Assembly: GCA_038063735.1 (NCBI GenBank)
Contig: JBBTUN010000004.1
Coordinates: forward strand, 190,921 to 254,920
Reading direction: 5' to 3'
Source of the DNA: Patescibacteria group bacterium
GTDB taxonomy: Bacteria > Patescibacteriota > Microgenomatia > Curtissbacterales > GWA2-41-24
Length of the DNA: 64,000 nucleotides
In this document: positions 1 through 64,000 of the stretch, one piece after another
Numbering within the stretch: the stretch's first letter is position 1
How the letters are laid out: every line of letters starts with the position of its first letter
Translations under genes and position numbers: made by a program
Notes under the pieces: generated by a model
What the model was told of the DNA's origin: nothing
What the model saw: the letters and a program-made list of their open reading frames with translations, nothing else
The model's database searches: none

Positions 1-26
1 GAAGAAGACTTATTCTATGGCACCAC

Positions 27-1430
27 ATGCCCCTAATCGGAGGGGCAACACCCTTCGGATTTCATCTGGGCCCTTATTTTTATTGGTTCTACGCCTTTCT
101 GCTATTGGTATCTAAACTCAATCCAGTTATTTGGGGTGTTGCTGGCGCAGGAATCTCCATCATAACAATTATCCTTATTTTTCTCCTTACAAAAAAAGTC
201 GGTGGCAAAAAACTTGCAACAACTGCAGCCATTTTTTGGGCGTTTTCCTACCTTGCGAATATTTATGATAGACACCTTTGGGCGCTTTACTGGGGTACTT
301 TAGTTTCTCTTATTACAGTTTATTCCCTAACCAAAATAATAGAAGGTAAGTATAAATACATTTATTTGCTGGCAATCACCTTAGCGCTTGCAATCCATGC
401 CGATCTGTCAAACCTCGTATTTTTTGGTCTTACCATTATTGCCTGGGTTGCATATAAGCTTCCACTAAACAGGAATACAATTTTGGCTGCGTTTTTTGTT
501 CCACTTCTAATTACACCACTCGTAGTTTTTGACCTTCGTCACGATTTTGCCAACACTAAACCAATCGGAATTTTTTTAGAAAACAACAGGGACAAAAATA
601 AGCCAAGCTTTAGTGCATATAGGTTTATAGAAAATAGCATTCTCTTTCCTAGAACATTTTCTCGGATCGTGTATACGTTTGGTGATAACGAAGCTGCGAA
701 ACAATACTCTTATTGTAAAGAATTCATAAATGAGAAATTTGACTATATTCCCAACATCATCATTTTCATTTCCAGCATTGCTCTTATCGCTTACCTATAT
801 TGGTCCCTGAAAATGCAAAAAAACCCCTTATGGATATTAATTTCTCTAACGACCCTAATCTATTACTTTGGTATCCAGCTATATGGAACCATTTTAAATG
901 GGGACGTTCTAGAGCATTACATTACCGGCTTATTACCATTTTTCTTGATGATTGCAGCGCTAATTGTTTCAAAATTACCAAGAAAGTTATGGGTTTTAGC
1001 TCTGATTATTTTTATGTATTCAAATTTGGCTAAATTATCCTTAGCAAAAAATAGCCAAGGCCTGTCGTATAAAAAGCAGGCAATAGAATTTGTTAACTCG
1101 CAAGTTGGCAATCAATCATTTTCTCTGGAATCTTTATCCACTTGTTGGCGCTATTCAGGTTATCGATACCTTTTTGCTGTTTTTGGAAAAGAACCTGTCA
1201 AAAGTTTTGTGGATCCAAATTTTGGCTATCTTTACGGTACCACTGCTATCGCCAGCAACCATCCGGACACCGTTGTGGTTTTTGTTGCGCACAATTTTAT
1301 AGCTGAAACAGAAGATTTTTACAAAAGACATGCTGTCTTCAAATCTCATGAAACGTCAAGCGCTATCTTTGGAAGCATAGAAGTGATAATTATGGATAAT
1401 TCCTTAAAATGGTTTGATAAAAATAACTGA
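27..1430 (+). CDS. Polytopic membrane glycosyltransferase, GT39/ArnT-like (GT-C fold); reading frame is open to window start, so probably 5'-partial
   Basis: 467-aa ORF with >10 predicted TM helices and composition typical of PMT/ArnT-type lipid-linked-sugar transferases; no in-frame stop between position 1 and the ATG at 27. Confidence 0.5.
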   Translation: MPLIGGATPFGFHLGPYFYWFYAFLLLVSKLNPVIWGVAGAGISIITIILIFLLTKKVGGKKLATTAAIFWAFSYLANIYDRHLWALYWGTLVSLITVYSLTKIIEGKYKYIYLLAITLALAIHADLSNLVFFGLTIIAWVAYKLPLNRNTILAAFFVPLLITPLVVFDLRHDFANTKPIGIFLENNRDKNKPSFSAYRFIENSILFPRTFSRIVYTFGDNEAAKQYSYCKEFINEKFDYIPNIIIFISSIALIAYLYWSLKMQKNPLWILISLTTLIYYFGIQLYGTILNGDVLEHYITGLLPFFLMIAALIVSKLPRKLWVLALIIFMYSNLAKLSLAKNSQGLSYKKQAIEFVNSQVGNQSFSLESLSTCWRYSGYRYLFAVFGKEPVKSFVDPNFGYLYGTTAIASNHPDTVVVFVAHNFIAETEDFYKRHAVFKSHETSSAIFGSIEVIIMDNSLKWFDKNN

Positions 1431-1461
1431 TATGAAAAAAAACACAAAGGTTTTTAACGGA

Positions 1462-2556
1462 TCAAGCCACCCATTCAAAGTTAAAGAATCTGATAAGCAG
1501 TAGAGATTGGAACAGTATTGCCAAAAAAAGGTATAAATATAGAAAAGTCTTGCGTTTGGCCAAGAAATCTGCAAAGGGGATAAACAAAGGGAAAGCTGCA
1601 AGTATCTCCCTTAAGCTTGCCAAGTAGGTACCTGATGAAAGCGGAATTAAAATTAACAGCATACTATAAATCCACATAGGCTTATTTATCTTTTTAAATG
1701 ATAAGACACCTAAAAATGCGGTAAACGGAATAACCGCTACTTGGAGAAAGTTAATTGGTGGTGGTTTAACGGGGCCAAAAACTTGTCTTACAACTTCCGC
1801 TGAATCGAGCATAAGCTTTGGAAACGAATGCAGGCCAATTTGTCTTCCCCATCCGGCCGTCTGATCTGTCCAGAATAGAGTGAAATCCCCAAAAGCCAAA
1901 AAGAGATATAAAGCATAAAAAACCAAACCAAGAGGTGAAACCAAAAGCGTCCACCAGTATTTTTTCAAACTAGGAAATCCCCCTTGTGCAATTTTTAAAG
2001 CAAGGTAAAAAGTTAAAACTATACCTACAGGTCTCGTGGCGCTAGCCAAAGCAGCCACAAAAGCAGCAAAACCTATATATTTCTTTTCGGTTAGTATAAA
2101 AGTAAGCGCTGTAAGTGGTAAAAAGAGCGGTTCAGAAAATGTGCCCAAGAGTAAGAAGCTGGAAGGGAAAGCTAAAAAAATTAAAAGAACCTGCTCTTTA
2201 ATTCTAGAGTAGCCAAGAATGCTTACAAGACGGCCCAATAGTATTACGAAAAGAAAAGTAAAAAGACTCGCAACTATTTTTGCAACGACAGGGCTTGAAC
2301 CTAATACCCTGATGGTAAGTGGCCATAGTGGGAAAAATGCTGCGTTTTCTCCCACATATCCATTTTTTGCAATAGCCATGTAATGAGCAGTATCCGCATT
2401 ATTAGTCCAAATAAGCGTAAATCTTTGAGTTAATGTCACACTCGAAAGCACTTCATTAGGGTGGAACATAGACGGGAATACGACTAGCTCGAATAGATGA
2501 ATCGCAACAAACCAACCGATAAATAGGGTGAAAGCAACTCTCATTTGGTAAAACAT
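1462..2556 (-). CDS. Polytopic membrane protein, putative GT-C mannosyltransferase-like (GT87/DUF2029-like)
   Basis: 364-aa multi-TM ORF (FPLWPLTIRVLG-type loop motif), divergent from downstream flippase gene. Confidence 0.35.
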   Translation of the reverse strand: MFYQMRVAFTLFIGWFVAIHLFELVVFPSMFHPNEVLSSVTLTQRFTLIWTNNADTAHYMAIAKNGYVGENAAFFPLWPLTIRVLGSSPVVAKIVASLFTFLFVILLGRLVSILGYSRIKEQVLLIFLAFPSSFLLLGTFSEPLFLPLTALTFILTEKKYIGFAAFVAALASATRPVGIVLTFYLALKIAQGGFPSLKKYWWTLLVSPLGLVFYALYLFLAFGDFTLFWTDQTAGWGRQIGLHSFPKLMLDSAEVVRQVFGPVKPPPINFLQVAVIPFTAFLGVLSFKKINKPMWIYSMLLILIPLSSGTYLASLREILAAFPLFIPFADFLAKRKTFLYLYLFLAILFQSLLLIRFFNFEWVA

Positions 2557-2674
2557 TTTTAGTCTACAAAAATCAACATCAAGAAATCAAATAACGCCTG
2601 CGACAATTTTTTAAAATAGATCTGGTTTTTTTAAGAAGTAGAAACGTTTAAACCTAAATTGTATACTTCAACTT

Positions 2675-3916
2675 ATGATTGTTTATTTTAAAAACCTAAT
2701 TTTTACCGATACGGGTAATGACACTTCCATTGTGATTGTTGGTACGCTGGTTAACATTATAACCGGAGGATTGTTTTTTATAATCGCACCGCGGCTTTTG
2801 GGTCCGGCTGATTTCGGTATATTCTCAACAGTTGTTGGCACAGCTTTACTCGTTATGTCATTTGCTAACTTTGGTATAGATTCAGGTATTTTAAGGTTTG
2901 CTTCGAAAGAAAATTTTGAGGAAGTTTTATCAATAGCCTTTAAATCCTACTTATCATTAAGCATAATAAGTTCTATTATCGGACTAATTTTAGCTCCGGA
3001 AATTGCAAAATTTTTAAACGCCCCACAAATTGCAAATCTATTAAGAATTGCCCTGGTAGGTAACATATTTTTGCTTTTGTCGAATTTTTACATAGCTGCA
3101 CTCCAAGCAAAAAGGGATTTTCTAAAAGCATCTATTGTGAACGGCTCGTCAAATATCCTAAGAATACTTGTTCTTTTTTTAGCCATGATTAGTTTAAAGA
3201 GTTTGGGGATTTACACCATTACGATAATTTTTTTCTTTAGTGCTTTTTTGGCAACGATAACCGGAATGGTCTTACTCCCAATTAATATCGTAAAAACACC
3301 CCAAAAAAGCATCATCAGCTTTCACAAGTTTAACTTTTGGATCGCAATGTCACTTATATTTTCATCTATTCCACTTGAAAATTATTTTTTGGTAAAACTG
3401 GCAGGTCCTGTTGCGGCTGGAATATATGCTGCCCCATTTAAGCTATTAACTTTTGCGTACCAATTTGGCGGAAACTTTTCAAGAGTTTTAGCAACAAGGT
3501 ATTCCTCATTTGACACAAACTCAAAAGCTAGGGAATTTTCTGTAAAAACACTACCGCTTGTAGTAGCTTTTTGTGTTGGACTATTAATCCTTATTCCGCT
3601 GTCCAAACTAATCATAAATACATTCTTTGGACCGGAATATTTAGAGGCTGTACAGGTTTTTCAGATACTCTCAGTGGGGTTTTTATTTTTCTTTGCTTCC
3701 CTAATACCATCAGCAATAATTATTTATTATATGGGTGCATCCAAAATTGCATTTATAATCACTGCCCTCAAATACGGCTTATTTATTGTTTTGCTTTTAA
3801 TTCTTGTTCCAAAATACGATGCACCTGGGGCGGCGATTTCTTTTTCCGCAACAGAATTTGCAGCCTTTTTGTTTATGGCATACTTTGCAATAGCAAAACT
3901 TAGACGCAATGATTAA
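2675..3916 (+). CDS. Wzx-like oligosaccharide flippase / polysaccharide biosynthesis protein (MOP superfamily)
   Basis: 413 aa, ~12 TM helices, N-terminal region resembles RfbX/Wzx family; sits in glycan locus. Confidence 0.55.
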   Translation: MIVYFKNLIFTDTGNDTSIVIVGTLVNIITGGLFFIIAPRLLGPADFGIFSTVVGTALLVMSFANFGIDSGILRFASKENFEEVLSIAFKSYLSLSIISSIIGLILAPEIAKFLNAPQIANLLRIALVGNIFLLLSNFYIAALQAKRDFLKASIVNGSSNILRILVLFLAMISLKSLGIYTITIIFFFSAFLATITGMVLLPINIVKTPQKSIISFHKFNFWIAMSLIFSSIPLENYFLVKLAGPVAAGIYAAPFKLLTFAYQFGGNFSRVLATRYSSFDTNSKAREFSVKTLPLVVAFCVGLLILIPLSKLIINTFFGPEYLEAVQVFQILSVGFLFFFASLIPSAIIIYYMGASKIAFIITALKYGLFIVLLLILVPKYDAPGAAISFSATEFAAFLFMAYFAIAKLRRND

Positions 3917-4634
3917 AAAGATATCGATAGTTGTGCCTTGCTATAACGAAGAAAAGCGTTTTGCCGAGGGTTTTGCCCACTACTATAACTTTCTAAAAAA
4001 TTATCCAAAGCCTTGGGAGCTTATCTTTGTCAACGATGGATCTTCTGATCAAACGCTCAGCCTAATGAAAACAGTCGCCAAAAAAAATAGTAATATTAAA
4101 ATCGTTAGTTATAAGAATAATCAAGGTAAAGGATTTGCAATAACCACAGGGATACAAAATGCCAAAGGAGATATTGTGTTATTTACCGATCTTGACCATT
4201 CTGTTGCGATTTCTACTATCAAAGATTTTTTAATCCACTTTAACAAAGGCTTCGATGTTGTTATTGGTTCACGTCGCGTCAAGGGCTCTAGATTCTTAAA
4301 AAAGCAGCACCCGCTAAGAGAGTTTTTAGGCAAAGGATTCACGTTTCTTGTACAGGTGTTTGTAGACTTTAAAATAAAAGACGCAACATGCGGTTTTAAA
4401 GCGTTTCAAAAAGGTGCAGCGCAAAAAATATTCCCGAAATTAACCGTATTTGGTTGGGCATTTGACGCAGAGATTTTATATTTGTGCAAAAAGTATAAAA
4501 TAAAATATGCACAAGCGCCCGTAACATGGAAAGATGTAAAAGGATCTAAGGTATCAATTGTAAAAGATATCTTCGGATCCTTTGCGGGTCTAGTAAAAAT
4601 AAGATTAAATGATTTTCAAGGAAAGTATTGGTAA
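3909..4634 (+). CDS. GT2 polyprenyl-phosphate sugar synthase (DPM1/GtrB/CsbB-like)
   Basis: VVPCYNEE...FVNDGSSD...DLDH motif set of GT-A family 2; ~240 aa size class of Dpm1/GtrB. Confidence 0.7.
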   Translation: MIKKISIVVPCYNEEKRFAEGFAHYYNFLKNYPKPWELIFVNDGSSDQTLSLMKTVAKKNSNIKIVSYKNNQGKGFAITTGIQNAKGDIVLFTDLDHSVAISTIKDFLIHFNKGFDVVIGSRRVKGSRFLKKQHPLREFLGKGFTFLVQVFVDFKIKDATCGFKAFQKGAAQKIFPKLTVFGWAFDAEILYLCKKYKIKYAQAPVTWKDVKGSKVSIVKDIFGSFAGLVKIRLNDFQGKYW

Positions 4635-6018
4635 ATTTAAAAGAATTCTTTTTGTTTTTCCCCTGCTAGTACACATTATCTTGCTGACAAATACAAGATT
4701 TACTCTGTGGCCGGAAATGGTCGTTTACCCATATCTTGTTAACAACGGCTTTCTAATATACAAAGATTTAATAAACCCTTACCCACCAGTATTTATCATA
4801 TTTTTATCCTTATTTAGTAAAATCTTCGGCTACTCACCTCAACCATACCAGATCCTAACGTGGGCAGTAATAATAGTGGTTGATCTTTCAATATTTAATG
4901 TCGTAAGAAAAATATCTAAGAATTATTATCACGCTTTTTTTGCACTTTTGCTTTTCGTTATTTTTTCGCTTCCTTTTGGTATAAACGGTCTTTGGTTTGA
5001 TTTAATCCAGGTACCTTTTGTTATTTTTTCAGTGTATCACTTTTATCTTTATTTAGAATTTAAAAAAACTTCCTATTTAAATAAATCATTTTATCTAGCA
5101 ATAGCCACTTTTTTTATTAAGCAACAAGCAGCATGGATAATTATTTTTTACCTGGGGATTTTACTTTATAAAAACAGAGCATCCCCCCAGAAGCTTATAC
5201 AAAACCTTATTTTACCTTTTGCATTCTCCCTCTTTTTGTTAACAATTCATCTGATTGTTTTTTATAAATTGGGTATATTAAGAGATTTTGTTTTTTGGGC
5301 AGTAATACTGCCATTTTTTAAAGCATCGGCCATTCCCGGTTATGTGGCATTGCCTGCACTAAAACAGCTTTTGATTGTATTAATACCGTTTACACTAGTG
5401 GTTTTTTCTGCCCTAAACGCAAAAACAAGGGAATATTTTCTCATAATTTGTGCCCTGCCTGTAGCGCTTTTTGCCTATCCAAGATTTGATTATTTCCACC
5501 TAATTGCCTATCTAGCAATAATAGCAATCGCACTCGGAATACAACTTAAATCGTTAAAAAACTTGGAATTAAAACAGCTATATCTGCCTATTATAGCGAT
5601 CGGCCTGCTAAGTATTTTCACAATTCACTATTTCCAAAATAACTGGCTTACAGAAATTAGATTTTTTGAACCGGATATTCAATCAAGTGCACATTTACTT
5701 TCTATTGTTACTTCACCTCAGGAAAAAATATACATTCAAAACGGACCAGATCAGCTTTTACCACTTTCGAAGAGATTGCCAATTAAACCTTGGGCAATCC
5801 AATTCCCTTGGTATTTTGAAGTCAGTAGCTTGCAGTCTAGAACCATTTCTGCAATAGAATCGCAAAAACCGCAATTCATTGTCTACAAACCTTATGAAGG
5901 GAAAGAAAAATATGCTCTCGGTTCATACATGCCCTCTATTCTTGTCACTTACCTGGACACAAATTACATAAACCAAATTCAAATCTCAGATACCTTATGG
6001 TTAAAATCCAAAAACTAG
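4609..6018 (+). CDS. Polytopic membrane protein, putative GT-C glycosyltransferase
   Basis: 469-aa ORF, many TM helices, located between GT2 and YfhO genes. Confidence 0.35.
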   Translation: MIFKESIGKFKRILFVFPLLVHIILLTNTRFTLWPEMVVYPYLVNNGFLIYKDLINPYPPVFIIFLSLFSKIFGYSPQPYQILTWAVIIVVDLSIFNVVRKISKNYYHAFFALLLFVIFSLPFGINGLWFDLIQVPFVIFSVYHFYLYLEFKKTSYLNKSFYLAIATFFIKQQAAWIIIFYLGILLYKNRASPQKLIQNLILPFAFSLFLLTIHLIVFYKLGILRDFVFWAVILPFFKASAIPGYVALPALKQLLIVLIPFTLVVFSALNAKTREYFLIICALPVALFAYPRFDYFHLIAYLAIIAIALGIQLKSLKNLELKQLYLPIIAIGLLSIFTIHYFQNNWLTEIRFFEPDIQSSAHLLSIVTSPQEKIYIQNGPDQLLPLSKRLPIKPWAIQFPWYFEVSSLQSRTISAIESQKPQFIVYKPYEGKEKYALGSYMPSILVTYLDTNYINQIQISDTLWLKSKN

Positions 6019-7937
6019 TAACAAGGCATTCCCTATTGTTTCTTTGTTTAGTAGTAGTCATCTTCTTCTTGCCTGTGCTAATTAGGCCAGACTTAATTAC
6101 CAAACGAGACAACGATTTAGGAAGAACTTACGTGCCTATATATAGCTTTATTGCAAAGTCGTTCCATGAAAATAAAAACCTGCCTCTTTGGAGGCCAAGT
6201 CAGATGGGTGGCGAAAATTTTGTAGGCAATCCGCTTTCTTCAATATTCTATCCACCAAACGTTATTTTTTTATTACTGCCTGTTGATACTGGGGTAATCA
6301 TGTATTATTTATTTCATCTTTTAATATCGGTAGTCTCAACGTATTATCTGGCTAAAAGTTTTAATCTGTCAAAATCATCCTCCCTGGCTGCAGCTATTGT
6401 TTATACATTCTCAACTAAAATCATTTTGCATATCACAGCGGGTCACATTACCATGGTAGCCGCTTTTACCTTGTTCCCACTATTATTTTTAACTGTAAGA
6501 AACATAATTTTAGGCAAAAGCGGAAACCAGTGGACTCTTTTGGGTGCGCTAGCCGTTTACGGGATGCTCGCAACATATCCCACAATATTTTATTACGCAC
6601 TTATTTTCTTACTCTTTTATATTGTCTATAAATTTAATTTCTTCATCGGAAAATATAAAGATATCATCAAAAGTATCACTCCATTTGCACTAACTTTAAT
6701 TTTAGGTATTTTATTATCAGCAATTTTTCTGCTACCGCAACTGGAATTTGCTAAATACTCAACCCGCGGATCGCTAACGCTCACAGATGTAGCACAGCCG
6801 ATTTGGAACGCAAAAAAATTTGTATTAAGCCTATTTTTCCCTTACCCAATTTTTAATAGTCTGAGCCATGAGGAATTTCTTTACCTTGGCTTTTCCCCAT
6901 TACTACTGGGTACTTATGCATTTTTTAAATTAAGTAGAGGGAAAAAACTCATTTTGTTCATGTTTAGTGTTTTAACGCTTATTTTTATCGCAGGGACATC
7001 AACACCAATTTTCGAATTATTTTACAAATACGTCCCTGGTCTTAGCTATTCCAGAATTACTACAAGGCCCTGGTTTATCGTGGCGCTTGTTGCAGCTTTA
7101 CTGCTTGCCTACGGTCTCGATTCTCTTAAAAACAAAAACCTAGCCTATTTATTTGTATTAATTTTTTTAGTTGAGACAGTTTTTATTGGATATAAAAAAG
7201 TTACCTCTGTCCCTTATCTTAAAGCGAATAACGAGGACATGTACCAATATTTAGCTGCCGACAAAGACATTTTTAGAGTGTATTGCACAACTTATTGCTT
7301 TAATCCTCAGCTATTGAATAAATACGACATACAGACCCTAAATGGGGAAACACCACTTCAAGAAAAAGCAGCGGTAGATTATATGCAAAAAGCGGGCAAC
7401 TACACGTTTAATCAGTTTGCTGTTATTTTTCCACCCTATCAGGTTTGGCAGATCAAAAATCCGCCGCAGCCCTACGCGAATTTACTCGCGACAGCAAATG
7501 TTAAATACGTAGCGTCTACCTATTTACTAACAAGCGATGAGCTTAAACTTGTTAACAAATTCGATAATATTTACCTCTACGAAAATACCTTGGTCAATCC
7601 ACGCTATTATTTTCAAGATGACCCGTCGAATGTCAATATAAAAAACTATTCGCCTAACTCAATTCTTTTAACTTTTTCAAAAGCCGACTCACCAAGAAAA
7701 CTAAATATTTCGGAATTTTATTATCCGGGGTGGTTTGCTTATATGAACAATAAAAAATACCAGGTAGAAAAAGACACAAGCGGATTTATGTATGTAAATG
7801 TTGCGCAGCAAACAGATGCTTTAGAATTAAAGTTTGAACCCAACCCCTTTTTTGTTGGCAAGGCCGTAACTCTTACAACGCTGCTTTTATTGCTCGGTTA
7901 CTTTTGGTATAAACAAAAAAACAAAGACCATGACTAA
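5997..7937 (+). CDS. YfhO-family membrane glycosyltransferase
   Basis: 646 aa; N-terminal polytopic domain plus C-terminal extracytoplasmic domain with the YYPGW motif also seen in ORF 22944-25403. Confidence 0.55.
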   Translation: MVKIQKLVTRHSLLFLCLVVVIFFLPVLIRPDLITKRDNDLGRTYVPIYSFIAKSFHENKNLPLWRPSQMGGENFVGNPLSSIFYPPNVIFLLLPVDTGVIMYYLFHLLISVVSTYYLAKSFNLSKSSSLAAAIVYTFSTKIILHITAGHITMVAAFTLFPLLFLTVRNIILGKSGNQWTLLGALAVYGMLATYPTIFYYALIFLLFYIVYKFNFFIGKYKDIIKSITPFALTLILGILLSAIFLLPQLEFAKYSTRGSLTLTDVAQPIWNAKKFVLSLFFPYPIFNSLSHEEFLYLGFSPLLLGTYAFFKLSRGKKLILFMFSVLTLIFIAGTSTPIFELFYKYVPGLSYSRITTRPWFIVALVAALLLAYGLDSLKNKNLAYLFVLIFLVETVFIGYKKVTSVPYLKANNEDMYQYLAADKDIFRVYCTTYCFNPQLLNKYDIQTLNGETPLQEKAAVDYMQKAGNYTFNQFAVIFPPYQVWQIKNPPQPYANLLATANVKYVASTYLLTSDELKLVNKFDNIYLYENTLVNPRYYFQDDPSNVNIKNYSPNSILLTFSKADSPRKLNISEFYYPGWFAYMNNKKYQVEKDTSGFMYVNVAQQTDALELKFEPNPFFVGKAVTLTTLLLLLGYFWYKQKNKDHD

Positions 7938-8997
7938 CATCGCTGTTTTAAGTTTTTATTCAGGAATTGTAGATCGCGGAGTGGAAACTTTTGCATATGA
8001 AATTGCAAAAAGACTTTCAACAAAACACAGAATAGATATTTATCAAGCCGGTAGAACCATTCAGCTTCCCCAAACCAGAACATACCAAATAAAGGCTTTC
8101 GCAAAAGCACCAACTTCTTCAAAATTTTTCCTCTCAAAAATTTATCTGGACATACAGTCTTTAAAAATCGCACTTTTTACTATCAAATCAATCCCAAAAA
8201 TTGTAAAGGGTAAGTACGATTTAGTAATTCCTTTAAATGGTGGATGGCAGATCGTGATTTTGAAAATATTAAGTAAAATTGTGAATTTTAAAATTTTGGT
8301 TTCAGGTCATGCTGGAATTGGTTCAGATGATGCCTGGAATATTTTTTTTCATCCTGATGTATTTGTTGCTTTAACGAAGTCAGAAAGTTACTGGGCACAA
8401 AGGCTGTCCAGAGAGCTTAGAGTAGTAACAATACCAAACGGTGTTGATCTTGCGAAATTTAACCCTAAGGTTAAACCTAAAAACATTAATCTGGAAAAAC
8501 CTATTGTTATTTGCTCGTCAGCTCTCGTTCCCTACAAGAGGCTTCATTTAACTATAAGAGCGGTGGCCAAAGCTAAAAATCTGAGTTTGCTAGTACTGGG
8601 CGATGGTCAAGAGAAAGGGCAAATCGACACACTTGGAAAACGGTTATTGGGCAAGAGATATATGAGACTTTCTGTCCCATATGCCCAAACACCTGCCTAC
8701 TATAGAACCGCAAAAGTATTTACCCTAGCTTCGGAGACAGAAGCCTTTGGTATCTCGTACGTGGAGGCTTTGGCTAGCAATTTACCTGTGATTACAACCA
8801 ACGATGAGTCAAGGGCAGAAATAGTAGGAGATGCCGGAATTCTAACCGATCCGGTCAACATTGAAACTTATGCAAAAGACTTACAAATTGCAGCCAATAC
8901 AAATTATCGTAATATTCCATATAATCAAGCCCTTAAATTCTCCTGGAATAAAATTGCTCACGAATATTCAAAGCTTGTTAACCAAATCACAAAATAG
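7930..8997 (+). CDS. Glycosyltransferase family 4 (GT-B)
   Basis: C-terminal E-x7-E region: ETEAFGISYVEALASNLPVITT. Confidence 0.7.
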   Translation: MTNIAVLSFYSGIVDRGVETFAYEIAKRLSTKHRIDIYQAGRTIQLPQTRTYQIKAFAKAPTSSKFFLSKIYLDIQSLKIALFTIKSIPKIVKGKYDLVIPLNGGWQIVILKILSKIVNFKILVSGHAGIGSDDAWNIFFHPDVFVALTKSESYWAQRLSRELRVVTIPNGVDLAKFNPKVKPKNINLEKPIVICSSALVPYKRLHLTIRAVAKAKNLSLLVLGDGQEKGQIDTLGKRLLGKRYMRLSVPYAQTPAYYRTAKVFTLASETEAFGISYVEALASNLPVITTNDESRAEIVGDAGILTDPVNIETYAKDLQIAANTNYRNIPYNQALKFSWNKIAHEYSKLVNQITK

Positions 8998-9833
8998 TGG
9001 ACAAATTAATATCTGTCATAATTCCCGTTTACAATGAACAAGACAGCCTAAAGGGCTGTTTGGAATCATTAAGTAAACAATCATACAAACCTGTCGAGGT
9101 CATAGTTATAGACGACGGATCAACTGACAAATCGCTAGAAATTGTAAAAAAATCCAAAGCAATCCTTTTAAAACAAAGCCACGGGGGCCCTGGGGTGGCA
9201 AGAAATTTAGGGGCTCAAAACGCTCGAGGGAGCATTCTTGTTTTTGTAGACGCCGATATGGTTTTCGAAAAGAATTTTATAAAAGATTTAACGGAGCCGA
9301 TAGCCAAAAGAGAAACGATCGGAACATTTTCAAAAAATGAATATGTAATCAATCATAATAACCCATGGTCAGTTTGTTGGAATATGAATAGAAATTGTCC
9401 GCCGGAGAAAATGATTCCCGAAAGTTACCCCGAGACTGCGCCGGTTTTTAGGGCAATTCTTAAAAGTGAATTTCAAAAAGTTGGTGGTTTTGAAACCACG
9501 GGGGATTACACGGACGATTGGTCACTATCCCTTAAACTTAATCTAAAATCCACACTGGCAAAAGGTGCCAAATATTATCACAAAAATCCATCAACCCTAA
9601 AAGAAATTTGGAAACAAGCCAGATGGATCGGCAAAAACAAATTTATTACAGGTAACATTCCACGGAAATTAAAATCAATTATTCTATACAATCCAATGGC
9701 TTCAATCTTTATAGCAGTATTAAAATCTTTTACTCACGCAAATCCGCGCTTTGTAATTTTCAAGCTAGTTTATGATTTTGCGGTAATTTGTTCCGTTTTA
9801 GAATCAACCGTAAACAAAAACAAATATAAATGA
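8997..9833 (+). CDS. Glycosyltransferase family 2
   Basis: ISVIIPVYNE...VIVIDDGSTD...FVDADM motifs. Confidence 0.7.
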   Translation: MDKLISVIIPVYNEQDSLKGCLESLSKQSYKPVEVIVIDDGSTDKSLEIVKKSKAILLKQSHGGPGVARNLGAQNARGSILVFVDADMVFEKNFIKDLTEPIAKRETIGTFSKNEYVINHNNPWSVCWNMNRNCPPEKMIPESYPETAPVFRAILKSEFQKVGGFETTGDYTDDWSLSLKLNLKSTLAKGAKYYHKNPSTLKEIWKQARWIGKNKFITGNIPRKLKSIILYNPMASIFIAVLKSFTHANPRFVIFKLVYDFAVICSVLESTVNKNKYK

Positions 9834-11263
9834 TTGCGCCAGTTTTATTAATTGGATTAATCTTAAGACTTGTTAGTCTTGACCAGAGTCTTTGGCTTGA
9901 TGAAGGAATAAATGCAACTTTTGCGCGTTCCTTAAGCTACAGCAAATTGATCTTTAGTTATCCTTTGGGTGATTTTCATCCACCGCTCTATCACGTAATA
10001 TTAAAATCGTTCATATCACTATTTGGCTCTTCAGAAATCTCCCTTAGAATACCATCCGTCATTTTGGGCGTAATGACAGTTTTTATAACATATTTAATAG
10101 GCAAAAAACTTTACGACAAAAAAACCGGTGTTATTGCAGCTCTGCTTATAGCGACAGGCCCCCTGCATATTTATTATTCCCAAGAAGCAAGAATGTATAT
10201 GCTGGCAGCTTTTCTTGCCAGCTTATCCGTATATTTTTTTGTATCACTTTTAATAAAAGATAGGCTCCTCTTGTGGGTAGGCTTTATTTTGTCAACTGCA
10301 TTAATGCTTTATAGTGATTATCTTCCGTACATACTTTTGCCTGTATACGTTTTATTTTTAATAGTCTCACGTAAAAAATTTGCTAAAAATACCTTAAAAT
10401 CTTTTATTCCTGCATTCTTGTTAATATTGCTGTTAATTGTTCCCTGGCTTCTCATGCTACCACAGCAATTAAAGGTAGGTTTATCCGCATCGGCTGCTTC
10501 TCCGGCTTGGTCTGGCGTCGTTGGTAGCTCGAGTATTAAAGATCTTGGTTTAGCTTTCGTAAAGTTTGCAATAGGGAGAATCTCAAACGACAATAATTTG
10601 TCATACGCCCTTCTCTTTTTGCCAATTGGGCTTTACTTTTCATTTTTGTTTTTAATTTCAACTTTAAGGCTAACGCGCATTAGATCATTCTTATGGTTCT
10701 ACTTATTGCTCCCTCCGGTAGTTGCGTTTTTGATATCTTTTTTTGTTCCTGTTTTTTCCTATTTCAGAATGTTATTTATTTTACCGGCGTTTTATATATT
10801 GCTCGCCGCAGGAATTAACAACATTAACTGGTCACTACCTACGAGGACATTTCTGTCATTGGCTCTTATAATAAATTTAACATCAACCTTCATTTATTTT
10901 GCCAACCCAAAATTCCAAAGAGAAGATTGGAAAAATGCAACTAAGTATGTCACTGCCAACTCGGATTCAAAAACATTGGTTTTGTTCGAGTCTAACTTTT
11001 CAATGCCGCCTTTTGACTACTATAATAATGGCGCTGTCGAGGCAAGAGGTGCCCTTGAAAGCTTTGATCCCACCCAAGGGAATGTCGTTCAAAATATAAC
11101 TAGTTACACCCAAAACAAAAACAAAGTATTTCTCTTTCAGTACCTGTCACCAATAACAGACCCTCAGGGCTTTGCTTTTCAATCGCTTATCGACCTGCAC
11201 TTTATCAATACAAAAACCGATAATTTCCAAGGAGTTGGATTTGTTTACGAATTTGTAAAATGA
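9830..11263 (+). CDS. GT39/ArnT-like polytopic membrane glycosyltransferase
   Basis: 477 aa multi-TM; first extracytoplasmic loop with LWLDEG motif typical of ArnT/PMT family. Confidence 0.6.
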   Translation: MIAPVLLIGLILRLVSLDQSLWLDEGINATFARSLSYSKLIFSYPLGDFHPPLYHVILKSFISLFGSSEISLRIPSVILGVMTVFITYLIGKKLYDKKTGVIAALLIATGPLHIYYSQEARMYMLAAFLASLSVYFFVSLLIKDRLLLWVGFILSTALMLYSDYLPYILLPVYVLFLIVSRKKFAKNTLKSFIPAFLLILLLIVPWLLMLPQQLKVGLSASAASPAWSGVVGSSSIKDLGLAFVKFAIGRISNDNNLSYALLFLPIGLYFSFLFLISTLRLTRIRSFLWFYLLLPPVVAFLISFFVPVFSYFRMLFILPAFYILLAAGINNINWSLPTRTFLSLALIINLTSTFIYFANPKFQREDWKNATKYVTANSDSKTLVLFESNFSMPPFDYYNNGAVEARGALESFDPTQGNVVQNITSYTQNKNKVFLFQYLSPITDPQGFAFQSLIDLHFINTKTDNFQGVGFVYEFVK

Positions 11264-11282
11264 ATAAATATGCATCATCTTT

Positions 11283-12032
11283 ATGAATTTAAACGTTGAG
11301 AAAAATTTGAGAAATTTTTTCGATAAGTATTTTTGGGGCCAGCATCCAGAAGCTGCTTTGCGTTACGCCCCTGTTGTTTCGGAAATTAAAAAAGCAAAAC
11401 TGCAAAATTCAAAAATACTTGAAATTGGATCCGGCTCTTTGGGCATCACCCCTTATTTTAAAAAGAGGATAGATGGAGTTGACATTGATTTCGCTGGTCC
11501 AAAAAGTGACTATTTGAATAAAATCAAAGGAAGTGGATCAAAATTGCCTTTTCGCAAAAATACTTACGATGTGTCAATATCTGTTGACGTTTTGGAACAC
11601 ATTTTGCCTACTGACAGAGAAAAAGCGATTTTTGAAATGATGAGGGTTACAAAAAAATTGGCGATCATCGTTGTTCCTTGCGGAAAAGGCGCAGAAGAAC
11701 AGGATAGGCAACTAAACATGTATTGGCAAAAACTTATGAAAAGTAAAAATAAATTTCTAACTGAACACGTAGAAAATGGCTTGCCCAAAGCAGATGAAAC
11801 GCTTGTTTACATCGACCGCGCCAAAAGGCTCCTTAACAAAAATGCAACAGTAACGTCATACCCTAATCTAAATTTATTTGTTAGAAATGTGCTTATGAAA
11901 ACATGGATTACCAACAACAAGTATATTTACTACCTTTACCTAAAAGGTTATTTATTTGCAGTCCCAATTTTAAAATTTTTCAACTTTTCGAAGGCTTATC
12001 GACGCGTGTTTGTGATAAAATTCGCGTATTGA
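11283..12032 (+). CDS. Class I SAM-dependent methyltransferase
   Basis: ILEIGSGSLG glycine-rich SAM motif and DVSISVDVLEHI motif II. Confidence 0.6.
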   Translation: MNLNVEKNLRNFFDKYFWGQHPEAALRYAPVVSEIKKAKLQNSKILEIGSGSLGITPYFKKRIDGVDIDFAGPKSDYLNKIKGSGSKLPFRKNTYDVSISVDVLEHILPTDREKAIFEMMRVTKKLAIIVVPCGKGAEEQDRQLNMYWQKLMKSKNKFLTEHVENGLPKADETLVYIDRAKRLLNKNATVTSYPNLNLFVRNVLMKTWITNNKYIYYLYLKGYLFAVPILKFFNFSKAYRRVFVIKFAY

Positions 12033-13162
12033 AAATAGCAATCGATGTATCTCAAATTGTTTATCAAACAGGTGTATCACGTTACACAGAGAACTTAGTC
12101 GAGTCATTGCTCAAAGTCGACAATAAAAACGATTATCTCCTCTTTGGAACATCACTTCGACAGCTCCCTAGACTAAACAAGCTTAAAAAAAAATTTGCAG
12201 CTCTTGAGAATGTCCAGTTCAAATTTTTTCCTTTTCCAATTGGCTTTTTTGAAATTATTTTCAACAAAATTCACCTAATTAAGCTTGAAAAGGTTATAGG
12301 CAATTTTGATATTTTACACACCTCCGATTGGATTGAGCCGGCGATAAATCAGAATGAGTCAAAGAAGATAACCACGATTCACGATGTGGTTCCTTATCTT
12401 TTCCCATCTTCCCTGCCAAGGAGGATACTCAAAAACCAAGAGGTACGTCTAAAACTTGTCAAAAAAGAATCCGATTTAATAATTGCTGTATCAAATTCAA
12501 CAAAAGAAGATGTTGTTAAATTTTTAGAAATTCCAAATGAAAGAATAAGAGTAATAAACAATGCCGCATCGCCAGCATTTAAGCCCCAGCTAGAGGAAAA
12601 AATCAACGAGGTTTTATCTAAATTCAAAATAAAAAAACCGTATATTCTCTCAGTAGCAACGCAGGAACCACGGAAAAATATACAAAAACTTGTGGATGCT
12701 TTTGAAAAGATTAATAAAGCAAAACCAGAACTTAATTTAGTCTTAACCGGAAAATACGGGTGGGGTCCGGCGCTGGATGTTGTCCCAAACGTAATCCAGA
12801 CAGGTTTCGTAAAAGAAGAAGAATTAATATCTCTTTATGCCGGTTGCGCTGTTTTTGTTTACCCATCTCTTTATGAAGGTTTTGGTTTGCCCGTGTTGGA
12901 GGCCATGGCTTGTGGGGCTCCGGTTATCACATCTAATAATTCGTCACTTGTCGAAATTGCCAAAGACGCAGCAATTCTCATTGACCCCAGGAGCGAAGGA
13001 CAACTGAAAAAAGCGCTTGAGATCATTCTTAATTTGGATACCGAGGACCGTCAAAAAATGGTCAGAGCAAGCCTAGATCGCGCAAGGCAGTATTCCTGGT
13101 CTAAAACGGCAAAAGAAACCTTAAAAGTCTACGAAGAGTTAGCAAGAATCATTGTCAGATGA
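12029..13162 (+). CDS. Glycosyltransferase family 4 (probable TTG start overlapping upstream stop, TTGA)
   Basis: EGFGLPVLEAMACGAPVITSNNSSL motif; GT4-like N-terminus begins at LKIAIDV (TTG at 12029), upstream 42 aa of the tracked ORF are not GT-like. Confidence 0.7.
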   Translation: MKIAIDVSQIVYQTGVSRYTENLVESLLKVDNKNDYLLFGTSLRQLPRLNKLKKKFAALENVQFKFFPFPIGFFEIIFNKIHLIKLEKVIGNFDILHTSDWIEPAINQNESKKITTIHDVVPYLFPSSLPRRILKNQEVRLKLVKKESDLIIAVSNSTKEDVVKFLEIPNERIRVINNAASPAFKPQLEEKINEVLSKFKIKKPYILSVATQEPRKNIQKLVDAFEKINKAKPELNLVLTGKYGWGPALDVVPNVIQTGFVKEEELISLYAGCAVFVYPSLYEGFGLPVLEAMACGAPVITSNNSSLVEIAKDAAILIDPRSEGQLKKALEIILNLDTEDRQKMVRASLDRARQYSWSKTAKETLKVYEELARIIVR

Positions 13163-13225
13163 AAACATCTCCCGTCAAGCTATAATTTCGTAGAAATTAC
13201 ATGAGTTTACGAATATAATTAAATT

Positions 13226-14323
13226 ATGTTAATAGGTCTAGATGGAAACGAAGCAAACGTCAAAAACAGAGTTGGCTCCGGTCAATACGCCTACTCCATG
13301 CTGGCACAATTTGCCAAAAATAAAAGCCACGATTTTATTGTTTATTTAAAAGAGAAACCACTCTCGGATTTGCCAACCAAAACGTCAAATTATAAATACC
13401 AGGTCTTTGGGCCTACAAGGCTTTGGACACAATTTGCCTTGCCTATTAAGCTCACATTCTCGTCAAAAATCGACCTGTTCTTTACACTTGGTCATTACGG
13501 CCCGCGTTTTTCCCGAGTTCCATACGCTATAACAATCTTTGATCTTTCGTATCTGCATTTTCCAGAACTTTTTAACAAAGACGATCTTTATCAGCTAATC
13601 AACTGGTCCAAATATTCAATTAAAGCCGCAAAGCACATTTTTGCAATTTCAACCTCTACCAAAGACGACATAATCAAAAATTACGATATAAATCCAAATA
13701 AAATCTCCATAACACACATGGGGTATAACGAAGAGCTTTTCAAACTACAGCCAACAGCAAAAATTAAAAAAGTTAAAGAAAAATACGCAATTACAGGAGA
13801 CTACATAATTTTCGTGGGCACGCTGCAGCCACGCAAAAACGTTGAGAGCCTTTTAAAAGCCCTAAAATTAATAGACCTGGGTATTAAGCTGGTTGTTGTA
13901 GGTAAAAAAGGGTGGTTATTTGACTCTATTTTTAAAAAAGTTAGAGAATCAAAACTCGAGGCAAACGTAATTTTTACGGACTATGTTACTCAGCAGGAAC
14001 TGCCAGCCTTAATTTCCGGAGCTAAACTATATGTTTTACCTTCGCTCTACGAAGGATTTGGCATTCCGGTTATCGAGGCTCAAGCCTGCGGAGTACCGAC
14101 TGTGGTATCAAACACATCCAGCTTGCCTGAGGTAGTAGGCAAGAGTGGAGTATTAATAGACCCTACAGATTCCAATTCTATTGCAAAGGGAATTAAAAAA
14201 ATTCTTTCAAGCGAAAAATTATCTCAAGATTTGGTTAAAATGGGCTACGAAAACGTAAAGCGCTTCTCCTGGGAAAAATGCGCCGCCGAAACTCTCAAAG
14301 TTCTGGAATCACTAAACCGATAG
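13226..14323 (+). CDS. Glycosyltransferase family 4
   Basis: EGFGIPVIEAQACGVPTVVSNTSSLPE motif. Confidence 0.75.
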   Translation: MLIGLDGNEANVKNRVGSGQYAYSMLAQFAKNKSHDFIVYLKEKPLSDLPTKTSNYKYQVFGPTRLWTQFALPIKLTFSSKIDLFFTLGHYGPRFSRVPYAITIFDLSYLHFPELFNKDDLYQLINWSKYSIKAAKHIFAISTSTKDDIIKNYDINPNKISITHMGYNEELFKLQPTAKIKKVKEKYAITGDYIIFVGTLQPRKNVESLLKALKLIDLGIKLVVVGKKGWLFDSIFKKVRESKLEANVIFTDYVTQQELPALISGAKLYVLPSLYEGFGIPVIEAQACGVPTVVSNTSSLPEVVGKSGVLIDPTDSNSIAKGIKKILSSEKLSQDLVKMGYENVKRFSWEKCAAETLKVLESLNR

Positions 14324-14335
14324 TAAAGTGGCAAT

Positions 14336-14364
14336 TTGCCCAAAAACTGAACCCATAGTACAAT
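14336..14364 (+). promoter_or_regulatory. Weak promoter candidate upstream of the acetyltransferase gene
   Basis: TTGCCC, 17-nt spacer, TACAAT (14359-14364). Confidence 0.25.
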
Positions 14365-14366
14365 AA

Positions 14367-14999
14367 TTGGTAAAGTTAACCGCCATTGTTTATATTAAAT
14401 GTATGAAGGACCGAATGGGCAAAGACCTATCTTCAACTGAAATCGCTGCAAAAGCGGCGAGTCGCATTAATTGGATCTTAATGGATTTTTGGCTGTACAT
14501 TCTCAATCGTCTTGCTTATAACGTACCCTTCCACTTTATTCGCAGATTTTTCTTTGTGATATCTGGAATGAAAATGGGAAAAGATTCGTTTATCCATATG
14601 TGGTCGCGTGTTTATAACCCCGCAGGCATAGAAATCGGCGAAGGCACAATAGTTGGCGACCACGCATTCCTAGACGGCCGTGCACCGCTTATCATTGGAA
14701 ACCATGTCGATATCGCCTCTCAAGTTTTAATTTACAACAGTGAACACGATGTTCATTCCAGCGGATTCGATCCACGAGAAGAGCCTGTGGAAATTGGCGA
14801 CTACGCGTTTATAGGGCCAAGAGTAACGATTTTGCCTGGAGTTAAAATAGGTAGAGGAGCAATAGTTGCAGCCGGCGCAGTTGTAGTAGAAAACGTCGGT
14901 GACTTTGAAATAGTTGGTGGGGTACCCGCCAAAAAAATCGGGGAGAGAAAAAACAAGGATCCGCACTACAAACTTGGCCGCGCCCGTCTTTTTCAATGA
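14367..14999 (+). CDS. Hexapeptide-repeat (left-handed beta-helix) sugar O-acetyltransferase, WcaF/WbbJ-like
   Basis: Repeated [LIV]G-x4 hexapeptide units: IEIGEGTIVGDHAFLDG...VEIGDYAFIGPRVTILPGVKIGRGAIVAAGAVV. Confidence 0.7.
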   Translation: MVKLTAIVYIKCMKDRMGKDLSSTEIAAKAASRINWILMDFWLYILNRLAYNVPFHFIRRFFFVISGMKMGKDSFIHMWSRVYNPAGIEIGEGTIVGDHAFLDGRAPLIIGNHVDIASQVLIYNSEHDVHSSGFDPREEPVEIGDYAFIGPRVTILPGVKIGRGAIVAAGAVVVENVGDFEIVGGVPAKKIGERKNKDPHYKLGRARLFQ

Positions 15000-15868
15000 T
15001 TCCAGCAATCTTTTTATTTGCACTGGTATTAGGTGGAGCAGGCTCGGCGCTCATTAAATTTGGTGGCAGCCAAATCAATCCAATTGCCCTCGTTTTCTTT
15101 CGGGCACTCGTTTCACTTATTATTGTGCTGCCCTTTGTAAACAGGCAGGAAGTGACCACAGCTATTAAAAACTCAAAAACATTAATAGCAGCAGGATTAT
15201 TGTTTGCTCTAAACTGGATATTTTTTGCATACGGTATTCAAAGAACTAATGTGTTCGTCGGTCAGCTCATCTATGTCCCCACGTCGCTGATCGTAGCAGG
15301 ATTAGGCTACTTCCTTTTAAGGGAAAAATTAACAAAAATACAAATAATAGGACTTTTACTCACCTTAGTCGGAATGCTTATTTTATTTCTTGGTGCGCTT
15401 GGATCTCAAGAAACATTCTCCTTGGGCACCCCGCTCGGCAACTTTTTGGTCATGGGCGGCCTTATCTCATGGTCACTGTATATAATAATTACTAGAAAAG
15501 TAAGTGACAAATTTAGCCCTCTTAGCATCATATTCGTAGATTTTTTCCTGACAACAATACTATCCGGCATCTTGTTAATTCCTGCATCTGGACAAACAGA
15601 TTTTTTGCTATTGAAGTTTGAACCAAACTTAATTCTTTCAATTATCGCAGCCGCTGTTATCTCTTCCGTGGGATTTTTTATTTTGAGTCAATGGCTTATA
15701 AAAAATACCTCAGCCTTTATATCTTCCACTTTTATTTATCCAACTACACTGTCTGCGTTGGTATACGGAATAATTTTTTTTGGGGAGAGATTGTCCTTGG
15801 TAATAATTTTAGCTAGTATTTTAATACTGGTTGGCGTTTTTCTTGGTACAAACCTATCCATAAATTAA
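14996..15868 (+). CDS. EamA/DMT-superfamily transporter
   Basis: 290 aa, ~10 TM helices in two repeated halves. Confidence 0.5.
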   Translation: MIPAIFLFALVLGGAGSALIKFGGSQINPIALVFFRALVSLIIVLPFVNRQEVTTAIKNSKTLIAAGLLFALNWIFFAYGIQRTNVFVGQLIYVPTSLIVAGLGYFLLREKLTKIQIIGLLLTLVGMLILFLGALGSQETFSLGTPLGNFLVMGGLISWSLYIIITRKVSDKFSPLSIIFVDFFLTTILSGILLIPASGQTDFLLLKFEPNLILSIIAAAVISSVGFFILSQWLIKNTSAFISSTFIYPTTLSALVYGIIFFGERLSLVIILASILILVGVFLGTNLSIN

Positions 15869-15876
15869 GAAGTAAA

Positions 15877-16770
15877 ATGGACGTAACCGTAATTATTGTC
15901 AACTGGAATACAAAAAAACTTCTTCAGGATTGCCTTGAATCCATTTATAAATTTACTAAAGGCATCTCGTTTGAGGTAATAGTTGTCGACAACGCTTCGG
16001 AAGATGGCAGCCAAACAATGGTAAGGCAAAAATTTCCCCAAGTTAAATTAATCCAAAACAAAAACAACGCAGGTTTTGCAACAGCTAACAATCAAGGCAT
16101 AAGAGAGGCAAAAGGAAAATATATTTTTCTCCTTAACTCAGACGCGTATTTGATAGAAAATTCGCTTAAAAAACTTCTGGAAATTGGCGATTCAAACAAA
16201 AATTTAGGGGTTCTGTGCCCCCTGCTCCTTAACGAAGACAAAAGTATTCAACAATCTGTCGGATTTTCTCCCAACTTATGGCGGGTATTTTTATGGATGA
16301 CTTTTATAGATGATCTGCCTTTTGGCTATCTCTTAAAACCATTTCATGTTGATCATGATGCTTTTTACAAAAATTCCCAGGAAATAGATTGGGCAAGTGG
16401 CGCCGCAATCTTAATTCCAAAAACTGTCATAAAAAAAGCAGGTTTACTTGACGAAAAAATCTTTATGTATGGTGAGGATGTCGAGTGGTGCTATCGCATT
16501 AAAGTTTCAGGCTTTTCCAATTATTTTTCACCGAAAACCAAGATCATTCACATTGGCAGGGGATCCAGCGGTAAAATTGCCAAAAATGCTTTCTTGGGAG
16601 AATACATAGGTCTCATTTACTTTTACAAAAAGCACAGGGGAGTTATTTCTTTGCAATTACTGCTAGTCTTCCTTAAAATAGGAGCACTGGCAAGAATTTT
16701 TATCTTCTCTATTTTGGGGAGAAAAGAGCTTGCCAAAGTTTATGAAGAAGCTTTTAAAGTGGCTGGATGA
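15877..16770 (+). CDS. Glycosyltransferase family 2
   Basis: VTVIIVNWNT...VVDNASEDGS...NSDAY motifs. Confidence 0.7.
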   Translation: MDVTVIIVNWNTKKLLQDCLESIYKFTKGISFEVIVVDNASEDGSQTMVRQKFPQVKLIQNKNNAGFATANNQGIREAKGKYIFLLNSDAYLIENSLKKLLEIGDSNKNLGVLCPLLLNEDKSIQQSVGFSPNLWRVFLWMTFIDDLPFGYLLKPFHVDHDAFYKNSQEIDWASGAAILIPKTVIKKAGLLDEKIFMYGEDVEWCYRIKVSGFSNYFSPKTKIIHIGRGSSGKIAKNAFLGEYIGLIYFYKKHRGVISLQLLLVFLKIGALARIFIFSILGRKELAKVYEEAFKVAG

Positions 16771-18289
16771 TCATATTTTAGAGTATCTAGCCTTTGCCCT
16801 TCTTATAATTATTCCTCTTTACCCTAAAATTCCCCTCGCGGATATTTTACCGGGTTACATTGTAAGAATCCGTTTGGACGATTTTTTGGTAGGTTTTACT
16901 TTTTTGGTTTGGGCAATATGGGTTGTTCGCAAAAAGGTTACCTTAAAAGATAATCCACTCCTTGTCCCAATTATAATTTACATAATTATTGGCTTTATTT
17001 CATCCCTTTCTGCAATATTCATAACTAAAACTGTACCATTTCAGGCAATCCATATAGAAAAAATCTTTCTTCACTGGGCAAGAAGAATCGAATATTTTTC
17101 CGTGTTTTTCGTATTTTTCTCATCAATTAAGTCACTTGTGCAAATTAAAAAATATGTTTATCTGGCAGCCATCGTGTTGTTGCTCGTGTCCATTTATGGT
17201 TTCGGTCAAAAATATTACAGATTTCCGGTTTACTCTACAATGAACCGGGAATTTTCCAAGGGTATTGCGCTCTATTTAAGCGACCACGGGCGTGTACTTT
17301 CCACGTTTGGTGGCCATTATGACCTTGCAGCATATTTAATGATTGTTCTCACATTATTTATTCCTCTTGCCCTTGTTGTTAAAAAATGGTGGCAGAAATT
17401 GTTATTTTTTATCGTTTCCATGTTTGGTTTTTGGCTACTCATACTGACAGTATCAAGGACATCGTTTCTTGCTTATTTAGTTTCAATAACCGTAGTATTT
17501 GGGGTTCTAATTCTTAAAAAAGGGTGGTTTTGGGCACTCTCCAGGTGGTTTGCAGTCATACTAATCTCAATGACAATAATGTTGTCTTTCGGTCAACTTT
17601 CCGAGAGGTTCGCGCACTTATTAAAAATGGATAGCTTAATTGCTGTTGCCTTTAAACCTTTAAAAGATGCACCAAGTGGGGCCGGCACCGCCTTTTTAGA
17701 TGTTGGCTCAAAATCAGATATACCCCCAAGTGCCCAAAAACCGGGGCAGGAGCAAAAACCTGCTGACGTTTATACGGATGTCCCGGAATATGGTAATGAT
17801 GAAGGTTTACCTTCCACCCTCGCTGCAAAGCCAAGGATTTACTCCCAAAACGCCATTCAGTATGACCTTTCAACTAGTATTAGGCTAGACTACACCTGGC
17901 CAAAGGCGATACAGGGTTTTACCAGAAATCCCCTCCTAGGCTCAGGCTACTCGACATTAACAAAAGCTAATATTGAAGATTTTACAGAAGCAGAATCAAC
18001 CGATAACGATTTTCTTCGCACACTTGGAGAAACCGGCATGCTCGGTTTCCTGTCCTTTTACGGAATTATCGCCGTAGTTTGCTACCAAGCCTTCTCCGGT
18101 TTTAGCAAGATAAAGGACTTGTTTCATGCAACCGTTGTTGCCGGCCTTTTTGCAGCTACAATCGGGCTTCTGGTAAACGCTTTTTATATAGATGTTTTTG
18201 TTGCATCAAAAGTTGCTTACACTTTTTGGATATTAGTCGCAATTCTTCTTGCAACTGTAAAATATTCAATCAACAATAAAAGCACGTGA
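16730..18289 (+). CDS. O-antigen ligase/polymerase-like (Wzy_C family) membrane protein
   Basis: 519 aa, ~12 TM with large extracytoplasmic loop; LTVSRTSFLAYL segment resembles Wzy_C core. Confidence 0.45.
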   Translation: MPKFMKKLLKWLDDHILEYLAFALLIIIPLYPKIPLADILPGYIVRIRLDDFLVGFTFLVWAIWVVRKKVTLKDNPLLVPIIIYIIIGFISSLSAIFITKTVPFQAIHIEKIFLHWARRIEYFSVFFVFFSSIKSLVQIKKYVYLAAIVLLLVSIYGFGQKYYRFPVYSTMNREFSKGIALYLSDHGRVLSTFGGHYDLAAYLMIVLTLFIPLALVVKKWWQKLLFFIVSMFGFWLLILTVSRTSFLAYLVSITVVFGVLILKKGWFWALSRWFAVILISMTIMLSFGQLSERFAHLLKMDSLIAVAFKPLKDAPSGAGTAFLDVGSKSDIPPSAQKPGQEQKPADVYTDVPEYGNDEGLPSTLAAKPRIYSQNAIQYDLSTSIRLDYTWPKAIQGFTRNPLLGSGYSTLTKANIEDFTEAESTDNDFLRTLGETGMLGFLSFYGIIAVVCYQAFSGFSKIKDLFHATVVAGLFAATIGLLVNAFYIDVFVASKVAYTFWILVAILLATVKYSINNKST

Positions 18290-19719
18290 AGAAAATTGAG
18301 CTTCTTATATTTGCAGCAATTATACTTTTGGCGCTTATTCTCAGACTCTATAAAATAGACAGGCCCCTTGCTGATTGGCACTCTTGGAGACAAGCAGATA
18401 CGGCAGCCGTTGCCCGGAATTTCATTAAAGAGGGCTATACGCCTTTCGTACCAAAGTTTGATGACATGTCGGCCCAAGCCAATGGACAAAATAACCCAAA
18501 TAGATATCGTTTTGTCGAATTTCCAATCTATAACTCAATTGTAGCCGCCGTTTGGCTAGTTACAGGGGTATCCACATTGTCCGCGCGGTTGGTAACCGTA
18601 GCTATCACTATTGCCTCTACAATATTTTTATATCTTGTTGTAAAGCACTTTTCTCAATGGGAAACAGCAGCCCTAGCGGCATTTTTCTTTGCAACAATCC
18701 CATACAATGTTTTTTACTCATCAACAATTCTACCCGGGCCATTCATGGTTTTTAGTCTTTTGGCGCTCTACTATTTCTTTATAAAATTTCTTCAAAAAGA
18801 AAATTTCGTTTTCCTCTTTCTTTCAGTCATTTTTACAAACCTGGCTCTTCTGTCTTGGCCAATAGCAGTTTTCTTTTTGCTGCCAATTGCATACTTGACC
18901 TTAGAAAAATATGGATTAAAGGGCATCAAAAACTATAAATTATGGATTTATGCCATTTTGTCAGTTTTACCGCTACTCGCCTGGAGAATTTGGATTCTAA
19001 AGTTTCCGGCAGGAATTCCAAACTGGCGTTTTTTAATTAACGAGGGAAACATTCGTTTTAAGGGGGCATTTTTCCGCTGGATTTTAGCAGAACGCTTAGG
19101 TAAATTAATCCTGACGGTTGGTGGTTTTGCTCTTGCAACTATTGGTGTTATTAAAAAGCCTGGAAACGAAAAACTCTTTTATTATTCACTATTTGCATCG
19201 TGTATTCTGTATGTTTCCATTTTTGCATCAGGCAATGTAAGACACGACTACTACCAAATTCCCTTAATCCCGATAGCAGCTATTTTTATGGCAATAGGCA
19301 CCCGTTGGTTAGTCGATTTTAAATCATCACTCTTAAATAAATATGTGTCTTTAACTGTTGTAGTGTTTTTGCTTTTTTTAATGTATGCGCTAGGCTGGTA
19401 TGAGGTCCAGGGTTACTACTGGATAAATAAGCCACAAATAATTACTGCAGGGGAAGCAGCCGACAGACTTCTGCCAAAAGACGCAACCGTCGTTGCTCCC
19501 TATAATGGCGACTCAGCGTTTTTATATGCCACAAACAGGTATGGTTACCCAATTGTAGACAGGCCCCTAACAACACTCGTCGGAGAAGGTACAAAATATT
19601 TAGTTACGGTAGATGTAGAAGATGCTGGCATAAAAAACATAATCGCAAACTGCATAGTTTTAGAAAAAACGACTGACTATGCAATTTTAGAAATGACACA
19701 AGAGTGTTTACAGCGGTAA
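18286..19719 (+). CDS. GT39/ArnT-like polytopic membrane glycosyltransferase
   Basis: N-terminal loop DWHSWRQADTA motif typical of ArnT/PMT_2 family; 477 aa multi-TM. Confidence 0.6.
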   Translation: MKKIELLIFAAIILLALILRLYKIDRPLADWHSWRQADTAAVARNFIKEGYTPFVPKFDDMSAQANGQNNPNRYRFVEFPIYNSIVAAVWLVTGVSTLSARLVTVAITIASTIFLYLVVKHFSQWETAALAAFFFATIPYNVFYSSTILPGPFMVFSLLALYYFFIKFLQKENFVFLFLSVIFTNLALLSWPIAVFFLLPIAYLTLEKYGLKGIKNYKLWIYAILSVLPLLAWRIWILKFPAGIPNWRFLINEGNIRFKGAFFRWILAERLGKLILTVGGFALATIGVIKKPGNEKLFYYSLFASCILYVSIFASGNVRHDYYQIPLIPIAAIFMAIGTRWLVDFKSSLLNKYVSLTVVVFLLFLMYALGWYEVQGYYWINKPQIITAGEAADRLLPKDATVVAPYNGDSAFLYATNRYGYPIVDRPLTTLVGEGTKYLVTVDVEDAGIKNIIANCIVLEKTTDYAILEMTQECLQR

Positions 19720-20909
19720 TGAAGATCCTAATGATCACCCCGTACTTACCTTATCCTTTGGTGTCTGGCGGACAAATACGCACTTATAACTTATTAAAAA
19801 ACTTATCCTCTAAACATAAAATTACCCTGGTCTCGTTCATAAGAGAACCGAAAGAGAAGCAATACTTAAAAGACTTAAAACCGTTTTGCGAAAATATTTT
19901 AGTTTATCAAAGGAGAAAAGCCTGGTCACCGCTTAATATAATTCTGGCAGCGGTTACCCCATACCCATTTTTAGTGTCAATTTATATAAGCAGGTCCTTG
20001 AGGCGGGATATAAGTAACCTTCTGGAAAAAGAGAATTTTGACCTGATTCACGCAGAAACATTTTACGTCATGCCGAATATCCCGCAAACTAACGTACCAA
20101 TATTTTTGGTAGAGCAGGTAATAGAGTACCTTGTTTACCAAAGGTTTGTAGAGGGGCTACCGTCCTGGTTTACATTTTTAAAACCATTTTTAAAATTCGA
20201 TGTGGCAAAAATTAAATGGTGGGAGAAGCATTACTGGACCAGGGCAAAAAGGTTAGCGGCCATGTCCCAAGACGACAAAAATTTCATAGAAGGAATAGAT
20301 TCTAGTTTGAAAGTCGATGTCGTTGCCAATGGAGTAGACATCCACTACTTTGCAAATATCAAAAAACAAAAGACAAATAAACCAACAATTTTATTTGTAG
20401 GAAACTTTAAATGGTTGCCAAACAGGGATGCGGCTCAATTTTTAGTAAAAGACATATGGCCGCTGATTAAATCCCAAATAACTGATGCCAGACTTTGGAT
20501 AGTTGGCAGAAACCCAACACCCGACCTTAAAAATTATGCATCTGGTGACATATCGATTGATGAGGGTGTTGGGGATATAAGAACAGCCTATGGCAAAAGT
20601 GACGTTCTTTTAGCACCAATCAGAAACGGTAGGGGAACAAAATATAAAATTCTGGAAGCAATGGCTACTAAAACTGCAATTGTAGGCACCCCTCTTGCAA
20701 CAGAAGGAATTAACATAATTAACAATAAACACGCACTTATCGGGGAATCAGCCAAAGATTTAGCCGAAAAAACCATTCGCTTGCTAAAAAATCACGAAGA
20801 AAGTAAAACCCTGGCACAAAACGCTTACGAGTTGGTAGCCACAGACTACAACTGGAAAAAAATATCAAATAGCCTGGACAAAGTTTATAGAGAGGTTGGC
20901 GCGAAGTAA
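19719..20909 (+). CDS. Glycosyltransferase family 4 (start at ATG overlapping upstream stop, TAATG)
   Basis: MKILMITPYLPYP... N-terminus typical of GT4; C-terminal GT-B domain. Confidence 0.7.
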   Translation: MKILMITPYLPYPLVSGGQIRTYNLLKNLSSKHKITLVSFIREPKEKQYLKDLKPFCENILVYQRRKAWSPLNIILAAVTPYPFLVSIYISRSLRRDISNLLEKENFDLIHAETFYVMPNIPQTNVPIFLVEQVIEYLVYQRFVEGLPSWFTFLKPFLKFDVAKIKWWEKHYWTRAKRLAAMSQDDKNFIEGIDSSLKVDVVANGVDIHYFANIKKQKTNKPTILFVGNFKWLPNRDAAQFLVKDIWPLIKSQITDARLWIVGRNPTPDLKNYASGDISIDEGVGDIRTAYGKSDVLLAPIRNGRGTKYKILEAMATKTAIVGTPLATEGINIINNKHALIGESAKDLAEKTIRLLKNHEESKTLAQNAYELVATDYNWKKISNSLDKVYREVGAK

Positions 20910-21799
20910 TGGATATCTCTGTAATTATTGTTTCTTATAACACCCGGCAGTTGCTAAGCCATTGTTTAAATTCCATTGAAGAAGCAAAACAGAATCTTAA
21001 AATAGAAATTTTTGTTGTTGATAATAATTCTCACGACAAAACCACCCAAATGGTCAAAAAAGATTTTAGATTGGTCAAATTGATTGCAAACCGGGAAAAC
21101 CTGGGTTTTTCCAAAGCTAACAATATTGCCCTTAAAAAAGCCCGCGGTAAATACATTCTAATTCTTAATCCCGATACAACGATAGACAAAAACACTTTAG
21201 GAACAATGTTTAGCTATATGGAAGAAAATACAAACGTTGCTATGTCTACATGCCGGGTCCAGTTGATCAACGGACAGCTGGATGCGGATTGTAGGAGAAG
21301 ATTCCCAACACCATGGAGAGCCTTCACTCACTTCTCGAAACTTTCAAAAATATTTCCCGGCACCAAACTGTTTGATAGTTACAGGTACGGAGATATAGAC
21401 AGAAACAGTGAACACGAAATAGAAGCTTGTGTAGGCGCCTTTATGTTTATAAGGACTAAAGTCCTGGAAAAAATTGGTTATTTTGACGAAGACTACTTTT
21501 TTTACGGAGAAGATCTGGATTTGTGTTACAGATTTAAAATGGCCGGCGAAAAAATATTTTATACACCCCGCACCAAAATAATTCATTATAAAGGCGCATC
21601 ATCCGGCATCAAAAGCCATTCAAAACACCTAAGTATTGCAACGCTTAAGTCAAAACAAAAAACGCTTAGGGAATCAACAAGGGCGATGGAACTTTTTTAC
21701 AAAAAACACTATCAAAAAATTTACCCTAGACTTATTACATATCCGGTCCTACTTGGTATTAAAGCTATGGAAAAATTTCGCCTCGCAAAAGTAAAATGA
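20909..21799 (+). CDS. Glycosyltransferase family 2
   Basis: ISVIIVSYNT...VVDNNSHD...NPDT motifs. Confidence 0.7.
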   Translation: MDISVIIVSYNTRQLLSHCLNSIEEAKQNLKIEIFVVDNNSHDKTTQMVKKDFRLVKLIANRENLGFSKANNIALKKARGKYILILNPDTTIDKNTLGTMFSYMEENTNVAMSTCRVQLINGQLDADCRRRFPTPWRAFTHFSKLSKIFPGTKLFDSYRYGDIDRNSEHEIEACVGAFMFIRTKVLEKIGYFDEDYFFYGEDLDLCYRFKMAGEKIFYTPRTKIIHYKGASSGIKSHSKHLSIATLKSKQKTLRESTRAMELFYKKHYQKIYPRLITYPVLLGIKAMEKFRLAKVK

Positions 21800-22944
21800 G
21801 GATAAACAGAGTTTTTCTGCGAAAAAGCAAAGCTTTTCTGCGAATAGGCATAGATGCCAGATTTGTCGGTCCGCAAGGAACCGGGCTCGGTAAATACACA
21901 GAAAAGTTAATCGAGAATTTACAAAAGATCGACAGCAAAAATTCCTATGCTATATTTTTAAAGCAAGCCAACTGGGATCACTTAAAACTCCAAAACAAGA
22001 ACTTTAAAAAAACACTGGCAGACATCAGCTGGTATTCCCTAGAAGAACAATTAAAAATGGCAGGCATTTACAACGAGCAAAATTTAGATCTTTTGCATGT
22101 CCCCCACTTCAATGTGCCAATTCTTTACAGGAAAAAATTCATTGTCACCATTCACGATCTTATTCATCACGATTTTTCCCAGGAATCGGCTACAACCAAA
22201 AACCCGCTTATTTACAAACTTAAAAGGGGGGCATACAAATATACAATTAGAAATGCCGTAAAAAAATCACAAAAAATAATTGTCCCATCAGAATTTGTAA
22301 AAGGGCAATTGCTGACGAAGTTCGGCACAGACGAATCAAAAATTAAAGTAATTTACGAAGCCGCAGAAGAAGAGTATTTCAACCATCAGCCATCAACCAT
22401 CAGCCATCAACCATCTTTTCTATATGTAGGTAATGCATATCCGCACAAAAACCTCAACAACTTACTCGATGCTTTTAGAATACTCACCACCAACCACCAA
22501 CCACCAACCACCAAACTAATCCTGGTTTGTCCAAGAGACATTTTTTGGCAGAGATTACAAAAGGAAATAAAAAGCCGTAACTTGGAAAAAACAGTAGAAG
22601 TTAAAGGTTATTTAGACACAGGTGAACTAAGCAAACTTTTTCAAAAGGCTCAAGCGTATGTATTCCCATCTCTTTCCGAGGGTTTCGGGATTCCGGGGCT
22701 AAACGCAATGGCAGCCGGTGTGCCCGTTCTTGCGTCCAACATCCCAACGCTTCAAGAAATTTATCAAGACGCAGCCGTTTATTTCGACCCCAATGATCCA
22801 GCAGATATTGCCGACAAAATTATCACCCTGCTCAGTTCGGCAAAAATAAAAGACGAATTGGTAAAAAAAGGCTTAGCCCAAGTAAAAAAATATTCCTGGC
22901 AAAAAATGGCCGAAGAAACCCTGGCAGTTTACGAAAATAGCTAG
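21796..22944 (+). CDS. Glycosyltransferase family 4 containing two heptanucleotide tandem-repeat tracts in the inter-domain linker
   Basis: EGFGIPGLNAMAAGVPVLASNIPTL motif; repeats at 22381-22415 and 22486-22516. Confidence 0.7.
   Translation: MRINRVFLRKSKAFLRIGIDARFVGPQGTGLGKYTEKLIENLQKIDSKNSYAIFLKQANWDHLKLQNKNFKKTLADISWYSLEEQLKMAGIYNEQNLDLLHVPHFNVPILYRKKFIVTIHDLIHHDFSQESATTKNPLIYKLKRGAYKYTIRNAVKKSQKIIVPSEFVKGQLLTKFGTDESKIKVIYEAAEEEYFNHQPSTISHQPSFLYVGNAYPHKNLNNLLDAFRILTTNHQPPTTKLILVCPRDIFWQRLQKEIKSRNLEKTVEVKGYLDTGELSKLFQKAQAYVFPSLSEGFGIPGLNAMAAGVPVLASNIPTLQEIYQDAAVYFDPNDPADIADKIITLLSSAKIKDELVKKGLAQVKKYSWQKMAEETLAVYENS
22381..22516 (+). repeat. Two heptanucleotide tandem-repeat tracts inside the GT4 gene: (AACCATC/AGCCATC) x5 at 22381-22415 and (ACCAACC) x3 plus partials at 22486-22516
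   Basis: Read directly: aaccatcagccatcaaccatcagccatcaaccatc and caccaaccaccaaccaccaaccaccaaac; they encode HQPSTISHQPS and NHQPPTT. Confidence 0.7.
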
Positions 22945-25403
22945 TGCGATATAATTCCCAGGTGCCTAAACCTCCTAGTGCAACAAAGACGCAAGTTAGT
23001 AACATCTTAAATCGACCATTTGTTCGGCCTCTGCTGTTTTACTTAGCATTAAATGTCATTATTTTTCTCCCAATTTTCAAAGGTAAAATTAACCTAAATA
23101 CACACCTTCTTATAAGCAGTTATTCTGTATTCGATCAATTATTACCTTCCAAAGCAACTAGTTGGGATCAGTTTAGGTTTTTTTATCCTCAAATCAGTTA
23201 CACGCAAACACAGCTTAAAGCCTTTCAAGTACCTTATTGGAACCCTTATATTTATGCAGGTACACCTCATTTTGCTAACTTTCAAAGCGCCTTGTTTTAT
23301 CCACTAACTGTCTTTGCCCTATTTTTATCTACGTATAGTTACTGGAACTTTCTCCGCTTCACACCATACTTTTTAGGAGCCATTTTTACATACATTTACA
23401 TTAGAAATTTAAAACTGAGTAACCTTGCGGCTTTTTTTGGCGGGTTAACATTTGGATTTAGCCCTCTCATGCTGACTTGGGGCGAAGAAATTGTAATTTT
23501 GCCTCACAGTATTATTTGGCTTCCCCTGGTCTTATATTTTGTGGACAAATTTGCAGAATCTAAAAAGTTTAAGTACATATTGATACTTGCGCTTGTGCAG
23601 TCACTTCAAATTTTCTCTGGTTTCGTTCAGTCATATATTTACACGGTCATAGTGGCGGGTCTTTATTTTTTTTATCGAGCGCCAAAGAGTTTTAAAATGG
23701 TAACAGCTTTTTTCGGGAGTGTATTTCTCACCTTTGCTATCAGCGCCATTCAACTTCTTCCATCAATGCAGCTTTATATTCTTTCTGCCCGCAACGCTTA
23801 TAAACCAACAGATTTGTATCATTTCTTGCTTCCTGTATCTCAATTAATAACTTTTTTTGCACCCGACTACTTTGGAAATCCTGCAACTATGAATTCAATT
23901 GGTGGCAAAGGGGCAACGTATTACGAAGGAGTGTTTTTCTTTGGTATTGCAGCGTTAATTTTTTCACTTTATGCGATTTGGCATCATAAGAATAAGCTAA
24001 TCAGTTTCTATTTAATCACAATTATTATTACCTTGCTGCTAACTATTAATTCTTATTTTTCTAGGCTTCAATTTTCCCTGCAAATTCCATTTCTGTCGTC
24101 CACCATCCCCAATAGAGCACTTTTTATAACTACTTTTTCCTTTGCAGTCATTAGTGCATTTGGACTCGAGTTTTTTATGAAAAAAAGAAGCGCGGCAATA
24201 AAACCGGTCATAATTTTTATGACTTTTCTATACTCACTCTTTATCATTTCTCCCGCGATGTCCCTAATATTCAAGGCTCTGTATTATGCAGATAAATCAG
24301 CAAACGCCCTTATCTCTTTAAGAAATTTGGTTGTACCAATGACATTGTTTTTTATTACATCTCTTGCGCTAATTTTCTCCCAAAAAAATGACCGATTAAA
24401 AAAATTCGCGCCCTACCTCATAATAGGCCTAGCCATAATACACGTTTACCTTTTTGCGAGTAAATATTTCACTTTCACAGAGCAAAAATTTCTCTATCCA
24501 AAAATAAAGGCCCTAGAATATATCCAATCAAACCAAGGCTTATACAGAAGTTGGACAATGACCGGAGACAGACTTCTAAACAACATATTTGTGCCATACA
24601 AAATTAACTATCCAGAAGGTTACGACCCAGCAAACATAAATTCGTACCTTCAATTCACATCCTACTTTAGAGAACCAAATGAGGCCAATTTACAAAGGAC
24701 TGTCGCAGAGCTAGGAATGAGGTATAGCGTTGACCAAACCCTAGGTGACAATTCTAAATTAAGGTTATTAAACATTCTCGGAATCAAATACATTTTAGGC
24801 AACAAAAGCGCCAAAGAGGAATTTGAAAAATACAATTTTAAAACAGTTTTTGCAGACCAAGGTGATTCTGCCCTCGCAGTGTATGAAAACCCGCAAGTAT
24901 TGCCAAGAGCATACATGGTATCTTCTTATGAGAATTTTGCCATAAACAAAAAAGGGGAGGATACCTTAGATGGGCTCAAGCCGATATTTATTCGGATGAG
25001 GGCAGAGAATTTTGATTACAAGGATTCGGTAATTTTAGAAAATCAAACGCCCAACTTTAATCCGACAAAAGGTGAAGCAGTTGTTCAAATTGTTAATTAT
25101 GGGCCTACAAATATAGAAATAAGAACCAAATCACAAAACCCCAAAATCCTAATCCTTACCGATAATTATTACCCAGGCTGGAGAGTAAGCATAGACGGCA
25201 AAGAAACACAACTACTGGTCGCCAACCATACGTTTAAAGCCGTTTCTGTTTCCAAAGGGGATCACGAAATCAAATTCTATTTTAAAAACAACGTCTATAA
25301 GTTTGGAGCATATATAAGCGCCATCTCATTATTATTTACATTTTTGTTGCTGTTATTTACAGGCACTAGGAAAAATTCTGATAAAAGCATAAAACAAAAA
25401 TAG
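22944..25403 (+). CDS. YfhO-family membrane glycosyltransferase
   Basis: 819 aa; polytopic N-terminal domain, C-terminal domain with NYYPGWRVSIDGKE motif. Confidence 0.55.
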   Translation: MRYNSQVPKPPSATKTQVSNILNRPFVRPLLFYLALNVIIFLPIFKGKINLNTHLLISSYSVFDQLLPSKATSWDQFRFFYPQISYTQTQLKAFQVPYWNPYIYAGTPHFANFQSALFYPLTVFALFLSTYSYWNFLRFTPYFLGAIFTYIYIRNLKLSNLAAFFGGLTFGFSPLMLTWGEEIVILPHSIIWLPLVLYFVDKFAESKKFKYILILALVQSLQIFSGFVQSYIYTVIVAGLYFFYRAPKSFKMVTAFFGSVFLTFAISAIQLLPSMQLYILSARNAYKPTDLYHFLLPVSQLITFFAPDYFGNPATMNSIGGKGATYYEGVFFFGIAALIFSLYAIWHHKNKLISFYLITIIITLLLTINSYFSRLQFSLQIPFLSSTIPNRALFITTFSFAVISAFGLEFFMKKRSAAIKPVIIFMTFLYSLFIISPAMSLIFKALYYADKSANALISLRNLVVPMTLFFITSLALIFSQKNDRLKKFAPYLIIGLAIIHVYLFASKYFTFTEQKFLYPKIKALEYIQSNQGLYRSWTMTGDRLLNNIFVPYKINYPEGYDPANINSYLQFTSYFREPNEANLQRTVAELGMRYSVDQTLGDNSKLRLLNILGIKYILGNKSAKEEFEKYNFKTVFADQGDSALAVYENPQVLPRAYMVSSYENFAINKKGEDTLDGLKPIFIRMRAENFDYKDSVILENQTPNFNPTKGEAVVQIVNYGPTNIEIRTKSQNPKILILTDNYYPGWRVSIDGKETQLLVANHTFKAVSVSKGDHEIKFYFKNNVYKFGAYISAISLLFTFLLLLFTGTRKNSDKSIKQK

Positions 25404-25454
25404 TCGATTTTTACAAAGACAAATTAAGTAGCCGAGCTAAGTTATAATTTCCCT

Positions 25455-26546
25455 ATGAGGATTACTCTTGTTCACGATGACTTTTGCCAGATTGGCGGGG
25501 CGGAGAGGTTATTTGCAGAAATTGCCAAGATTTATCCCAATGCACCAATTTATACATCTTTAGTCAATTGGTCAAAAATTCCAAGATCAATAAGTCCAAA
25601 TCGAATCCATACTTCATTTATCCAAAAAATTCCATATGCAGCTAAACTCTATAAAATTCTACTGCCGCTTTATCCACTGGCCTTCGAAAGCTTTGATTTT
25701 TCAGGCTTTGACCTTGTAATCAGCTCAACCACTCGTTTTGCAAAGTCAATTGTCACAAAACCAAGCACCATCCATATTTCCTATGTAAACAGTGCCCCTC
25801 GATTTCTTTACAATCAGGATCAAGCAAATGAGTACCTGCCACAATCGTTAAGGTTTATTCTCAAGCCTTATTTTAATTGGTTAAAAAGATGGGATAAGAC
25901 TGCTTCATCTCGAGCAGATTTTTATGTAGCAAATTCGCAAAACATCGCTGCCCAAATAAAAAATGTTTACGGCAGGGAGGCAGGAATTGTGCACCCCGCG
26001 GTAGATACTGACTTTTTTCAAAATAGCCGTAAATCTCAGAAGTCGGGTTATTACTTGGTTGTTTCCAGGCTTGTTAAATGGAAGAAGATTGATATTGCCA
26101 TCGAAGCGTGTCAGCAGCTTGGTGTAAACCTTAAAATTGTCGGCAAGGGACCAGACACCAACCGGCTCAAAAAATTATCTGGAAATAGCATTGAATTTAT
26201 AGACAATGCTACCCGCGAAGAACTGAGGGGTCTTTATCAAAACGCAAAAGCCCTAATTGTGACTCAAGAGGAAGATTTTGGAATGGCCATGGTCGAAGCT
26301 CAAGCTTGTGGAACTAGCATTATCGCTTATGGATTTGGCGGTTCCAAAGAAATTGTTGTAGACGGAAAAACCGGCTTATTTTTTAATAAGCAAACTCCTC
26401 AATCGGCAAAAGATGCAATTAACAGGCATTCTAAGTTAAAATGGGGAAGTACCGCCTGTAGGAAGAGCGCCTTGAGATTCTCAAGAGCGACCTTCAGGAA
26501 TAATTTGACTAGTGCTGTCAGCAAATATGCCATCCCAAACCACTGA
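25455..26546 (+). CDS. Glycosyltransferase family 4
   Basis: GT-B architecture, EDFGMAMVEAQACGTSIIAYGFGG motif. Confidence 0.65.
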   Translation: MRITLVHDDFCQIGGAERLFAEIAKIYPNAPIYTSLVNWSKIPRSISPNRIHTSFIQKIPYAAKLYKILLPLYPLAFESFDFSGFDLVISSTTRFAKSIVTKPSTIHISYVNSAPRFLYNQDQANEYLPQSLRFILKPYFNWLKRWDKTASSRADFYVANSQNIAAQIKNVYGREAGIVHPAVDTDFFQNSRKSQKSGYYLVVSRLVKWKKIDIAIEACQQLGVNLKIVGKGPDTNRLKKLSGNSIEFIDNATREELRGLYQNAKALIVTQEEDFGMAMVEAQACGTSIIAYGFGGSKEIVVDGKTGLFFNKQTPQSAKDAINRHSKLKWGSTACRKSALRFSRATFRNNLTSAVSKYAIPNH

Positions 26547-27675
26547 TCTTAAAATAAAGTCGCGCAATTCGCGTTCCTCTGATTCCAGCGCGCTCAAAAT
26601 AGCCCTCTTTTGTGGAGGTACAGGCACCAGAATGTGGCCCATGAGCCGCAAGGCTTTGCCTAAACAGTTCCAACCCCTAATCGAAAATCAGTCTACCTTC
26701 GAAATGATGATAAACCGTCTTTCGTCTAAATTTGCCATGCACAACATCTTTCCGGTGACAACCCGGGACAATGTTGGTTGGATCGTAAAACTTGCGCCGG
26801 AAATCCCCCTTGAGAACATAATCATTGAGCCGGAAATGCGGGACACCGCAGCAGCGGTCGGCTTAGCAGCAGCAGTTTTAGATAAAAAGTTTAATGACCC
26901 AAGCGTTGTAAGTCTCTGGAGCGATCATGTTGTTAGAAACGAAAAGCAATTCATAGCGGCAATTGAGCTCGCCGCAAAAACGGCGCAGGAAACAGGGAAA
27001 TTCGTAAAAATCGGTGTTAGACCAACGTTTCCAAGCGTCGCTCTTGGCTACTTAAAAGTGGGCAAAATGTTAAAGCGTGAAAACGGTATGGCCATTTTTG
27101 AATACATCACCCAAATAGAAAAACCCAAGTACGAGGAAGCAAAAAATTTTACCGAGAGCTGGGAATATTTATGGCACATTGGTTATTCTGTTTGGTCGGC
27201 CGCAAAAATGCTGGACTTTTATGAAAAATATTTCAAGGAGGGGGCGAGTCCCCTAGTTAAAATCCAAAAAGCCTGGGGCACACCTGAGCAAGAAGCAGTT
27301 CTGAAGGAAGAGTACACCAAAATACCCAAAACTTCCGTAGATTTTGCAATATACTCGCACCTAACGCCGGCTGATCAGGTAGTAGTTTCTGCCGACCTTG
27401 GTTGGCGTGACGTTGGGACCTGGAACGAATTAAAGGATGAAATGGCCGCAAAGCCTCAGGACAACATTTTTCAAGGCCTGGTAATGGACATAGACCTTAA
27501 AGATTGCTTAGTATACAGCAATAAAAAGGAAAAAATCATAGCTGCAATTGGCCTTGAAGGGTTAGTAATAGTTGATACAGAAGACGCTCTTCTAATTTGC
27601 CCCAAAGACAAAACGCAAGACGTTAAAAAAGTTATTGAGAGACTAAAAGAAGAGAATAAAGAAGATTTTCTATAA
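26512..27675 (+). CDS. Sugar-1-phosphate nucleotidyltransferase, mannose-1-phosphate guanylyltransferase-like
   Basis: IALFCGGTGTRMWPMS N-terminal NTP-transferase motif; no in-frame ATG/GTG/TTG downstream of the upstream stop, so the start lies in the 20-35 nt overlap. Confidence 0.6.
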   Translation: MLSANMPSQTTDLKIKSRNSRSSDSSALKIALFCGGTGTRMWPMSRKALPKQFQPLIENQSTFEMMINRLSSKFAMHNIFPVTTRDNVGWIVKLAPEIPLENIIIEPEMRDTAAAVGLAAAVLDKKFNDPSVVSLWSDHVVRNEKQFIAAIELAAKTAQETGKFVKIGVRPTFPSVALGYLKVGKMLKRENGMAIFEYITQIEKPKYEEAKNFTESWEYLWHIGYSVWSAAKMLDFYEKYFKEGASPLVKIQKAWGTPEQEAVLKEEYTKIPKTSVDFAIYSHLTPADQVVVSADLGWRDVGTWNELKDEMAAKPQDNIFQGLVMDIDLKDCLVYSNKKEKIIAAIGLEGLVIVDTEDALLICPKDKTQDVKKVIERLKEENKEDFL

Positions 27676-27683
27676 TTCCCAAA

Positions 27684-28334
27684 ATGTTTTACGACACGGT
27701 TAAGCGCTTTATTGACATTATTGGTTCGTCCATCGCTCTCGCGATTTTTTCACCCGTAATATTACTGTTTATGGCCCTTGTAAAACTTACCTCCAGTGGT
27801 CCAATTTTTTATACACCAAAAAGGGTAGGCCGTGGTGGCAAGCTTTTTAAAATGCTTAAGTTTCGAAGTATGTATATGTACAAAATAGACGGAAAGCTGG
27901 TTCACGCTCAAAAATATTTGGACATTAACGTCAAATTGAAAAAAGAGTATCAAGAAAATAGCTTTAAGCTGCAAAATGATCCCAGAATAACCCCGATTGG
28001 CAAAATCCTACGAAGGCTCTCAATTGACGAATTACCTCAACTGATTAATGTACTTGTCGGCGACATGTCACTCGTTGGACCAAGAGCCTATCAGCAGGAT
28101 GAACTTATTCATCAACAAAAAGTCTATCCCCAAACCTCAAAATACGTTAAAATTATACTTAAGGCAAGACCGGGTGCTTCTGGTCCATGGCAAGTTTCCG
28201 GAAGGTCTTTTATAAACTTCGATTCGCGGGTTGTAATGGACGCAAAATACGTAGAAAAGCGCTCAATAATTTATGATACCTGGATTCTTATTAAAACCCC
28301 TTTTTCTATGGTTGTTGGGACTGGAGCAGTGTAA
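27684..28334 (+). CDS. Bacterial sugar transferase (polyprenyl-phosphate glycosyl-1-phosphate transferase, WbaP/PglC C-terminal type); likely pathway-initiating enzyme
   Basis: Single N-terminal TM helix plus SIDELPQLINVLVGDMSLVGPRA signature. Confidence 0.8.
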   Translation: MFYDTVKRFIDIIGSSIALAIFSPVILLFMALVKLTSSGPIFYTPKRVGRGGKLFKMLKFRSMYMYKIDGKLVHAQKYLDINVKLKKEYQENSFKLQNDPRITPIGKILRRLSIDELPQLINVLVGDMSLVGPRAYQQDELIHQQKVYPQTSKYVKIILKARPGASGPWQVSGRSFINFDSRVVMDAKYVEKRSIIYDTWILIKTPFSMVVGTGAV

Positions 28335-28342
28335 ATAAAAAT

Positions 28343-30154
28343 ATGAAAAGAAGACTAACCTCTCTTTTGTTGCTCCTTGTAGTTGTTTATGGCGTCTTAA
28401 CGGTTGTAGCCGGTATTTCTCTAAGACAAGCCGTTAAATCAACCGCGAAAGTCGCTGAAGCGGCAAAAGCGCAAGATCTGGACGGAATCAAAAAGAGTAT
28501 TGGTAATGCAAAAGGAGATTTTAGTAGAACTAAAGTCATTCTTATTGCCTTTACGCCTTTAAGAGTTATTCCTGTTTTAGGTTGGTACGTAGCCGATGCC
28601 CAAAGAGGGGCAAGCGCGGCAGTTGCAGGTCTTTCGGCGACGCAAACCTTAGCAGAAGCCGTTACGCCCTATGCCGACGTTTTGGGCTTAAAAGGCAAGG
28701 GCACGTTCCTGGGGGGAACCGCCCAGGAAAGGTTGTCAAGCGTCGTAGAAACTTTGTCAAAAGTAACTCCACAATTGGATTCTGTAGGAAAAGATTTAAC
28801 GGTTGTCAGAAAAAATGTTGACCAAATTCAATCATGGCGATACCCAAACTTTTTGCCAAAGAAACCTGGCGAGAAAATTGATAGAGCCAAAAGTGCTATA
28901 GACGAAGTAGAAACATTCATTACAGAAGCACGCCCCCTAATTGAAGTACTTCCGGAAATAATGGGTCAAAATAAGGAGAAAAAATATCTAATTTTAATCC
29001 AAAACGATAAGGAACTGCGGCCCACCGGGGGTTTTATTACGGCCTACGCAATTTTTAGAGTCAATAAGGGAAGCATTCAATCGGAAGGGTCACAGGATAT
29101 ATATCAACTTGATGCTACCTTAAAAAAGCAAATATCGGCACCGGACCCGATTAGAAAATATCTCGAAGTAAACTCCCTGCACATCAGAGACTCTAACCTT
29201 TCACCGGATTTTGTTTCATCGATGAATCTTTTTCAAAACTTGTACGCAAGCTCCAGCGCCAAAAAAGAATACGACGGCATTATAGCTGTAGATACACAAT
29301 TTGTGCTGAACCTTATTGATGTTTTGGGTCCAATTGAAGCGTTAGGTCAAAAATTCACGGCAGACAAAGTTGACGCATGTGCTTGTCCCCAAATTATTTA
29401 TGAGTTGGAAAAATATGCAGACGAACCTGTTTCTTATGAAAAAGACGACAGGAAAGGCATAATTGGAGTTTTAATGCAGCAAATTATGTCTAAAACATTT
29501 GAAGCTCCACAATCAAAATGGCCCGACATAATCAGTACCATGCTCTCCTCCCTGCAGCAAAAAAACATCCTACTTTACTTTAAGGACACCAAATCTCAAG
29601 CTGCTGTCGAAAAAGTCAACTTTGCAGGCCGAATTTACGAATACAACGGCGACTATTTAAGCATTAATGAAACAAACTTTGGCGGTGCCAAATCGAACCT
29701 GTACATAGAGGAAAAGGTAAAAATGCAAGTTAAAAAAGACAACGACCAGTTAAATAAAAAGGTCACCATCGAATACAAGTATCCAAGAAAAGGGGACAAT
29801 TGTAACTTAGAGCGCAGTGGCGGCCTGTGTCTTGCAGGTACTTACAGGGACTGGATCCGTATTTATGTACCAAAGGGTTCAAAATTGATTAAATCAAGCG
29901 GAATCGAAGTTCTGCTTACTTCAAGTGAAGAGCTGGACAAAACAGTCTTTGAAGGATTCTTAACCATTGCACCCGAAAAAACAGCAAAATTGGAGTTTGA
30001 GTACACCTCTCCTGTTAAGGTAGGTAAAGAGTACAAGTTGCTTATCCAAAAACAGCCAGGCAATCCTGGACACAGTTACGAAATAGATGCATTTGGTAAA
30101 AAGCAAAAAAGTTTCCCGCTAACTCAAGACAAAGAGCTAATCGTCAAAATTTAG
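28343..30154 (+). CDS. Membrane-anchored extracytoplasmic protein, DUF4012-like
   Basis: 603 aa, N-terminal TM; this architecture commonly follows sugar-transferase genes; assignment from memory of the family, not verifiable here. Confidence 0.35.
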   Translation: MKRRLTSLLLLLVVVYGVLTVVAGISLRQAVKSTAKVAEAAKAQDLDGIKKSIGNAKGDFSRTKVILIAFTPLRVIPVLGWYVADAQRGASAAVAGLSATQTLAEAVTPYADVLGLKGKGTFLGGTAQERLSSVVETLSKVTPQLDSVGKDLTVVRKNVDQIQSWRYPNFLPKKPGEKIDRAKSAIDEVETFITEARPLIEVLPEIMGQNKEKKYLILIQNDKELRPTGGFITAYAIFRVNKGSIQSEGSQDIYQLDATLKKQISAPDPIRKYLEVNSLHIRDSNLSPDFVSSMNLFQNLYASSSAKKEYDGIIAVDTQFVLNLIDVLGPIEALGQKFTADKVDACACPQIIYELEKYADEPVSYEKDDRKGIIGVLMQQIMSKTFEAPQSKWPDIISTMLSSLQQKNILLYFKDTKSQAAVEKVNFAGRIYEYNGDYLSINETNFGGAKSNLYIEEKVKMQVKKDNDQLNKKVTIEYKYPRKGDNCNLERSGGLCLAGTYRDWIRIYVPKGSKLIKSSGIEVLLTSSEELDKTVFEGFLTIAPEKTAKLEFEYTSPVKVGKEYKLLIQKQPGNPGHSYEIDAFGKKQKSFPLTQDKELIVKI

Positions 30155-30174
30155 TATAGTTGAAGTAAAGAGCC

Positions 30175-30804
30175 ATGAATCAAAAAGCTGAAGGAATAAT
30201 TTTGTCTCGTAGAAATTTAGGAGAAGCAGACAGAATTTTAACGATCTACACAAAAGAGTTTGGAAAAATAAGCTGTATTGCCAAAGGAGTAAGAAAGCCA
30301 ACCTCAAGAAAGTCTGGCCATGTAGAGCTTGGAAGTTGGTGCAAAATATATGTAGCACATGGCAAAAGTTTAGATATTCTAACGGAGGTGGAACTTAAAA
30401 AATCATTTGGCCACGACGACTCAACCCAAGAAAAAACCAATCGTATCTACCACATGCTGGAGCTCGTAAATTGTCTTACTGCTCAAAATCAAAAAAATTC
30501 ACAAGTCTTCTTCCTTCTAATTGAGTATTTAAAAAAACTCGCGCAAGGCGAGAGTTTCAACCTTATATCAACCGTTTTTAAACTAAAATTGCTCTCTGCG
30601 CTCGGTTTTTTCTCTTCCGTTAACCTTAAACATACACAGTCAAAATTATTGTTGGAAAAATTTGAAAGCGACAAATTTGAAGACCTTAAAAACATAAATA
30701 TTAATGAAGAAAATTATTTGAAACTTCTGGCATTTCTTGATAGCATTATTGAAAACGTTACCGAAAGAAAACTGTATACCAACAAGTTTATAATCGCTCA
30801 CTAA
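30175..30804 (+). CDS. recO: DNA repair protein RecO
   Basis: N-terminal OB-fold region AEGIILSRRNLGEADRILTIYTKEFGKISCIAKGVRK resembles RecO. Confidence 0.6.
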   Translation: MNQKAEGIILSRRNLGEADRILTIYTKEFGKISCIAKGVRKPTSRKSGHVELGSWCKIYVAHGKSLDILTEVELKKSFGHDDSTQEKTNRIYHMLELVNCLTAQNQKNSQVFFLLIEYLKKLAQGESFNLISTVFKLKLLSALGFFSSVNLKHTQSKLLLEKFESDKFEDLKNININEENYLKLLAFLDSIIENVTERKLYTNKFIIAH

Positions 30805-30835
30805 AAATCGAAAAAAGCGATTAAGCAATTTATTA

Positions 30836-31675
30836 ATGCCACAATCTAAAAGAAATCTATACATAATTGCCGCAGTTTCCCTGCTATTAATTTTTGTTGT
30901 TATTTATTCCTTATTTATATTTCAAAAACAGCAAAAACAAATAAAGGTGAACGACACCCCCGCGGAGATCAAACAAATTACCGACGTGGACATGTCCAAA
31001 AGGCCGTTTATTACCCTAACGCCAACTGCCAACGGATCCGAAATCATCATATCAATCGAAAACATGCAGGAGTTTGAAAATATAGAATATGAGCTAACAT
31101 ATCTTGCGGACAATCCACAAATACCAAATGAAAAAATAGAACGAGGCGCAACAGGCACCGATATAAACACAAAAGACGAAAAGTATAAAAAATCCATTCT
31201 TCTTGGAACTGCCTCAAAAGGTGCTGCCAGTCCGGACAGGGGAATCACCGACGGTAAACTAACACTGCACCTTTTTAAAGGAGCTATCGAATATCAATCA
31301 GAAAGCAAGTGGCAACTTCTCCAGGTTGGTCTGACAACAAAAGAAATCATAAGCGATGATGGGAATTTTGTTATAAAATTACCGCCATTTACCAAAGATT
31401 ATTATGCAATTCTTGCCGATACTGTCGGAATTCCGCCAAAAGGGGAGTTTGATGTAAATAAGGTACAGTTACCCGTATACGGTGTGTTCTCAACAGCACC
31501 AAAATTCCCCAAAAAAGGCTCGTTGTCGATTAAAACTGACAAACAAGACCCAAAACTTTTTGTTTACAACCACCAGGATTCAATCTGGGGTAATCAAGAT
31601 GCGACTCGCGAAGGCGACACTCTCACAAGCCAAATTGAATTTTTTAGCACTTTTGTGGTAGTCTCCTCAAAATGA
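30836..31675 (+). CDS. Hypothetical membrane-anchored extracellular protein
   Basis: N-terminal TM helix, no recognised motifs. Confidence 0.3.
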   Translation: MPQSKRNLYIIAAVSLLLIFVVIYSLFIFQKQQKQIKVNDTPAEIKQITDVDMSKRPFITLTPTANGSEIIISIENMQEFENIEYELTYLADNPQIPNEKIERGATGTDINTKDEKYKKSILLGTASKGAASPDRGITDGKLTLHLFKGAIEYQSESKWQLLQVGLTTKEIISDDGNFVIKLPPFTKDYYAILADTVGIPPKGEFDVNKVQLPVYGVFSTAPKFPKKGSLSIKTDKQDPKLFVYNHQDSIWGNQDATREGDTLTSQIEFFSTFVVVSSK

Positions 31676-32973
31676 GTCTCGACAAAATAGTCTCTCTTGC
31701 CAAAAGACGCGGTTTTATTTATCCGGGGTCTGAAATTTACGGAGGCTTGGCCGGAACTTGGGATTATGGCCCGCTAGGTGTCGAGCTCAAAAACAACATC
31801 AAAAAAGCCTTTTGGAAATCTATGGTTTACGATCGCGATGATGTCGTTGGGCTTGACGCTGCGATACTCATGAACCCTAAAGTCTGGGAGGCATCCGGGC
31901 ACGTTGAAGCATTTGCAGATCCACTAATCGAATGCAAAATTTGCCATACCAGGATTCGCGCAGGCCAGCAGGAAGTTGTTGAGGATCACGAAAAAACACA
32001 TAAAGGCAAAAAAGTAGATTGGACCGAACCCAAACAGTTTAATCTGCTAGTTGAAGCAAAGCTCGGGGTTGTCGAAGAAAACAAGCAAAAAGTCTACCTT
32101 CGTGGGGAGATAACCCAGGGAGTCCACGTTAACTTTAAAAATGTCTTGGATTCATCCCGCACACGAATCCCTTTTGGTATAGCCCAGCTAGGGAAAGCTT
32201 TTAGGAATGAAATAACACCCGGAAACTTTACATTTAGGTCTCGTGAATTTGAACAAATGGAACTGCAGTTTTACATCAAACCCACTCCAACTGAATCCAA
32301 AAAATGGTACGAGTACTGGAAACAAGAAAGAATGAAATGGTACTTGTCGCTTGGCATGACAAAAGCAAATCTCCGTTTTCGTCAGCACGATGAAGATGAA
32401 CGTGCACACTACGCCCAGGACGCTTGGGACATTGAATACAATTCGCCTTTTGGCTGGAAGGAATTTGAAGGCATCCACCACCGCGGTGATTGGGACGTCC
32501 GCCGCCACCAGGAATATTCCGGAGTAGATATGACTTATTTTGATCAGGAGGCGAATGAAAAATTCTTGCCCTACATCATCGAAACTTCCGGCGGTGTCGA
32601 CCGTGCAACACTGTTTTTCTTAATCGACGCCTACCATGAAGAAGAAAAGCGCATTGTCCTAAAGCTTCACCCAAAACTGGCGCCGTACAAAGCTGCTGTT
32701 TTCCCGCTTCTTGCCAATAAACCCGAACTTGTCAAAAAGGCTAGAAATATCTACAGTGAACTATTAACTGTGAACAGTTTACTGCCTATTGCTTGGGACG
32801 ACCGAGGTAATATCGGCAAACGCTATTTTGCCCAGGATGAAATTGGTACCCCCGTCTGCATCACCGTCGACTTCCAAACACTGGAAGACGACACGGTTAC
32901 CATCCGTGACCGCGACACAGCAAAACAAAAAAGGGTGAAAGTTGCAGAAGTTAAAACAGAACTGATTGTATAA
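31672..32973 (+). CDS. glyQS: Glycine--tRNA ligase (class II, alpha2 type)
   Basis: N-terminus MSLDKIVSLAKRRGFIYPGSEIYGGLAGTWDYGPLGVELKNNIKKAFW is strongly GlyRS-like. Confidence 0.85.
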   Translation: MSLDKIVSLAKRRGFIYPGSEIYGGLAGTWDYGPLGVELKNNIKKAFWKSMVYDRDDVVGLDAAILMNPKVWEASGHVEAFADPLIECKICHTRIRAGQQEVVEDHEKTHKGKKVDWTEPKQFNLLVEAKLGVVEENKQKVYLRGEITQGVHVNFKNVLDSSRTRIPFGIAQLGKAFRNEITPGNFTFRSREFEQMELQFYIKPTPTESKKWYEYWKQERMKWYLSLGMTKANLRFRQHDEDERAHYAQDAWDIEYNSPFGWKEFEGIHHRGDWDVRRHQEYSGVDMTYFDQEANEKFLPYIIETSGGVDRATLFFLIDAYHEEEKRIVLKLHPKLAPYKAAVFPLLANKPELVKKARNIYSELLTVNSLLPIAWDDRGNIGKRYFAQDEIGTPVCITVDFQTLEDDTVTIRDRDTAKQKRVKVAEVKTELIV

Positions 32974-32976
32974 AAG

Positions 32977-33513
32977 TTATTTAGTTACTGAAGAAAAGGC
33001 AACCAACTTAGAGCCACCCGGAATTTCAATCTTAGTGCCTTTAACTGCCTTATTATATGTATCCTCATCTGTTTGATAAGTACTCGTACCACAAGACTGT
33101 ACAGAAGTATCCGCATCTGCTAAAACAAGCTCGCAATTGTCTATCATCACAAAATATCTTTTATTCTGAATAAAGCTGGTATTGTCGACTGGGCATGCCT
33201 CAGTATGATCACATATAACAGGGTTTGTTCGCTGGTCTATACCCGCTTGTGCACCTCTATTTATTACGAGGCCGCTTATAGTTTCTTCACCGTCGACAGT
33301 ATCAACCGCAAAATCAATAGTATTACGTCCTAAATATGTCGCATAAGCAAGCGCACCGACCGTGGCGGTAGGAAACACCAGCCATCGCCAGTATTTCTTA
33401 CCCAAGTTTACGGCACCGGTACGGAAACCAGATTTTTCGGCTGATCCTGTGGGGTTGTCTTCGTGGCTAGTCATAGTTGGCGAATAGTACCATCTTTTAA
33501 TTTTAGCTGTCAA
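32977..33513 (-). CDS. Hypothetical membrane-anchored protein with 4 Cys in ectodomain
   Basis: 178 aa, one TM; convergent with glyQS with adjacent stops. Confidence 0.3.
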   Translation of the reverse strand: MTAKIKRWYYSPTMTSHEDNPTGSAEKSGFRTGAVNLGKKYWRWLVFPTATVGALAYATYLGRNTIDFAVDTVDGEETISGLVINRGAQAGIDQRTNPVICDHTEACPVDNTSFIQNKRYFVMIDNCELVLADADTSVQSCGTSTYQTDEDTYNKAVKGTKIEIPGGSKLVAFSSVTK

Positions 33514-33573
33514 CTATAGGTTCCTTGACTAAACAAACGCAAAACGCCATACTTATAAGAAGGAAATCCCCTT

Positions 33574-35178
33574 GTGCAAGAACCTGATGGTCTAGAATTT
33601 CCGGATAAACCTTACGATCATTGCGGCTTAGCAGGCGCTGTTGTAAAAAGCGGTCTTAATGCCACAAATATTGCTGTAGAGATGGGCAAAGCTCTCCAGC
33701 ACAGAGGCCAAAACGGCGGGGGAGTTGCCGTAAAAGGTAAAGGCAAGCTCCTAAAAGTTTATAAAAAAGCCAAAGCATTCAACGAAATTTTCAACTCGGT
33801 TGAAGTCGTAGAAGACCATTCACTGCGCGGAGAAATTGCCATTGCCCATCTTAGATATCCAACAGAAGGCTCAAGCCGCCAAAATTGTGACGCACAGCCG
33901 TTTTATGCTTCTTATGGCGGCTGGGAAATTGCTCTTGGCCACAACGGCAGCACAGTTGACGTTAAAAAACACAGGAGGAAGCTTCTTAAATATAATATTA
34001 AAACAGAATCGGATTCAGACTCGGAAATTCTGGCTTGGCTCATCGTTACATCACCTGGTGCAACATGGAAACAAAAAATTTCAGCGGCTCTTGCAGATGT
34101 AAAAGGAGCTTATTCGCTTATTATGGTCACAAACGACGACAAGCTTCTTGCGCTTCGCGACCCATGGGGAATTCGTCCGCTGGTCTGGAGCCAGGACAAT
34201 GGCCACATATTTGTCGCTTCCGAAACCTGCGCTCTGGACAGAATCAATGTTAGGCACAGTCAAAAACTGGAAGCAGGAAAATTGTTGGTCGCAGATAAAG
34301 ACGGTGTCTCAATCTCCGACTGGGCAAAACCTCAAAAGCAAAGTTTTTGTGTTTTTGAAAAGCTATATTTTTCTCACGAAACTTCGTCCTGGGATGGTGT
34401 TATTGGCCAAAATAGGGACAGCCTCGGAGAACAGCTAGCAAAACAAGAAATTGCCTTATACAAATCTGGCAAGATTAAAAAAGAAACCCTAGAAAAAATA
34501 GACTACGTAGTTGCGGTACCAGATACCGCAAGGCCTGGAGCCTTCGCCTTTTACCAGGCGTTAAAAGCAGAACTGCCCGTTATAACCAAATTTAAATACT
34601 TTAGAGGTTTAGTAAAAGAGCGATACGATTATGCAAAAAGAACTTTTATCGAAGACGATCCATATTTAAGAACAAAACATATAGAAAAGAAATTCTTCGT
34701 CTCGCCGGCAATTATAGGTAAATCTATCTACCTGATAGACGACACCGCGGTACGTCTAAACACTTATAAAATCTTGGTTGAGCATTTGCTTAAAATTGGC
34801 GTTCGTGAAATTCACTGCCGTTTTTTAGCGCCAAAGTTTATAAACCCTTGCTTTTTAGGGGTTAATATCGGCTCCCGAGACGAACTTGGAGCGGTCACCA
34901 AAGATAAAGACGGAAACTACAGCGTTCTAACAGAGGACGAGATTAAGAAGATTCTTAAAGTTGAATCTGTCCACTACCTCTCTATGGAAGGCTTGGCGCT
35001 CTCACTTGGTCTTACAAAAGACAAGCTGCAAAAAACCCACTGCACAGGTTGCCTGGATTACAATAATCCGTTTGATATGAGGCCATACGACAGCGAATTC
35101 AAAAAAACTCCTTACGCGAAAGTTACTCCCTCAAAATCTCTTCCAACATACACGCAAGTACAAACACACTTCGGATGA
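33574..35178 (+). CDS. purF: Amidophosphoribosyltransferase-like (class II Ntn glutamine amidotransferase + type I PRTase domain), with 16-aa N-terminal propeptide before the Cys
   Basis: Ntn Cys in DHCGLAGAV; C-terminal PRTase motif IYLIDDTAVRLNT; cysteines in CRF...NPC and HCTGC could form a B. subtilis PurF-type 4Fe-4S site. Confidence 0.5.
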   Translation: MQEPDGLEFPDKPYDHCGLAGAVVKSGLNATNIAVEMGKALQHRGQNGGGVAVKGKGKLLKVYKKAKAFNEIFNSVEVVEDHSLRGEIAIAHLRYPTEGSSRQNCDAQPFYASYGGWEIALGHNGSTVDVKKHRRKLLKYNIKTESDSDSEILAWLIVTSPGATWKQKISAALADVKGAYSLIMVTNDDKLLALRDPWGIRPLVWSQDNGHIFVASETCALDRINVRHSQKLEAGKLLVADKDGVSISDWAKPQKQSFCVFEKLYFSHETSSWDGVIGQNRDSLGEQLAKQEIALYKSGKIKKETLEKIDYVVAVPDTARPGAFAFYQALKAELPVITKFKYFRGLVKERYDYAKRTFIEDDPYLRTKHIEKKFFVSPAIIGKSIYLIDDTAVRLNTYKILVEHLLKIGVREIHCRFLAPKFINPCFLGVNIGSRDELGAVTKDKDGNYSVLTEDEIKKILKVESVHYLSMEGLALSLGLTKDKLQKTHCTGCLDYNNPFDMRPYDSEFKKTPYAKVTPSKSLPTYTQVQTHFG

Positions 35179-35292
35179 CGCTCAAAAAGATTCTAATGCT
35201 AATTGCGGCCGCTTTTACGCTCCTGGTCGCTCTTTCATTGTTAATTTTTAAGATTACCTTCTAAGACCTACCGAAATATAAGTATTTCCCCC

Positions 35293-35360
35293 TTGACACG
35301 AATTCAAAAATGGTGAAAAATGGTAATAGATGGTGATAAATGGTGAAAACCAAACCATCA
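35293..35360 (+). promoter_or_regulatory. Candidate MraZ operator / Pmra region: TTGACA followed by four direct repeats ATGGTGA(A/T)AA at exact 10-bp periodicity
   Basis: TGGTGA 35311, TGGTAA 35321, TGGTGA 35331, TGGTGA 35341; TTGACA at 35293-35298; ~60 bp upstream of mraZ. Confidence 0.5.
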
Positions 35361-35415
35361 ATAACTCCTGAAAATTAGGCTGTCCGGGGGTAAAAGTTAA
35401 GGTTGTAAGGGTTAA

Positions 35416-35817
35416 ATGTTTCTGGGCAGCTACATACCTTCGTTTGATCTAAATACTAGAAGGATCGCTTTACCAAAAAAAATACGTGACTATCTTGCGA
35501 CAAGTGAAGTTATTCTGTCTTTCGGCTTCGAAAAATGCATCTTTGGCTTTGATGTCAGGGCATGGGAAGAAGAAGCTAAAAAACAGCTTGATTTGCCTCT
35601 TACCGAAAGATATCGACGAGATATACGGCGCTTTATTTTTTCAAGCGCAGCCGCTATCAAATTCGATGATCAAGGTAGGTTTGTTATTCCTGTTAATTAC
35701 TTGGAATACGCGGATATTAAAAAGCCAATAGTAATTGGTGCTGGCGACCATTTTGAGATTTGGGACGAAAAGAATTGGAAAGAACAACTGTCAGGGATTG
35801 AAAAGGGGCAAACATGA
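35416..35817 (+). CDS. mraZ: Transcriptional regulator MraZ
   Basis: MFLGSYIPSFDLNTRRIALPKKIRDYL; two-repeat ~130 aa architecture; first gene of dcw cluster. Confidence 0.85.
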   Translation: MFLGSYIPSFDLNTRRIALPKKIRDYLATSEVILSFGFEKCIFGFDVRAWEEEAKKQLDLPLTERYRRDIRRFIFSSAAAIKFDDQGRFVIPVNYLEYADIKKPIVIGAGDHFEIWDEKNWKEQLSGIEKGQT

Positions 35818-36683
35818 GTCGGTTTCACGATAGTGTACTAAAAGATGAGGCAATAGATTTACTGAATGTTGTACCTGGTAAGAAGTATATAGACGCAACA
35901 GCAGGAGGCGGAGGACACACGGAAGAAATGGTCAAAAGAGGGGGAATTGTATTAGCAATCGATAGGGACCAGGAGGCGGCAGAGGTTTTAAGGAAAAAGA
36001 ACTTTAAGGGGGTAGTTGTAGTAAAAGATAATTTTTCGCGTATTTCGGAACTTGCGCAGAAATACGATTTCGAAAAAGTAAGCGGAATCCTGTTCGACCT
36101 TGGTGTCTCATCGCATCAGCTAGATGATCCAAAAAGGGGATTTAGCTTTCAAAAAGAGGGGCCTTTGGATATGCGAATGGACGCTGATTCAAACATAAAG
36201 GCAACAGATATTATTAATAATTTTGAAAAAAGGAGGTTAAATGAAATCTTTCAAACTTATGGTCAGGAGAAGTTTAGTTTGGCAATTGCTGACGCTATTT
36301 GTAGCGCCCGTCAGATAAGACCATTCATAACTACGCTGGATCTGGCAAATATTGTAAGCGAGGTGTACCGGAAAAAAAGAATGAGGACCAAGTTGCATCC
36401 GGCAACGAAGGTTTTTCAGGCGCTGAGAATTGTAATAAACAGCGAACTATTAAATTTGGAAGAAGCGCTCGCGCAGACTGAACCATTACTGGAAACAAAT
36501 GGCCGGTTGGTAATAATAAGCTTTCATTCTCTTGAGGATGCAATAGTCAAACGATTCCTCAAGGAAAGTAACTGCTTAAAACCATTAAGCAGATTACCAA
36601 TCGGCCCGGGTGCGGAGGAGGTGCAGAAAAACCCGAGATCTAGAAGTGCAAAGATGCGAGCGGCCGTAAAGATAATTAATTAA
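35814..36683 (+). CDS. rsmH: 16S rRNA (cytosine1402-N4)-methyltransferase RsmH (MraW)
   Basis: YIDATAGGGGHTEEM SAM-binding motif; position after mraZ. Confidence 0.85.
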   Translation: MSRFHDSVLKDEAIDLLNVVPGKKYIDATAGGGGHTEEMVKRGGIVLAIDRDQEAAEVLRKKNFKGVVVVKDNFSRISELAQKYDFEKVSGILFDLGVSSHQLDDPKRGFSFQKEGPLDMRMDADSNIKATDIINNFEKRRLNEIFQTYGQEKFSLAIADAICSARQIRPFITTLDLANIVSEVYRKKRMRTKLHPATKVFQALRIVINSELLNLEEALAQTEPLLETNGRLVIISFHSLEDAIVKRFLKESNCLKPLSRLPIGPGAEEVQKNPRSRSAKMRAAVKIIN

Positions 36684-36721
36684 AGATTGAGTGTCTAAGC
36701 TCTAGTAGCCAACAAACAAAC

Positions 36722-37039
36722 ATGATATCAGATTATAAAATTAAAAACAGGCAAAGCAAGCAAAAGATATTCGCTTTGTTTTCCGGAGAAATAAAACTAA
36801 AAATTATTTTTTTGGCCGGCCTTGTTATTACAAGCTTGTTTTTTACTCAACTCGTTTTTGCAAATAGCTTGGCAACAGGCGGCCAAAAGCTATCCGAAGT
36901 CCAGGAAGAGATAAAGAGGTTGGATAGAGAGAATATGACGCTGCGGGCCGATATTGCCAGCCAGTCATCTCTTACCAACCTTGTAAAGAAATCTGAACAA
37001 CTGGGGTTTAAAAAACCGCTCAAGATAACTATCTTGTAA
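36722..37039 (+). CDS. ftsL: Cell division protein FtsL-like (single TM + coiled coil)
   Basis: 105 aa, TM helix followed by heptad-like region; canonical position between rsmH and ftsI. Confidence 0.5.
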   Translation: MISDYKIKNRQSKQKIFALFSGEIKLKIIFLAGLVITSLFFTQLVFANSLATGGQKLSEVQEEIKRLDRENMTLRADIASQSSLTNLVKKSEQLGFKKPLKITIL

Positions 37040-37079
37040 TAAATTACTCTTAGATACCTCCTTCTGATAAACTTGAGAA

Positions 37080-38825
37080 ATGGACAGAATTAGAATTTTT
37101 CAAGTAAGTATTTATTTTTTAGCCTTCTGTATTCTTGCCAGACTCTTCTACTGGCAATTCATTTCGAGTGTATCCTCAAGTTCGGATTCCTTCTCGCAGG
37201 AAATCAAATTACCCGCGGCACGCGGTGAGATTTACACCTCAGACGATTTTCCGCTTGTGGCAAATCAGGAAGCGTTTATTTTATATGCAAAACCCAACGA
37301 AATTTCCCAAGATCCCCGAAAGGTAGCAAAAACTGTTGCACCCTTTTTAATCTCGGAAAAATATTCTACAAGTGAAGCAAAATTAACTGAAGACGAGCAG
37401 AAACAAAAAGATACTGAGACAGAAAATAAAGAGAATGAAATCGCACAAAAAATATCCAATAAAAAATTATTCTGGGTACAGCTTGCCAGGAAAGTGAGCC
37501 TGCTTACAAAGAAGAAAATTGATGAATTTAATATAAAAGGGCTGGGTTTTGACCAGGACTCCAAGCGATTTTACCCGGAAGCCTCGATGTCGGCGCATCT
37601 TTTGGGGTTTGTAGGATCAAACGAAGATGGAGACGATACAGGCTATTTTGGCCTGGAAGGGTACTACAATAACCAGCTAAAAGGGAAAAACGGTCGAATA
37701 GGCCAGGTCAAAGACCCCTTTGGATTCCCTATACTTGTCGGCAAATATAGGCCTCTCGAGCCCAAAAAAGGAAGCTCGCTATACCTTTCAATCGATAGGG
37801 CAGCTCAGTTCATTGTTGAGGAGAAGCTAAGACAAGCGGTGGACAAATACGGCGCCAAAGAAGGCACTGTAATTGTTGCCGACCCGTCAAGTGGCAATAT
37901 AATTGCAATGGCTTCATATCCGACCTATAATCCTTCAATCTTTGGGGAATTTTCCGAAGATTATTTCAAAAATCCGTCGGTAGCAGATACGTACGAGCCC
38001 GGTTCAACTTTTAAGCTTGTAACCATGGCTGCGGCTCTGGATCTGTCACTTGTTACCCCAAATACAGTTTGTGATGTTTGCCAGGGTCCAAGAAAGATTG
38101 GAGGTTATGAGATATCAACTTGGAATAATAAATACTATCCAAATTCAACTATGACAGAAGTTATACAACATTCTGACAATATCGGTATGACTTTTGTTTC
38201 CGAAAAGCTCGGCGTTGATAGATTCTATGACTATATTGATAAATTTGGATTTGGAAAAACGACCGGTTTAGACTTGCAGGAAGAAGCATCAGGTTTTATT
38301 AGACAAAAAGATGATTGGAAGCCTATTGATCTGGCAACGGCTTCTTTTGGGCAGGGACTTGCAGTTACCCCGATTCAAATGGTTCAGGCGGTGCAGGCTA
38401 TTGCCAACAACGGGGTTGCAGTAACACCCAAAATAGTTCAAAAAATAAAATCACAAGGTACTCAGGAGATAGTAAAACCCGGTGGAAAACACCGTGTTAT
38501 TTCGCCAAAAACGGCAGCTCAATTAACAGAAATGATGGTCAACGCTGTCGATCAGGGAGAAGCAAAGGCCTTTGTGCCTAAGGGTTACAGAATAGCCGGT
38601 AAAACAGGAACGGCTCAAATACCTGTTGCGGGCCATTACGACCCAAACAAAACTATCGCCAGCTTTATTGGCTTTGCGCCGGCCAATAAACCCAAGTTTG
38701 TGATGCTTGTGCGCTTTCGTGAACCGTCGTCATCTGTTTTCGGGTCCGAAACTGCAGCACCGACTTTTTTTTCCATTGCGAAAGACTTATTTGGATATTG
38801 GGGTATATCACCGGAGGGTAAATGA
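37080..38825 (+). CDS. ftsI: Penicillin-binding protein (class B transpeptidase) FtsI/PBP2-type
   Basis: STFK (GSTFKLV), SDN (HSDNIGM), KTG (AGKTGTAQ) active-site motifs; N-terminal TM anchor. Confidence 0.85.
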   Translation: MDRIRIFQVSIYFLAFCILARLFYWQFISSVSSSSDSFSQEIKLPAARGEIYTSDDFPLVANQEAFILYAKPNEISQDPRKVAKTVAPFLISEKYSTSEAKLTEDEQKQKDTETENKENEIAQKISNKKLFWVQLARKVSLLTKKKIDEFNIKGLGFDQDSKRFYPEASMSAHLLGFVGSNEDGDDTGYFGLEGYYNNQLKGKNGRIGQVKDPFGFPILVGKYRPLEPKKGSSLYLSIDRAAQFIVEEKLRQAVDKYGAKEGTVIVADPSSGNIIAMASYPTYNPSIFGEFSEDYFKNPSVADTYEPGSTFKLVTMAAALDLSLVTPNTVCDVCQGPRKIGGYEISTWNNKYYPNSTMTEVIQHSDNIGMTFVSEKLGVDRFYDYIDKFGFGKTTGLDLQEEASGFIRQKDDWKPIDLATASFGQGLAVTPIQMVQAVQAIANNGVAVTPKIVQKIKSQGTQEIVKPGGKHRVISPKTAAQLTEMMVNAVDQGEAKAFVPKGYRIAGKTGTAQIPVAGHYDPNKTIASFIGFAPANKPKFVMLVRFREPSSSVFGSETAAPTFFSIAKDLFGYWGISPEGK

Positions 38826-38831
38826 TATACT

Positions 38832-39149
38832 GTGTATACTAAAATGGATAATTTCATAATAAGTACATTCCTTTCACCAGCGACTAGTCAAACATATTTA
38901 GTGCAGATAATATTTTTCGTTATTTTTGCCTGGTCAATAATCTGGAAAGGCTCTGCTCTTTATCATGCTGCCAGAAATGAGGATAAGTTATGGTTTGTAG
39001 CTATCATTTTAGTAAACACTTTAGGCCTCTTGGAAATTGCCTATCTTTTTTATCTTTCCAAAAACAAAATAACCCTGGAAGACTTTCGAGGCTATCTGGC
39101 AACAGCCAACAAACTAAAAGCGAAGAAAATTAAACAAGTACAAAAATAA
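38832..39149 (+). CDS. Small membrane protein, PLD-nuclease N-terminal (PLDc_N)-like
   Basis: Two TM helices with W..AL....KLWFVAIILVN..G.LEIAYLFY pattern; GTG start at 38832 or ATG at 38844. Confidence 0.35.
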   Translation: MYTKMDNFIISTFLSPATSQTYLVQIIFFVIFAWSIIWKGSALYHAARNEDKLWFVAIILVNTLGLLEIAYLFYLSKNKITLEDFRGYLATANKLKAKKIKQVQK

Positions 39150-39199
39150 GTAACTTGGCAGTCAGGTACTCCTAAGTGCCAGGCACTCATAAGTCGATT

Positions 39200-39740
39200 T
39201 TACCCCTCTGCAGACACCCCTTCGACCACTTCTGTTGCCTCCGGTGCGCCGTGAACCATGATTTCAAAGTTAATTCGCCTTATTTGATCCAAGTTACTTC
39301 CTAGCTCCGTATTTATCCTTTTTAATTTGTCCGGGTCAGCCGCTAAACACCCTGCTACAAAGTCACGAGACATATCAACAACCGCGTTTAACATCCTATC
39401 GGCCAAGTGGATGCTTGCGGCCAATTAAACCGTCTACCATCTGTACCAAATGTTCCTCTCTTGCACGAAGCCTCTGGTTGTTATCACAACTGATCCATTC
39501 GTATACTTGCCTTTGCCTATCGTTGGCTGGTCTTTGTAAAAAATTCTTCGCATCCTGGCTTATCATCAATCTGGCAATAATGCTTTTTGCTGCATCTCGC
39601 TGCGCAGTTTGCAAAGGGTCATGCGGATCTTGCAATCCGTCATGATTTGGCCCTATCCACAAACCATAACGGCCTCTTCTCCACATCTTTTGAGCGGGTT
39701 TTAAATAATAGCTTGGTGGAGGTAAATATACTGCAAACAA
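39200..39740 (-). pseudogene. Disrupted (frameshifted) gene of unknown function in a locally GC-richer segment
   Basis: Two adjacent minus-strand ORFs (39396-39740, 39200-39424) overlap in different frames and read as one ~180-aa protein if joined; composition differs from flanks. Confidence 0.3.
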
Positions 39741-39851
39741 AGGAAAACGCTTATCTTCTTTTGTTTTGGCACGTGGTATTTCAATTGTGCCTATTATAAC
39801 TCAAATTTTTAGACAAATAAAGCCTATAGAATTTGTAATAAGTGTAAAAAT

Positions 39852-40451
39852 ATGCTAAAATTGCCTCAATTCCGCAATGCGGGATTTTCTTTTGAGATGA
39901 TAAAAGAAATAGTCTTTTCAACACTTGCCGCGACGGGCATAATTGCCTCAGGTGCCTGTGGTGGTAATGCCGCCCAAAACTCGGAAAGAACCCCAATATC
40001 AGGTACGACAAATATTAACGGTAAAAACTTGCCCGTTTATCCTAGTTTGGCAGGGAAAAGTGCCGTGCCTTTTATAGAAAAAAATGAGGATTTTAAGCGG
40101 AAAGCTCTGGAGAAACTAAGCCCGGCCTTCAATTTATTAATAGGTTGTCAGGACACAAGAGCAAGAGATGTGGCAGATTATTTTAATCAGCTTATCCAAG
40201 AGCTAAAAGTCGTAATCACGAGCCAGGATTCAGAAAGCATTGTATTTGCAGCTTTCGTAAAAAGCGGAAATGTTTCCCATCCAAGAATCACTATTTCAGA
40301 CTCGCTGCTAAATGGCGATCAGGATATAGGCGAACTTTCAGGCCAGATATACCAAGCCGTTATTACCTACCAATCAATGGTAGACGGCAAACGGCCTCCA
40401 TCACCAGGCACAGGTAGTGCCACAATTCGAGATGCTAACTGCCTAGTTTAA
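39852..40451 (+). CDS. Hypothetical secreted protein or lipoprotein
   Basis: N-terminal hydrophobic segment ending ...IIASGACGGN. Confidence 0.3.
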   Translation: MLKLPQFRNAGFSFEMIKEIVFSTLAATGIIASGACGGNAAQNSERTPISGTTNINGKNLPVYPSLAGKSAVPFIEKNEDFKRKALEKLSPAFNLLIGCQDTRARDVADYFNQLIQELKVVITSQDSESIVFAAFVKSGNVSHPRITISDSLLNGDQDIGELSGQIYQAVITYQSMVDGKRPPSPGTGSATIRDANCLV

Positions 40452-40472
40452 AGTAAAAGGTATAATTTACAC

Positions 40473-41675
40473 ATGTGGCAAAAGATTAAAAACATTTACC
40501 ACTACTTGCAGGCGCTCATTTCTGCAATTTATTTTGGTTTTCCCTCAAAAAAATTAACCGTAATTGCCGTAACAGGCACAGACGGCAAAACGACAACCGT
40601 CAACATGATCCACCATATATTCACCGCTGCAGGTAAAAAAGTCTCGATGGTTTCTTCGATTGGTGCCCAAATCGGTGCAAAATCACAGGACACTGGTTAT
40701 CACGTATCTACCCCAAACCCTTGGCAGATTCAGGGTTTATTAAAGAAAGCGACAGACGAAAAATCAGATTATTTTGTGCTCGAAGCCACTTCTCATGGCC
40801 TTGACCAAAACAGACTGGCTTTTATCAAGATTCACACGGCTGTTATAACCAATATCTCCAGCGAGCATCTGGACTATCATAAGAACATCGAAAATTATTC
40901 TCTTGCCAAACTAAAACTGTTTAAAAATTGTCAAACTTCTATACTTAACAGAGACGACACCTATTTTGATGTTTTTAAAAAAGCAGCTCGGGGTAAAATA
41001 ATCACGTATTCGCAAATGCACTCGGCCGACATAAGCCCAAAAAATTTCCCGATCAATCTACAGGTAATAGGCACATACAACCTTGCAAATGCTCTTGCAG
41101 CATCAGCGGTAGCACAAACACTGGACATAAAAAAATCAGTCATCCTAAAATCACTTACCACCTTTAGCGGCATAAAGGGCAGAATGGAAAGCGTAGATTT
41201 GGGCCAAAACTTCACTGCGATTATCGATTTTGCCCATACTCCAAACGCACTCAAAGAAGCCCTTACTTCGCTCAAAAAACAATATCCCAAATCAAAAATA
41301 ACAGCCATGTTTGGGGCAGCTGGCCAAAGAGACAAATCAAAAAGACATACAATGGGTGCTCTCGCTGCAAAACTCGCAGATTTTACAGTTATAACCTCGG
41401 AAGATCCAAGAAGAGAAGATCCTGGAGAAATAGCCTTAGAAATAGCCTCAGGTTTTAGCGAATTTTCCAAAAAAGAAGAGAAAGACTACAAAATCATTTT
41501 AGACCGCAAAGAAGCAATCCACTGTGCGATCGAATCTGTAAAAGACAATGATGTGGTAGTGTTTTTTGGTAAAGGACACGAAAAAAGTATCTGTGTCGGC
41601 AAAACAGAAATTCCCTGGGACGAGTACAAAGAAGTAGAAAAAGCAATTAAAAGGAAGCTAAAAAATGGAAAATAA
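40473..41675 (+). CDS. murE: Mur ligase, UDP-MurNAc-L-Ala-D-Glu--diamino acid ligase (MurE-type, short form)
   Basis: VIAVTGTDGKTTT P-loop, Mur ligase middle and C-terminal domains; position after ftsI. Confidence 0.7.
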   Translation: MWQKIKNIYHYLQALISAIYFGFPSKKLTVIAVTGTDGKTTTVNMIHHIFTAAGKKVSMVSSIGAQIGAKSQDTGYHVSTPNPWQIQGLLKKATDEKSDYFVLEATSHGLDQNRLAFIKIHTAVITNISSEHLDYHKNIENYSLAKLKLFKNCQTSILNRDDTYFDVFKKAARGKIITYSQMHSADISPKNFPINLQVIGTYNLANALAASAVAQTLDIKKSVILKSLTTFSGIKGRMESVDLGQNFTAIIDFAHTPNALKEALTSLKKQYPKSKITAMFGAAGQRDKSKRHTMGALAAKLADFTVITSEDPRREDPGEIALEIASGFSEFSKKEEKDYKIILDRKEAIHCAIESVKDNDVVVFFGKGHEKSICVGKTEIPWDEYKEVEKAIKRKLKNGK

Positions 41676-43659
41676 TAATTTTGCTGCAATAATTCTCGCC
41701 GGCGGTGTCGGCAGGCGAATGAAATCCGCTCGGTCAAAAGTCCTACACCCGATTGGCGATAAACCCATGATTCAAAAAACAGTAGAGGTGGTCAAAAAAG
41801 CAAATCCAGCACAAATTATAGTTGTTGCAAATAAGCACAATTACAAAGAGCTCAAAGCGATTCTAAAAGGTGTTTCTATCGTAGTCCAAGAAAAGCCGCA
41901 AGGAACTGCAGATGCAGCTTTAATTGGCCTGGGTAGCCTTAATGTGAAAACGCACAGCACAGCCATTTTATACGGGGATGATACTGCCTTTTACAAACCC
42001 CAAACCATACTGGCAGTCTTTAAAGCGCATCGCGAGTCGGCATCGTCAATAACATTTGTTACCGTAAAAAAAACTACACCCTACGGTTTAGGCAGAATAG
42101 TAAGAAAAAACGGGGCTCTGGTCGCAATTGTGGAAGAAAAGGACGCATCAGAAAGCCAAAAAAAGATTACGGAGGTAAACGACGGGTTATATTTTTTCAA
42201 TACAAGATTTTTAGAAAAAAATATCCGTCTCCTTGCGCCATCAAGTGCAACAGGCGAGCTATATATCACAGACCTTATCGAGCTTGGACTTAATAAGAAA
42301 GAAAAAGTAGAAACTTTCTTACTCCAAGACGAAGACCAGTGGCATGGAATTAATACCCAAACAGAACTAATAAGAGCAAACCTGAGACTCAACAAACACA
42401 TTCATTTTATGGGTATCTCTGGAGCCGGAGCTGCAGCTTGCGCGGGTATTGCCTCCCAGCTTGGGAATGAAGTGACAGGTTGCGACGTAGAACCAAATTC
42501 ACCCTACATTAATAGAAAAAAAATAAAAGTACTCAAAAATCATGACCAGTCTCACGACAAAGGAATTTCGTGCCTAATTTTATCGCCGGCTGTAGAAAAA
42601 CTGGATTTTGCAAATCCGGAAATCATCGCCGCAAAAAAAGCGGGTATACCCGTTATTAGTTGGCAGCAATTTATGGGAGAAATACTTCAAGAAAACAAAT
42701 TCGTTGTGGCAGTTGCCGGTGGTTATGGAAAGTCTACAACCACAGCGATGATATCCAAAATCCTAATAGATGCAAAACTCGACCCAACATGCCAATTGGG
42801 TGCAAAAGTCCTGGATTGGAACTCAAACTTTATTGTAGGTAAATCTAAATACTTTATCTGTGAAGCAGACGAATACAATGATAATTTTTTAAATTATCAC
42901 CCCTACATCGCAATTGTACTCAATTTAGCCTGGGATCATCCTGACTACTTTAAGACAAAAAACGCACTTTACAACTCGTATGCAAATTTTGTAAATAATA
43001 CGCGCGAAAATGGCCTTTTGATAATAAATCCAAAAAGCTACCAAAAACTGAAAGACAAAATACGAAAAGATATAAAGATTCGCTTCATTGAAGAATTTAA
43101 CATTAGAAACCTAAAAATAATTGGAAACTTTAGAAAAGAAAACGCAAATGCCGCGCTAAGCGTAGCAAAAGCGCTAAATTTGGGCTTAAAAGGCGCCATA
43201 AAGTCAGTCCAGACATTTAACGGTCTTGGTAGAAGATTAGAATTTAAAGGCAAAATCGCAAACACCACGTTTTACGACGATTACGCTGTCCAACCTTATA
43301 CAATCCTAAAAACCGCTAATGCGATTAAAGAAAAATTTAGCAAAAACAGAACATTGTTAGTGTTGGAACCACATACCTATAGTAGAGTAAATAAATACCT
43401 CAAAGAATTTATTCGGGCATTAAGGAACACAAAAGTTGATCGAGTACTAATAACCAACACTTTTGCGGCCAGAGAAAAAGGGGATTCTATCAAGACATCA
43501 AAAAATCTGGTGAAACTTGTTGGTAATAAAGCCACATATACGGGTACAATTCAAAATACAGCTGCCATTATCGGCAGACAACTAAAAGACTATGATTTAG
43601 TTTGTTCCATGGGCGCAGGCGACATCTATAAAATATACGATCTTGTTAAAAATGGATAA
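41665..43659 (+). CDS. murC: Fusion protein: GlmU-type N-terminal UDP-GlcNAc pyrophosphorylase domain (~aa 1-245, no LbH acetyltransferase domain) fused in frame to full-length UDP-N-acetylmuramate--L-alanine ligase MurC (~aa 246-664)
   Basis: N: AAIILAGGVGRRM...KVLHPIGDKPM, QGTADAAL, YGDDT, PYGLGRIVRKNG, EEKDASESQKKITEVNDG, GELYITD. C: HIHFMGISGAGAAACAGIA, NPEIIAAKKAGIPVI, VAVAGGYGKSTTTAM, EADEYN, GLGRRLEF, DDYAVQP, EPHTYSR. No stop between the two parts. Confidence 0.8.
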   Translation: MENNNFAAIILAGGVGRRMKSARSKVLHPIGDKPMIQKTVEVVKKANPAQIIVVANKHNYKELKAILKGVSIVVQEKPQGTADAALIGLGSLNVKTHSTAILYGDDTAFYKPQTILAVFKAHRESASSITFVTVKKTTPYGLGRIVRKNGALVAIVEEKDASESQKKITEVNDGLYFFNTRFLEKNIRLLAPSSATGELYITDLIELGLNKKEKVETFLLQDEDQWHGINTQTELIRANLRLNKHIHFMGISGAGAAACAGIASQLGNEVTGCDVEPNSPYINRKKIKVLKNHDQSHDKGISCLILSPAVEKLDFANPEIIAAKKAGIPVISWQQFMGEILQENKFVVAVAGGYGKSTTTAMISKILIDAKLDPTCQLGAKVLDWNSNFIVGKSKYFICEADEYNDNFLNYHPYIAIVLNLAWDHPDYFKTKNALYNSYANFVNNTRENGLLIINPKSYQKLKDKIRKDIKIRFIEEFNIRNLKIIGNFRKENANAALSVAKALNLGLKGAIKSVQTFNGLGRRLEFKGKIANTTFYDDYAVQPYTILKTANAIKEKFSKNRTLLVLEPHTYSRVNKYLKEFIRALRNTKVDRVLITNTFAAREKGDSIKTSKNLVKLVGNKATYTGTIQNTAAIIGRQLKDYDLVCSMGAGDIYKIYDLVKNG

Positions 43660-44647
43660 ATACGAAAAGTTCAAAGAAATACTTGGTCCACTGCGGGTCT
43701 ACGAAAACGAATTGTTGTCAAAACACACTTATTTTAAAATTGGCGGCCCGGCCAAATTATTTTTTGAAGCAAAAAACATCGATGACCTTCTTCTTGCTCT
43801 TCGTACTGCAACAGATCACAAAATACCGTTTATTGTACTTGGAGCAGGGGCGAATGTGTTAGTGTCCGACGATGGGTTTGGAGGCCTGGTTATAAGAAAC
43901 AGAACAGATGGCGTGAAACTTGTTGGTATCAAGGGCTCACTAGGTAAAGGTGGAACCGGTATAAATAAAGCACTTATCTGGGCAGCATCTGGCACTCTCA
44001 TGAATAGAATTGCACGCTTCACCATCGACCAGGGGTTAGAAGGTTTAGAATTTTTACTGTCCGTTCCGGGTACCGTTGGCGGCGGTATAAAAATTAATTC
44101 CCACTACGAAGTAGAAAAAGGGGAGTTTATCGGCAACGCACTTGTAAGTGCAACTCTTTTTGACCCGAAAAGTGCCCAGGTTAAAAAAGTTGACAACGAC
44201 TACTTCAAATTTGCTTACGACTACTCCAGAATTCAGGAAACAGAAGAAATAGTAGTTGATGCCACTTTTGGTGTCCAGTCGTCAAAGGACAAAGATAATC
44301 TTTGGCAAAAGGCAACAAACGACGTAAAAAGAAGGAACGAAGAACAACCTGTTGGTGTGGCTTGCTCAGGATGCATATTCCAAAACATTTCACCCCAAGA
44401 TGCCCAAAGGCTGGATACTCCAAATTACACAACTTCAACAGGCCACATAATCGAAAGACTTGGTCTAAAAGGAAAAAGAATCGGTGGTGCAGAAATATCG
44501 ACGCGTCATGCTAATTATATCCTTAATACCAAAGAAGCTTCGGCAAAGAATGTCTACGATCTGATAAACTTAATTAAAGATAAAGCTAAAAGCGATTTGG
44601 GGCTCGAACTTAAAGAAGAAATATTCTTAATAGGTAACTTTAACTAA
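43643..44647 (+). CDS. murB: UDP-N-acetylenolpyruvoylglucosamine reductase MurB
   Basis: FAD-binding N-terminus YTYFKIGGPAKLFFEAKNIDDL; ~330 aa. Confidence 0.85.
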   Translation: MLKMDKYEKFKEILGPLRVYENELLSKHTYFKIGGPAKLFFEAKNIDDLLLALRTATDHKIPFIVLGAGANVLVSDDGFGGLVIRNRTDGVKLVGIKGSLGKGGTGINKALIWAASGTLMNRIARFTIDQGLEGLEFLLSVPGTVGGGIKINSHYEVEKGEFIGNALVSATLFDPKSAQVKKVDNDYFKFAYDYSRIQETEEIVVDATFGVQSSKDKDNLWQKATNDVKRRNEEQPVGVACSGCIFQNISPQDAQRLDTPNYTTSTGHIIERLGLKGKRIGGAEISTRHANYILNTKEASAKNVYDLINLIKDKAKSDLGLELKEEIFLIGNFN

Positions 44648-44649
44648 TA

Positions 44650-45906
44650 ATGGCTAAATTCATTGTCAAAGGTCACGCAAAATTGTCCGGCAAAATAGAA
44701 ATTGCCGGTAATAAGAATTCTGTCCTGCCAATCATGGCAGCAGCCCTGCTAACAGACCAAATTAGTGTTCTTGAAAATGTGCCCAATATTTCCGATGTAG
44801 CCGTAATGGCAGACTTGCTGGCCCAGTGCGGTGTAGAAATAATAAATCTTGGTAACTCAAAAATTAGCATTAACCCATCCAAATTAAAAAAATCCGATTT
44901 GCCAAGGGAACTTGCAGAAAAGTTGCGCGCCTCTGTTGTTTTAATTGCGCCCATGGTTGCAAAACTCGGTCACATTAAAATGGGTTATCCCGGCGGAGAT
45001 ATTATTGGTAGACGTCCATTGGATACACACTTTCAGGCGCTTGAGGCATTAGGTGCCAAAATAAAGAAAGAAGAAGACTATTTTGAGGTAACGGCAAGCG
45101 CCTTAAGAGGTGCGGAAATATTTTTAGAAGAAGCGTCCGTTACTGCTACAGAAAACGCTATTATTGCAGCTTCAGTGGCCGACGGGGAAACTGTTATCAA
45201 AAGAGCCGCATCGGAGCCGCATATTGTTGACCTCTGCGAATTTTTAATTAAAATGGGTGCAAAAATCGAAGGAGTTGGTAGCAACGTCTTAAAAATAACT
45301 GGAGTTAAGACTTTTTATGCCACAACGCATTTTATTAGACCGGACCACATAGAAGCAGGAACTTTTGCAATCCTTGCAGCAGTCACTAAAAGCAAATTAG
45401 AAATGAGTCCGGTTATTGGGGAAGACTTGGAAATGATTCTTTTAACACTCAAGAAATTTGGTGTCGATTGCAAAATGGACAAGAACACTCTTACCGTTTC
45501 CGCAACTAAGCTCAGAGCTGTAGAAAAAGTAGTAACAGATGTCTGGCCCGGTTTTCCAACAGACCTAATGGCCCCCATGATAGTTCTTGCAACACAGGCG
45601 GAAGGTGTTACTATTCTTCACGATTGGATGTACGAGTCCCGCATGTTTTTCGTGGACAAGCTGCTTTCTATGGGCGCAAAAGTTGTAATTGCTGACCCAC
45701 ATAGAGTTTTTGTTTACGGCCCAAGTAGTCTCCATGGACAAAGACTGGACACTCCGGATATCAGGGCAGGCATTGCATTGGTAATTGCAGCGCTTGCCGC
45801 CGATGGCAAAAGCGAAATAGACAAAGCAGAGCTAATAGAACGCGGTTACGAAAATATAGTCGAGAGGCTGTCTACACTTGGCGCAAAGATTCAAAGAGTG
45901 AACTAA
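44650..45906 (+). CDS. murA: UDP-N-acetylglucosamine 1-carboxyvinyltransferase MurA
   Basis: MAKFIVKGHAKLSGKIEIAGNKNSVLPIMAAALL N-terminus; 418 aa. Confidence 0.9.
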   Translation: MAKFIVKGHAKLSGKIEIAGNKNSVLPIMAAALLTDQISVLENVPNISDVAVMADLLAQCGVEIINLGNSKISINPSKLKKSDLPRELAEKLRASVVLIAPMVAKLGHIKMGYPGGDIIGRRPLDTHFQALEALGAKIKKEEDYFEVTASALRGAEIFLEEASVTATENAIIAASVADGETVIKRAASEPHIVDLCEFLIKMGAKIEGVGSNVLKITGVKTFYATTHFIRPDHIEAGTFAILAAVTKSKLEMSPVIGEDLEMILLTLKKFGVDCKMDKNTLTVSATKLRAVEKVVTDVWPGFPTDLMAPMIVLATQAEGVTILHDWMYESRMFFVDKLLSMGAKVVIADPHRVFVYGPSSLHGQRLDTPDIRAGIALVIAALAADGKSEIDKAELIERGYENIVERLSTLGAKIQRVN

Positions 45907-45916
45907 AGCATAACAA

Positions 45917-46864
45917 GTGAACAAGTTAAACGTAGCAGTACTTTTTGGCGGGCAATCGCAGGAGCGCGCCATATCCGTTATCTCAGGCACAGAAGTTGTA
46001 AAAAACCTAAATAAAAAAAAATACAATGTTTTCCCGGTCAAAATTGAAAAAGATGGCATAATTTGGAAATACAAAAATAAAAGAACCTCAGATTACTACG
46101 CCCTACTCCACGGTCTCAAAATAGATATTGTGTTTATCGCCATGCATGGCCCATTTGGTGAGGATGGTACCATTCAGGGTTTACTTGAGTTAATAGGGCT
46201 AAAGTACACAGGTTCAGGCATTCTAGCCTCATCTCTTGCAATAAACAAAATATACTCGAAACAATTATTTACTCAAGTAAGATTGACCGTGCCAAAGGGT
46301 TTTCATCTCACAAAAGGCCAACCAATACCAAAAAAATTGGAGTACCCCTTATTCGTAAAACCTTTTAATCAAGGGTCATCGATTGGAACTTCAAAAGTAA
46401 CTAACTCAAAAGGCCTAGAAAAAGCATTTAAAAATGCGTTTTCTTATTCGGATAAAATATTGGTCGAAGAATTCATAGCAGGAGTCGAAGTAACCTGCGC
46501 AATACTAGGCAATAATAGTCCAATGGTCCTGCCCTTAGTTGAAATAGTGCCCAGATACGAATATTTTGATTTTAAATCAAAATACGACCCAAAAAGAGTT
46601 CAAGAAATATGCCCGGCAAGAATAAATGATAAATTAACAAAAAAAGTTCAACAAGCAGCCGTTGCTGCTTATAAAGTTTTAGGATGCAGAAGCTTAGGAA
46701 GAGTAGATATGATTATTAAAAACAACCAAGTATTTGTTCTAGAGATGCAAACAATTCCAGGATTAACGCCGCTCTCTTTACTCCCTAAAGCGGCACTTGC
46801 TGCCGGCATCGATTATCCTAAGTTGTTAGATAAGATAATTGAATATTCATTCAATGATAAATAA
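45917..46864 (+). CDS. ddl: D-alanine--D-alanine ligase
   Basis: VAVLFGGQSQERAISVISG N-terminus; ATP-grasp C-terminal domain; ~315 aa. Confidence 0.85.
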   Translation: MNKLNVAVLFGGQSQERAISVISGTEVVKNLNKKKYNVFPVKIEKDGIIWKYKNKRTSDYYALLHGLKIDIVFIAMHGPFGEDGTIQGLLELIGLKYTGSGILASSLAINKIYSKQLFTQVRLTVPKGFHLTKGQPIPKKLEYPLFVKPFNQGSSIGTSKVTNSKGLEKAFKNAFSYSDKILVEEFIAGVEVTCAILGNNSPMVLPLVEIVPRYEYFDFKSKYDPKRVQEICPARINDKLTKKVQQAAVAAYKVLGCRSLGRVDMIIKNNQVFVLEMQTIPGLTPLSLLPKAALAAGIDYPKLLDKIIEYSFNDK

Positions 46865-46958
46865 TATTAAAAAATTACTTGGAAAAAGTTATTATCCCTA
46901 GAACGAAATCGAAATAAGCCAGGGAGCGCTCAAGCGTAATTATAATTTTTTATCCCAA

Positions 46959-47981
46959 ATGGCTGCTCCCCTAAAGGTTGCCCCTGTTGTTAAAAGTAAT
47001 GCATACGGGCATGGTATCGAGCTTGTAGGCAGTGTACTGGACTCATGTAATCCACCGTTTTTTTGCGTTGACAGCCTGTTTGAGGCCTATCAACTAAAAA
47101 ATTCCGGGATAAACTCCGAAATCCTGGTAATGGGGTTTGTCGATGCCAGAAACATACAAGTAAAAAAACTGCCTTTTGCCTATACCGTTTTTGATCTCGA
47201 TTTTGCAAAAGCGCTTAACAGATACCAACCGGGTGCAAAAGTTCATATAAAGGTTGACACAGGTATGAACAGATTAGGTGTCTCAACAAAAAATTTGCCA
47301 AATTTCCTGGATGAGATTAGGAAATTAAAAAAAGTTAAAGTTGTGGGTTTAATGTCGCACCTTGCCTCCGCAAATAGCTCAAAAGCTCAAACAAACTCAC
47401 AAATGCAATCCTTTAAAGACGCAAGAAAAATCGTCCACCAAAAGTCGCTCGACCCTAAATGGTTTCATGTTGCAGCGTCTGACGGGCTTTTTAATATAAA
47501 TAAGAAGGTTCTTGGCACCGTATCAAATTTAACTCGGGTTGGAATAGCTTTATACGGCGCCGATGAATATGGAAAAACTACCCCGGTATTAAAGTTAACT
47601 TCTAAAATAGTCCAAATAAAAGACATCCAAAAAGGCGGGAAGGTTGGATATGACGGAACCTACCGTGCGCCGTCTCCTTTAAAGATTGCTCTGTTACCAA
47701 TTGGTTATAACGATGGACTCGATAGACGCTTGTCGCAAATAGGAGTCCTGTCCTACAAAAACAATAAATGTAAGATATTGGGCAGGATAAGCATGAATAT
47801 AACTGCTGTTGACATATCAGACATTAAACGGTCAAAAATTGGAGACGAGATTACTGTAATTTCTAACAAACCTGGAAATTTTAACAGTGTGAATAAACTT
47901 GCTCGAATCTGTTCAACGATCCCGCATGACCTGCTTGTACGCTTACACGCAAAATCAATTCGCAGAACATTAGCCCCATAG
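46959..47981 (+). CDS. alr: Alanine racemase (coordinates from first in-frame ATG; the true N-terminus appears to lie upstream in another frame, see findings)
   Basis: PLP-lysine motif VAPVVKSNAYGHG only 12 aa after the ATG; C-terminal beta-domain present. Confidence 0.75.
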   Translation: MAAPLKVAPVVKSNAYGHGIELVGSVLDSCNPPFFCVDSLFEAYQLKNSGINSEILVMGFVDARNIQVKKLPFAYTVFDLDFAKALNRYQPGAKVHIKVDTGMNRLGVSTKNLPNFLDEIRKLKKVKVVGLMSHLASANSSKAQTNSQMQSFKDARKIVHQKSLDPKWFHVAASDGLFNINKKVLGTVSNLTRVGIALYGADEYGKTTPVLKLTSKIVQIKDIQKGGKVGYDGTYRAPSPLKIALLPIGYNDGLDRRLSQIGVLSYKNNKCKILGRISMNITAVDISDIKRSKIGDEITVISNKPGNFNSVNKLARICSTIPHDLLVRLHAKSIRRTLAP

Positions 47982-47982
47982 T

Positions 47983-48011
47983 TTGATTAGTTAGCCTTTT
48001 TGGCTTATAAT
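47983..48011 (+). promoter_or_regulatory. Sigma70-type promoter candidate upstream of murF
   Basis: TTGATT (47983-47988), 17-nt spacer, TATAAT (48006-48011). Confidence 0.45.
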
Positions 48012-48061
48012 TTAGCATAAATTACATGAACGAAGTGAATTTAATCAAGCTTTAAACAACC

Positions 48062-49261
48062 ATGAACTTGCAGCTTTACGGTGAGGTAAAGAGTTGGAAG
48101 AAGCCCATACATAAATCCAAAATGGCACTCGCCCGTGCCTATTTAAAACTATTATCAAATGTTGAAATAATAGGTATTGCCGGCAGTGTCGGCAAGACCT
48201 TAACCCAGAATGCAGTTCATTCAGTTCTATCCCAAAAATTTCCTACAGTAGTCGGAGAAGAGAATCTCGACCCCACTTTTAGAATTCCCCAGACAATCCT
48301 AAAAACCAAACCATGGCACAAATACATGATTCTGGAGTACGGCATAGAACACCCCGGAGAAATGGATTACTACACACAACTTGTGACTCCAAAATACGCC
48401 TTACTCACCATAATCTCGCCGGAACACACCAGGTATTTTGAAAATATCCAGGGTGTTTTAAATGAAGAGTCCAAAATTATAATAAATCTACCAAAAAGCG
48501 CTTATGCACTACTCAATGCGGACGACCCCTATGCGCACCAAATATCAAAGTTGTCCAAGGCAACAGTAGTCTGGTTTGGCCAAAGAGCCAAAAGGGGAGT
48601 CAAAATTTCTCATTATAAACAAAATCTGCACGGCGCATCCTTTAGAATGCATTATGGTGGAGAGGTAGCGGTTGTCAAATGGAAGGTAATCGGACATCAT
48701 CAGCTTACATCAGCATACGCCGCAGCAACACTAGGTATTTTATCCGGTCTAACTCTAAAGCAAATTGCCAAAGGATTATCAGGGGTAAAATCGCCCGAAC
48801 ACAGGTTAAATTTAAAAATTACCGAGCACGTCAACATTCTGGACGATACCTACAACTCCTCTCCAAAAGCCGCTCTGGAATCAATTAAAACTCTCGTCGA
48901 AGTTGGCAAAGGTAAAAAGAAGGTGGCGGTTTTAGGCGAGATGAGGGATTTGGGAGGCTTGTCAGAATCGGCGCACACAGAACTGGGCGAACAAATTGCC
49001 AAAACTAGAATAAATTATTTGTTAACCGTAGGCAAAATCGCCGGCCTCATATCAATCTCCGCCAAAAAAGCGGGTTTCAAGGGTAAAATTTTAAATGTAA
49101 AAAACACCAAAGAAACACTTGTTAACCTAAAAAGCTACATTTCTCCCAAAGCAGTTTTTTTAATAAAAGGTTCCAGGCACGAGCACCTTGAAAGAATCGT
49201 TTTGGGCCTAACACACAAGTCAACAGCCATTGAATGTTATCACTGCGGAAAGCTAAAATGA
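48062..49261 (+). CDS. murF: Mur ligase, UDP-MurNAc-tripeptide--D-Ala-D-Ala ligase (MurF-type, short form)
   Basis: IIGIAGSVGKTLT P-loop; Mur ligase catalytic and C-terminal domains; precedes mraY as in the canonical dcw order. Confidence 0.7.
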   Translation: MNLQLYGEVKSWKKPIHKSKMALARAYLKLLSNVEIIGIAGSVGKTLTQNAVHSVLSQKFPTVVGEENLDPTFRIPQTILKTKPWHKYMILEYGIEHPGEMDYYTQLVTPKYALLTIISPEHTRYFENIQGVLNEESKIIINLPKSAYALLNADDPYAHQISKLSKATVVWFGQRAKRGVKISHYKQNLHGASFRMHYGGEVAVVKWKVIGHHQLTSAYAAATLGILSGLTLKQIAKGLSGVKSPEHRLNLKITEHVNILDDTYNSSPKAALESIKTLVEVGKGKKKVAVLGEMRDLGGLSESAHTELGEQIAKTRINYLLTVGKIAGLISISAKKAGFKGKILNVKNTKETLVNLKSYISPKAVFLIKGSRHEHLERIVLGLTHKSTAIECYHCGKLK

Positions 49262-49265
49262 AGGT

Positions 49266-50297
49266 ATGGTTCAAACACTTGGTTTAGTCCTTCTGTCCTT
49301 TGTAATTATAAGCGTTCTACTTGTACCTTTCATCAACCTTCTTTACAAAATTAGATTCCAAAGGCAATACCAAAAAACAAGAGACATGTTCGAGGTAAGG
49401 ACACCCATCTTTGATAAATATCACGCGCACAAAGCAGGAACACCGGTAGGTGGCGGTGCACTGATAATTTTTGTTGTCACACTACTGTATATTTTTGTGA
49501 CCGGCCTTATGCCGTATTTTGGCATAGAAAGAACATCGGTTTATCCATTCGACAAAGAAGTACAAATCCTGCTCTACACGTTTCTTTCTTTTGGCGCCCT
49601 AGGGCTTTACGACGACGTTCGTAAAACTTTTGGCTTCAAAAGAACAAGTTTTTGGGGGTTAAGGTTTAGATATAAATTTGTCGCGCAGTGGATCCTGGCG
49701 CTTGTTATATCGCTCGCCCTGTATTATTCGCTGGGAATAAGCATACTAAACGTAAGATATTTCGGCGTAATTGATCTCGGAATATTTTATATACCTTTTG
49801 CAGCCTTTGTAATTGTTGCCTTCACAAACGCGGTAAATATTTCAGATGGCCTGGACGGTCTTGCCTCCGGACTTCTGCTGATATGCATATCGGCATTTTT
49901 GATAATCTCTGCAGCCATTTTGGATACCACATTATCGGTTTTCTTAAGTCTTTGGATAGGAGCATTAATTGCCTTTTTATACTTTAATGTTTGGCCGGCG
50001 CGAATAATTCTTGGCGACGTTGGCGCACTTTCTTTTGGGGCCACACTGGCTGTTGCTGGCTTGCTTCTTGGAAAACCGATTGCCCTGGGTTTTATTGGCG
50101 GAATGTTCGTTGTAGAAGTCGCCTCTTCACTTATTCAATTACTGTCAAAAAAACTAAGAGGCAAAAAAGTTTTTGAAGTAGCCCCGCTTCACTTATGGGT
50201 TCAAAACAAAGGTTGGCAGGAACCCAAAATTGTCTTTCGGTTTTGGCTGGCCCAATTAATGCTTGCAATACTTGGGCTCTGGTTGTCATTTTTTTAA
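49266..50297 (+). CDS. mraY: Phospho-N-acetylmuramoyl-pentapeptide transferase MraY
   Basis: NAVNISDGLDGLASG signature; 10 TM helices. Confidence 0.9.
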   Translation: MVQTLGLVLLSFVIISVLLVPFINLLYKIRFQRQYQKTRDMFEVRTPIFDKYHAHKAGTPVGGGALIIFVVTLLYIFVTGLMPYFGIERTSVYPFDKEVQILLYTFLSFGALGLYDDVRKTFGFKRTSFWGLRFRYKFVAQWILALVISLALYYSLGISILNVRYFGVIDLGIFYIPFAAFVIVAFTNAVNISDGLDGLASGLLLICISAFLIISAAILDTTLSVFLSLWIGALIAFLYFNVWPARIILGDVGALSFGATLAVAGLLLGKPIALGFIGGMFVVEVASSLIQLLSKKLRGKKVFEVAPLHLWVQNKGWQEPKIVFRFWLAQLMLAILGLWLSFF

Positions 50298-50298
50298 T

Positions 50299-51081
50299 AT
50301 GCCAAATAACAAGCCAATAGGTTTTTTCGATTCGGGTATTGGCGGTATTTCTATTTTAAAAGAGGTAAAAAAATTACTCCCCAACGAATCAACAATTTTT
50401 ATTGCAGATCAAAAAAATATGCCCTTTGGCACAAAAAGTGCGCCCGAGCTGAAGGACATAACCAAAAAACTGACAGAGTTTTTGCTAAGAAGCGAGATTA
50501 AACTTTTAGTTATTGCCTGCAATACGGCAACCTGTTCCAGCCTTAATTATCTAAGAAAAGTTTTTGACATTCCAATTATCGGGGTTGTTCCGGCAGTGAA
50601 ATATGCAGCGAAAATAACTAAGAAATCCAAAATTGCCGTCATGTCTACGCCCGGCACCTACAAAAGCAGGTACTTGGAAAAACTAATAAAAGATTACGGG
50701 GAGAACGTGAGTGTACTAAAGGTTGATTGTTATGGTCTCGAAAACGCAATTGAGTCCGGAAGCAAAAATAAGATAGAAAATCTATTAGACAAATATTGCG
50801 CGCAAATAAGAAAATTTGATGCCGATGTGGCCGTCCTTGGGTGTACGCACTACCCGCTGATTAAGCAAAAAATAGCGGACATCTTAGGCAAAAAAATATG
50901 TGTCATAGATTCAGGTGAGGCAATTGCCAAAAGGACAAAAACAGTAATAGCAGATCTGGATATAGGCGCAATAGGTCGATCAAAAGAAATTTACTATACA
51001 ACTGGCAGCCCGAAAAAATTTGCCCTTGCCTTAACATCAATTCTGAATCGCCCAATTGCTGCCCAACAAGTGTCTGTATGA
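50299..51081 (+). CDS. murI: Glutamate racemase (start taken at ATG directly after the mraY stop)
   Basis: IGFFDSGIGGISIL, VIACNTAT and LGCTHYPL active-site Cys motifs. Confidence 0.85.
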   Translation: MPNNKPIGFFDSGIGGISILKEVKKLLPNESTIFIADQKNMPFGTKSAPELKDITKKLTEFLLRSEIKLLVIACNTATCSSLNYLRKVFDIPIIGVVPAVKYAAKITKKSKIAVMSTPGTYKSRYLEKLIKDYGENVSVLKVDCYGLENAIESGSKNKIENLLDKYCAQIRKFDADVAVLGCTHYPLIKQKIADILGKKICVIDSGEAIAKRTKTVIADLDIGAIGRSKEIYYTTGSPKKFALALTSILNRPIAAQQVSV

Positions 51082-52424
51082 TCAAAAACAAAAAAATTGC
51101 TATATTCGGCCTTGGCTTGGAAGGAATATCTGCAGTAAATTACCTTTCGAAATATAACGAAATAGTAGTCTTTGACAAGAAAGAAAAACGTGATTTGCCT
51201 AAAGTTGCCCAAGATTTATTAGGGCGTCACAAATTAACCGCACACCTGGGCAACTCTTTCAAACAACAAAAATTTGACTTAGTACTGCGTTCTCCGGGTG
51301 TACGGCCCGACGATCCAAAGATTTTAAAACTTGTTAAAAATGGTGCCAGGCTTACCAGCGCCACACAAATATTTTTCAATGAATTTAAGGGGCAAATAAT
51401 AGGTGTCACCGGTACAAAGGGCAAAGGTACCACCAGTACCTTAATTTTTGAACTTTTAAAAGCTAAGTTCGATGATGTTCATCTGGCCGGAAACATTGGA
51501 AACCCAATGCTAGATCTTCTCAAAGATTTGTCCCCAAAGTCAAAGGTTGTACTGGAGCTGTCCAGCTTTCAACTTACAAACCTTCAAAAAAGTCCACACA
51601 TTTGCGTGATATTGATGATAACCTCAGAGCATTTAAACTGGCACAAAAACAGGGAAGAATACATAAATGCCAAGGCCACAGTCGTCGCGAATCAAACAAA
51701 AAATGATCTTGCAATTATTAATCAGGACTTTCCCGCCTCAAGAGGCTTCGCCAAAAAAACCAAGGCAAATGTATATTTTTTCTCAACCATTGGCAAAACA
51801 AACGGGGTTTATATAGAAGGCCAAAATGTTAAATCCAATATCGAAAGCCAGGAAACAATTTGCAGTATCACTCAAATACTTTTACCCGGAAGGCATAACT
51901 TGCAAAACGTTTGTGCCGGCATTTCTGTTGCAAAAATAATGGGCGTGGAAAATAAAAGTATTATAAAAGTCCTAAAAACATTCAAGGGCCTCAAGCACAG
52001 GTTGCAAATGATTAAAGAAGTTGAAGGCGTCAAGTATTATGACGATTCTTTTTCGACAACCCCGGAAACGACAATAGCGGCGCTCGCGGCATTCAAAGAA
52101 CCGAAAATATTAATTCTCGGAGGCTCTTCAAAGAAATCTGATTTTACAGATTTAGTCCACATGATAAACAAAAACAGCAGCCTAAAAGCAGTTGTCTTAA
52201 TTGGTATAGAAGGTCAAAGATTAAAACAAATATTCAAAGAAACAAATTCTACCCGCACTATCATAGAAGGGCCCAAAAATATGCAGGAAATCGTAAGTAC
52301 TTGTAAAAATCTGGCACTAGGTGGCGACATAGTACTTTTATCACCTGCATGTGCCTCTTTCGGTATGTTTAAAAATTACAAAGATCGAGGAGACCAATTC
52401 ATCAAAGAAGTAAATAAGCTATGA
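51078..52424 (+). CDS. murD: UDP-N-acetylmuramoylalanine--D-glutamate ligase MurD
   Basis: IIGVTGTKGKGTTSTLI P-loop with Rossmann-like N-terminal domain typical of MurD. Confidence 0.85.
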   Translation: MIKNKKIAIFGLGLEGISAVNYLSKYNEIVVFDKKEKRDLPKVAQDLLGRHKLTAHLGNSFKQQKFDLVLRSPGVRPDDPKILKLVKNGARLTSATQIFFNEFKGQIIGVTGTKGKGTTSTLIFELLKAKFDDVHLAGNIGNPMLDLLKDLSPKSKVVLELSSFQLTNLQKSPHICVILMITSEHLNWHKNREEYINAKATVVANQTKNDLAIINQDFPASRGFAKKTKANVYFFSTIGKTNGVYIEGQNVKSNIESQETICSITQILLPGRHNLQNVCAGISVAKIMGVENKSIIKVLKTFKGLKHRLQMIKEVEGVKYYDDSFSTTPETTIAALAAFKEPKILILGGSSKKSDFTDLVHMINKNSSLKAVVLIGIEGQRLKQIFKETNSTRTIIEGPKNMQEIVSTCKNLALGGDIVLLSPACASFGMFKNYKDRGDQFIKEVNKL

Positions 52425-53542
52425 AAACCCAGACAGAAACCTTAAAACTTCGTTCGCAAAAAAAAACCTTCGATTATTGGCTTATTGGCGTCACCGCACT
52501 ACTGGTTTTAATAGGTCTTATCGTTATCTACGACGCATCTGTTGTTGCCGCATATCGCGATTTTAATGACAAATTTCACTACATTAAAAACCAACTTATT
52601 TGGACAGCGCTAGGCGCAATATCACTCACTTTTTTTAGTTTTTTCAATTATCACAGGCTCTTAAAGTTCTCCAGCTATTTTTTAGGGCTCAGCGTATTTT
52701 TCTTAATACTTGTTCTTATCCCCCACGTGGGTACGCAAGTTTTGGGTGCACGCCGCTGGATAAACATCGGCAGTTTTAATTTTCAGCCATCGGAATTCGC
52801 AAAACTCGCTGTGGTTTTTTATGCGACCTTTATCATCGACAAGTTCGAAAACTACAAAATGACTCTTCTGGACATATTTATCGTCTACTTTTTACCAATT
52901 TTAATAACAACCACCCTCGTTATTATCCAGCCGGACCTTGGCACAGCACTTATTTTCTTTGCAATAACCATTATTATTTACTTCATTGGCAACGCACCCA
53001 TATGGCATTTTTTGCTTACGGTACCTTTTGCGATCGTCAGCGCTTTAGTCGCAATTGCCACGCACCCTTACAGAATAGACAGAATCAAGGCGTTTTTGGA
53101 TCCCAATTTTGATCCACAGGGAGCGTCCTATCAAATTAATCAGATAATAATTGCACTCGCATCCGGCGGGTTATTAGGCGTGGGCATAGGCGCGTCCCGC
53201 GGTAAGTTTGAATTTATTCCGGAAGTACACAGTGACGCTATTTTTGCAGTTCTGGTTGAAGAACTCGGATTTCTAGGCGCGTTCATTCTTGTTGGACTAT
53301 TTTTGTTTTTAATAACCCGCGCCATAAATATTGCCAGAAACGCTCCGGACTATCAGGGAAAGGTACTGGCCTCAGGAATAGTTGCCCTCATTGCCGTGCA
53401 GACTCTTTTTAACCTGGCGGCAATTGTGGCGCTCGTCCCCTTAACAGGAATCCCCCTGCCTTTTATTTCCTACGGAGGGTCGTCTCTTTTTGTAACTTTA
53501 AGCGCAATCGGCATCTTGCTTAACATTAAAAAACAGTCATGA
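52421..53542 (+). CDS. ftsW: SEDS-family peptidoglycan glycosyltransferase FtsW
   Basis: 373 aa, 10 TM helices, QPDLGTAL motif; between murD and murG. Confidence 0.8.
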   Translation: MKTQTETLKLRSQKKTFDYWLIGVTALLVLIGLIVIYDASVVAAYRDFNDKFHYIKNQLIWTALGAISLTFFSFFNYHRLLKFSSYFLGLSVFFLILVLIPHVGTQVLGARRWINIGSFNFQPSEFAKLAVVFYATFIIDKFENYKMTLLDIFIVYFLPILITTTLVIIQPDLGTALIFFAITIIIYFIGNAPIWHFLLTVPFAIVSALVAIATHPYRIDRIKAFLDPNFDPQGASYQINQIIIALASGGLLGVGIGASRGKFEFIPEVHSDAIFAVLVEELGFLGAFILVGLFLFLITRAINIARNAPDYQGKVLASGIVALIAVQTLFNLAAIVALVPLTGIPLPFISYGGSSLFVTLSAIGILLNIKKQS

Positions 53543-54639
53543 AAAAAGTATTAATTTGTGGTGGACACTTTACGCCAGCGCTAGCCTTAATTGAAGAGCT
53601 GGAAAAAAACAAAAATATAGAGATTGTCTTTATTGGCAGAAAATATTCTGTGGAGGGGGTAAACAAAACGTCGGTAGAATACAAAGAAATTAAAAGAAAA
53701 GGGATTAAATTTTTGACTCTCACAACAGGCAGACTTCAGCGCAAATTTACGACCCGCACCATTCCCTCACTCCTAAAAATACCCTTCGGTTTTTTTCAAA
53801 GTTTTCTTTATCTTCTTGTTGTAAGGCCAAATCTGGTCATGTCTTTTGGGAGTTACGTATCCACACCCGTCGTTGTAAGCGCTTGGCTCCTGGCAATACC
53901 GGTTCTTACCCATGAGCAAAGTTCGATACCGGGCCTGGCAAACAGAATTAACGCAATCTTTGGCAAAACTGTGTTTGTTGCCTGGCCCGCTTCGACAAAA
54001 TATTTCAAGGTTAACAAAGAAGTAAAAGTTGTCGGCAATTTAATTAGAAAGTCCGTGTACAAAACCGACGCCCAAAGCCCCCAAATAAAAAAATTTCTCA
54101 AAGATCATAAAAACATAATTTACATAACAGGTGGAAACTTAGGGTCACATATAATCAACAATCATATTTTTGCAGCTTTGCCGCTAACGGGTTTTAGTGT
54201 TATTCACCAGGTTGGAAGTATAAATTATAAACAGGACCTGGAAACTGCCAAAGGTATAAAAGCCCAAAATTATTTACCCCTCGACTATATTTCGGAGGGT
54301 GATATCGGTGCCGTTTTAAACGCTGCCCAAATAGTTATCGCCAGAGCTGGTGCTAATACGGTTTGGGAGCTGGCGTCTCTGGCAAAGCCTTCCATATTAG
54401 TACCCTTGCCAATAGCTGGTGCAAACGAACAAGCAGAAAATGCCAAAATTTTAGAAAGCGCCGGAAGCGCGGTAATCATCCACCAAAAAGATCTGACCCC
54501 TGCTAAGCTTAAAGAAGAACTGCACGCCGTATCGATTAATTTAGAAAAATACAAAAAAGCTGCACGGAATTTTAAAAAAACCTTACCCGCCGACCCGACA
54601 AATTTGGTATTGTCCGAAGCGCTTAAATATCTAAAATGA
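53539..54639 (+). CDS. murG: Undecaprenyldiphospho-muramoylpentapeptide beta-N-acetylglucosaminyltransferase MurG
   Basis: MKKVLICGGHFTPALALIEEL N-terminus; GT28 architecture. Confidence 0.85.
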   Translation: MKKVLICGGHFTPALALIEELEKNKNIEIVFIGRKYSVEGVNKTSVEYKEIKRKGIKFLTLTTGRLQRKFTTRTIPSLLKIPFGFFQSFLYLLVVRPNLVMSFGSYVSTPVVVSAWLLAIPVLTHEQSSIPGLANRINAIFGKTVFVAWPASTKYFKVNKEVKVVGNLIRKSVYKTDAQSPQIKKFLKDHKNIIYITGGNLGSHIINNHIFAALPLTGFSVIHQVGSINYKQDLETAKGIKAQNYLPLDYISEGDIGAVLNAAQIVIARAGANTVWELASLAKPSILVPLPIAGANEQAENAKILESAGSAVIIHQKDLTPAKLKEELHAVSINLEKYKKAARNFKKTLPADPTNLVLSEALKYLK

Positions 54640-55322
54640 AAAAGAAGCTTACAACTGTTTTAACGGCTTTAATCCTGGCTCTAATAATTTACACAATATT
54701 TTTTTCGTACGTTTTCAAAATCAAAACAATTCAAGTTGCTAGCGAGTCATGTATAACTCGCGAGCAAGTGGAAAGCACTTTGTCCCTAACTGGAAAAAAC
54801 ACAATCCCTATTAATACCGAAAAATTAACGCGTCAGCTTAAAGACAAATATTCATGCCTGGAAAATGTCCAGGTTAAAAAAATCTACCCAAATACGATTA
54901 ACATTCAAACCCGCTCCACCCAACTGGTCGCAAAAGTTGAGGGAACGGATTATTTTATTACAGAAAGGGGCTTGGTTATAGAAAAAACCCAGGACACTCA
55001 ATTACCAAAAATATATATCCCCCAGGGCACAGAAATAAAACTTAATCAAAAACTCACCTCAGACAAAATATTGTTCGCTCTAACGCTCACCCGGGAGGTA
55101 GCAAAAACCGATTTTACGCCAGCCAGCGTTCGGTTTTTAGAAGAGGGTGACGTTGCTGTTTACAGTACTCAAGAGGCAATTGCCCTGTTTAGCACAACAA
55201 AGTCGGCAGCTGGTCAGGTTGACTCTTTACAGTCAGTCTTGGCAAAAGCTAAAATAGATGCGGCTAAAATCGAAAAAATTGACCTACGTTTCGATAAGCC
55301 AACTATAGTTTACAAAAAATAA
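54636..55322 (+). CDS. ftsQ: Cell division protein FtsQ/DivIB-like (TM + POTRA)
   Basis: 228 aa, N-terminal TM, position between murG and ftsA. Confidence 0.6.
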   Translation: MKKKLTTVLTALILALIIYTIFFSYVFKIKTIQVASESCITREQVESTLSLTGKNTIPINTEKLTRQLKDKYSCLENVQVKKIYPNTINIQTRSTQLVAKVEGTDYFITERGLVIEKTQDTQLPKIYIPQGTEIKLNQKLTSDKILFALTLTREVAKTDFTPASVRFLEEGDVAVYSTQEAIALFSTTKSAAGQVDSLQSVLAKAKIDAAKIEKIDLRFDKPTIVYKK

Positions 55323-55324
55323 TA

Positions 55325-56602
55325 ATGACCAAAGATAAAGTTGTTGTTGGTATAGATGTAGGATCCACAAAAGTAACAACAATAATCGCAACAATTCAGG
55401 ACGATTTTTCTCCAAATATAATAGGTGTTTCCCAGGCAACTGCAAAGGGCCTGCGAAAGGGCCAGGTAGTAGATATCGACGAAGCGGTTGCCAGTATTAC
55501 CGGCTCAATAGAAGCAGCGGAAAGAATGGCAGGTTACTCTGTTGGGGCAGCATTTGTCTCTGTCGACGGAGTTCATATTGAATCACAAAACTCAAAAGGG
55601 GTTGTCGCCATTTCCAATCCTCAAGGCGAAATTTCCCAGGAAGACATTACAAGAGTTATCGAAGCGGCGCGGGCAATTTCGCTGCCCTCATCAAAAGAAA
55701 TCTTGCATGTCATCCCCCGCTTTTTTACTGTGGACAGTCAGGGTGGCATAAAAGACCCGATTGGTATGAACGGGGTAAGACTGGAAGTAGAAACTCACAT
55801 CGTAACCGGCGCAACCACCGCACTTCGTAACATTGCCAAATGCGTGTCTCAAGTTGGTATTAGTGTAGAAGGAATGGTTTTTTCCGGACTGTCATCATCA
55901 TATTCGGTCCTCTCGGACACCGAAAAAGAACTTGGGGTTATTTTAGTTGACTTCGGCGGCGGAACAACAGATATTGTCATTTTTGTTGACGGAGCCCCGG
56001 CTCATTGCGCGGCACTGCCGGTTGGGGCCAGAAATGTCACCAACGATTTGGCCATAGGCCTGCGAATTTCTCTGGATTCAGCCGAAAAAATTAAGCTGGC
56101 TCTTTCCAAAGAACCGAAAATTGCCGTAGAGCCAGACGAAGAAGGCAGGGCAAGAGATAAAAAAGAGTCAGACCAGCTAGACATTTCCAGCCTGTCAATA
56201 GAAGAAGATTTAAAACTGGTCTCCAAAAAAACATTAACCGACGGAATCATACGACCAAGACTGAGAGAAATAATTAACATGGTCAAACTTGAAATTCAAA
56301 AATCAGGATACTCCGGCCTTACACCCGCTGGCGTCGTCTTAACCGGCGGAGGCGCGGCAACTGCCGGGCTAGTAGATATTGCCAAACAAGAACTAGGCAT
56401 GCCGGTCCGCCTCGGTCTTCCTCAAGGTGCGACTGGTCTAATCGATGAAATCGCCTCTCCCGCATTTTCGTCGAGCCTCGGGCTGGTAGTTTACGGCGCC
56501 AGTTTTCAGCAGGAAGACGTCCGCCTGCCGCTGGTGGGCAGAATAGAAATCAAAGGCATTTTTAATAAAGGTATTAGCCTTATAAAATCGGTTCTTCCCT
56601 AA
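55325..56602 (+). CDS. ftsA: Cell division protein FtsA (actin-like ATPase)
   Basis: VVGIDVGSTKVTTII phosphate-1 motif; DFGGGTTDI phosphate-2 motif. Confidence 0.85.
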   Translation: MTKDKVVVGIDVGSTKVTTIIATIQDDFSPNIIGVSQATAKGLRKGQVVDIDEAVASITGSIEAAERMAGYSVGAAFVSVDGVHIESQNSKGVVAISNPQGEISQEDITRVIEAARAISLPSSKEILHVIPRFFTVDSQGGIKDPIGMNGVRLEVETHIVTGATTALRNIAKCVSQVGISVEGMVFSGLSSSYSVLSDTEKELGVILVDFGGGTTDIVIFVDGAPAHCAALPVGARNVTNDLAIGLRISLDSAEKIKLALSKEPKIAVEPDEEGRARDKKESDQLDISSLSIEEDLKLVSKKTLTDGIIRPRLREIINMVKLEIQKSGYSGLTPAGVVLTGGGAATAGLVDIAKQELGMPVRLGLPQGATGLIDEIASPAFSSSLGLVVYGASFQQEDVRLPLVGRIEIKGIFNKGISLIKSVLP

Positions 56603-56614
56603 GCCTAAGTCCGC

Positions 56615-56643
56615 TTGCAAATAAAAAGACTCTGTGTTAAATT
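56615..56643 (+). promoter_or_regulatory. Candidate ftsZ-proximal promoter with extended -10
   Basis: TTGCAA (56615-56620), 17-nt spacer, TGTTAAATT (56635-56643) in the ftsA-ftsZ intergenic region. Confidence 0.35.
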
Positions 56644-56671
56644 GTGACAGCTTTACAAGGTCTTCGTATCA

Positions 56672-57766
56672 ATGTTAATAAAACCGGACGTTAATAGATT
56701 CGCAAAAATAAAAGTTTTAGGCATAGGTGGCGGTGGAACTAACGCCCTAAACTCCATGATTACCCAGGCGCAAATTCAAGGTGTAGATTTCGTGGCGGTT
56801 AACACCGACCAACAGCACTTGCTAGCATGTCTGGCCCAAACAAAAGTCCAGATAGGGGACGGTTTAACTAAAGGTTTAGGAGCCGGTGCCAATCCCGATA
56901 TCGGCAAAAAGGCGGCAGAAGAATCGCTGGAAAGAATTAAAGATGTTGTAACTGGTGCCGATATGGTTTTTTTAACATATGGTGCCGGTGGAGGCACAGG
57001 CACAGGCGCCGGCCCGGTTATCGCCGAAATGGCTAAAAAGCTGGGCATCCTAACAGTTGCAGTTGTTACCAAACCGTTCGGTTTTGAAGGGACCCGAAGA
57101 ATGATTGTTGCAGAGGACGGCATCGACAGTCTCAGGGACAAAGTAGACACCCTTATTGTAATTCCAAATCAAAAACTCCTGGAAGTTGTCGACAAAAATG
57201 TGTCGCTCTTGGAAGCATTTAAACTCGCAGACTCAATTCTTTCCCAGGGTGTACAAGGCATTTCGGACATCATAGTTATGCCAGGTCTAATTAACGTCGA
57301 TTTTGCAGATGTCAAGGCCATTATGACAAACGCTGGCTCAACTTTAATGGGTGTAGGAACCGCCTCCGGAGAAAACAGGGCAACAACGGCAGCCAGAACA
57401 GCCATTGCTTCACCGCTTCTGGACTCATCAATAGATGGCGCCAGGGGAGTCCTCTTCAACATAACAGGCGGCTCGGATATGGCCATGAGTGAAGTTGACG
57501 AAGCCGCAAAAGTTATCACCAGTCAGGCAGACCCGGATGCCCAGATTATCTTTGGGGCTGCCATCGACGAAAAGTTAATCGATCAAATAAAAGTAACGGT
57601 AGTAGCAACCGGTTTTGACGAAACTAGAAGAAAGTATGTCCAGATAACTCCGCCAGACCTTTCCGTTAGCATGACTCAGCAACTGGAAAACCAAGACACC
57701 TCAATCGATGGCCAAATAGACGAAGACGAATTCGACGTTCCCACATTCCTACGTCAGATAAGATAA
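56672..57766 (+). CDS. ftsZ: Cell division GTPase FtsZ
   Basis: IKVLGIGGGGTNALNSM and tubulin signature GGGTGTGAGPVIAE. Confidence 0.95.
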   Translation: MLIKPDVNRFAKIKVLGIGGGGTNALNSMITQAQIQGVDFVAVNTDQQHLLACLAQTKVQIGDGLTKGLGAGANPDIGKKAAEESLERIKDVVTGADMVFLTYGAGGGTGTGAGPVIAEMAKKLGILTVAVVTKPFGFEGTRRMIVAEDGIDSLRDKVDTLIVIPNQKLLEVVDKNVSLLEAFKLADSILSQGVQGISDIIVMPGLINVDFADVKAIMTNAGSTLMGVGTASGENRATTAARTAIASPLLDSSIDGARGVLFNITGGSDMAMSEVDEAAKVITSQADPDAQIIFGAAIDEKLIDQIKVTVVATGFDETRRKYVQITPPDLSVSMTQQLENQDTSIDGQIDEDEFDVPTFLRQIR

Positions 57767-57906
57767 TCTCCTTTTAAAATCTAAAAAGAAAGTTAAAACT
57801 AAGGTAGTTCATAGTGTTAGTTACTATAACACGCTCCCTCGTCGCAACAAGACGAAAAATAGGGGAGTAGAAATGTGGATTTGCTTGTCCCAATAGGATA
57901 AACCTA

Positions 57907-57935
57907 TTGACAAGCTCTTAGTTTTTTGTTAATAT
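57907..57935 (+). promoter_or_regulatory. Near-consensus sigma70 promoter upstream of integrase
   Basis: TTGACA (57907-57912), 17-nt spacer, TAATAT (57930-57935); AGGGAG RBS 57986-57991. Confidence 0.5.
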
Positions 57936-57994
57936 GAGAATTAATCCTCGCAAGATTTTTCTCAACCACAAGCTACTCCCCAAAAAGGGAGTAA

Positions 57995-59011
57995 ATGCAC
58001 ATACCAGAAGAAGATTTTAAGTCTTATATAACTATCAAGCTCAGTCTCGCCCCAAATTCTGTGCGCCACGATATGAGCAGGCTTAGGCTAATTAACCAAT
58101 GGTTTTCAAACAAGGAACTCACAAAAGAGAACATCGAAAAGTATTTTTACGAGAGAAAACAAGATGGCCTTGTAAATAATTCACTTAATACTTACCACAC
58201 AGTATTTCGACACATTCAGGGCTACTGCAAGGATAGAGGTCTTCAGGCTGATTTTTATGAGGGCTTCAAATCTTTTAAAAAGACAAAACCACACATTGTA
58301 ATTTTTACAACAGAGGAGATAGAGAAGTTGTTAAGCATAAAACTTTCTTATGGTCATTTTCGAGGCAAAGACGTGTCCTTTTTAGATTTCCGCTATAACA
58401 CTCTGACTAGGTTTCTAGCAGAAACAGGTTGCAGGTTCGGAGAAGCAGCTACATTAAAAATTAAATACTTGGACTTGGGCAGCGGCAAAGCAACTTTTGT
58501 AGATACTAAAACGAATGAGAATAGAACGGCCTTCATTACAGGACCACTCATTGCAGGAATCAAACAAATTACAGATGGTTGTGATCCTGATGATTACGTC
58601 TTTCGCAACGCCGTTGAGAAGCCTATGAGACCCCAAGAATATATTCCAGATTTAAAAAAGCGGGCTACTGCGGCTGGCATTTTGAATTTGAAAAAAGTAC
58701 ACCCACATAACTTTAGACATACATACGCAACAATGCTGCTTGAGGCTGGTGTGCAAATAACAGAAGTGTCAAAACTTTTAGGTCACAAAGATATTCAAAC
58801 AACCTACGATACTTATATGCATCTGGCTGATCGAACATTACAAAGAGCTGCGATGAGGTTGCCATTGATAAGGGGGAGTGTAGCGCCTGTTGAGACTATC
58901 AAAACAATAAAAGAAACACTAGAGAACTTCCATTTGGAGAGTGATCAGCGCTTTGTTTATATAATTTCCGAATCCGACGGTGAATTTAAATTCTCACTAA
59001 GAGCAAAGTAA
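57995..59011 (+). CDS. Tyrosine site-specific recombinase / phage-type integrase
   Basis: Box I TGCRFGEA (Arg), HNFRHTYAT (H-x-x-R), LGHKD, catalytic Tyr in TYDTYMHL. Confidence 0.85.
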   Translation: MHIPEEDFKSYITIKLSLAPNSVRHDMSRLRLINQWFSNKELTKENIEKYFYERKQDGLVNNSLNTYHTVFRHIQGYCKDRGLQADFYEGFKSFKKTKPHIVIFTTEEIEKLLSIKLSYGHFRGKDVSFLDFRYNTLTRFLAETGCRFGEAATLKIKYLDLGSGKATFVDTKTNENRTAFITGPLIAGIKQITDGCDPDDYVFRNAVEKPMRPQEYIPDLKKRATAAGILNLKKVHPHNFRHTYATMLLEAGVQITEVSKLLGHKDIQTTYDTYMHLADRTLQRAAMRLPLIRGSVAPVETIKTIKETLENFHLESDQRFVYIISESDGEFKFSLRAK

Positions 59012-59109
59012 AAGGACTAGTCGTAAAACCAGTCCTTTATCTCGTTTCACAAGCTACTCCGTTATTTCTCCTCGCAAGAGTATAAAACGGCAGCCTCAGT
59101 TAATCTCAT

Positions 59110-60513
59110 TTAAATTTCACCTTTTTCTTCGGCCTTTTCAAAATCCTCTATAAGCTTGTCTGAAGTGTATTTCTGTAAACTCGCTGGTAACTCTTCGGGT
59201 GGAATAAACCTCACAGGGACAAATTTGCTTGCAGCTGCAACTGAATTTGACACTGCGCTTCTTATTTCTTTACATTGATCTGAAAGAAACCAACTTAGGT
59301 CTTCTTTTAAAGTTATGTTTTTCTCTTGACCAGTAGCCCCGTATCCCTCGTTAATGTCTACGATACCCAGCACTTTTAATGCCTCCATTTCCTTATGCGC
59401 AGTTGTGTGTGAACAGTTAAGTGTTCCCATAACTTGATTTGTGAGTAGTTCGCCGTTGTTGTCTACAAGAAGTCGAAAAAGGTTTGTTCGGGTCCTAGGA
59501 GCACTGTCAAGAGTCACATCGATGACTAATGCTAGGTCACCTTGGTCAATTTGTCTTCGGCCTGTAGCCACAGAGTGCCCCCTGGCCAAGTTATAAAGCA
59601 GTTGATTTATTCTATCCGGTCTTTCAATAATTGGATCAGAGGACTTATATGATTCTTTGTCCTCCTTAACCCAACGATCTTCCCAAACATTAATCGTCGC
59701 CCTTAGCCTTGCAAGCAGTTTTGCACATCGACCGATAACAACTAAAAATTCCCGCGGGTCCTTAGACTTGTCCCAGTCTATACCGTTAGGTAGAGCATTC
59801 CAGATTTTATCAACGTGTTCTCGCGTAGCAGTTTTGCAAAGCTCCTGCTTTTGCAACCAAGACGCGCTTGTTAGCTGATCTGCTAGCTCATTTTCATCTT
59901 TTTCCTTACTTCTTATTTGGCTAAAAAATAACCTAGAACCAAGATTTCCTGACATTTTCCAGACACGAGGAGGAATCGGTGTAGAACCAGCAAGGAGCAT
60001 AAAGTTATATTCGCCCTTGTAACCTCTTTTGCCGTGTAAACCACTATCAAGTTCTAGTCCCTCACCATCAAGAACCCTGGTTAAAACGCCCAAGTTTTTA
60101 AGAAGATCTTCCTCGCGCTCTCCAAAGATTGTCGCTAAATCACGAATAATCAATACTTTGTTTTTAATTTTAGGCAGTAGATCTATCTCCTCTAGTTTCT
60201 CTTTTTTCACATTAGCTGCGTGAGAAACAAATGAAGCAGGGGTGAAGTTGTCTGTTGTGTAAACCAATTCTGTTAAATCTGAAAACATATTTAAAGTGAT
60301 GGTCTTGCCAGCACTAGGCACGTCGACAAAAACTAACGCAAAAGGGTTTTTAATATCGTTAATTTTCAGCTGTGATATAACACTAAGACCGATCTCGGCA
60401 GGCCTTACGAGATCGGGAAAGTTATTTTCTATTGTCTTAATCCAAGCCGTATATTGGTTTGTATTTTCCATAATAAAAACTCCCGTTTCAGGCGGAAACC
60501 CAAACGGGAGCAT
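59110..60513 (-). CDS. P-loop NTPase, putative mobile-element replication/primase-helicase-associated protein
   Basis: Deviant Walker A VDVPSAGKTITL and Walker B-like KVLIIRDL; 467 aa; adjacent to integrase. Confidence 0.4.
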   Translation of the reverse strand: MLPFGFPPETGVFIMENTNQYTAWIKTIENNFPDLVRPAEIGLSVISQLKINDIKNPFALVFVDVPSAGKTITLNMFSDLTELVYTTDNFTPASFVSHAANVKKEKLEEIDLLPKIKNKVLIIRDLATIFGEREEDLLKNLGVLTRVLDGEGLELDSGLHGKRGYKGEYNFMLLAGSTPIPPRVWKMSGNLGSRLFFSQIRSKEKDENELADQLTSASWLQKQELCKTATREHVDKIWNALPNGIDWDKSKDPREFLVVIGRCAKLLARLRATINVWEDRWVKEDKESYKSSDPIIERPDRINQLLYNLARGHSVATGRRQIDQGDLALVIDVTLDSAPRTRTNLFRLLVDNNGELLTNQVMGTLNCSHTTAHKEMEALKVLGIVDINEGYGATGQEKNITLKEDLSWFLSDQCKEIRSAVSNSVAAASKFVPVRFIPPEELPASLQKYTSDKLIEDFEKAEEKGEI

Positions 60514-60650
60514 TTATCCGCCTGAATTTTCTTAATGAAATCACGACTAAAGGTTAAAGATCAAAGTTGAAAAGTTAAAAAAACGAGGCTAGTTTTTTCT
60601 GTTATATATTACGACTTATAAAAAATGTAGAAAAAATTAGTATATTGAGA

Positions 60651-61073
60651 TCAATTTAAAACACCGATATTTATAGGAGTTAAATATATCTTTTTATTCT
60701 TAGTTTTTAATTTATAGCCAATCATTTTGAGTTTTTTATTTATATTGATAATTAACTGTTTACCATTGTTGACACCTACTTCTTTTTTAATATCCACAAT
60801 GCTCAAGGTTGTATCTCCTGCGATTTTTAAAATAAATTTACTATGTACTTTGTTTAGGCTAGTAAGTTTCAATTTACCCTTAAGGGTGCTTAAAAACAGC
60901 TTTTTTCTTTGTCCCGGGGTGGTTATAGATTCAATGCTTAAGTTTAAAGCTTTAACTTCTTGCTTTAGTAATTCAATGTCGATAGCTAAACTTTCTAGTG
61001 ATAGATTTTTATAGTTAGCTCCGATAGACATCAAAACAGCTATTTGTGCGGACTTGAATGTATTCTTATCCAT
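60651..61073 (-). CDS. Hypothetical protein (Lys-rich, AT-rich gene)
   Basis: 140-aa ORF, no recognised motifs. Confidence 0.25.
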   Translation of the reverse strand: MDKNTFKSAQIAVLMSIGANYKNLSLESLAIDIELLKQEVKALNLSIESITTPGQRKKLFLSTLKGKLKLTSLNKVHSKFILKIAGDTTLSIVDIKKEVGVNNGKQLIININKKLKMIGYKLKTKNKKIYLTPINIGVLN

Positions 61074-61088
61074 ATTTAATCTTGATTT

Positions 61089-61673
61089 TTAAGGCTCATC
61101 GATAGTATCTACAGAATCAAGTGAATCAAGTGCGTCTACCATCTCTTCATAAGTCTCACCTGAATAGTATTTTGCTTTTCTAATGTCACTATTGGCTTGT
61201 TCAATATTATCGTTAGCTTCCTGCAAAGCAGTCTTTAAGTTCCCAACCTGCGTATCTAATTCATCAGCTTCTGATGATATCTCGTCATATTCGTTATACC
61301 AGCCCTTTGCTGTTTTCCCATCATATTCGCCAATCGAACCTAAACCATTTCCTACACTACTTAAAAACCACCAACCAATCAGTAAAGCAATACCGATAAC
61401 AAAAATGAGTACACCCCAGGTGAAACAGATCCCAACAATCTCAAGCGTCTCGTCGCGTTTGTGGACCAGCCAATCTCTAAATCGCCCCTTAGGCACGTTG
61501 CTAATCGTGATGCCAGCCAAAATAATCCAATATACAGGTTTCAAACCATAATTAAATAATAGTGAAAATAATAAAAAAGTGGCCAAAGATAAAAAAGCAA
61601 TCCACTGAAACCAATGGTTAATTGTTTCTTTTTTTGATCGGACAATTGGTCCTGGGTTATCTTTATTATTCAC
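61089..61673 (-). CDS. Hypothetical membrane protein with C-terminal acidic coiled-coil region
   Basis: 3 predicted TM helices then heptad-like region LDTQVGNLKTALQEANDNIEQANSDIRKAK. Confidence 0.3.
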   Translation of the reverse strand: MNNKDNPGPIVRSKKETINHWFQWIAFLSLATFLLFSLLFNYGLKPVYWIILAGITISNVPKGRFRDWLVHKRDETLEIVGICFTWGVLIFVIGIALLIGWWFLSSVGNGLGSIGEYDGKTAKGWYNEYDEISSEADELDTQVGNLKTALQEANDNIEQANSDIRKAKYYSGETYEEMVDALDSLDSVDTIDEP

Positions 61674-61684
61674 TTAATTTACTC

Positions 61685-62317
61685 CTACATACACTTAATC
61701 CCCATTGGGACACCGCCGTTATTCAAGCAATCCATCCTCAAATCGAATTCCAAATCTTTCTGCTTTTTTTCAATGACATCAATTTTAGACTCAAGATCTG
61801 TTGTATCAATACTCTGAACAGGTGTTTCGTAGGTGTAATTATTAGTTGGCTTGCTTTTTTCGGCTAAACCCTGCTCCCTTAAGGATTCAAAGTAAACTAA
61901 ATCTCCCTTATTTAGATCAAGATAAATTGCGAATCCACGAATTGTAGAATTTCTGGATTTTTCAACAAGAAATTTATCAATCTCTGCTTGTGAGTAGTTC
62001 TGCTTGAGTGCGTTCTTCACAAATGGTTCTGTTTTACTCGGATCCAGTTTTTCCCCAAATTTTTCGTACATTTCACTTTTGGATTTGGAGTTAGATGCTG
62101 AATAAACATACGCCGCAACTTTGAATGCCCTATCAGACGGGTCGGGAACTACTAATACGGCTGGAGTGCTATTTTCAGTTACAACCGCTGAAATTGCTTG
62201 ACCGCTCGAGGTTTTGTCGTCTTTTCTCAATATTTGAAATCTCCAAAATACAAAAGCTCCTAGTAATAACGTAATGGCAAGAATAGTGATTGTTTTCATA
62301 ATTCCTTTGATAAACAT
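61685..62317 (-). CDS. Hypothetical secreted or membrane-anchored protein
   Basis: N-terminal signal/TM MKTITILAITLLLGAFVFW; C-terminal CLNNGGVPMGIKCM. Confidence 0.3.
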   Translation of the reverse strand: MFIKGIMKTITILAITLLLGAFVFWRFQILRKDDKTSSGQAISAVVTENSTPAVLVVPDPSDRAFKVAAYVYSASNSKSKSEMYEKFGEKLDPSKTEPFVKNALKQNYSQAEIDKFLVEKSRNSTIRGFAIYLDLNKGDLVYFESLREQGLAEKSKPTNNYTYETPVQSIDTTDLESKIDVIEKKQKDLEFDLRMDCLNNGGVPMGIKCM

Positions 62318-62329
62318 AAAAAGTGACTA

Positions 62330-63025
62330 TCACCAATAATTGGGTGGGGAGCTACCTAGTATTTTCTCCTCACCATAATTTGATGTCACTTTAACTCCAA
62401 AAATTGGGAATTGAGGATTACCCCTATTAATCGTGCATACGCTTCCATTGATTAGATCTGTTCCGTCACCGTTATTGCTTACTACTTGCCCCCCACCAGA
62501 ACTAGATTCGACAAACTTACATTTTTGAAGATTCTTATTGGCATTTATTGTCACAGTATTGCCATCAGTAGTCATACTTGCTTCAAATGTGGAATTATCA
62601 GGAGATGATGTCGGGCTTGGGTTAGGTGATGAACTGCTGCTCGGGGTAGGGCTTGCACTTTGTGTATTATTTGAATCCTGAGAATTGCTGGCTGAGTTTG
62701 AGGTAGCGTTATTGTTGCCGTTACTGGTCTGATTATTGTTTGTCTGGTTATTCGGTGAAATAGATGGGGTTGGAGATTTTTTGTTTAAAATTGGGCTTGA
62801 GGTCGGGCTTGGGTTTGTATTTTGAGTTGATAATCCTGCAACCTCTCCGTTAATGTTCTCAGGCACATTGGTTTCTACAATTTCCTGTTTGTTTTTATGT
62901 GATATAGAGTTGTAAAGAAAAATTCCACTAGGAATCGTGCCGATGCTAATTAGAAATGCAAGGACAAACAGTTTAGCCTTGATTCCCAGTTCAAGGAAAT
63001 AACTTTTTAATTTCAAAATAGACAT
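62330..63025 (-). CDS. Hypothetical secreted protein with long Ser/Asn/Pro/Thr low-complexity linker
   Basis: N-terminal TM/signal, ~100-aa S/N/P/T-rich region, C-terminal Cys-containing domain. Confidence 0.3.
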   Translation of the reverse strand: MSILKLKSYFLELGIKAKLFVLAFLISIGTIPSGIFLYNSISHKNKQEIVETNVPENINGEVAGLSTQNTNPSPTSSPILNKKSPTPSISPNNQTNNNQTSNGNNNATSNSASNSQDSNNTQSASPTPSSSSSPNPSPTSSPDNSTFEASMTTDGNTVTINANKNLQKCKFVESSSGGGQVVSNNGDGTDLINGSVCTINRGNPQFPIFGVKVTSNYGEEKILGSSPPNYW

Positions 63026-63102
63026 ATTTGTTTATTGGGGCAGAAGAAATGGCAGGAGATTTTGTATTATAGGTTTAAACCAACCTAAAATGCAAGTAGT
63101 AG

Positions 63103-63154
63103 TTTGGCACGGATGCCAAAGACATTTTTGCTCCAATTTGGCATAAATGCCAAT
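63103..63154. promoter_or_regulatory. Twin palindromic operator candidates TTTGGCA-N4-TGCCAA(A) in the divergent region between the XRE gene and the minus-strand operon
   Basis: TTTGGCAcggaTGCCAAA 63103-63120; TTTGGCAtaaaTGCCAA 63137-63153 overlapping the XRE start codon; centres ~34 bp apart. Confidence 0.45.
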
Positions 63155-63383
63155 GATGGCAATAAAAGTTGACGAAAGAGCTGTTAAAAAGCAGTTTGGG
63201 GCTAAATTAAGGCAGTTAAGGCAAGACAGGAAGCTTTCACAAGAGGGAGTGGCACTTGAGGCAGGACTAGACTTAACAACTATTAACGAAATAGAAATGG
63301 GAAGCCGAAACCCCTCTCTATTAACTATAGCTAAAATTTCAAAAGCCTTAGGGGTTAAGATTAAAGATGTTTTCTCTTTTTGA
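63147..63383 (+). CDS. XRE-family helix-turn-helix transcriptional regulator (Cro/CI-like)
   Basis: LRQLRQDRKLSQEGVALEAGLDLTTINEIEMGSRNPSLLTIAKISKALGV matches HTH_XRE pattern. Confidence 0.7.
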   Translation: MPMMAIKVDERAVKKQFGAKLRQLRQDRKLSQEGVALEAGLDLTTINEIEMGSRNPSLLTIAKISKALGVKIKDVFSF

Positions 63384-63408
63384 GGAGATTTTTAAGCATT
63401 ATCTAGAT

Positions 63409-63714
63409 TTATTCATCATTTTGCTTAGGTATGTAGATCACAGGCATACTAAATAATTCAGCTTGCGATGTTAAATCCGTTGACTGTTTGGGCATACCGT
63501 CCATACGGTTCATTATCTCTTTCATAGCACTCACATTTCCTTTTAAAGCCTGATTCACCAAGCTTTTGGCAACTAACTCTTTTATACTCTCTCCGCTGTT
63601 TACTTTTTTCTCTACTGCTTCCTGAAGAGTGCCCAACCACGACCAATCACGCTTTGGCGCTCCCTTGAGATTCCCACTTTGTCCTTTTCGGAATGATGTT
63701 GAAGATATAGCCAT
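63409..63714 (-). CDS. Phage-associated DUF5681-like protein
   Basis: N-terminal FRKGQSGNLKGAPK resembles the F-KGQSGNPKGRPKG signature of DUF5681 proteins. Confidence 0.4.
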   Translation of the reverse strand: MAISSTSFRKGQSGNLKGAPKRDWSWLGTLQEAVEKKVNSGESIKELVAKSLVNQALKGNVSAMKEIMNRMDGMPKQSTDLTSQAELFSMPVIYIPKQNDE

Positions 63715-63720
63715 ATGAGC

Positions 63721-63742
63721 CCTGTTATTTCCCTGTTATTTG
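63721..63742. repeat. Perfect 11-nt tandem direct repeat CCCTGTTATTT x2 immediately upstream (minus-strand sense) of the DUF5681-like gene
   Basis: 63721-63731 and 63732-63742 identical. Confidence 0.5.
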
Positions 63743-64000
63743 TTCGTATTTATTTAGCTTTATTATACTGGATATGAGGAATGGGTGACAGTATTGACTG
63801 TGTGTACTCAACTTGTACACGCTTATGTTGTTTTGTGCGAGATAAAAGTGGGCAACATTTTCTGTTGAAGTAAGTTTATAATGTATAATCTGCATTAGAT
63901 TTATGCCAAGAGACGATTTCCCAATAGGTTTACAGCGAATAATAGGGCAGATACGTTACAGGCCAACCCTAACTTCATTTCAGGCTGTCACAGAAGCTGC

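Follow-up and report, generated by a model that had tools for sequence, protein, structure and literature searches.

The 64-kb stretch of Patescibacteria DNA analyzed here (64,000 nucleotides, the window) contains an open reading frame that appears to encode both a GlmU-type uridyltransferase and a MurC ligase. This raises the question of whether the two are one gene and, if so, whether joining them ties UDP-GlcNAc production to the first ligation in peptidoglycan precursor formation or reflects the order of genes in the cluster.

A single reading frame with two enzyme domains

The fusion gene and its parts are located as follows.

41651..41657, + strand: Shine-Dalgarno-like AAGGAAG, 7 nt 5′ of the fusion ATG and within the 3′ end of murE, read from the sequence
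41665..43659, + strand: whole fusion gene GlmU(N)~MurC, a single uninterrupted open reading frame with an ATG start, 664 codons and a stop
41665..42393, + strand: predicted GlmU-type GlcNAc-1-P uridyltransferase domain without the LbH acetyltransferase, aa 1-243 (Pfam, TIGR01173, PDB matches)
41695..41721, + strand: nucleotide-binding signature LAGGVGRRM, aa 11-19, equivalent to L11-M19 of E. coli GlmU (alignment to E. coli GlmU)
42358..42411, + strand: junction, with a short helix (aa 232-240), four residues and MurC strand beta-1 (aa 245-249, HIHFM) (homolog alignment, AlphaFold)
42397..43656, + strand: complete MurC, aa 245-664, with N-terminal (245-343), middle ATPase (350-469) and C-terminal (523-652) domains (Pfam, TIGR01082, PDB, Foldseek)
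42727..42741, + strand: ATP-binding P-loop GKSTT, aa 355-359, invariant in the best 120 of 1020 homologs
43276..43296, + strand: lineage-specific motif DDYAVQP, aa 538-544, in place of the MurC motif DDY[AG]HHP (alignment to 9ir5 and 1gqq)

The protein has 664 amino acids, with a GlmU-type domain (aa 1-243) and a linker-less join to a complete three-domain MurC. In Pfam, the NTP_transferase match covers aa 8-242 and is followed by Mur_ligase (245-343), Mur_ligase_M (350-469) and Mur_ligase_C (523-652); a Hexapep domain is absent both from this protein and from the Pfam lists of the best 120 of 1020 homologs. The preliminary description had proposed a 664-aa fusion of a GlmU-type domain, lacking its acetyltransferase half, to a complete MurC. 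The uninterrupted frame, which recurs in homologs, and the Pfam and NCBIfam profiles bear this out, and all of the motifs it quoted are present in the translation: LAGGVGRRM, KVLHPIGDKPM, YGDDT, GRIVRKNG, GELYITD and HIHFMGISGAGAAA, and also GKSTTTAM, EADEYN, GRRLEF and EPHTYSR. There is no Shine-Dalgarno-like motif ahead of the internal Met249 codon. The NCBI entry with the exact sequence is named [quoted passage not shown].

The N-terminal domain groups with GlmU. The GlmU model TIGR01173 (NCBIfam, 452 positions) aligns over its positions 2-236 with residues 7-242 (186.5 bits, E 8e-55), and the next-best non-GlmU families are far weaker (archaeal GlmU, 85 bits; RmlA, 67 bits). The whole-protein TIGR01173 score (184.6-186.5 bits) lies under the equivalog cut-off of 366.85, and model positions 240-452, the left-handed beta-helix acetyltransferase/trimerisation part, have no match in the fusion protein. 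The best PDB matches of the domain are GlmU throughout (2e-34 to 3e-20). The objections that the preliminary description raised against its own reading do not hold, because the domain is GlmU-like, and specifically so in the NCBIfam and PDB matches, rather than a generic MobA-like one.

We aligned the active site to an E. coli GlmU reference sequence that was checked against RefSeq. In the best 120 of 1020 homologs, the signature residues L11, G14, G16, R18 and M19 (E. coli GlmU numbering) are kept in 116-118 of 120, and the equivalents of R18, K25, Q76, G81, T82, Y103, D105, G140, E154, N169, E195, Y197, T199 and N227 in 106-120 of 120. In E. coli GlmU, E154 and N169 contact the GlcNAc hydroxyls.

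For the C-terminal part, murC TIGR01082 is by far the best family, with 301.9 bits against 153.8 for mpl and 79.1 for murD, although the score lies slightly under the equivalog cut-off of 335.1. This half matches MurC structures in the PDB at 2e-58 to 1e-29, and Foldseek superposes it on H. influenzae MurC (1p3d) with a TM-score of 0.83 and an rmsd of 2.5 Å over about 470 columns. The P-loop GKSTT corresponds to GKTTT in MurCs of known structure. The motifs GKSTTT, EADEYN, WDHPD, GRRLE and EPH line up with their counterparts in those MurCs and vary little or not at all among the best 120 of 1020 homologs. DDYAVQP is likewise (near-)invariant in the fusion family and is restricted to the Curtissbacteria clade, with DDYAHHP in other loci. 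Its position corresponds to Y346/H348 of H. influenzae MurC, which we take to line the L-Ala site; since DDYAVQP replaces the motif at this site, the added amino acid could differ.

Gene neighborhood and fusion state in relatives

The flanking genes belong to the same pathway.

40473..41675, + strand: murE, adjoining the fusion on its 5′ side (TIGR01085, 379 bits, profile matched only from about position 88)
43643..45906, + strand: murB (43643-44647) and murA (44650-45906), directly 3′ of the fusion (Pfam MurB_C/FAD_binding_4 and EPSP_synthase)

murE ends inside the fusion gene: its stop codon is at 41673-41675, and the two genes share 11 nt. The MurC of the fusion is the sole MurC-type gene in a complete dcw cluster, where murE (40473), murF (48062) and murD (51078) were identified separately.

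The best 120 of 1020 database matches, in homolog clusters drawn from NCBI, JGI, ENA and Logan assemblies, have 648-696 aa, 97-100% query coverage, 50-62% identity and an identical domain set. Junction length is constant in about 95% of them. An AlphaFold model of the fusion has a pLDDT of 91-94 over aa 231-250 and a pTM of 0.88. The search of related genomes that the preliminary description proposed found both domains in a single ORF at about 25 loci of species-representative genomes, mostly Candidatus Curtissbacteria, and the gene order murE / fusion / murB / murA is repeated in about 25 loci. GlmU(N)~MurC is thus confirmed as a real, conserved single gene of Curtissbacteria-type ultra-small bacteria.

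Other relatives carry the same domain in other states. It is part of MurE~GlmU(N) single ORFs in 27 related loci, and this is the state in Woesebacteria-type genomes. One contig has a single ORF for MurE~GlmU(N)~MurC~MurB, and sister lineages often have MurC~MurB fusions. The glmU(N) gene is free in about 20 loci, and Daviesbacteria- and Woykebacteria-type genomes carry it as a separate gene; standalone proteins of about 250 aa are the commonest near relatives of the domain. Two loci (L003/L004) have a standalone 254-aa glmU(N) between murE and murC, two (L035 and L038) have glmU(N) and murC in one frame with one stop codon between them, and in two (L044 and L048) the genes overlap by 1-4 nt. 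At L030/L031 a different nucleotidyltransferase type with a HAD domain is fused at the same position of the orthologous MurC. A further relative (P0151) has GlmU(N) fused to an APH-type kinase, whose fold is shared by AmgK and other anomeric sugar kinases. The fusion state of glmU(N) is clade-specific, and GlmU is routinely split in this large uncultivated bacterial class. The reciprocal chimeras in sister lineages are a natural experiment on channeling versus stoichiometry versus mere adjacency.

A hint of selection for a sugar-1-phosphate nucleotidyltransferase on MurC comes from the L030/L031 fusions, the high pTM and a junction that is very tight and does not vary in length. Selection for this partner on MurC specifically is not what pure adjacency predicts.

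Origin and function of the fusion

On sequence grounds we consider it probable (about 0.75) that the protein is a bifunctional cytoplasmic peptidoglycan-precursor enzyme with independent sites, a chimera formed from neighboring genes. The N-terminal 243 residues would be a monofunctional GlmU-type uridyltransferase (GlcNAc-1-P + UTP -> UDP-GlcNAc + PPi), and the C-terminal 420 residues would serve as the MurC of the organism (UDP-MurNAc + L-Ala + ATP -> UDP-MurNAc-L-Ala); its amino acid pocket may be modified. The uridyltransferase domain of GlmU is described as autonomous, with no need for trimerisation (Pompeo 2001, as reported in a paper citing it). UDP-GlcNAc would leave the fusion, be converted by MurA and MurB, whose genes lie just 3′, and come back as the MurC substrate.

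GlmU is divided in the Microgenomates class, where the gene for its N-terminal half has a fixed place in the mur operon, with murE and murC as neighbors. We suggest that loss of the intervening stop codon joined the abutting genes glmU(N) and murC into a linker-less chimera in the Curtissbacteria lineage, and that in Woesebacteria-type lineages glmU(N) was fused to murE instead. The fused steps do not follow each other directly, since the MurA and MurB reactions come in between. As glmU(N) is fused to MurE or standalone in sister lineages, its partner follows gene adjacency, not pathway order, and the alternative states (standalone by murC, one stop codon away, MurE-fused) argue for neighbor-gene fusion rather than channeling. 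Most likely, then, the fusion arose from gene neighborhood and not from two steps feeding each other. Its benefit could lie in expression at a fixed 1:1 ratio, in stability and possibly in the formation of a Mur multi-enzyme complex; the last parallels proposals for other non-consecutive Mur chimeras.

The supply of GlcNAc-1-P bears on the host dependence of ultra-small bacteria for cell-wall sugars. GlmS, GlmM, a GlmU-type LbH protein, HAD-GNAT and an APH kinase were not found in the 64-kb window, nor at distances of up to 10 kb from the fusion in loci of the Curtissbacteria type. The hexapeptide protein encoded at 14367-14999, which had been put forward as a candidate GlcN-1-P acetyltransferase, is not supported in that role: its best match is to WcaF polysaccharide O-acetyltransferases, it lies within a glycosyltransferase cluster, and no GlmU family is among its best 25 families. 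In relatives, genes for standalone LbH or HAD-GNAT proteins adjoin glmU(N), including genes directly after it for ST0452-like LbH proteins that are standalone (217 aa) or full-length. The orthologous glmU(N) of relatives adjoins glmS and a GlmU/ST0452-like acetyltransferase, the canonical UDP-GlcNAc context.

A broader proposal, speculative and in our view improbable, is that the Microgenomates fusions (MurE~GlmU(N), GlmU(N)~MurC, MurC~MurB and the four-part chain) trace a real multi-enzyme assembly that includes the UDP-GlcNAc-forming enzyme, together with a GlmM-independent UDP-GlcNAc pathway. If so, this cytoplasmic assembly would differ from every described Mur complex by including that enzyme, the rigid GlmU(N)-MurC interface would be a built-in part of it, and a split GlmU with standalone LbH or HAD-GNAT proteins would take the place of the classical acetyltransferase/mutase steps.

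Also improbable is the purposeful coupling suggested by the preliminary description, in which the fusion serves to tie UDP-GlcNAc formation physically to the first ligation. It might nucleate a GlmU-MurA-MurB-MurC metabolon whose UDP-sugars do not equilibrate with the cytoplasm, or it might allow pathway entry and commitment to be co-regulated. The linker-less junction of invariant length, the confident inter-domain geometry (pTM 0.88) and retention by the whole clade are consistent with this, as are the other nucleotidyltransferase type in frame at the same site (L030/L031), the MurE~GlmU(N)~MurC~MurB chain with the common MurC~MurB fusions, and the fact that Mur enzyme complexes have been proposed (PMC10214165). 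However, three steps separate the fused activities, with MurA and MurB intervening, and murA and murB stay separate genes in the window. In 27 loci the domain is joined to MurE, which acts five steps away, and in about 20 it is free, so no particular partner is required, and channeling does not explain the non-consecutive chimeras MurG-MurC and MurC-Ddl (PMC10214165). Functional coupling is not supported.

The N-terminal domain could instead have shifted to MurNAc-1-P and make UDP-MurNAc from scavenged muropeptide sugars, as MurU does. The two steps would then be consecutive, UDP-MurNAc being the direct MurC substrate, and such salvage would suit host-dependent organisms with reduced genomes, a fusion with no upstream UDP-GlcNAc genes found nearby, and a relative (P0151) that joins GlmU(N) to an APH-type kinase. 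This is very unlikely given the match to the GlmU model (8e-55): MurU is absent from the best 25 NCBIfam families, the weakest of which has an E of 6e-7, and the PDB structure of MurU (4y7t) has no match at E <= 0.001. The GlcNAc-hydroxyl residues E154 and N169 are (near-)invariant, murA and murB directly 3′ provide a de novo route to UDP-MurNAc, and orthologous glmU(N) genes lie beside glmS and the GlmU/ST0452-like acetyltransferase. An APH kinase is absent from the window and from 82 loci.

Fused nucleotide-sugar-binding domains can serve as allosteric modules, and a non-catalytic sensor of UDP-GlcNAc or UTP that regulates MurC is conceivable. We give this even less credence, as the catalytic and Mg2+-ligand positions (equivalents of R18, K25, D105 and N227) are conserved in the best 120 of 1020 homologs, there is no second GlmU-type gene in the cluster, and in sister lineages this place in the operon is taken by standalone orthologs. 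Finally, only one in-frame stop codon parts glmU(N) and murC in some sister lineages, so one sequencing error could mimic a fusion in one genome, but an assembly or gene-calling error (a lost stop or a frameshift) is effectively refuted by more than 120 independent clusters (NCBI, JGI, ENA, Logan) with the same ORF and fixed-length junction and by the same single ORF in about 25 species-representative genomes.

Comparison with known systems

Proteins of this type are named “sugar phosphate nucleotidyltransferase” or “UDP-N-acetylmuramate--alanine ligase”, never both, and metabolic reconstructions may score such genomes as lacking or bearing GlmU on the wrong grounds. The N-terminal domain shares with bifunctional GlmU (E. 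coli P0ACC7, TIGR01173) the uridyltransferase fold, the signature L-x2-G-x-G-x-R-M...K and all of the UTP, Mg2+ and GlcNAc-1-P contact residues. It differs in being without the left-handed beta-helix GlcN-1-P acetyltransferase/trimerisation domain: it stops where the long helical arm of GlmU begins, and after about 9 arm residues MurC follows. Its score is half of the family cut-off.

A GlmU without the acetyltransferase domain is not new by itself. GlmUCc of Capnocytophaga canimorsus, a GlcNAc auxotroph, was shown biochemically to be a monofunctional GlcNAc-1-P uridyltransferase (Renzi et al. 2015, PMC4358021). The likeness is one of domain content, uridyltransferase only in both, but GlmUCc is a free protein in Bacteroidetes and the domain described here is covalently joined to MurC. 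The AmgK-MurU salvage system (MurU NF045761, PDB 4y7t) belongs to the same broad superfamily and also supplies a UDP-sugar to MurC, but by sequence the domain groups with GlmU rather than MurU, and no AmgK-like kinase was found nearby. Archaeal ST0452-type nucleotidyltransferase/acetyltransferases (PDB 2ggo, 5z09) have a related fold; the domain is closer to bacterial GlmU (186 versus 85 bits), and the window is without an LbH partner.

Known Mur chimeras include MurE-MurF, MurC-Ddl, MurC-MurB, MurG-MurC, MurD-FtsW and MraY-MurG (Shirakawa et al. 2023, PMC10214165), so the preliminary description was right to name MurC-Ddl and MurG-MurC but its list was incomplete. Like the fusion, these are lineage-restricted single ORFs from neighboring dcw/mur genes, some of them have no linker, and several combine steps that do not follow directly on each other, which has been read as an aid to stoichiometry or complex formation (PMC10214165). 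The partner differs: GlmU(N) is an enzyme upstream of the Mur steps and outside the catalog. The 2023 survey never mentions GlmU and catalogs neither GlmU(N)~MurC nor MurE~GlmU(N) (PMC10214165); it left out unidentified species, which removed these MAG lineages. Our literature search found no description of a GlmU-MurC or MurE-GlmU fusion, in agreement with the earlier view that the architecture is undescribed. The uridyltransferase half of GlmU is thus a new partner for the catalog, and the fusion is an undescribed combination of two known things, a uridyltransferase-only GlmU and the Mur chimeras.

Domains and catalytic residues of the fused protein

The gene at 41665-43659 (+) is a single uninterrupted ORF in the ORF listing of the window; it has an ATG start and encodes 664 aa. 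It contains the only MurC of the cell-wall cluster in which it lies:

35.4-57.8 kb: complete division/cell-wall cluster, from Pfam and family matches
First part, in order: mraZ, rsmH, ftsI, a DUF5652 protein, a 199-aa unknown, murE, the fusion, murB, murA
After murA, in order: ddl, alr, murF, mraY, murI, murD, ftsW, murG, ftsQ-like, ftsA, ftsZ

Two ligases of the cluster, murE (40473-41675, 400 aa) and murF (48062-49261, 399 aa), are short; their profile matches begin near position 88 for MurE and 63 for MurF, so the usual N-terminal domain is absent.

Pfam places NTP_transferase at aa 8-242, Mur_ligase at 245-343, Mur_ligase_M at 350-469 and Mur_ligase_C at 523-652, and finds no hexapeptide repeat in the protein. 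In NCBIfam, aa 7-242 align with the GlmU model over positions 2-236 out of 452 (186.5 bits, E 8e-55), with archaeal GlmU (85 bits), RmlA (67) and then IspD and MobA (about 42) well below, and murC is the top family for the rest of the protein (301.9 bits, vs 153.8 for mpl and 79.1 for murD). Among solved structures, the top matches of the N-terminal part are exclusively GlmU (2e-34 to 3e-20), followed by RmlA (3e-13), and the C-terminal part matches MurC of nine organisms (2e-58 to 1e-29). These three kinds of match agree with the preliminary description of a GlmU-type domain without its acetyltransferase half joined to MurC in one ORF, and every motif quoted there is found in the translation. 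The description had also named a domain search of the N-terminal region as a check. A generic MobA/IspD-like domain is ruled out by that search, such families scoring only 36-62 bits vs 186 for GlmU. A MurU-like domain is ruled out on family profiles and solved structures, among which the MurU structure 4y7t gave no match to the N-terminal part.

The upstream murE shares 11 nt with the start of the fusion gene, whose ATG has a Shine-Dalgarno-like AAGGAAG 7 nt in front of it. An internal start at the conserved Met249 was rejected, as Shine-Dalgarno-like or RBS-like sequence is absent upstream of it.

The N-domain was aligned to E. coli GlmU (reference identical to RefSeq NP_418186). Each of the equivalents of R18, K25, Q76, G81, T82, Y103, D105, G140, E154, N169, E195, Y197, T199 and N227 is retained by 106-120 homologs out of 120; we take these 14 positions to be the UTP, Mg2+ and GlcNAc-1-P contacts in GlmU structures. 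The MurC P-loop GKSTTT and the motifs EADEYN, WDHPD, GRRLE and EPH are invariant or nearly so in the same 120. AlphaFold2, given the 120-sequence alignment, modelled the protein with a mean pLDDT of 93.1 and a pTM of 0.88. Across the junction (aa 231-250) pLDDT is 91-94, and a short helix (232-240) leads into MurC strand beta-1 (245-249). With Foldseek, the MurC part fits substrate-bound H. influenzae MurC (TM 0.83, rmsd 2.5 A), the N-terminal part fits GlmU, and no solved chain spans both halves. The fusion is probably functional.

At 43276-43296 (aa 538-544) the MurC C-domain has DDYAVQP in the place of DDY[AG]HHP. Within the Curtissbacteria clade this form is invariant; two loci of relatives (L005 and L007) carry DDYAVHP, and all other related loci have DDYAHHP. 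In H. influenzae MurC, Y346 and H348 of this motif are situated at the L-Ala site, so the MurC of the fusion could add a residue other than L-Ala.

Fused, free and alternative arrangements in relatives

NCBI has an identical protein under the name [quoted passage not shown]. A search of a 5.8-billion-protein collection gave 1020 matches, and the best 120 of these were examined. They are 648-696 aa long, with 97-100% query cover, 50-62% identity and the same Pfam set; a Hexapep domain occurs in none of the 120, and most names, where given, are Candidatus Curtissbacteria. Both halves are rich in invariant columns, and the length of the junction is identical in about 95% of the aligned homologs. 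An assembly artefact is ruled out by the homolog set, the constant junction length and species-representative loci with the same ORF. The fusion is real and conserved.

HMMER, run exhaustively with only the N-domain (GlmU(N)) as query, found 173 representatives at E <= 1e-30. Many are standalone (about 245-255 aa, 37-44% identity) and others are full-length GlmUs (450-490 aa, 36-40% identity). The chimeras among them include MurE~GlmU(N) of 650-760 aa, a further GlmU(N)~MurC at greater distance (P0205) and a GlmU(N)-HAD protein (P0154). Another protein, P0151 (574 aa, JGI metagenome), joins GlmU(N) to an APH-family kinase domain. This domain has the fold of anomeric sugar kinases, which suggests that some organisms have a salvage enzyme combining kinase and uridyltransferase.

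When one genome per species was scanned, 77 loci emerged, which were sorted by ORF continuity and phmmer. About 25 have murE, GlmU(N)~MurC, murB and murA in order, under titles of Curtissbacteria or placeholders. In 27, from Woesebacteria and other Microgenomates and including two complete genomes, murA is followed by MurE~GlmU(N) and then murC or MurC~MurB. A standalone glmU(N) adjoins murC (Daviesbacteria, Woykebacteria) or follows murA in about 20. In L001, from a neighbourhood look-up, the MurE~GlmU(N) gene precedes a Mur ligase gene classed as murC by phmmer. MurE is also short (about 395-424 aa) in Curtissbacteria-type loci, and some MurE~GlmU(N) proteins elsewhere retain the MurE N domain.

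As separate genes, glmU(N) and murC abut. They overlap by 1-4 nt in L044 and L048, and are in the same frame, one stop codon apart, in L035 (1637-1641) and L038 (10774-10778); this stop could stem from a recent fission, represent an intermediate towards fusion or be a read-through candidate. In L033 (2280-6848 of JACOZU010000032.1, Candidatus Woesebacteria), MurE~GlmU(N)~MurC~MurB is encoded by one ORF of about 1460 aa, uninterrupted by stops. Its GlmU/MurC junction has a small tandem duplication (HFTPKAKV), and the four-enzyme ORF is known from one 7-kb contig only. The corresponding operon in L003/L004 has, in order, murE, a free glmU(N), a YfiH-like gene, murC, murB, murA, alr, ddl and murF. 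The intervening gene (2438-3121) is of the Cu-oxidase_4 (YfiH/PgeF-like) family, and gaps of about 700 bp occupy the corresponding place in Woykebacteria-type L040, L041 and L049 and in Daviesbacteria L051.

Single MurC~MurB ORFs of 711-762 aa lie beside MurE~GlmU(N) in L045, L052, L054, L060, L062-L066, L071 and L080, and are common in Woesebacteria-type genomes. A 2023 survey of Mur chimeras attributed MurC-MurB mainly to Verrucomicrobia (PMC10214165). Some Patescibacteria-type dcw contigs are titled "uncultured Gammaproteobacteria bacterium" (L006, L011, L014 and others), "Alphaproteobacteria bacterium" (L060) or "Candidatus Nanoarchaeia archaeon" (GCA_036382695.1; L003/L075). These titles are probably placeholder or wrong taxonomic labels.

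In neighbour-joining trees of GlmU(N) and of MurC, made without support values, the fusion states are clade-specific. L005 groups with standalone Woykebacteria-type sequences in the GlmU(N) tree and is sister to the Curtissbacteria clade in the MurC tree. With the trees in disagreement, L005/P0205 either acquired its GlmU(N)~MurC fusion independently, as a second event, or branched early from the same fusion.

GlcN-1-P acetylation and the neighbouring pathway genes

The window encodes no GlmS, GlmM or GlcN-1-P acetyltransferase, and a GlmM homolog is absent from all 82 loci of relatives as well. The hexapeptide ORF at 14367-14999 had been put forward as the missing acetyltransferase. We reject it: the best family is the WcaF polysaccharide O-acetyltransferases (4e-25), no GlmU family is among its best 25 matches, and it sits in an EPS/glycosyltransferase cluster. 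The features of that part of the window are:

1-32000: surface-glycan/exopolysaccharide region with at least nine glycosyltransferases, two PMT_2, a Wzy_C-type polymerase/ligase and YfhO
1-32000, further genes: EamA transporter, ManC-like GDP-mannose pyrophosphorylase, priming sugar transferase and DUF4012

Several ORFs of 360-650 aa in this region have no family match. At 59110-63025 (-), downstream of a XerC/D-like recombinase gene, there are five consecutive ORFs (139-466 aa) without a Pfam match.

The ORF at 33574-35178 was ruled out as GlmS. It has a class-II amidotransferase domain, yet purF scores 251 bits vs 81 for glmS, and the best PDB matches are amidophosphoribosyltransferases. This 534-aa PurF-like protein is encoded just upstream of mraZ, and its 251 bits are below the 350-bit cut-off. 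A PurF-like ORF with an equally weak GlmS-domain match occurs upstream of the fusion in about 12 Curtissbacteria-type loci.

In the window, and within 10 kb of the fusion in Curtissbacteria-type loci, there is no standalone left-handed beta-helix (LbH) acetyltransferase gene, HAD+GNAT or GNAT-only protein, or glmS. In one group of relatives' loci glmU(N) precedes such an LbH gene. L078 (11978-15915) contains murA, glmU(N), a 217-aa standalone ST0452-like LbH protein, a HAD protein and glmS; L079 (12715-17497) has the same string, but with a full ST0452-like gene in the LbH slot. Structurally, the 217-aa hexapeptide protein is closest to archaeal ST0452, in its acetyltransferase half (9e-31), and to GlmU C-domains; the standalone LbH family numbers about 900, and names in it are Patescibacteria and Levybacteria. 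Named matches among the best 120 each of the LbH and GlmS searches are Levybacteria, Patescibacteria and Woesebacteria, and none of these listed matches is on a contig equal in length to one that carries the fusion. The gene strings of L078 and L079 are a split GlmU with its pathway neighbours.

Woesebacteria-type loci encode a two-domain HAD+GNAT protein, or a GNAT-only form, between glmS and murE~glmU(N):

L046 7511-8701 (-), L047, L055, L060: HAD+GNAT protein, full length
L033, L064, L066, L068, L072, L073: GNAT-only version

The chimera P0154 is GlmU(N) fused to this HAD/GNAT module. The HAD+GNAT protein is a possible GNAT-based replacement for the acetyltransferase half of GlmU. Together, these gene patterns suggest that UDP-GlcNAc pathways are split or remodelled in Microgenomates.

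Origin of the fusion and comparison with known chimeras

We predict a bifunctional enzyme with two independent sites, which would form UDP-GlcNAc and add L-Ala to UDP-MurNAc. MurA and MurB, encoded just downstream as separate proteins, would act between the fused activities. The fusion most likely arose through stop-codon loss between tightly packed, translationally coupled neighbours. A sister clade has GlmU(N) joined to MurE and others have it free, so the partner follows gene order and not reaction order, which is the signature of neighbouring-gene fusion. This is the simplest evolutionary explanation, over a new coupling mechanism. The functional coupling of UDP-GlcNAc synthesis to L-Ala ligation, as first proposed, is not supported, given the intervening MurA and MurB steps and the varying partner.

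A more purposeful reading of the fusion is kept alive by the rigid, length-invariant junction and the high pTM of the model. It also draws on L030 (6116-8737) and L031 (5309-8068), where MurC has a different N-terminal module in proteins of 874-920 aa: an archaeal-GlmU/RmlA-long-type sugar-1-P nucleotidyltransferase and a HAD hydrolase domain, in frame. Their MurC is orthologous, has DDYAVQP and is nested inside the Curtissbacteria MurC clade. On a less likely reading, the alternative fusions would mark a physical complex of precursor synthesis with GlmU as a member.

Both ingredients are of known kinds, namely GlmU limited to its uridyltransferase and Mur chimeras that occur naturally. An autonomous GlmU domain without the LbH is plausible because the uridyltransferase half is described as autonomous, with trimerisation unneeded, in a review (PMC10087520, citing Pompeo et al. 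2001), and a monofunctional GlcNAc-1-P uridyltransferase was demonstrated in Capnocytophaga (PMC4358021). Public databases contain GlmU(N)~MurC and the reciprocal MurE~GlmU(N), with names that cover only part of each. Both are absent from the searchable literature and from the 2023 survey, which left out unidentified species and never mentions GlmU (PMC10214165); a search for literature on CPR/Patescibacteria UDP-GlcNAc metabolism or on Curtissbacteria found nothing specific. The non-consecutive chimeras MurG-MurC and MurC-Ddl as well as MurD-FtsW have been interpreted as ways to set stoichiometry, make partners more stable or help complexes assemble (PMC10214165). By analogy, we infer that the benefit of the GlmU(N)~MurC fusion may be stoichiometry, stability or complex assembly.

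Follow-up and report, generated by a model that had tools for sequence, protein, structure and literature searches.

Where does the integrase-bearing DNA that directly follows ftsZ in this genome begin and end, and what did it integrate into? A first-pass annotation of the window, by which we mean the whole 64,000-nt stretch of DNA analysed, had reported a mobile element integrated here and listed among its genes a tyrosine integrase, an XRE switch, a DUF5681-like protein and a replication-type P-loop protein, all of which are indeed present; it gave the size as about 6 kb and suggested an intergenic target 3' of ftsZ. Our analysis relocates both the target and the far end. With a probability of about 0.82, this locus of a groundwater CPR bacterium, Curtissbacteria-like, holds an integrative element of 8,443 bp (E1), inserted by its tyrosine integrase into the last codons of ftsZ, with a second island (E2) standing behind it through tandem accretion. 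The target thus lies inside the gene, in the codons for its C-terminal peptide; the earlier remark that no tRNA marks the junction holds, a scan of the window having found neither tRNA nor tmRNA. The left junction comprises:

56672..57766, + strand: ftsZ, the target gene, 364 aa (ORF; Pfam Tubulin/FtsZ_C), colinear with the ftsZ genes of two related loci, L107 and L116, only up to the crossover core
57738..57744, + strand: attL crossover core TTCCCAC, within the V-P-T codons for the FtsZ C-terminal peptide; an identical 7-mer lies at attR1
57745..57994, + strand: P' arm of attL, made of the element-borne ftsZ 3' end and the int regulatory region (sequence, promoter scan)

For the sequence beyond the window, we used contig ERR3858121_2227 (L001 coordinate = window coordinate - 56749); L001 and L088 are identical to the window over a 7,251-nt overlap and continue 9.7 kb further. 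In window-equivalent coordinates, the right-hand part reads:

63903..64000, on to 64607, + strand: 234-aa gene, the first of a variable cargo slot
64609-65193: 194-aa gene
65162-65962: 266-aa gene
about 66057-66180: attR1 arm
66181-66187: attR1 core TTCCCAC (L001 9432-9438)
ending at 66209: displaced ftsZ tail behind the attR1 core
66188-68244: island E2, with genes for Phd, ParE, 167 aa, 73 aa and 181 aa (minus strand), and its own arm
68238-68244: attR2 core TTCCCAG
ending at 68266: second displaced tail
68315-68500: DUF5678 gene, 61 aa

E1 therefore measures 8.44 kb and ends 2.2 kb past the window, and its variable cargo slot, between the DUF5681 gene and attR, falls almost entirely outside it. 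The element supplies the last 22 nt of the present ftsZ (57745-57766, codons TFLRQIR*), and the gene stays intact because attP carries its own copy of these codons, while the original 3' end (…GIPTFLRQIR*) lies displaced at attR. Accordingly, the last ~45 nt of ftsZ are repeated at window-equivalent 66166-66210 and 68224-68268 (blastn E = 7.8e-5), where two in-frame tails, GIPTFLRQIR* and GIPRFLRQIR*, are each preceded by a conserved arm of ~110 nt. Tails differ 3' of the core mostly at synonymous sites, and so look as expected of displaced host ftsZ ends. In the element-borne sites, the core is flanked by the inverted half-sites CTTAGGAA / TTCCTAAG. The arm-plus-tail motif was recovered in 10 metagenome contigs, seven of them distinct from this genome and from each other, and duplicates of the ftsZ tail were absent from the other ftsZ loci scanned. 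We found no literature report of a target site at the ftsZ end.

Two related genomes demonstrate these boundaries. The first is L107, the kind of empty-site comparison that the first-pass annotation had called for: here ftsZ leads straight into a Phd/ParE island, giving an unoccupied site whose breakpoint lies at TTCCCAC inside ftsZ and not at the 10-mer repeat proposed earlier. Rightwards from the core, L107 matches attR1 (58/75 nt), and leftwards it matches ftsZ at attL (39/57, versus 25/56 for attR1), so that homology changes partner exactly at 57738..57744. Against our reading, L107 represents another species (FtsZ 84% identical); neither an excised circle nor a same-species empty site was seen, every gene-carrying contig from six samples holding the integrated form. 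The second genome, L116, carries a sister element. Its host genes are 72.7% (ftsA), 78.7% (ftsZ up to the core) and 81.1% (glyoxalase) identical to the window at the nucleotide level, as against 96.1% for the P' arm, 90.9% for int, 96.6% for the XRE gene and 96.2% for the attR arm, the rise from 78.7% to 96.1% falling exactly at the TTCCCAC core. E1 was thus acquired horizontally.

The island behind attR1, E2, spans 2.06 kb and has no integrase; besides Phd/ParE, it encodes three proteins without assigned function and ends in the second arm and tail. The two parts could instead form one composite 10.5-kb element from attL to attR2 (57738-68244) that moves as a unit, with attR1 internal and disused. 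Tandem arrays of integrase-bearing and integrase-less islands can transfer whole in the CIME/ICE literature (PMC5704250), and all junction-spanning contigs of this species (L089, L102) contain both parts. However, the core is perfect at attR1 and reads TTCCCAG at attR2; moreover, the E1-type element of L116 terminates in an arm of the attR1 type (96% identical) that no E2 follows, and L107 has the E2-type island without E1. The two parts therefore occur separately, and we consider the composite unlikely. The departure of attR2 from the TTCCCAC of attL and attR1 also counts against our own reading, a tandem of E1 and E2.

The integration module itself is organized as follows:

57884-57914, within the P' arm: palindrome containing the first copy of the 10-mer
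57907-57935, within the P' arm: promoter TTGACA-N17-TAATAT (promoter scan)
57945-57955, within the P' arm: motif M2, first copy
57967-57979, within the P' arm: motif M1, first copy
57973-57994, within the P' arm: RBS-sequestering hairpin
57995..59011, + strand: tyrosine integrase, 338 aa (PF00589 E = 1.6e-28; phrog_1 integrase E = 1e-48)
59048..59079, + strand: second copies of M1 (59048-59060) and M2 (59069-59079), 3' of int (exact repeats of 13 and 11 nt)

The promoter, M2, M1 and hairpin are conserved across an alignment of four attL regions. In L109, L111 and L113, too, paired M1/M2 stand behind int or its operon and co-vary within each element, and homology to L116 ends at 59079; the second pair marks where the integration module ends. 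Aligned to XerA (5hxy), the integrase conserves the R, HxxR, H and Y residues; its Xer-like two-domain layout, with no obvious arm-binding domain despite the conserved ~110-nt arm, speaks against our reading. It has 277 homologues at E <= 1e-20. All seven relatives sampled (56-95% identical) lie 3' of ftsZ within 1 kb, and five of the seven loci have at least one displaced ftsZ tail downstream. In L109, L111 and L113, the attL core equals the attR core within each locus and varies with the host sequence (ATCCCCACATT, ATTCCCACATTCCT, ATCCCCGC).

An alternative to a self-mobile element is an integron-like platform, in which a resident, host-domesticated recombinase next to ftsZ would capture and stack integrase-less cassettes, every one of them with an arm-plus-tail recombination site at its end. 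The integrase always occupies the ftsZ-proximal end, well-conserved arms occur in integrase-less islands (E2, two in L009, and L107), and in L111 int has very little beside it. Yet across two genomes int, the P' arm, the XRE gene and the attR arm are 91-96% identical versus 73-81% for the flanking genes, and the integrase therefore travels with the element; the close relatives L008, L009 and L107 have no integrase at ftsZ, and each island comprises several genes and has promoters of its own. We regard such a platform as improbable.

The remainder of E1 consists of a replication operon and its regulatory region:

59110..60513, - strand: replication protein (rep) of 467 aa, an MCM-like AAA+ ATPase whose C-terminal region is winged-helix-like (homologues, AF2 model, Foldseek)
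60651..61073, - strand: 140-aa soluble protein, encoded immediately upstream of rep by a conserved backbone gene (L116 has a homologue at the equivalent position, 79% aa identity)
61089..61673, - strand: variable 194-aa membrane protein with 2-3 TM segments and a coiled-coil C-terminus (hydropathy)
61685..62317, - strand: 210-aa protein with an N-terminal membrane anchor (TM residues 1-19), conserved backbone gene (78% aa identity to the L116 homologue)
62330..63025, - strand: variable protein of 231 aa, membrane-anchored at its N-terminus, whose gene opens the rep operon (ORF translation, hydropathy)
63103..63153: two palindromic operator-like sites, TTTGGCAcggaTGCCAAA (63103-63120) and TTTGGCAtaaaTGCCAA (63137-63153) (inverted-repeat finder, hairpin scan)
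63147..63383, + strand: XRE-family HTH regulator, 78 aa (76 aa if translation starts at the second ATG), transcribed divergently to the rep operon (HTH_3 E = 8e-15)
63409..63714, - strand: DUF5681 protein, 101 aa (PF18932 E = 1.4e-12)

The rep protein is the helicase half of a primase-helicase family: more than 1000 homologues occur in Patescibacteria, many with an N-terminal Toprim or Prim-Pol fusion. It has no match in Pfam, PDB sequences or PADLOC, and its AF2 model (pLDDT 82) finds its best Foldseek PDB matches in MCM2-7, MCM8/9, RavA and Mg-chelatase (E about 2e-6, TM about 0.4). The four minus-strand genes upstream of it (60651-63025) had been read as a separate cargo cluster of no recognizable function; no ORF among them has a Pfam match above the curated cut-off, but they are part of the putatively XRE-controlled operon lying between the divergent regulator gene and rep, and two of them (140 aa and 210 aa) have conserved counterparts in the sister element. 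The 140-aa protein has neither a family match nor a TM segment, and the 210-aa protein has only 10 relatives among 1.8 billion representative proteins. The 194-aa membrane protein, with only sub-threshold, coiled-coil-type Pfam matches, is missing from L116 and every other locus compared. In the 231-aa protein, which has no homologue in related loci, an S/N/P/T-rich linker precedes a small Cys-containing C-terminal domain; its only family match, to PD-T4-6 (PADLOC E = 1.7e-4), runs through the low-complexity linker and is probably spurious. The palindromes between the operon and the XRE gene are putative operators. The XRE protein is identical to that of L116 (100% aa, 96.6% nt), and the divergent layout recurs in rep elements with serine recombinases.

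A divergent repressor combined with int and rep in 8.4 kb is satellite-like, and E1 might accordingly be a PICI-like phage satellite or a remnant prophage whose int, XRE, rep and DUF5681 genes serve to hijack a helper phage for packaging. DUF5681 matches PHROG families and has been detected among the virion proteins of a Salmonella phage (PMC8954984); the E1 gene, 65% identical (aa) to that in the same position in L116, occupies the slot of a Terminase_2 gene in the related rep element L093. Against this, the DUF5681 protein shows neither sequence similarity nor a structural match to the L093 Terminase_2, its model gives no viral structural match of significance, Pfam and PHROGs detect no capsid, portal, large terminase, tail or known packaging-interference gene, and the arm-plus-tail motif was not found in 2.9 million viral contigs. 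This origin is likewise improbable. No excisionase, origin, transfer or packaging gene was found in E1, which weighs against our own reading as well.

There remains the direct repeat, TCCCAATAGG, which had been taken to delimit a ~6-kb element. The window does contain it, in exactly two copies: one at 57888-57897, some 100 bp before int, and one at 63919-63928 (not 63929-63938, as first given); TT precedes the second copy as reported, whereas the first follows TG. When 280 nt of the ftsZ-int spacer region was scanned against 14.7 kb downstream, five exact repeats of 11-13 nt and eight of 10 nt emerged, and in 81% of trials with the spacer shuffled, one or more 10-mers still recurred in the 6 kb downstream. 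The second copy falls within codons 6-9 (DFPIG) of the 234-aa ORF starting at 63903, and the first is the left arm of the imperfect palindrome at 57884-57914, overlapping the -35 box of the int promoter, in a stretch not conserved among the four aligned attL regions. L116, whose DNA from the crossover core to the int start codon is 96% identical, has one copy, the second being absent, an arrangement that the first-pass annotation had itself named beforehand as telling against its proposal. The repeat is a chance-level match, and the 6-kb model is already refuted by that single copy, the empty-site breakpoint and the identity jump, the latter two both mapping to TTCCCAC within ftsZ.

The comparisons above establish the att sites, boundaries, target and horizontal acquisition of E1, whereas we infer its present activity, regulation, replication after excision and route of transfer. 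The integrase recombined an element-borne attP with an attB in the last ftsZ codons, a stretch encoding the conserved C-terminal peptide …(I/V)PTFLRQIR*, with crossover within the 7-bp core; the attP-borne TFLRQIR* codons rebuilt ftsZ and the former 3' end moved to the far end of the element. E1 inserted ahead of an older island, E2, sharing the same right-end type, the locus therefore being a tandem accretion array. Recombination of attL with attR1 would release E1, and of attL with attR2 both E1 and E2. The XRE repressor and its two palindromic operators are predicted to face an operon that ends in rep and begins with four small genes, for three membrane-anchored proteins and a soluble one; upon de-repression, rep would be expressed and the excised circle may replicate in a plasmid-like manner, as suggested by the rep gene.

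The closest known systems include e14 and phage 21 of Escherichia coli, which, according to a passage of PMC13626634 citing Hill et al. 1989, integrate into the 3' end of icd; that passage also has them supplying a near-synonymous icd end, the displaced end, icdC, being a pseudogene fragment at the other junction (PMC13626634). On this account, E1 is likewise a tyrosine-integrase element in the 3' end of a housekeeping protein gene that supplies the replacement end, and the displaced …GIPTFLRQIR* tails are its counterpart of icdC. It differs in its target, ftsZ, in replacing 22 nt versus 100-plus nt of icd, in its CPR host, in not being a lambdoid prophage, and in the serial use of its site by arrays of two or more islands. 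The latter aspect recalls ICESt1/ICESt3 and the CIMEs at the fda 3' end in Streptococcus thermophilus, the case of the accretion-mobilization model: there, an integrase-bearing element in tandem with an integrase-less, att-keeping island defines a cis-mobilizable element and accretion (PMC5704250). E1 similarly sits in the 3' end of a protein-coding gene in tandem with the integrase-less, att-keeping E2, whose mobilization is putative only; unlike the ICEs, it has an AAA+ rep in place of relaxase, coupling protein or type IV secretion genes.

Archaeal integrated elements and the pSAM2-type AICEs of actinomycetes also combine an integrase with an MCM or primase-helicase replication protein and mostly unknown small genes, with a presumed cycle of excision, replication and re-integration, tRNA genes as main targets and, in the AICEs, FtsK-like transfer proteins. 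E1 shares the integrase, the replication helicase, the predominance of unknown small genes and, presumably, the cycle, but targets ftsZ, lacks the FtsK-like protein of the AICEs, and its rep family is CPR-specific, with no Pfam model. Finally, the CPR rep elements L093-L098 use a large serine recombinase rather than a tyrosine recombinase, target other sites (one in a comM-like Mg-chelatase gene) and have no ftsZ tails; nevertheless, their rep proteins are 71-78% identical to that of E1, the XRE gene, operon of small ORFs, rep and recombinase follow in the same order, and genes of toxin-antitoxin or defence-like type are found on the far side of the XRE gene.

The contig that extends the window (L001/L088, 21.9 kb, recovered by exact-protein look-ups) is identical to it over a 7,251-nt overlap and runs 9.7 kb further; positions on that extension are given as window-equivalent coordinates (L001 coordinate plus 56749). 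Diverged copies of the final ~45 nt of ftsZ (57724-57768) lie at 66166-66210 and 68224-68268 (blastn E = 7.8e-5), and both recurring tails keep the frame and the stop, reading ...VGIPTFLRQIR* and ...LGIPRFLRQIR* against ...FDVPTFLRQIR* in ftsZ. Each displaced tail is preceded by a conserved ~110-nt stretch, hereafter the arm, which also occurs twice downstream of ftsZ in L009, a Curtissbacteria genome. A search with the arm-plus-tail motif recovered 10 metagenome contigs (7 distinct from the window genome and from each other) and gave 0 matches among 2.9 million viral contigs. Every copy conserves the arm and the sequence through ...TAGGAAT(T/C)CCCA, and the differences after CCCA are mostly synonymous in TFLRQIR*, which is the pattern expected of element DNA joined to a displaced host ftsZ end. 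The core of the element-borne sites lies between inverted half-sites, CTTAGGAA-TTCCCAsN-TTCCTAAG, the usual layout of tyrosine-recombinase core sites.

Attachment sites, arms (from alignment A1) and islands, in window or window-equivalent coordinates
57738-57744: attL core TTCCCAC, the 7-mer identical to that of attR1
66057-66180 (L001 9308-9431): first arm
66181-66187: attR1 core TTCCCAC, the 7-mer identical to that of attL
66188-68244: E2, the island between attR1 and attR2, with Phd, ParE and three ORFs lacking a family match
68113-68237 (L001 11364-11488): second arm
68238-68244: attR2 core TTCCCAG, closing the 2.06-kb E2

Measured core to core, the integrative element E1 is thus 8,443 bp long. 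Its excision is predicted to give an attP junction ...CTCCGTAGGAATTCCCACATTCCTACGTCAGATAAGATAATCTCC... and to restore an attB ...GAATTCGACGTTCCCACTTTTTTACGTCAAATTCGATAATTTAGCC... in ftsZ. We put the probability that the att sites, the boundaries and the ftsZ target are as mapped here from sequence comparison at about 0.8.

An unoccupied site, which the first-pass annotation had suggested seeking in related genomes, is available in L107, part of a 765-kb contig from a different species (FtsZ 84% identical). There, ftsZ leads straight into a Phd/ParE island (Phd 79% identical), whose far end is formed by an arm and tail of its own. Starting at ATTCCCAC and going right, this sequence is colinear with attR1 (58/75 identical vs 38/74 for attL), and to the left with ftsZ at attL (39/57 vs 25/56 for attR1); the switch of homology partner therefore places the breakpoint at the 7-mer TTCCCAC rather than at TCCCAATAGG. 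An empty site within the same species, also proposed earlier, was not found by exact-protein look-ups of FtsZ and Int, which returned occupied sites only.

The 10-mer TCCCAATAGG had been taken as a direct repeat bounding a ~6-kb element. It does occur twice in the window, at 57888-57897 and 63919-63928, the second copy having been placed 10 nt too high; the TT described before both copies precedes the second, while the first follows TG. As a single word, two copies per 64 kb are rare (1/100 shuffles). When the question is put for any 10-mer of the ftsZ-int spacer recurring downstream, and not for TCCCAATAGG alone, a shuffled spacer shares at least one with the next 6 kb in 81% of trials; exact repeats common to the spacer region itself and the next 14.7 kb number five at 11-13 nt and eight at 10 nt. 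The second copy forms codons 6-9 of a 234-aa ORF that starts at 63903 and runs out of the window, and the first is half of an imperfect palindrome (57884-57914) overlapping the -35 box of a near-consensus int promoter, TTGACA-N17-TAATAT. Further, the sister element in the genome L116, whose DNA is 96% identical from core to int, has one copy only. Hence, judged by sequence, the repeat exists and is no att site, because it is at chance level, its second copy is coding and L116 has a single copy. A repeat finder run on 57700-64000 gave chance-level repeats only, missing the att repeat because the true attR lies outside the window. The absence of a tRNA from the junction is borne out, no tRNA or tmRNA having been found in the whole window. 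The earlier finding is real in substance and wrong in detail.

The integrase gene starts 251 nt past the attL core. Its product matches PF00589 at 100 bits (cut-off 27.1) over residues 107-279 and the phrog_1 integrase family of PHROGs (E = 1.2e-48), and its alignment with XerA (5hxy) conserves TGCRFGE/TGVRVGE, HNFRHT/HVLRHT, LGH/LGH and the Y of TYMHL/the Y of IYTHL. By these signatures, it is a member of the tyrosine recombinase family with the conserved R...HxxR...H/W...Y catalytic residues. It has 277 homologues, and the seven that were sampled (56-95% identical) are without exception located 3' of ftsZ, at a distance of less than 1 kb. L109, L111 and L113 each have one displaced tail downstream, and their attL and attR cores are identical within an element and track the ftsZ sequence of the host. 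Two displaced tails follow ftsZ in L118, and none does in L117 within the 10 kb examined; no duplicated ftsZ tail was found in the other ftsZ loci scanned. The cargo is unlike in every element (SLFN/AlbA_2, DUF3800, TerB_N, zeta toxin, Fic, EamA, RidA).

Cores shared by attL and attR in three related elements
L109: ATCCCCACATT
L111: ATTCCCACATTCCT
L113: ATCCCCGC

The element in L116, sister to E1, occupies the same site; the FtsZ and FtsA of that genome are 90% and 84% identical at the protein level. Int is 95% identical, XRE 100%, the 140-aa protein 79%, the 210-aa protein 78% and DUF5681 65%; its rep (AAA_25) and distal cargo are different. Nucleotide identity jumps at the core, and by this comparison the integration module is therefore younger than the divergence of the hosts and was acquired horizontally.

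Nucleotide identity of L116 to the window genome
ftsA: 72.7%
ftsZ up to the core: 78.7%
core to int start (P' arm): 96.1%
int: 90.9%
XRE: 96.6%
attR arm: 96.2%
glyoxalase, beyond the element: 81.1%

The int 5' leader contains a hairpin at 57973-57994, TACTCCCC-aaaaa-GGGAGTA, predicted to sequester the ribosome-binding site; four attL regions conserve it, with compensating changes, which suggests that the integrase is controlled at translation. Two motifs, M2 (TCCTCGCAAGA) and M1 (CACAAGCTACTCC), stand in the order M2-M1 upstream of int in 4/4 elements examined and recur as M1-M2 after int or the int operon, again in 4/4.

Copies of M2/M1 before and after int
Window: 57945-57979 (5' of int) and 59048-59079 (3' of int)
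L109: 9950/9973 and 11062/11085
L111: 5427 and 6538/6559
L113: 9949/9976 and 12029/12052

The copies co-vary within an element, L109 having TCCTAGTAAGA at both places, and the homology of L116 stops exactly at the downstream M2; the motifs may serve as binding sites for a protein or mark where the integration module is joined. The arm also holds a conserved hairpin (CCCAAGAATGG...CTGTTCTTCGGG), with one compensatory pair only among 10 sequences, and three AAGAAT/ATTCTT repeats similar to the core half-site AGGAAT. The integrase apparently has no separate arm-binding domain. An Rfam search gave no match in 57000-64000 and one sub-threshold chance match in the 5 kb past the window.

Within E1, four small genes (231, 210, 194 and 140 aa) and, last, rep form an operon that diverges from an XRE gene, and two palindromes, TTTGGCA-N4-TGCCAAA, lie between the operon and that gene. 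The products of the first three operon genes (231, 210 and 194 aa) have predicted membrane segments. The first-pass calls of integrase, XRE and DUF5681 agree with Pfam matches to PF00589 (E = 1.6e-28), HTH_3 and DUF5681, and the four minus-strand ORFs, described as lacking a recognisable function, have nothing above the curated Pfam cut-offs. Their reading as accessory cargo has to be abandoned: the order of XRE, small-ORF operon, rep and recombinase is also that of rep elements with large serine recombinases, and for this reason the four genes are part of a regulated rep operon. In one such rep element (L096, 11575-13743), the large serine recombinase is called as a single 722-aa product fused to Mg_chelatase domains, which suggests insertion in a comM-like gene. 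Of the four, the 140- and 210-aa genes form a conserved backbone, and those of 194 and 231 aa vary. The slot with truly variable content is the one from DUF5681 to attR; in sister and related elements, defence-like or toxin genes occupy it. Neither the four window proteins (140, 194, 210 and 231 aa) nor those beyond the window (234, 194, 266, 167, 73 and 181 aa) reached a curated-threshold match in Pfam, PHROGs, NCBIfam or PADLOC; one PADLOC match to these proteins, in a low-complexity linker, was read as spurious. The 210-aa protein has 10 relatives only in a full scan of 1.8 billion representative proteins.

The 467-aa rep product, earlier described as a P-loop replication-type protein, belongs to a family of >1000 Patescibacteria proteins, many with an N-terminal Toprim or Prim-Pol fusion; many of the homologues that are 54-59% identical to it have a primase domain, and Pfam detects neither domain in the E1 protein itself. 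It has the Walker A motif PSAGKT and the Walker B motif LIIRD, finds no match among PDB sequences and is placed by fold comparison alone. The top PDB matches of its AF2 model (pLDDT 82, pTM 0.81) are MCM2-7 and MCM8/9 subunits, at E about 2e-6 with a TM of only about 0.4, and other AAA+ ATPases of that clade, RavA and Mg-chelatase, score close to these. The primase-fused family together with the MCM-like model justifies the view of rep as a replication protein, the helicase half of a primase-helicase family, in keeping with the earlier call. The spacer between rep and the 140-aa gene (60514-60650) is the most AT-rich of the region, with about 30% GC (29-31% in 600-nt windows), and is, by position only, a candidate replication origin. 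A 56-aa ORF between DUF5681 and the 234-aa gene (63725-63895, minus strand) is called as a gene on 0 contigs and barely conserved in L116; it is probably no gene, a divergent promoter region being the likelier reading of this stretch. GC content was also considered as an island signal; it is not diagnostic, since E1 (29-44%) differs from ftsA/ftsZ (46-48%) and the rest of the dcw region is likewise at 38-43%.

With an integrase at one end, identical terminal cores, an unoccupied related site and excess cross-genome similarity, E1 is a site-specific integrative island, and it is probably replicative. Loss of XRE repression would lead to expression of rep, Int would excise E1 and the excised circle would replicate. 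Current activity, replication after excision and a transfer route are what we infer here; no gene for excision, transfer or packaging and no origin could be named in E1. Having int, a repressor switch in divergent orientation and a replication module within 8.4 kb would also suit a PICI-like phage satellite (expected size about 8-15 kb); plasmid-like integrative elements share this set too, and the packaging-hijack feature that would mark a satellite is unsupported. The sole candidate for it, DUF5681 as a possible small terminase, has no BLASTP similarity to the Terminase_2 protein that is its positional counterpart, yields a weak AF2 model (pLDDT 67) and has no significant viral structural match in BFVD. 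We know of no helper phage for E1. Assignment of the integrative island to the ICEs, IMEs or prophages was rejected because their defining genes were sought and not found: no E1 or E2 protein matched a relaxase, coupling protein, T4SS or FtsK-like transfer protein in Pfam, PHROGs, NCBIfam or PADLOC, and neither Pfam nor PHROGs detected capsid, portal, large terminase or tail genes, the sole structural-type match being a sub-threshold, scaffold-like one (E = 0.007) to a coiled coil. An integron, that is, a resident integrase with single-ORF promoterless cassettes ending in folded attC sites, is dismissed, as the islands are multi-gene and have promoter-like sites of their own, the integrase travels together with its element and the arm hairpin shows one compensatory pair in 10 sequences.

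On the extension, DUF5681 is followed by genes for 234, 194 and 266 aa, Phd/ParE, genes for 167, 73 and 181 aa, a 61-aa DUF5678 gene and a 193-aa gene, and then by EamA, glyoxalase, a FabH-like gene and CutA1. No recombinase is encoded in E2. The 61-aa gene follows E2, stands directly after ftsZ in L009 and directly after a tail in the related locus L104. It is flanked by a 14-nt exact direct repeat, AATCCCTCAATTTC (L001 11516-11529 and 11889-11902, window-equivalent 68265-68278 and 68638-68651), the second copy of which reads ...IPQFLR... and is degenerate and core-like; instead of being native, the 61-aa gene may constitute a third, minimal island. A third, degenerate ftsZ tail at window-equivalent 68639-68686 (...IPQFLRALKI...) is too weak a match to call.

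By its FtsZ relatives, the host is Curtissbacteria-like (Microgenomates, CPR), and Hainich groundwater yielded a near-identical contig. In close relatives, ftsZ is not followed by an integrase, and EamA, glyoxalase and FabH orthologues stand a few kb downstream of ftsZ. The interval from ftsZ to glyoxalase is hypervariable in the clade, containing toxin-antitoxin pairs (Phd/ParE, MNT/HEPN) and genes without an assigned function.

The ftsZ-glyoxalase interval in four genomes
Window genome: window 57767 to window-equivalent 70275, about 12.5 kb
L009: 4706-9768, 5 kb, holding lysA and an aminotransferase
L107 (oriented copy): 617-7885, 7.3 kb
L116 (reverse complement): 5334-16006, 10.7 kb

The FtsZ C-terminal peptide is among the most conserved short motifs in bacteria, and an integrase that reads its codons would therefore explain how one family serves several Microgenomates lineages, here Curtiss-, Gottesman- and Levybacteria-labelled genomes. 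More speculatively, and with the odds against it, the arm plus tail would be a portable recombination site that makes the ftsZ 3' end a stacking platform, where Microgenomates integrases reading these codons capture, stack and re-mobilise multi-gene islands in trans and E1 is a plasmid- or satellite-like replicon shuttling between hosts. Such a platform would include integrase-less islands of the toxin-antitoxin or defence type and be a large-cassette counterpart of the integron. More generally, the DNA just past the dcw cluster emerges as a hypervariable island stack, with toxin-antitoxin and defence-like genes in related loci; the arm-plus-tail motif offers an exact delimiter of such islands in CPR metagenome bins, and the cargo slots a defined place to search for new CPR defence genes. 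CPR bacteria have few genetic tools, and the set could grow by an integrase whose attB is defined and conserved.

In the open-access literature, we found ftsZ nowhere described as an attachment site and regard it as a new one, integration into housekeeping-gene 3' ends with a rebuilt end being already known. As an element, E1 is of an ordinary kind; what is unusual is its target, which is precisely mapped and belongs to a lineage that has been little studied. ICESt3 integrates at the 3' end of the housekeeping gene fda, and the gene end is rebuilt. The closest mechanistic precedent for the rebuilding of the ftsZ end by E1 is that of e14/phage 21 in icd, in which the prophage rebuilds the 3' end of the gene and leaves an icdC fragment (PMC13626634). 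Finally, the tandem of E1 with E2 fits the definition of a cis-mobilizable element (CIME) in accretion, where an island that lacks an integrase but is flanked by att sites of one specificity stands in tandem with an element that has one (PMC5704250): E2 lies between attR1 and attR2, without a recombinase, next to E1.

Follow-up and report, generated by a model that had tools for sequence, protein, structure and literature searches.

A small XRE-family regulator gene near the end of the 64,000-nucleotide stretch analysed here (the window) faces an operon of membrane proteins across two palindromic sites, O1 and O2, and the pair stands at identical spacing 5' of XRE homologues (47-100% identity) in 11 independent loci. 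The explanation that best accounts for this arrangement, with a probability of about 60%, is a switch in which the XRE protein would act through O1 and O2 on its own promoter, with the divergent operon and its accessory membrane cargo as target.

The switch is part of an element of ~8.4 kb, which is integrated after ftsZ (56672-57766) at the window's end in a Patescibacteria genome. The genes follow each other in the order ftsZ, int, replication-like ATPase, P3, P4, P5, P6, XRE and DUF5681 onward, with these features:

57995..59011, plus strand: tyrosine integrase at the left element end, directly after ftsZ (Pfam Phage_integrase 1.6e-28, phrog_1 1e-48)
59110..60471, minus strand: putative replication/partition ATPase, 453 aa counted from ATG 60471, with a Walker-A-like VPSAGKT
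60472..60650, minus strand: leader between P3 and the replication-like gene, with interleaved stems CAGGCGG/CCGCCTG and CTCCCGTTT/AAACGGGAG and a U-run just before the ATG
60651..61073, minus strand: P3, 140 aa, Lys-rich, cytoplasmic, without TM segment
61089..61673, minus strand: P4, 194 aa; 2-3 TM segments, C-terminal tail acidic, coiled-coil and predicted to face outward
61685..62299, minus strand: P5, 204 aa; N-terminal TM anchor, helical ectodomain, C-terminal loop C-x-x-NGG-[VI]-P-x-G-x-x-C
62330..63025, minus strand: P6, 231 aa; N-terminal TM anchor with the motif NGEVAG, linker rich in Ser/Asn/Pro/Thr, head of 80 aa with 2 Cys
63156..63383, plus strand: XRE/HTH_3 regulator, 75 aa (Pfam HTH_3 8e-15), start codon invariant
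63409..63714, minus strand: DUF5681 protein, 101 aa, convergent with the XRE gene (Pfam DUF5681 1.4e-12)

Between P6 and the XRE gene lie the following regulatory features:

63066..63095, minus strand: predicted cargo operon promoter, TTGCAT (63095-63090), 18 nt, TATAAT (63071-63066)
63103-63120, no strand: operator O1, TTTGGCAcggaTGCCAAA, the XRE-distal site, arms invariant in 11 loci
63119..63147, plus strand: proposed XRE promoter, -35-like AAGACA (63119-63124), 17-nt spacer, extended -10-like TGgCATAAA (63139-63147)
63137-63153, no strand: operator O2, TTTGGCAtaaaTGCCAA, the XRE-proximal site, 34 bp from O1

O1 and O2 lie between the XRE gene and the minus-strand P6-P5-P4-P3 operon. Their proposed form is that of two 18-bp dyads, TTTGGCAT-N2-ATGCCAAA, and the centre-to-centre distance of 34 bp corresponds to ~3.2 helical turns, in agreement with the initial annotation, which had described two near-identical palindromes about three turns apart. 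The 120 bp given there for the intergenic region fit the distance to the longest XRE ORF (121 bp) but not that to the conserved start (130 bp). With up to one mismatch, TTGGCA-N4-TGCCAA occurs in the 64 kb at O1 and O2 only; the shuffle expectation is 0.34, and two or more matches anywhere were obtained in 8 of 100 shuffles. The window contains 22 perfect 6-N4-6 palindromes, among which O1/O2 is the sole pair with the same arms, and any same-arm pair within 60 bp arose in 2 of 200 block shuffles. No further site of this type with up to two mismatches was found in the element (17 kb scanned); the single 2-mismatch match in the scanned sequence, at ~69650, lies past the element's right end.

Conservation is the strongest evidence that O1 and O2 exceed chance. 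In the alignment of the 11 loci the blocks TGGCA, ATGCCAAAGAC, TGGCATAAATGCCA and ATG are invariant, and the 13 nt separating the operators as well as all sequence left of O1 vary. The 4-nt spacer of O1 changes among loci (CGGA, TAGA, TGTA, TAAA, TATA), whereas TGGCATAAATGCCA of O2, including its TAAA spacer, is the same in 11/11. The loci differ in the recombinase (tyrosine or serine), in the replication gene (different or none) and in the divergent genes, and the sole constant neighbour of the pair is the XRE gene. Since this gene alone stays beside the pair while the other neighbours differ, O1 and O2 are, on comparative grounds, almost certainly the operators of the XRE protein. The recognition-helix region G-[LM]-DLT-[TS]-x-NEIE-x-G-x-R-x-P is kept in all XRE proteins linked to O1/O2, and one locus with a different XRE protein and a different recognition helix (L037) has different repeats (GGCTAG) in the same layout. 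A search with the DNA of the operator pair alone retrieved 19 loci, 9 of which adjoin an XRE homologue (47-69% identity), three of these from genomes of 54-58% GC; a scan of IMG/VR for the pair gave no match. Two other readings of the motifs were rejected: a third half-site TGGCA at 63157 is not kept in relatives, and a sigma-54 promoter at TGGCAC-N5 would lack the -12 element.

The XRE protein is composed of a helix-turn-helix domain only, without a C-terminal dimerisation or self-cleavage (S24) domain. Its top two matches among PDB sequences are C.BclI (2b5a, 5.3e-10) and C.AhdI (1y7y, 7.2e-10), both with ~40% identity, followed by a third at 3e-5, and by sequence it is a homologue of the controller proteins of R-M systems. 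No match to it was obtained in IMG/VR. The gene is monocistronic and the next gene (DUF5681) is convergent. No R-M domain was found in the element's proteins (window and 10 kb to its right), and XRE is not co-transcribed with a toxin gene; a Phd/ParE pair 3 kb to the right forms a separate module. The ATG at 63156 is invariant in all loci and agrees with the 75-aa call of NCBI. It lies 3 nt past O2, with 3-4 nt in 11/11 loci, and no Shine-Dalgarno sequence precedes it, for which 3 nt leave no room. The overlap of O2 with the regulator's start codon that had been reported earlier applies only to an upstream ATG (63147), which is followed by an in-frame TAA in L007-L010.

The extended -10-like TGgCATAAA is located inside O2 and the -35-like AAGACA abuts O1; AAAGAC 3' of O1 and TGGCATAAA are invariant in 11/11 loci. 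As matches to the sigma-70 consensus, AAGACA and CATAAA are weak, and promoters of Patescibacteria are poorly characterised; 63119..63147 is given here as a candidate promoter of XRE. With a conserved -10-like element in O2 and a -35-like element abutting O1, the operators would sit on the regulator's own promoter, and this geometry supports XRE autoregulation well. Transcription is predicted to start at 63153-63156, and because the ATG follows the -10 by 9 nt the XRE mRNA would probably have little or no leader. At a spacing of 34 bp the dyads are ~86 degrees out of phase, a less than ideal arrangement for cooperative binding side by side; the invariance of the spacing could instead reflect the -35/-10 geometry.

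In the mechanism that we infer, from XRE binding and transcription starts to the sign of regulation and the function of the cargo, XRE dimers would bind O1 and O2, with the XRE promoter built into both sites. Occupation of O2 would turn the XRE gene off (negative autoregulation), and occupation of O1, centred at ~ -44, could stimulate the weak XRE promoter, as in C-protein and lambda PRM circuits. Given that the XRE gene is monocistronic and that the element offers its product no site besides O1 and O2, the divergent operon P6-P5-P4-P3 would most likely be the useful target of XRE; this operon would run on via the attenuator-like leader to the replication-like gene. For the cargo, repression is more likely than activation, since the cargo promoter is already near consensus; in the window, such repression would have to act from an upstream position.

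Paired palindromic operators and often leaderless mRNAs are known from C proteins, many of which occur in mobile elements rather than in R-M systems (PMC2632904). Like XRE, the C proteins C.AhdI, C.BclI, C.PvuII and C.Esp1396I are single-domain helix-turn-helix proteins of ~75 aa. In their systems, too, two palindromic operators lie at a fixed distance upstream of the regulator's own gene, the distal site adjoining a weak -35 and the proximal site covering the core promoter, and the short distance to the start codon leaves the mRNA with little or no leader. In contrast to the separate XRE dyads 34 bp apart, the C-box is a single contiguous unit of 35 bp, with a conserved GTG at the centre and with flanking trinucleotides, and its GACT/AGTC-type sequence differs from the XRE operators, which are unlike the motifs described in PMC2632904. 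The XRE ATG is 3-4 nt away from the proximal site instead of 17-18 nt, no endonuclease or methyltransferase gene is adjacent or co-transcribed as in the R-M controller context, and, unlike C-protein genes, the monocistronic XRE gene faces a membrane-protein operon.

Similar to the XRE switch, the lambda OR region (cI/Cro, PRM/PR) has back-to-back promoters that share repeated dyad operators, and its regulator's own promoter combines a possible activating site at ~ -44 with a repressing site over the -10. The cI mRNA transcribed from PRM is leaderless. However, OR has three sites and the XRE switch two, the latter involves a single regulator, for which there is no counterpart to Cro and which lacks a C-terminal domain for oligomerisation or cleavage, so that no RecA-type induction route is evident, and the core of the divergent promoter is not overlapped by an operator in the window. 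The initial annotation had proposed an autoregulated Cro/CI-like layout. Its autoregulatory part agrees with the geometry, but the Cro/CI pair was not recovered: there is one 75-aa helix-turn-helix protein with C.BclI and C.AhdI as nearest solved relatives, the divergent operon begins with a membrane-protein gene, no antagonistic second repressor was detected, and Pfam and PHROGs scans detected no second helix-turn-helix gene among P3-P6.

The gaps among P6, P5, P4 and P3 measure 11-30 nt, which indicates a single operon. Its predicted transcription start at ~63059 would yield a 34-nt leader without Shine-Dalgarno sequence. The promoter hexamers are kept in L001, L005 (TTGCTT), L006 and L007 (TTGACA) with diverging flanks, and such a near-consensus promoter looks strong enough for constitutive activity. 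Neither O1 nor O2 overlaps its core in the window; the -35 begins 8 bp beyond O1, the centre of which falls at ~ -52 relative to the cargo start, a poor position for simple steric repression. In three relatives (L020, L022, L026) the divergent strand has a CATAAT 17 nt downstream of the TTGGCA of O1 itself, and the distance from O1 to the divergent ATG is 19 nt in L010 and 5 nt in L017, so the divergent promoters of the latter two must overlap the operators. The first divergent gene encodes a TM protein in 8/8 low-GC loci. The earlier proposal of an XRE-controlled and normally repressed operon meets a promoter core clear of operators in the window; repression of the cargo by XRE is suggested mainly by the lack of another target for XRE and by the relatives in which O1 overlaps the divergent promoter. 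A leftward promoter between the operators, TTGGCA-18-(T/A)AAAAT, is present in the six closest loci only and is left as a possibility.

The descriptions first given to the cargo, a Ser/Asn/Pro-rich P6, a Cys-containing P5, a TM/coiled-coil P4 and a Lys-rich P3, were all confirmed, as was the statement that none has recognisable homology: P3-P6 gave no convincing match in Pfam, PHROGs, NCBIfam and PADLOC, with sub-threshold coiled-coil or low-complexity similarities only. In PADLOC these were P6 against PD-T4-6 (1.7e-4, low-complexity) and P4 against PbeC (0.012, coiled-coil). A PDB sequence search with P3 and P6 returned nothing significant. Phage structural or lysis proteins (virion, holin, endolysin, spanin), a match to which would have spoken against a new module, were not matched in PHROGs or Pfam.

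P6 has its N-terminal 90 aa in common with proteins of L007/L008 (45% identity) and L005, and the heads are unrelated. P5 most likely starts at 62299, with AAGGA 5 nt upstream. Exhaustive HMMER searches of 1.84 billion representative proteins gave ~10 P5 relatives at E <= 0.001, from which one weak match, a protein of 5,446 aa, was omitted in the family alignment. The Cys pair is invariant across this family, whose genes are also found without the O1/O2-XRE switch and which has no match in IMG/VR. The AlphaFold2 model of P5 (mean pLDDT 77) matches no fold in the PDB or in BFVD. For P4, database matches are limited to sub-threshold coiled-coil similarity; its residues 87-158 show weak similarity to small TM proteins of L037 (E 0.002), one of which also matches a protein of L010 (E 1e-5). 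P3 has its sole relative in L001 (79% identity), and a word-indexed search of 5.8 billion proteins likewise retrieved the L001 orthologue alone for P5 and for P3. The P3 model is poor (pLDDT 47), with helix-helix-helix-strand-strand in residues 75-133, which may represent a C-terminal winged helix (low confidence). Of the four proteins listed as cargo, P4-P6 are membrane-anchored, and P3 is probably, at low confidence, a DNA-binding protein rather than cargo.

P4, P5 and P6 appear to belong to tiny families restricted to Patescibacteria that recur beside small XRE genes. Homologous elements share the module in part: O1/O2 and XRE are kept in 11 loci, and the cargo set varies. In L001, P4 is absent and P6 is replaced, despite an integrase with 95% aa identity and an XRE protein with 100%. 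Accessory envelope or exclusion functions of the element are the most likely role of P4/P5/P6. In lysogeny modules of Gram-positive temperate phages, Sie- or Ltp-type membrane proteins are encoded between integrase and repressor. By analogy, the cargo genes, too, are small, highly variable and located between integrase and regulator, and encode membrane-anchored proteins with outward-facing domains. The comparison involves no sequence or structural similarity, and the cargo genes differ in being divergent from the regulator, upstream of a replication-like gene and in an element without virion genes. Actinomycete AICEs of the pSAM2 type measure ~10 kb; besides integrase, replication and repressor genes they encode several small membrane proteins with an unclear role. 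The element may be likened to them in size and in this gene content, but it is without an FtsK/TraB-like translocase, its integration site is not a tRNA gene, and Pfam and NCBIfam scans revealed no homology to AICE gene families.

The strongest competitor of the switch, though itself somewhat unlikely, holds that XRE sets its own level only, or activates, while the cargo is expressed constitutively from its near-consensus promoter in the integrated element. Temperate phages of Gram-positive bacteria offer a likeness, as they carry exclusion or conversion genes beside the repressor. The conserved TTGCAT-18-TATAAT free of operator overlap argues for this reading, as do the activation at the distal site by the related C proteins and a cassette whose content differs among elements that share an identical XRE protein, a pattern expected of accessory genes that are expressed in the resident state. 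Yet a regulator that targets itself alone is implausible, the divergent promoter of several relatives must overlap O1, and the operon runs toward a replication-like gene, which is normally silent in integrated elements.

It is improbable that P4/P5/P6 form the core of the element's own transfer or particle, either as a minimal transfer apparatus or as proteins for the envelope or attachment of a membrane-vesicle-type virus without capsid, and that the switch is a decision point comparable to lysis-lysogeny. The element does have an integrase and a putative replication ATPase but no gene recognisable as capsid, portal or terminase, every low-GC relative encodes one or more membrane proteins at the same position, and variable heads on a conserved anchor resemble receptor-binding proteins. 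However, the set is not conserved even where integrase and XRE are nearly the same (L001), P5-family genes occur without the switch, and neither IMG/VR matches for XRE, the P5 family and the ATPase nor a BFVD structural match for P5 were found. Very improbable is the binding of the dyads by a factor other than XRE (as replication iterons, integrase arm sites or P3 sites) or their function as RNA hairpins or terminators. O1 followed by GACATTTTTG scored as terminator-like, and the dyads do lie in an element with its own replication gene and integrase; but their arms stay invariant beside a changing loop and show no compensatory changes, four loci (L015, L017, L022, L026) do not keep the T-run after O1, and the dyads are also present where the replication gene is unrelated or missing, where the recombinase is of the serine type and where P3 is absent. 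O1 as a terminator was rejected for its T-run and for stems without covariation.

The XRE-O1/O2 switch provides a regulator-operator pair resting on evolutionary evidence for uncultured, genetically intractable Patescibacteria, together with a precise prediction, a leaderless promoter embedded in an operator. As a regulatory part it is an ordinary kind of switch, and XRE with O1-O2 might be used as a portable genetic part. To the controller-protein family it adds an operator motif that is new and a setting free of R-M genes. The biology of the phylum depends on cell-surface contact, and here three tiny orphan families, predicted to be surface-exposed, travel with mobile elements; the practical value of the cargo is that of a pointer for later work. 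An unlikely but wider reading is that of undescribed, Patescibacteria-specific small integrative elements in which a repurposed R-M controller-type timing switch would govern a surface-remodelling cassette and replication. The recurring cassette would then comprise the P6 family with swappable heads on a conserved anchor, the P5 family with its Cys loop and P4-like small TM proteins, and would remodel the surface of the episymbiont. It could thereby exclude rival elements and phages or attach the cell to its host bacterium, or it could form the envelope of a virus-like particle without capsid.

As to the rest of the element, no recognisable capsid, portal or terminase gene, no att direct repeats of at least 12 nt between the ftsZ-int gap and the right flank and, in the window, no tRNA gene were found. 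The putative ATPase, for which a C-terminal winged helix is possible, had no significant match in Pfam, PHROGs, NCBIfam, PADLOC, PDB or IMG/VR; L001 has an AAA_25 protein at its position. Rfam gave no match in the element or in L001. The leader upstream of the ATPase gene bears the Shine-Dalgarno sequence GGGAG inside its second stem, scored as terminator-like and has a predicted RNA fold of -39 kcal/mol (z = -2.9). The alignment with L001 has a mean column identity of 88%, and within the leader the match extends up to the start codon although the genes downstream are unrelated.

The window belongs to a 276-kb contig of a metagenome-assembled genome from the Patescibacteria (CPR). Plus-strand housekeeping genes fill most of it, up to the division-cluster gene ftsZ, which is followed by an element with these features (NCBI protein ids of the locus MEK7581113-120):

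56672-57766, ftsZ, last housekeeping gene before the element
57995-59011, plus strand, tyrosine integrase
59110-60471, minus strand, P-loop-like protein of 453/467 aa (replication-like gene)
60651-63025, minus strand, four tightly spaced genes P3, P4, P5 and P6 (the cargo operon; P6 nearest the regulator)
intergenic gap of 121 bp between P6 and the longest ORF of the XRE gene
63156-63383, plus strand, XRE regulator gene, right of the gap
beyond XRE and convergent with it, DUF5681 gene

On identical contigs extending to the right of the window, three unknown genes precede a conserved 156-nt non-coding block. Beyond the block lie a Phd/ParE pair and further unknown genes, and then the host genes glyoxalase and CutA1. 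These host genes also border the related element in a second genome (L001). The core element thus comprises about 8.4 kb. No recognisable virion genes were present in the element, and no relatives were found in IMG/VR.

Two palindromic dyads precede the XRE gene, O1 (TTTGGCAcggaTGCCAAA, 63103-63120) and O2 (TTTGGCAtaaaTGCCAA, 63137-63153), separated by 34 bp. They are the only matches at up to one mismatch in the 64 kb (0.34 expected) and the only same-arm pair among the 22 perfect 6-N4-6 palindromes of the window; a same-arm pair within 60 bp arose in 2 of 200 shuffles. At up to two mismatches no further sites occur within the element, and the lone two-mismatch match in the surrounding 17 kb lies at about 69650, past the element's right end. 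Taken alone, the statistics from the window are modest, and it is the comparative evidence that decides.

Related loci were gathered by two independent routes. In the protein route, XRE homologues (68-75% identical) turned up on the short metagenome contigs L005, L006, L007-9 and L010, and an identical XRE protein in L001, a related genome (ftsZ 79% nucleotide identity) where the same site is occupied by a mosaic version of the element. In the DNA route, a search of 185,579 genomes and 241 million metagenome records with the pattern TGGCA-N4-TGCCAA-N19-TGGCA-N4-TGCCA returned 19 loci, nine of them directly upstream of an XRE homologue (47-69% identity); the other ten were unrelated tandem repeats. 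Combined, the routes gave 11 distinct loci, in whose alignment TGGCA, ATGCCAAAGAC, T-TGGCATAAATGCCA and an ATG are invariant; the O1 spacer, 13 nt between the sites and all sequence left of O1 vary. Depending on the locus, the recombinase is a tyrosine or a large serine enzyme, the replication gene is a different one or missing, and the divergent genes are not the same either. This leaves the XRE gene as the sole constant partner of the operator pair. The recognition-helix region of XRE is conserved among the homologues. A natural control is provided by L037 (82-1874), where a different small XRE protein (73 aa) with another recognition helix stands opposite a similar membrane-protein operon (107-aa and 80-aa TM proteins, a P5-family protein and an 89-aa P4-like protein); its intergenic region contains three or four GGCTAG repeats and no TGGCA dyads. 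As far as sequence can establish it, this XRE protein pairs with these operators.

Genomes with a GC content of 54-58% contribute three of the 11 loci (L020; L022, 1062-1730; L026, 410-1079). In these, the operator pair and its XRE homologue (47-54% identity) lie opposite a gene for a single-domain CheY-like receiver; the cassette has thus moved between lineages that differ widely.

The initial annotation had placed O2 over the start codon of the regulator. The invariant ATG, however, is at 63156 (MAIKV, 75 aa, as in the NCBI call), and the ATG at 63147 within O2 precedes an in-frame TAA in L007-L010. The interval from O2 to the start is too short for any Shine-Dalgarno sequence. Because the O2 spacer, unlike that of O1, is constantly TAAA, TGgCATAAA (63139-63147) reads as a putative extended -10 element; 17 nt upstream, the -35-like AAGACA (63119-63124) overlaps the end of O1 and is invariant though outside the dyad. 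A transcript starting 6-9 nt past the -10 element would begin at the ATG or within 3 nt of it, with the start predicted at 63153-63156. The same arrangement is described for controller (C) proteins of restriction-modification (R-M) systems, which combine paired palindromic operators, weak promoters and leaderless mRNAs and of which numerous homologues reside in mobile elements (PMC2632904). When XRE was compared with all solved structures, the C proteins C.BclI and C.AhdI took the top two places (approximately 40% identity, E about 5e-10), with other XRE proteins far behind. A dimer at O2 would block the regulator's own promoter, and one at O1 (centre near -44) may support it, an autoregulation likened to the lambda-PRM and controller-protein circuits. 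Although XRE is a sequence homologue of the R-M C family, the switch lacks two defining features, the C-box architecture and the linkage to R-M genes, and hence is not filed as an R-M controller. Neither is it the Cro/CI-type pair first suggested; it belongs with the XRE regulators of mobile elements that control themselves through paired operators.

A repressed divergent operon had also been claimed, and this is only partly supported, since the operators miss the core of the cargo promoter. The minus-strand promoter consists of TTGCAT (63095-63090), 18 nt and TATAAT (63071-63066); the edge of O1 lies 8 bp upstream of its -35 hexamer, so that the core is left uncovered in the window, and the predicted leftward start is near 63059. 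Both hexamers are retained in the five closest loci amid diverging sequence, and L007 has TTGACA at the -35 position. The alternative is that XRE regulates only itself, or activates. Several observations argue for the operon as a target: XRE is monocistronic, with no further site in the vicinity; on the divergent strand of L020, L022 and L026 the TTGGCA of O1 is 17 nt upstream of CATAAT; and the divergent start codon is only 19 nt (L010) or 5 nt (L017) from O1. A further argument is a possible second leftward promoter of the six closest loci, TTGGCA-18-(T/A)AAAAT, which spans both operators and whose use would place the predicted start within O1.

In each of the eight low-GC loci the product of the first divergent gene is a membrane protein. 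In P6, an N-terminal TM anchor bearing a conserved NGEVAG motif is joined through a low-complexity Ser/Asn/Pro/Thr linker to a two-Cys head; proteins in L005 and L007/L008 share the anchor and have unrelated heads. P5 combines a TM anchor with a helical ectodomain (pLDDT of the model 77) and carries an invariant Cys-loop hairpin at its C-terminus; its fold had no match in PDB or BFVD. Its family counts about 10 representatives among 1.84 billion proteins, located beside this switch in L001 and L006/L012, beside the different XRE in L037 and, in L033, next to a tRNA gene without any XRE. P4 comprises 2-3 TM segments and an acidic coiled coil and is weakly similar (E 0.002) to a small TM protein of L037, itself a match to one in L010. 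The cytoplasmic P3 has a single relative; the secondary structure of an unreliable model suggests a winged helix. In agreement with the initial annotation, none of the four proteins matched phage structural or lysis families, nor defence families. With low confidence, P4-P6 are regarded as accessory outward-facing envelope proteins, most likely serving exclusion or surface remodelling; involvement in transfer or in a particle is less likely. To a specialist the switch is unsurprising, its interest residing in an unusually clean phylogenetic support and an orphan cargo that is intriguing and beyond interpretation on present data.

Judged against L001, the cassette is mosaic. L001 shares the integrase (95% identical) and the XRE protein (100%), lacks P4, has an unrelated 112-aa TM protein in place of P6, and its replication gene encodes an AAA_25 protein unrelated to that of the window. 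At the nucleotide level, identity is 96% in the ftsZ-int gap (57767-57994), 91% in the integrase gene and 94-96.5% in the operators and XRE gene (63103-63383), compared with 79% in ftsZ and 73-84% in other element genes. The breaks in homology coincide exactly with O1 and with the replication-like gene's start codon, a pattern indicative of modular recombination whose junctions lie at regulatory sites.

Between P3 and the replication-like gene lies a 179-nt leader (60472-60650, minus strand) with 88% mean column identity to L001 over the aligned stretch, matching right to the start codon, while the genes downstream are unrelated. Two interleaved stems, CAGGCGG/CCGCCTG and CTCCCGTTT/AAACGGGAG, the second including the Shine-Dalgarno GGGAG, are followed in it by a U-run ending 3 nt before the ATG. 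The leader resembles a terminator/antiterminator, or a translational attenuator, that would act on the replication gene. Upstream of the integrase, a near-consensus promoter with TG (TTGACA-17-TAATAT, 57907-57935) is followed by a 9-bp hairpin (57973-57994) ending just 5' of the ATG.

The two genomes share 92% identity in the 156-nt block at the right end (L001, 15212-15367; L030, 7503-7658, equivalent to approximately 66.06-66.21 kb and thus past the end of the window). A second copy (L030, 5449-5574; 71% identical) lies farther right, past the Phd/ParE module, pointing to an att-containing end and to a second element accreted in tandem. The block had no Rfam match and no repeat in common with the ftsZ-int gap. 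Two relatives are bounded by a large serine recombinase (L012, 3921-5435; L017, 4756-6396), whose ORF reads C-terminally as tRNA-like sequence (...GWDSNPR...), suggesting integration into a tRNA gene in those genomes, unlike the window element, which follows ftsZ and carries a tyrosine integrase.

The right arms of related elements bear defence-like or other cargo: a TIR-like protein (sub-threshold Pfam match) and a membrane-anchored SNase/Excalibur nuclease in L001 (11146-13077), an Mrr-type endonuclease in L005 (2904-3434) and, in L017 (10516-11929), a protein with a LexA DNA-binding domain and, next after it, a ClpP-like SDH protease, a pair that could form an anti-repressor-type module.
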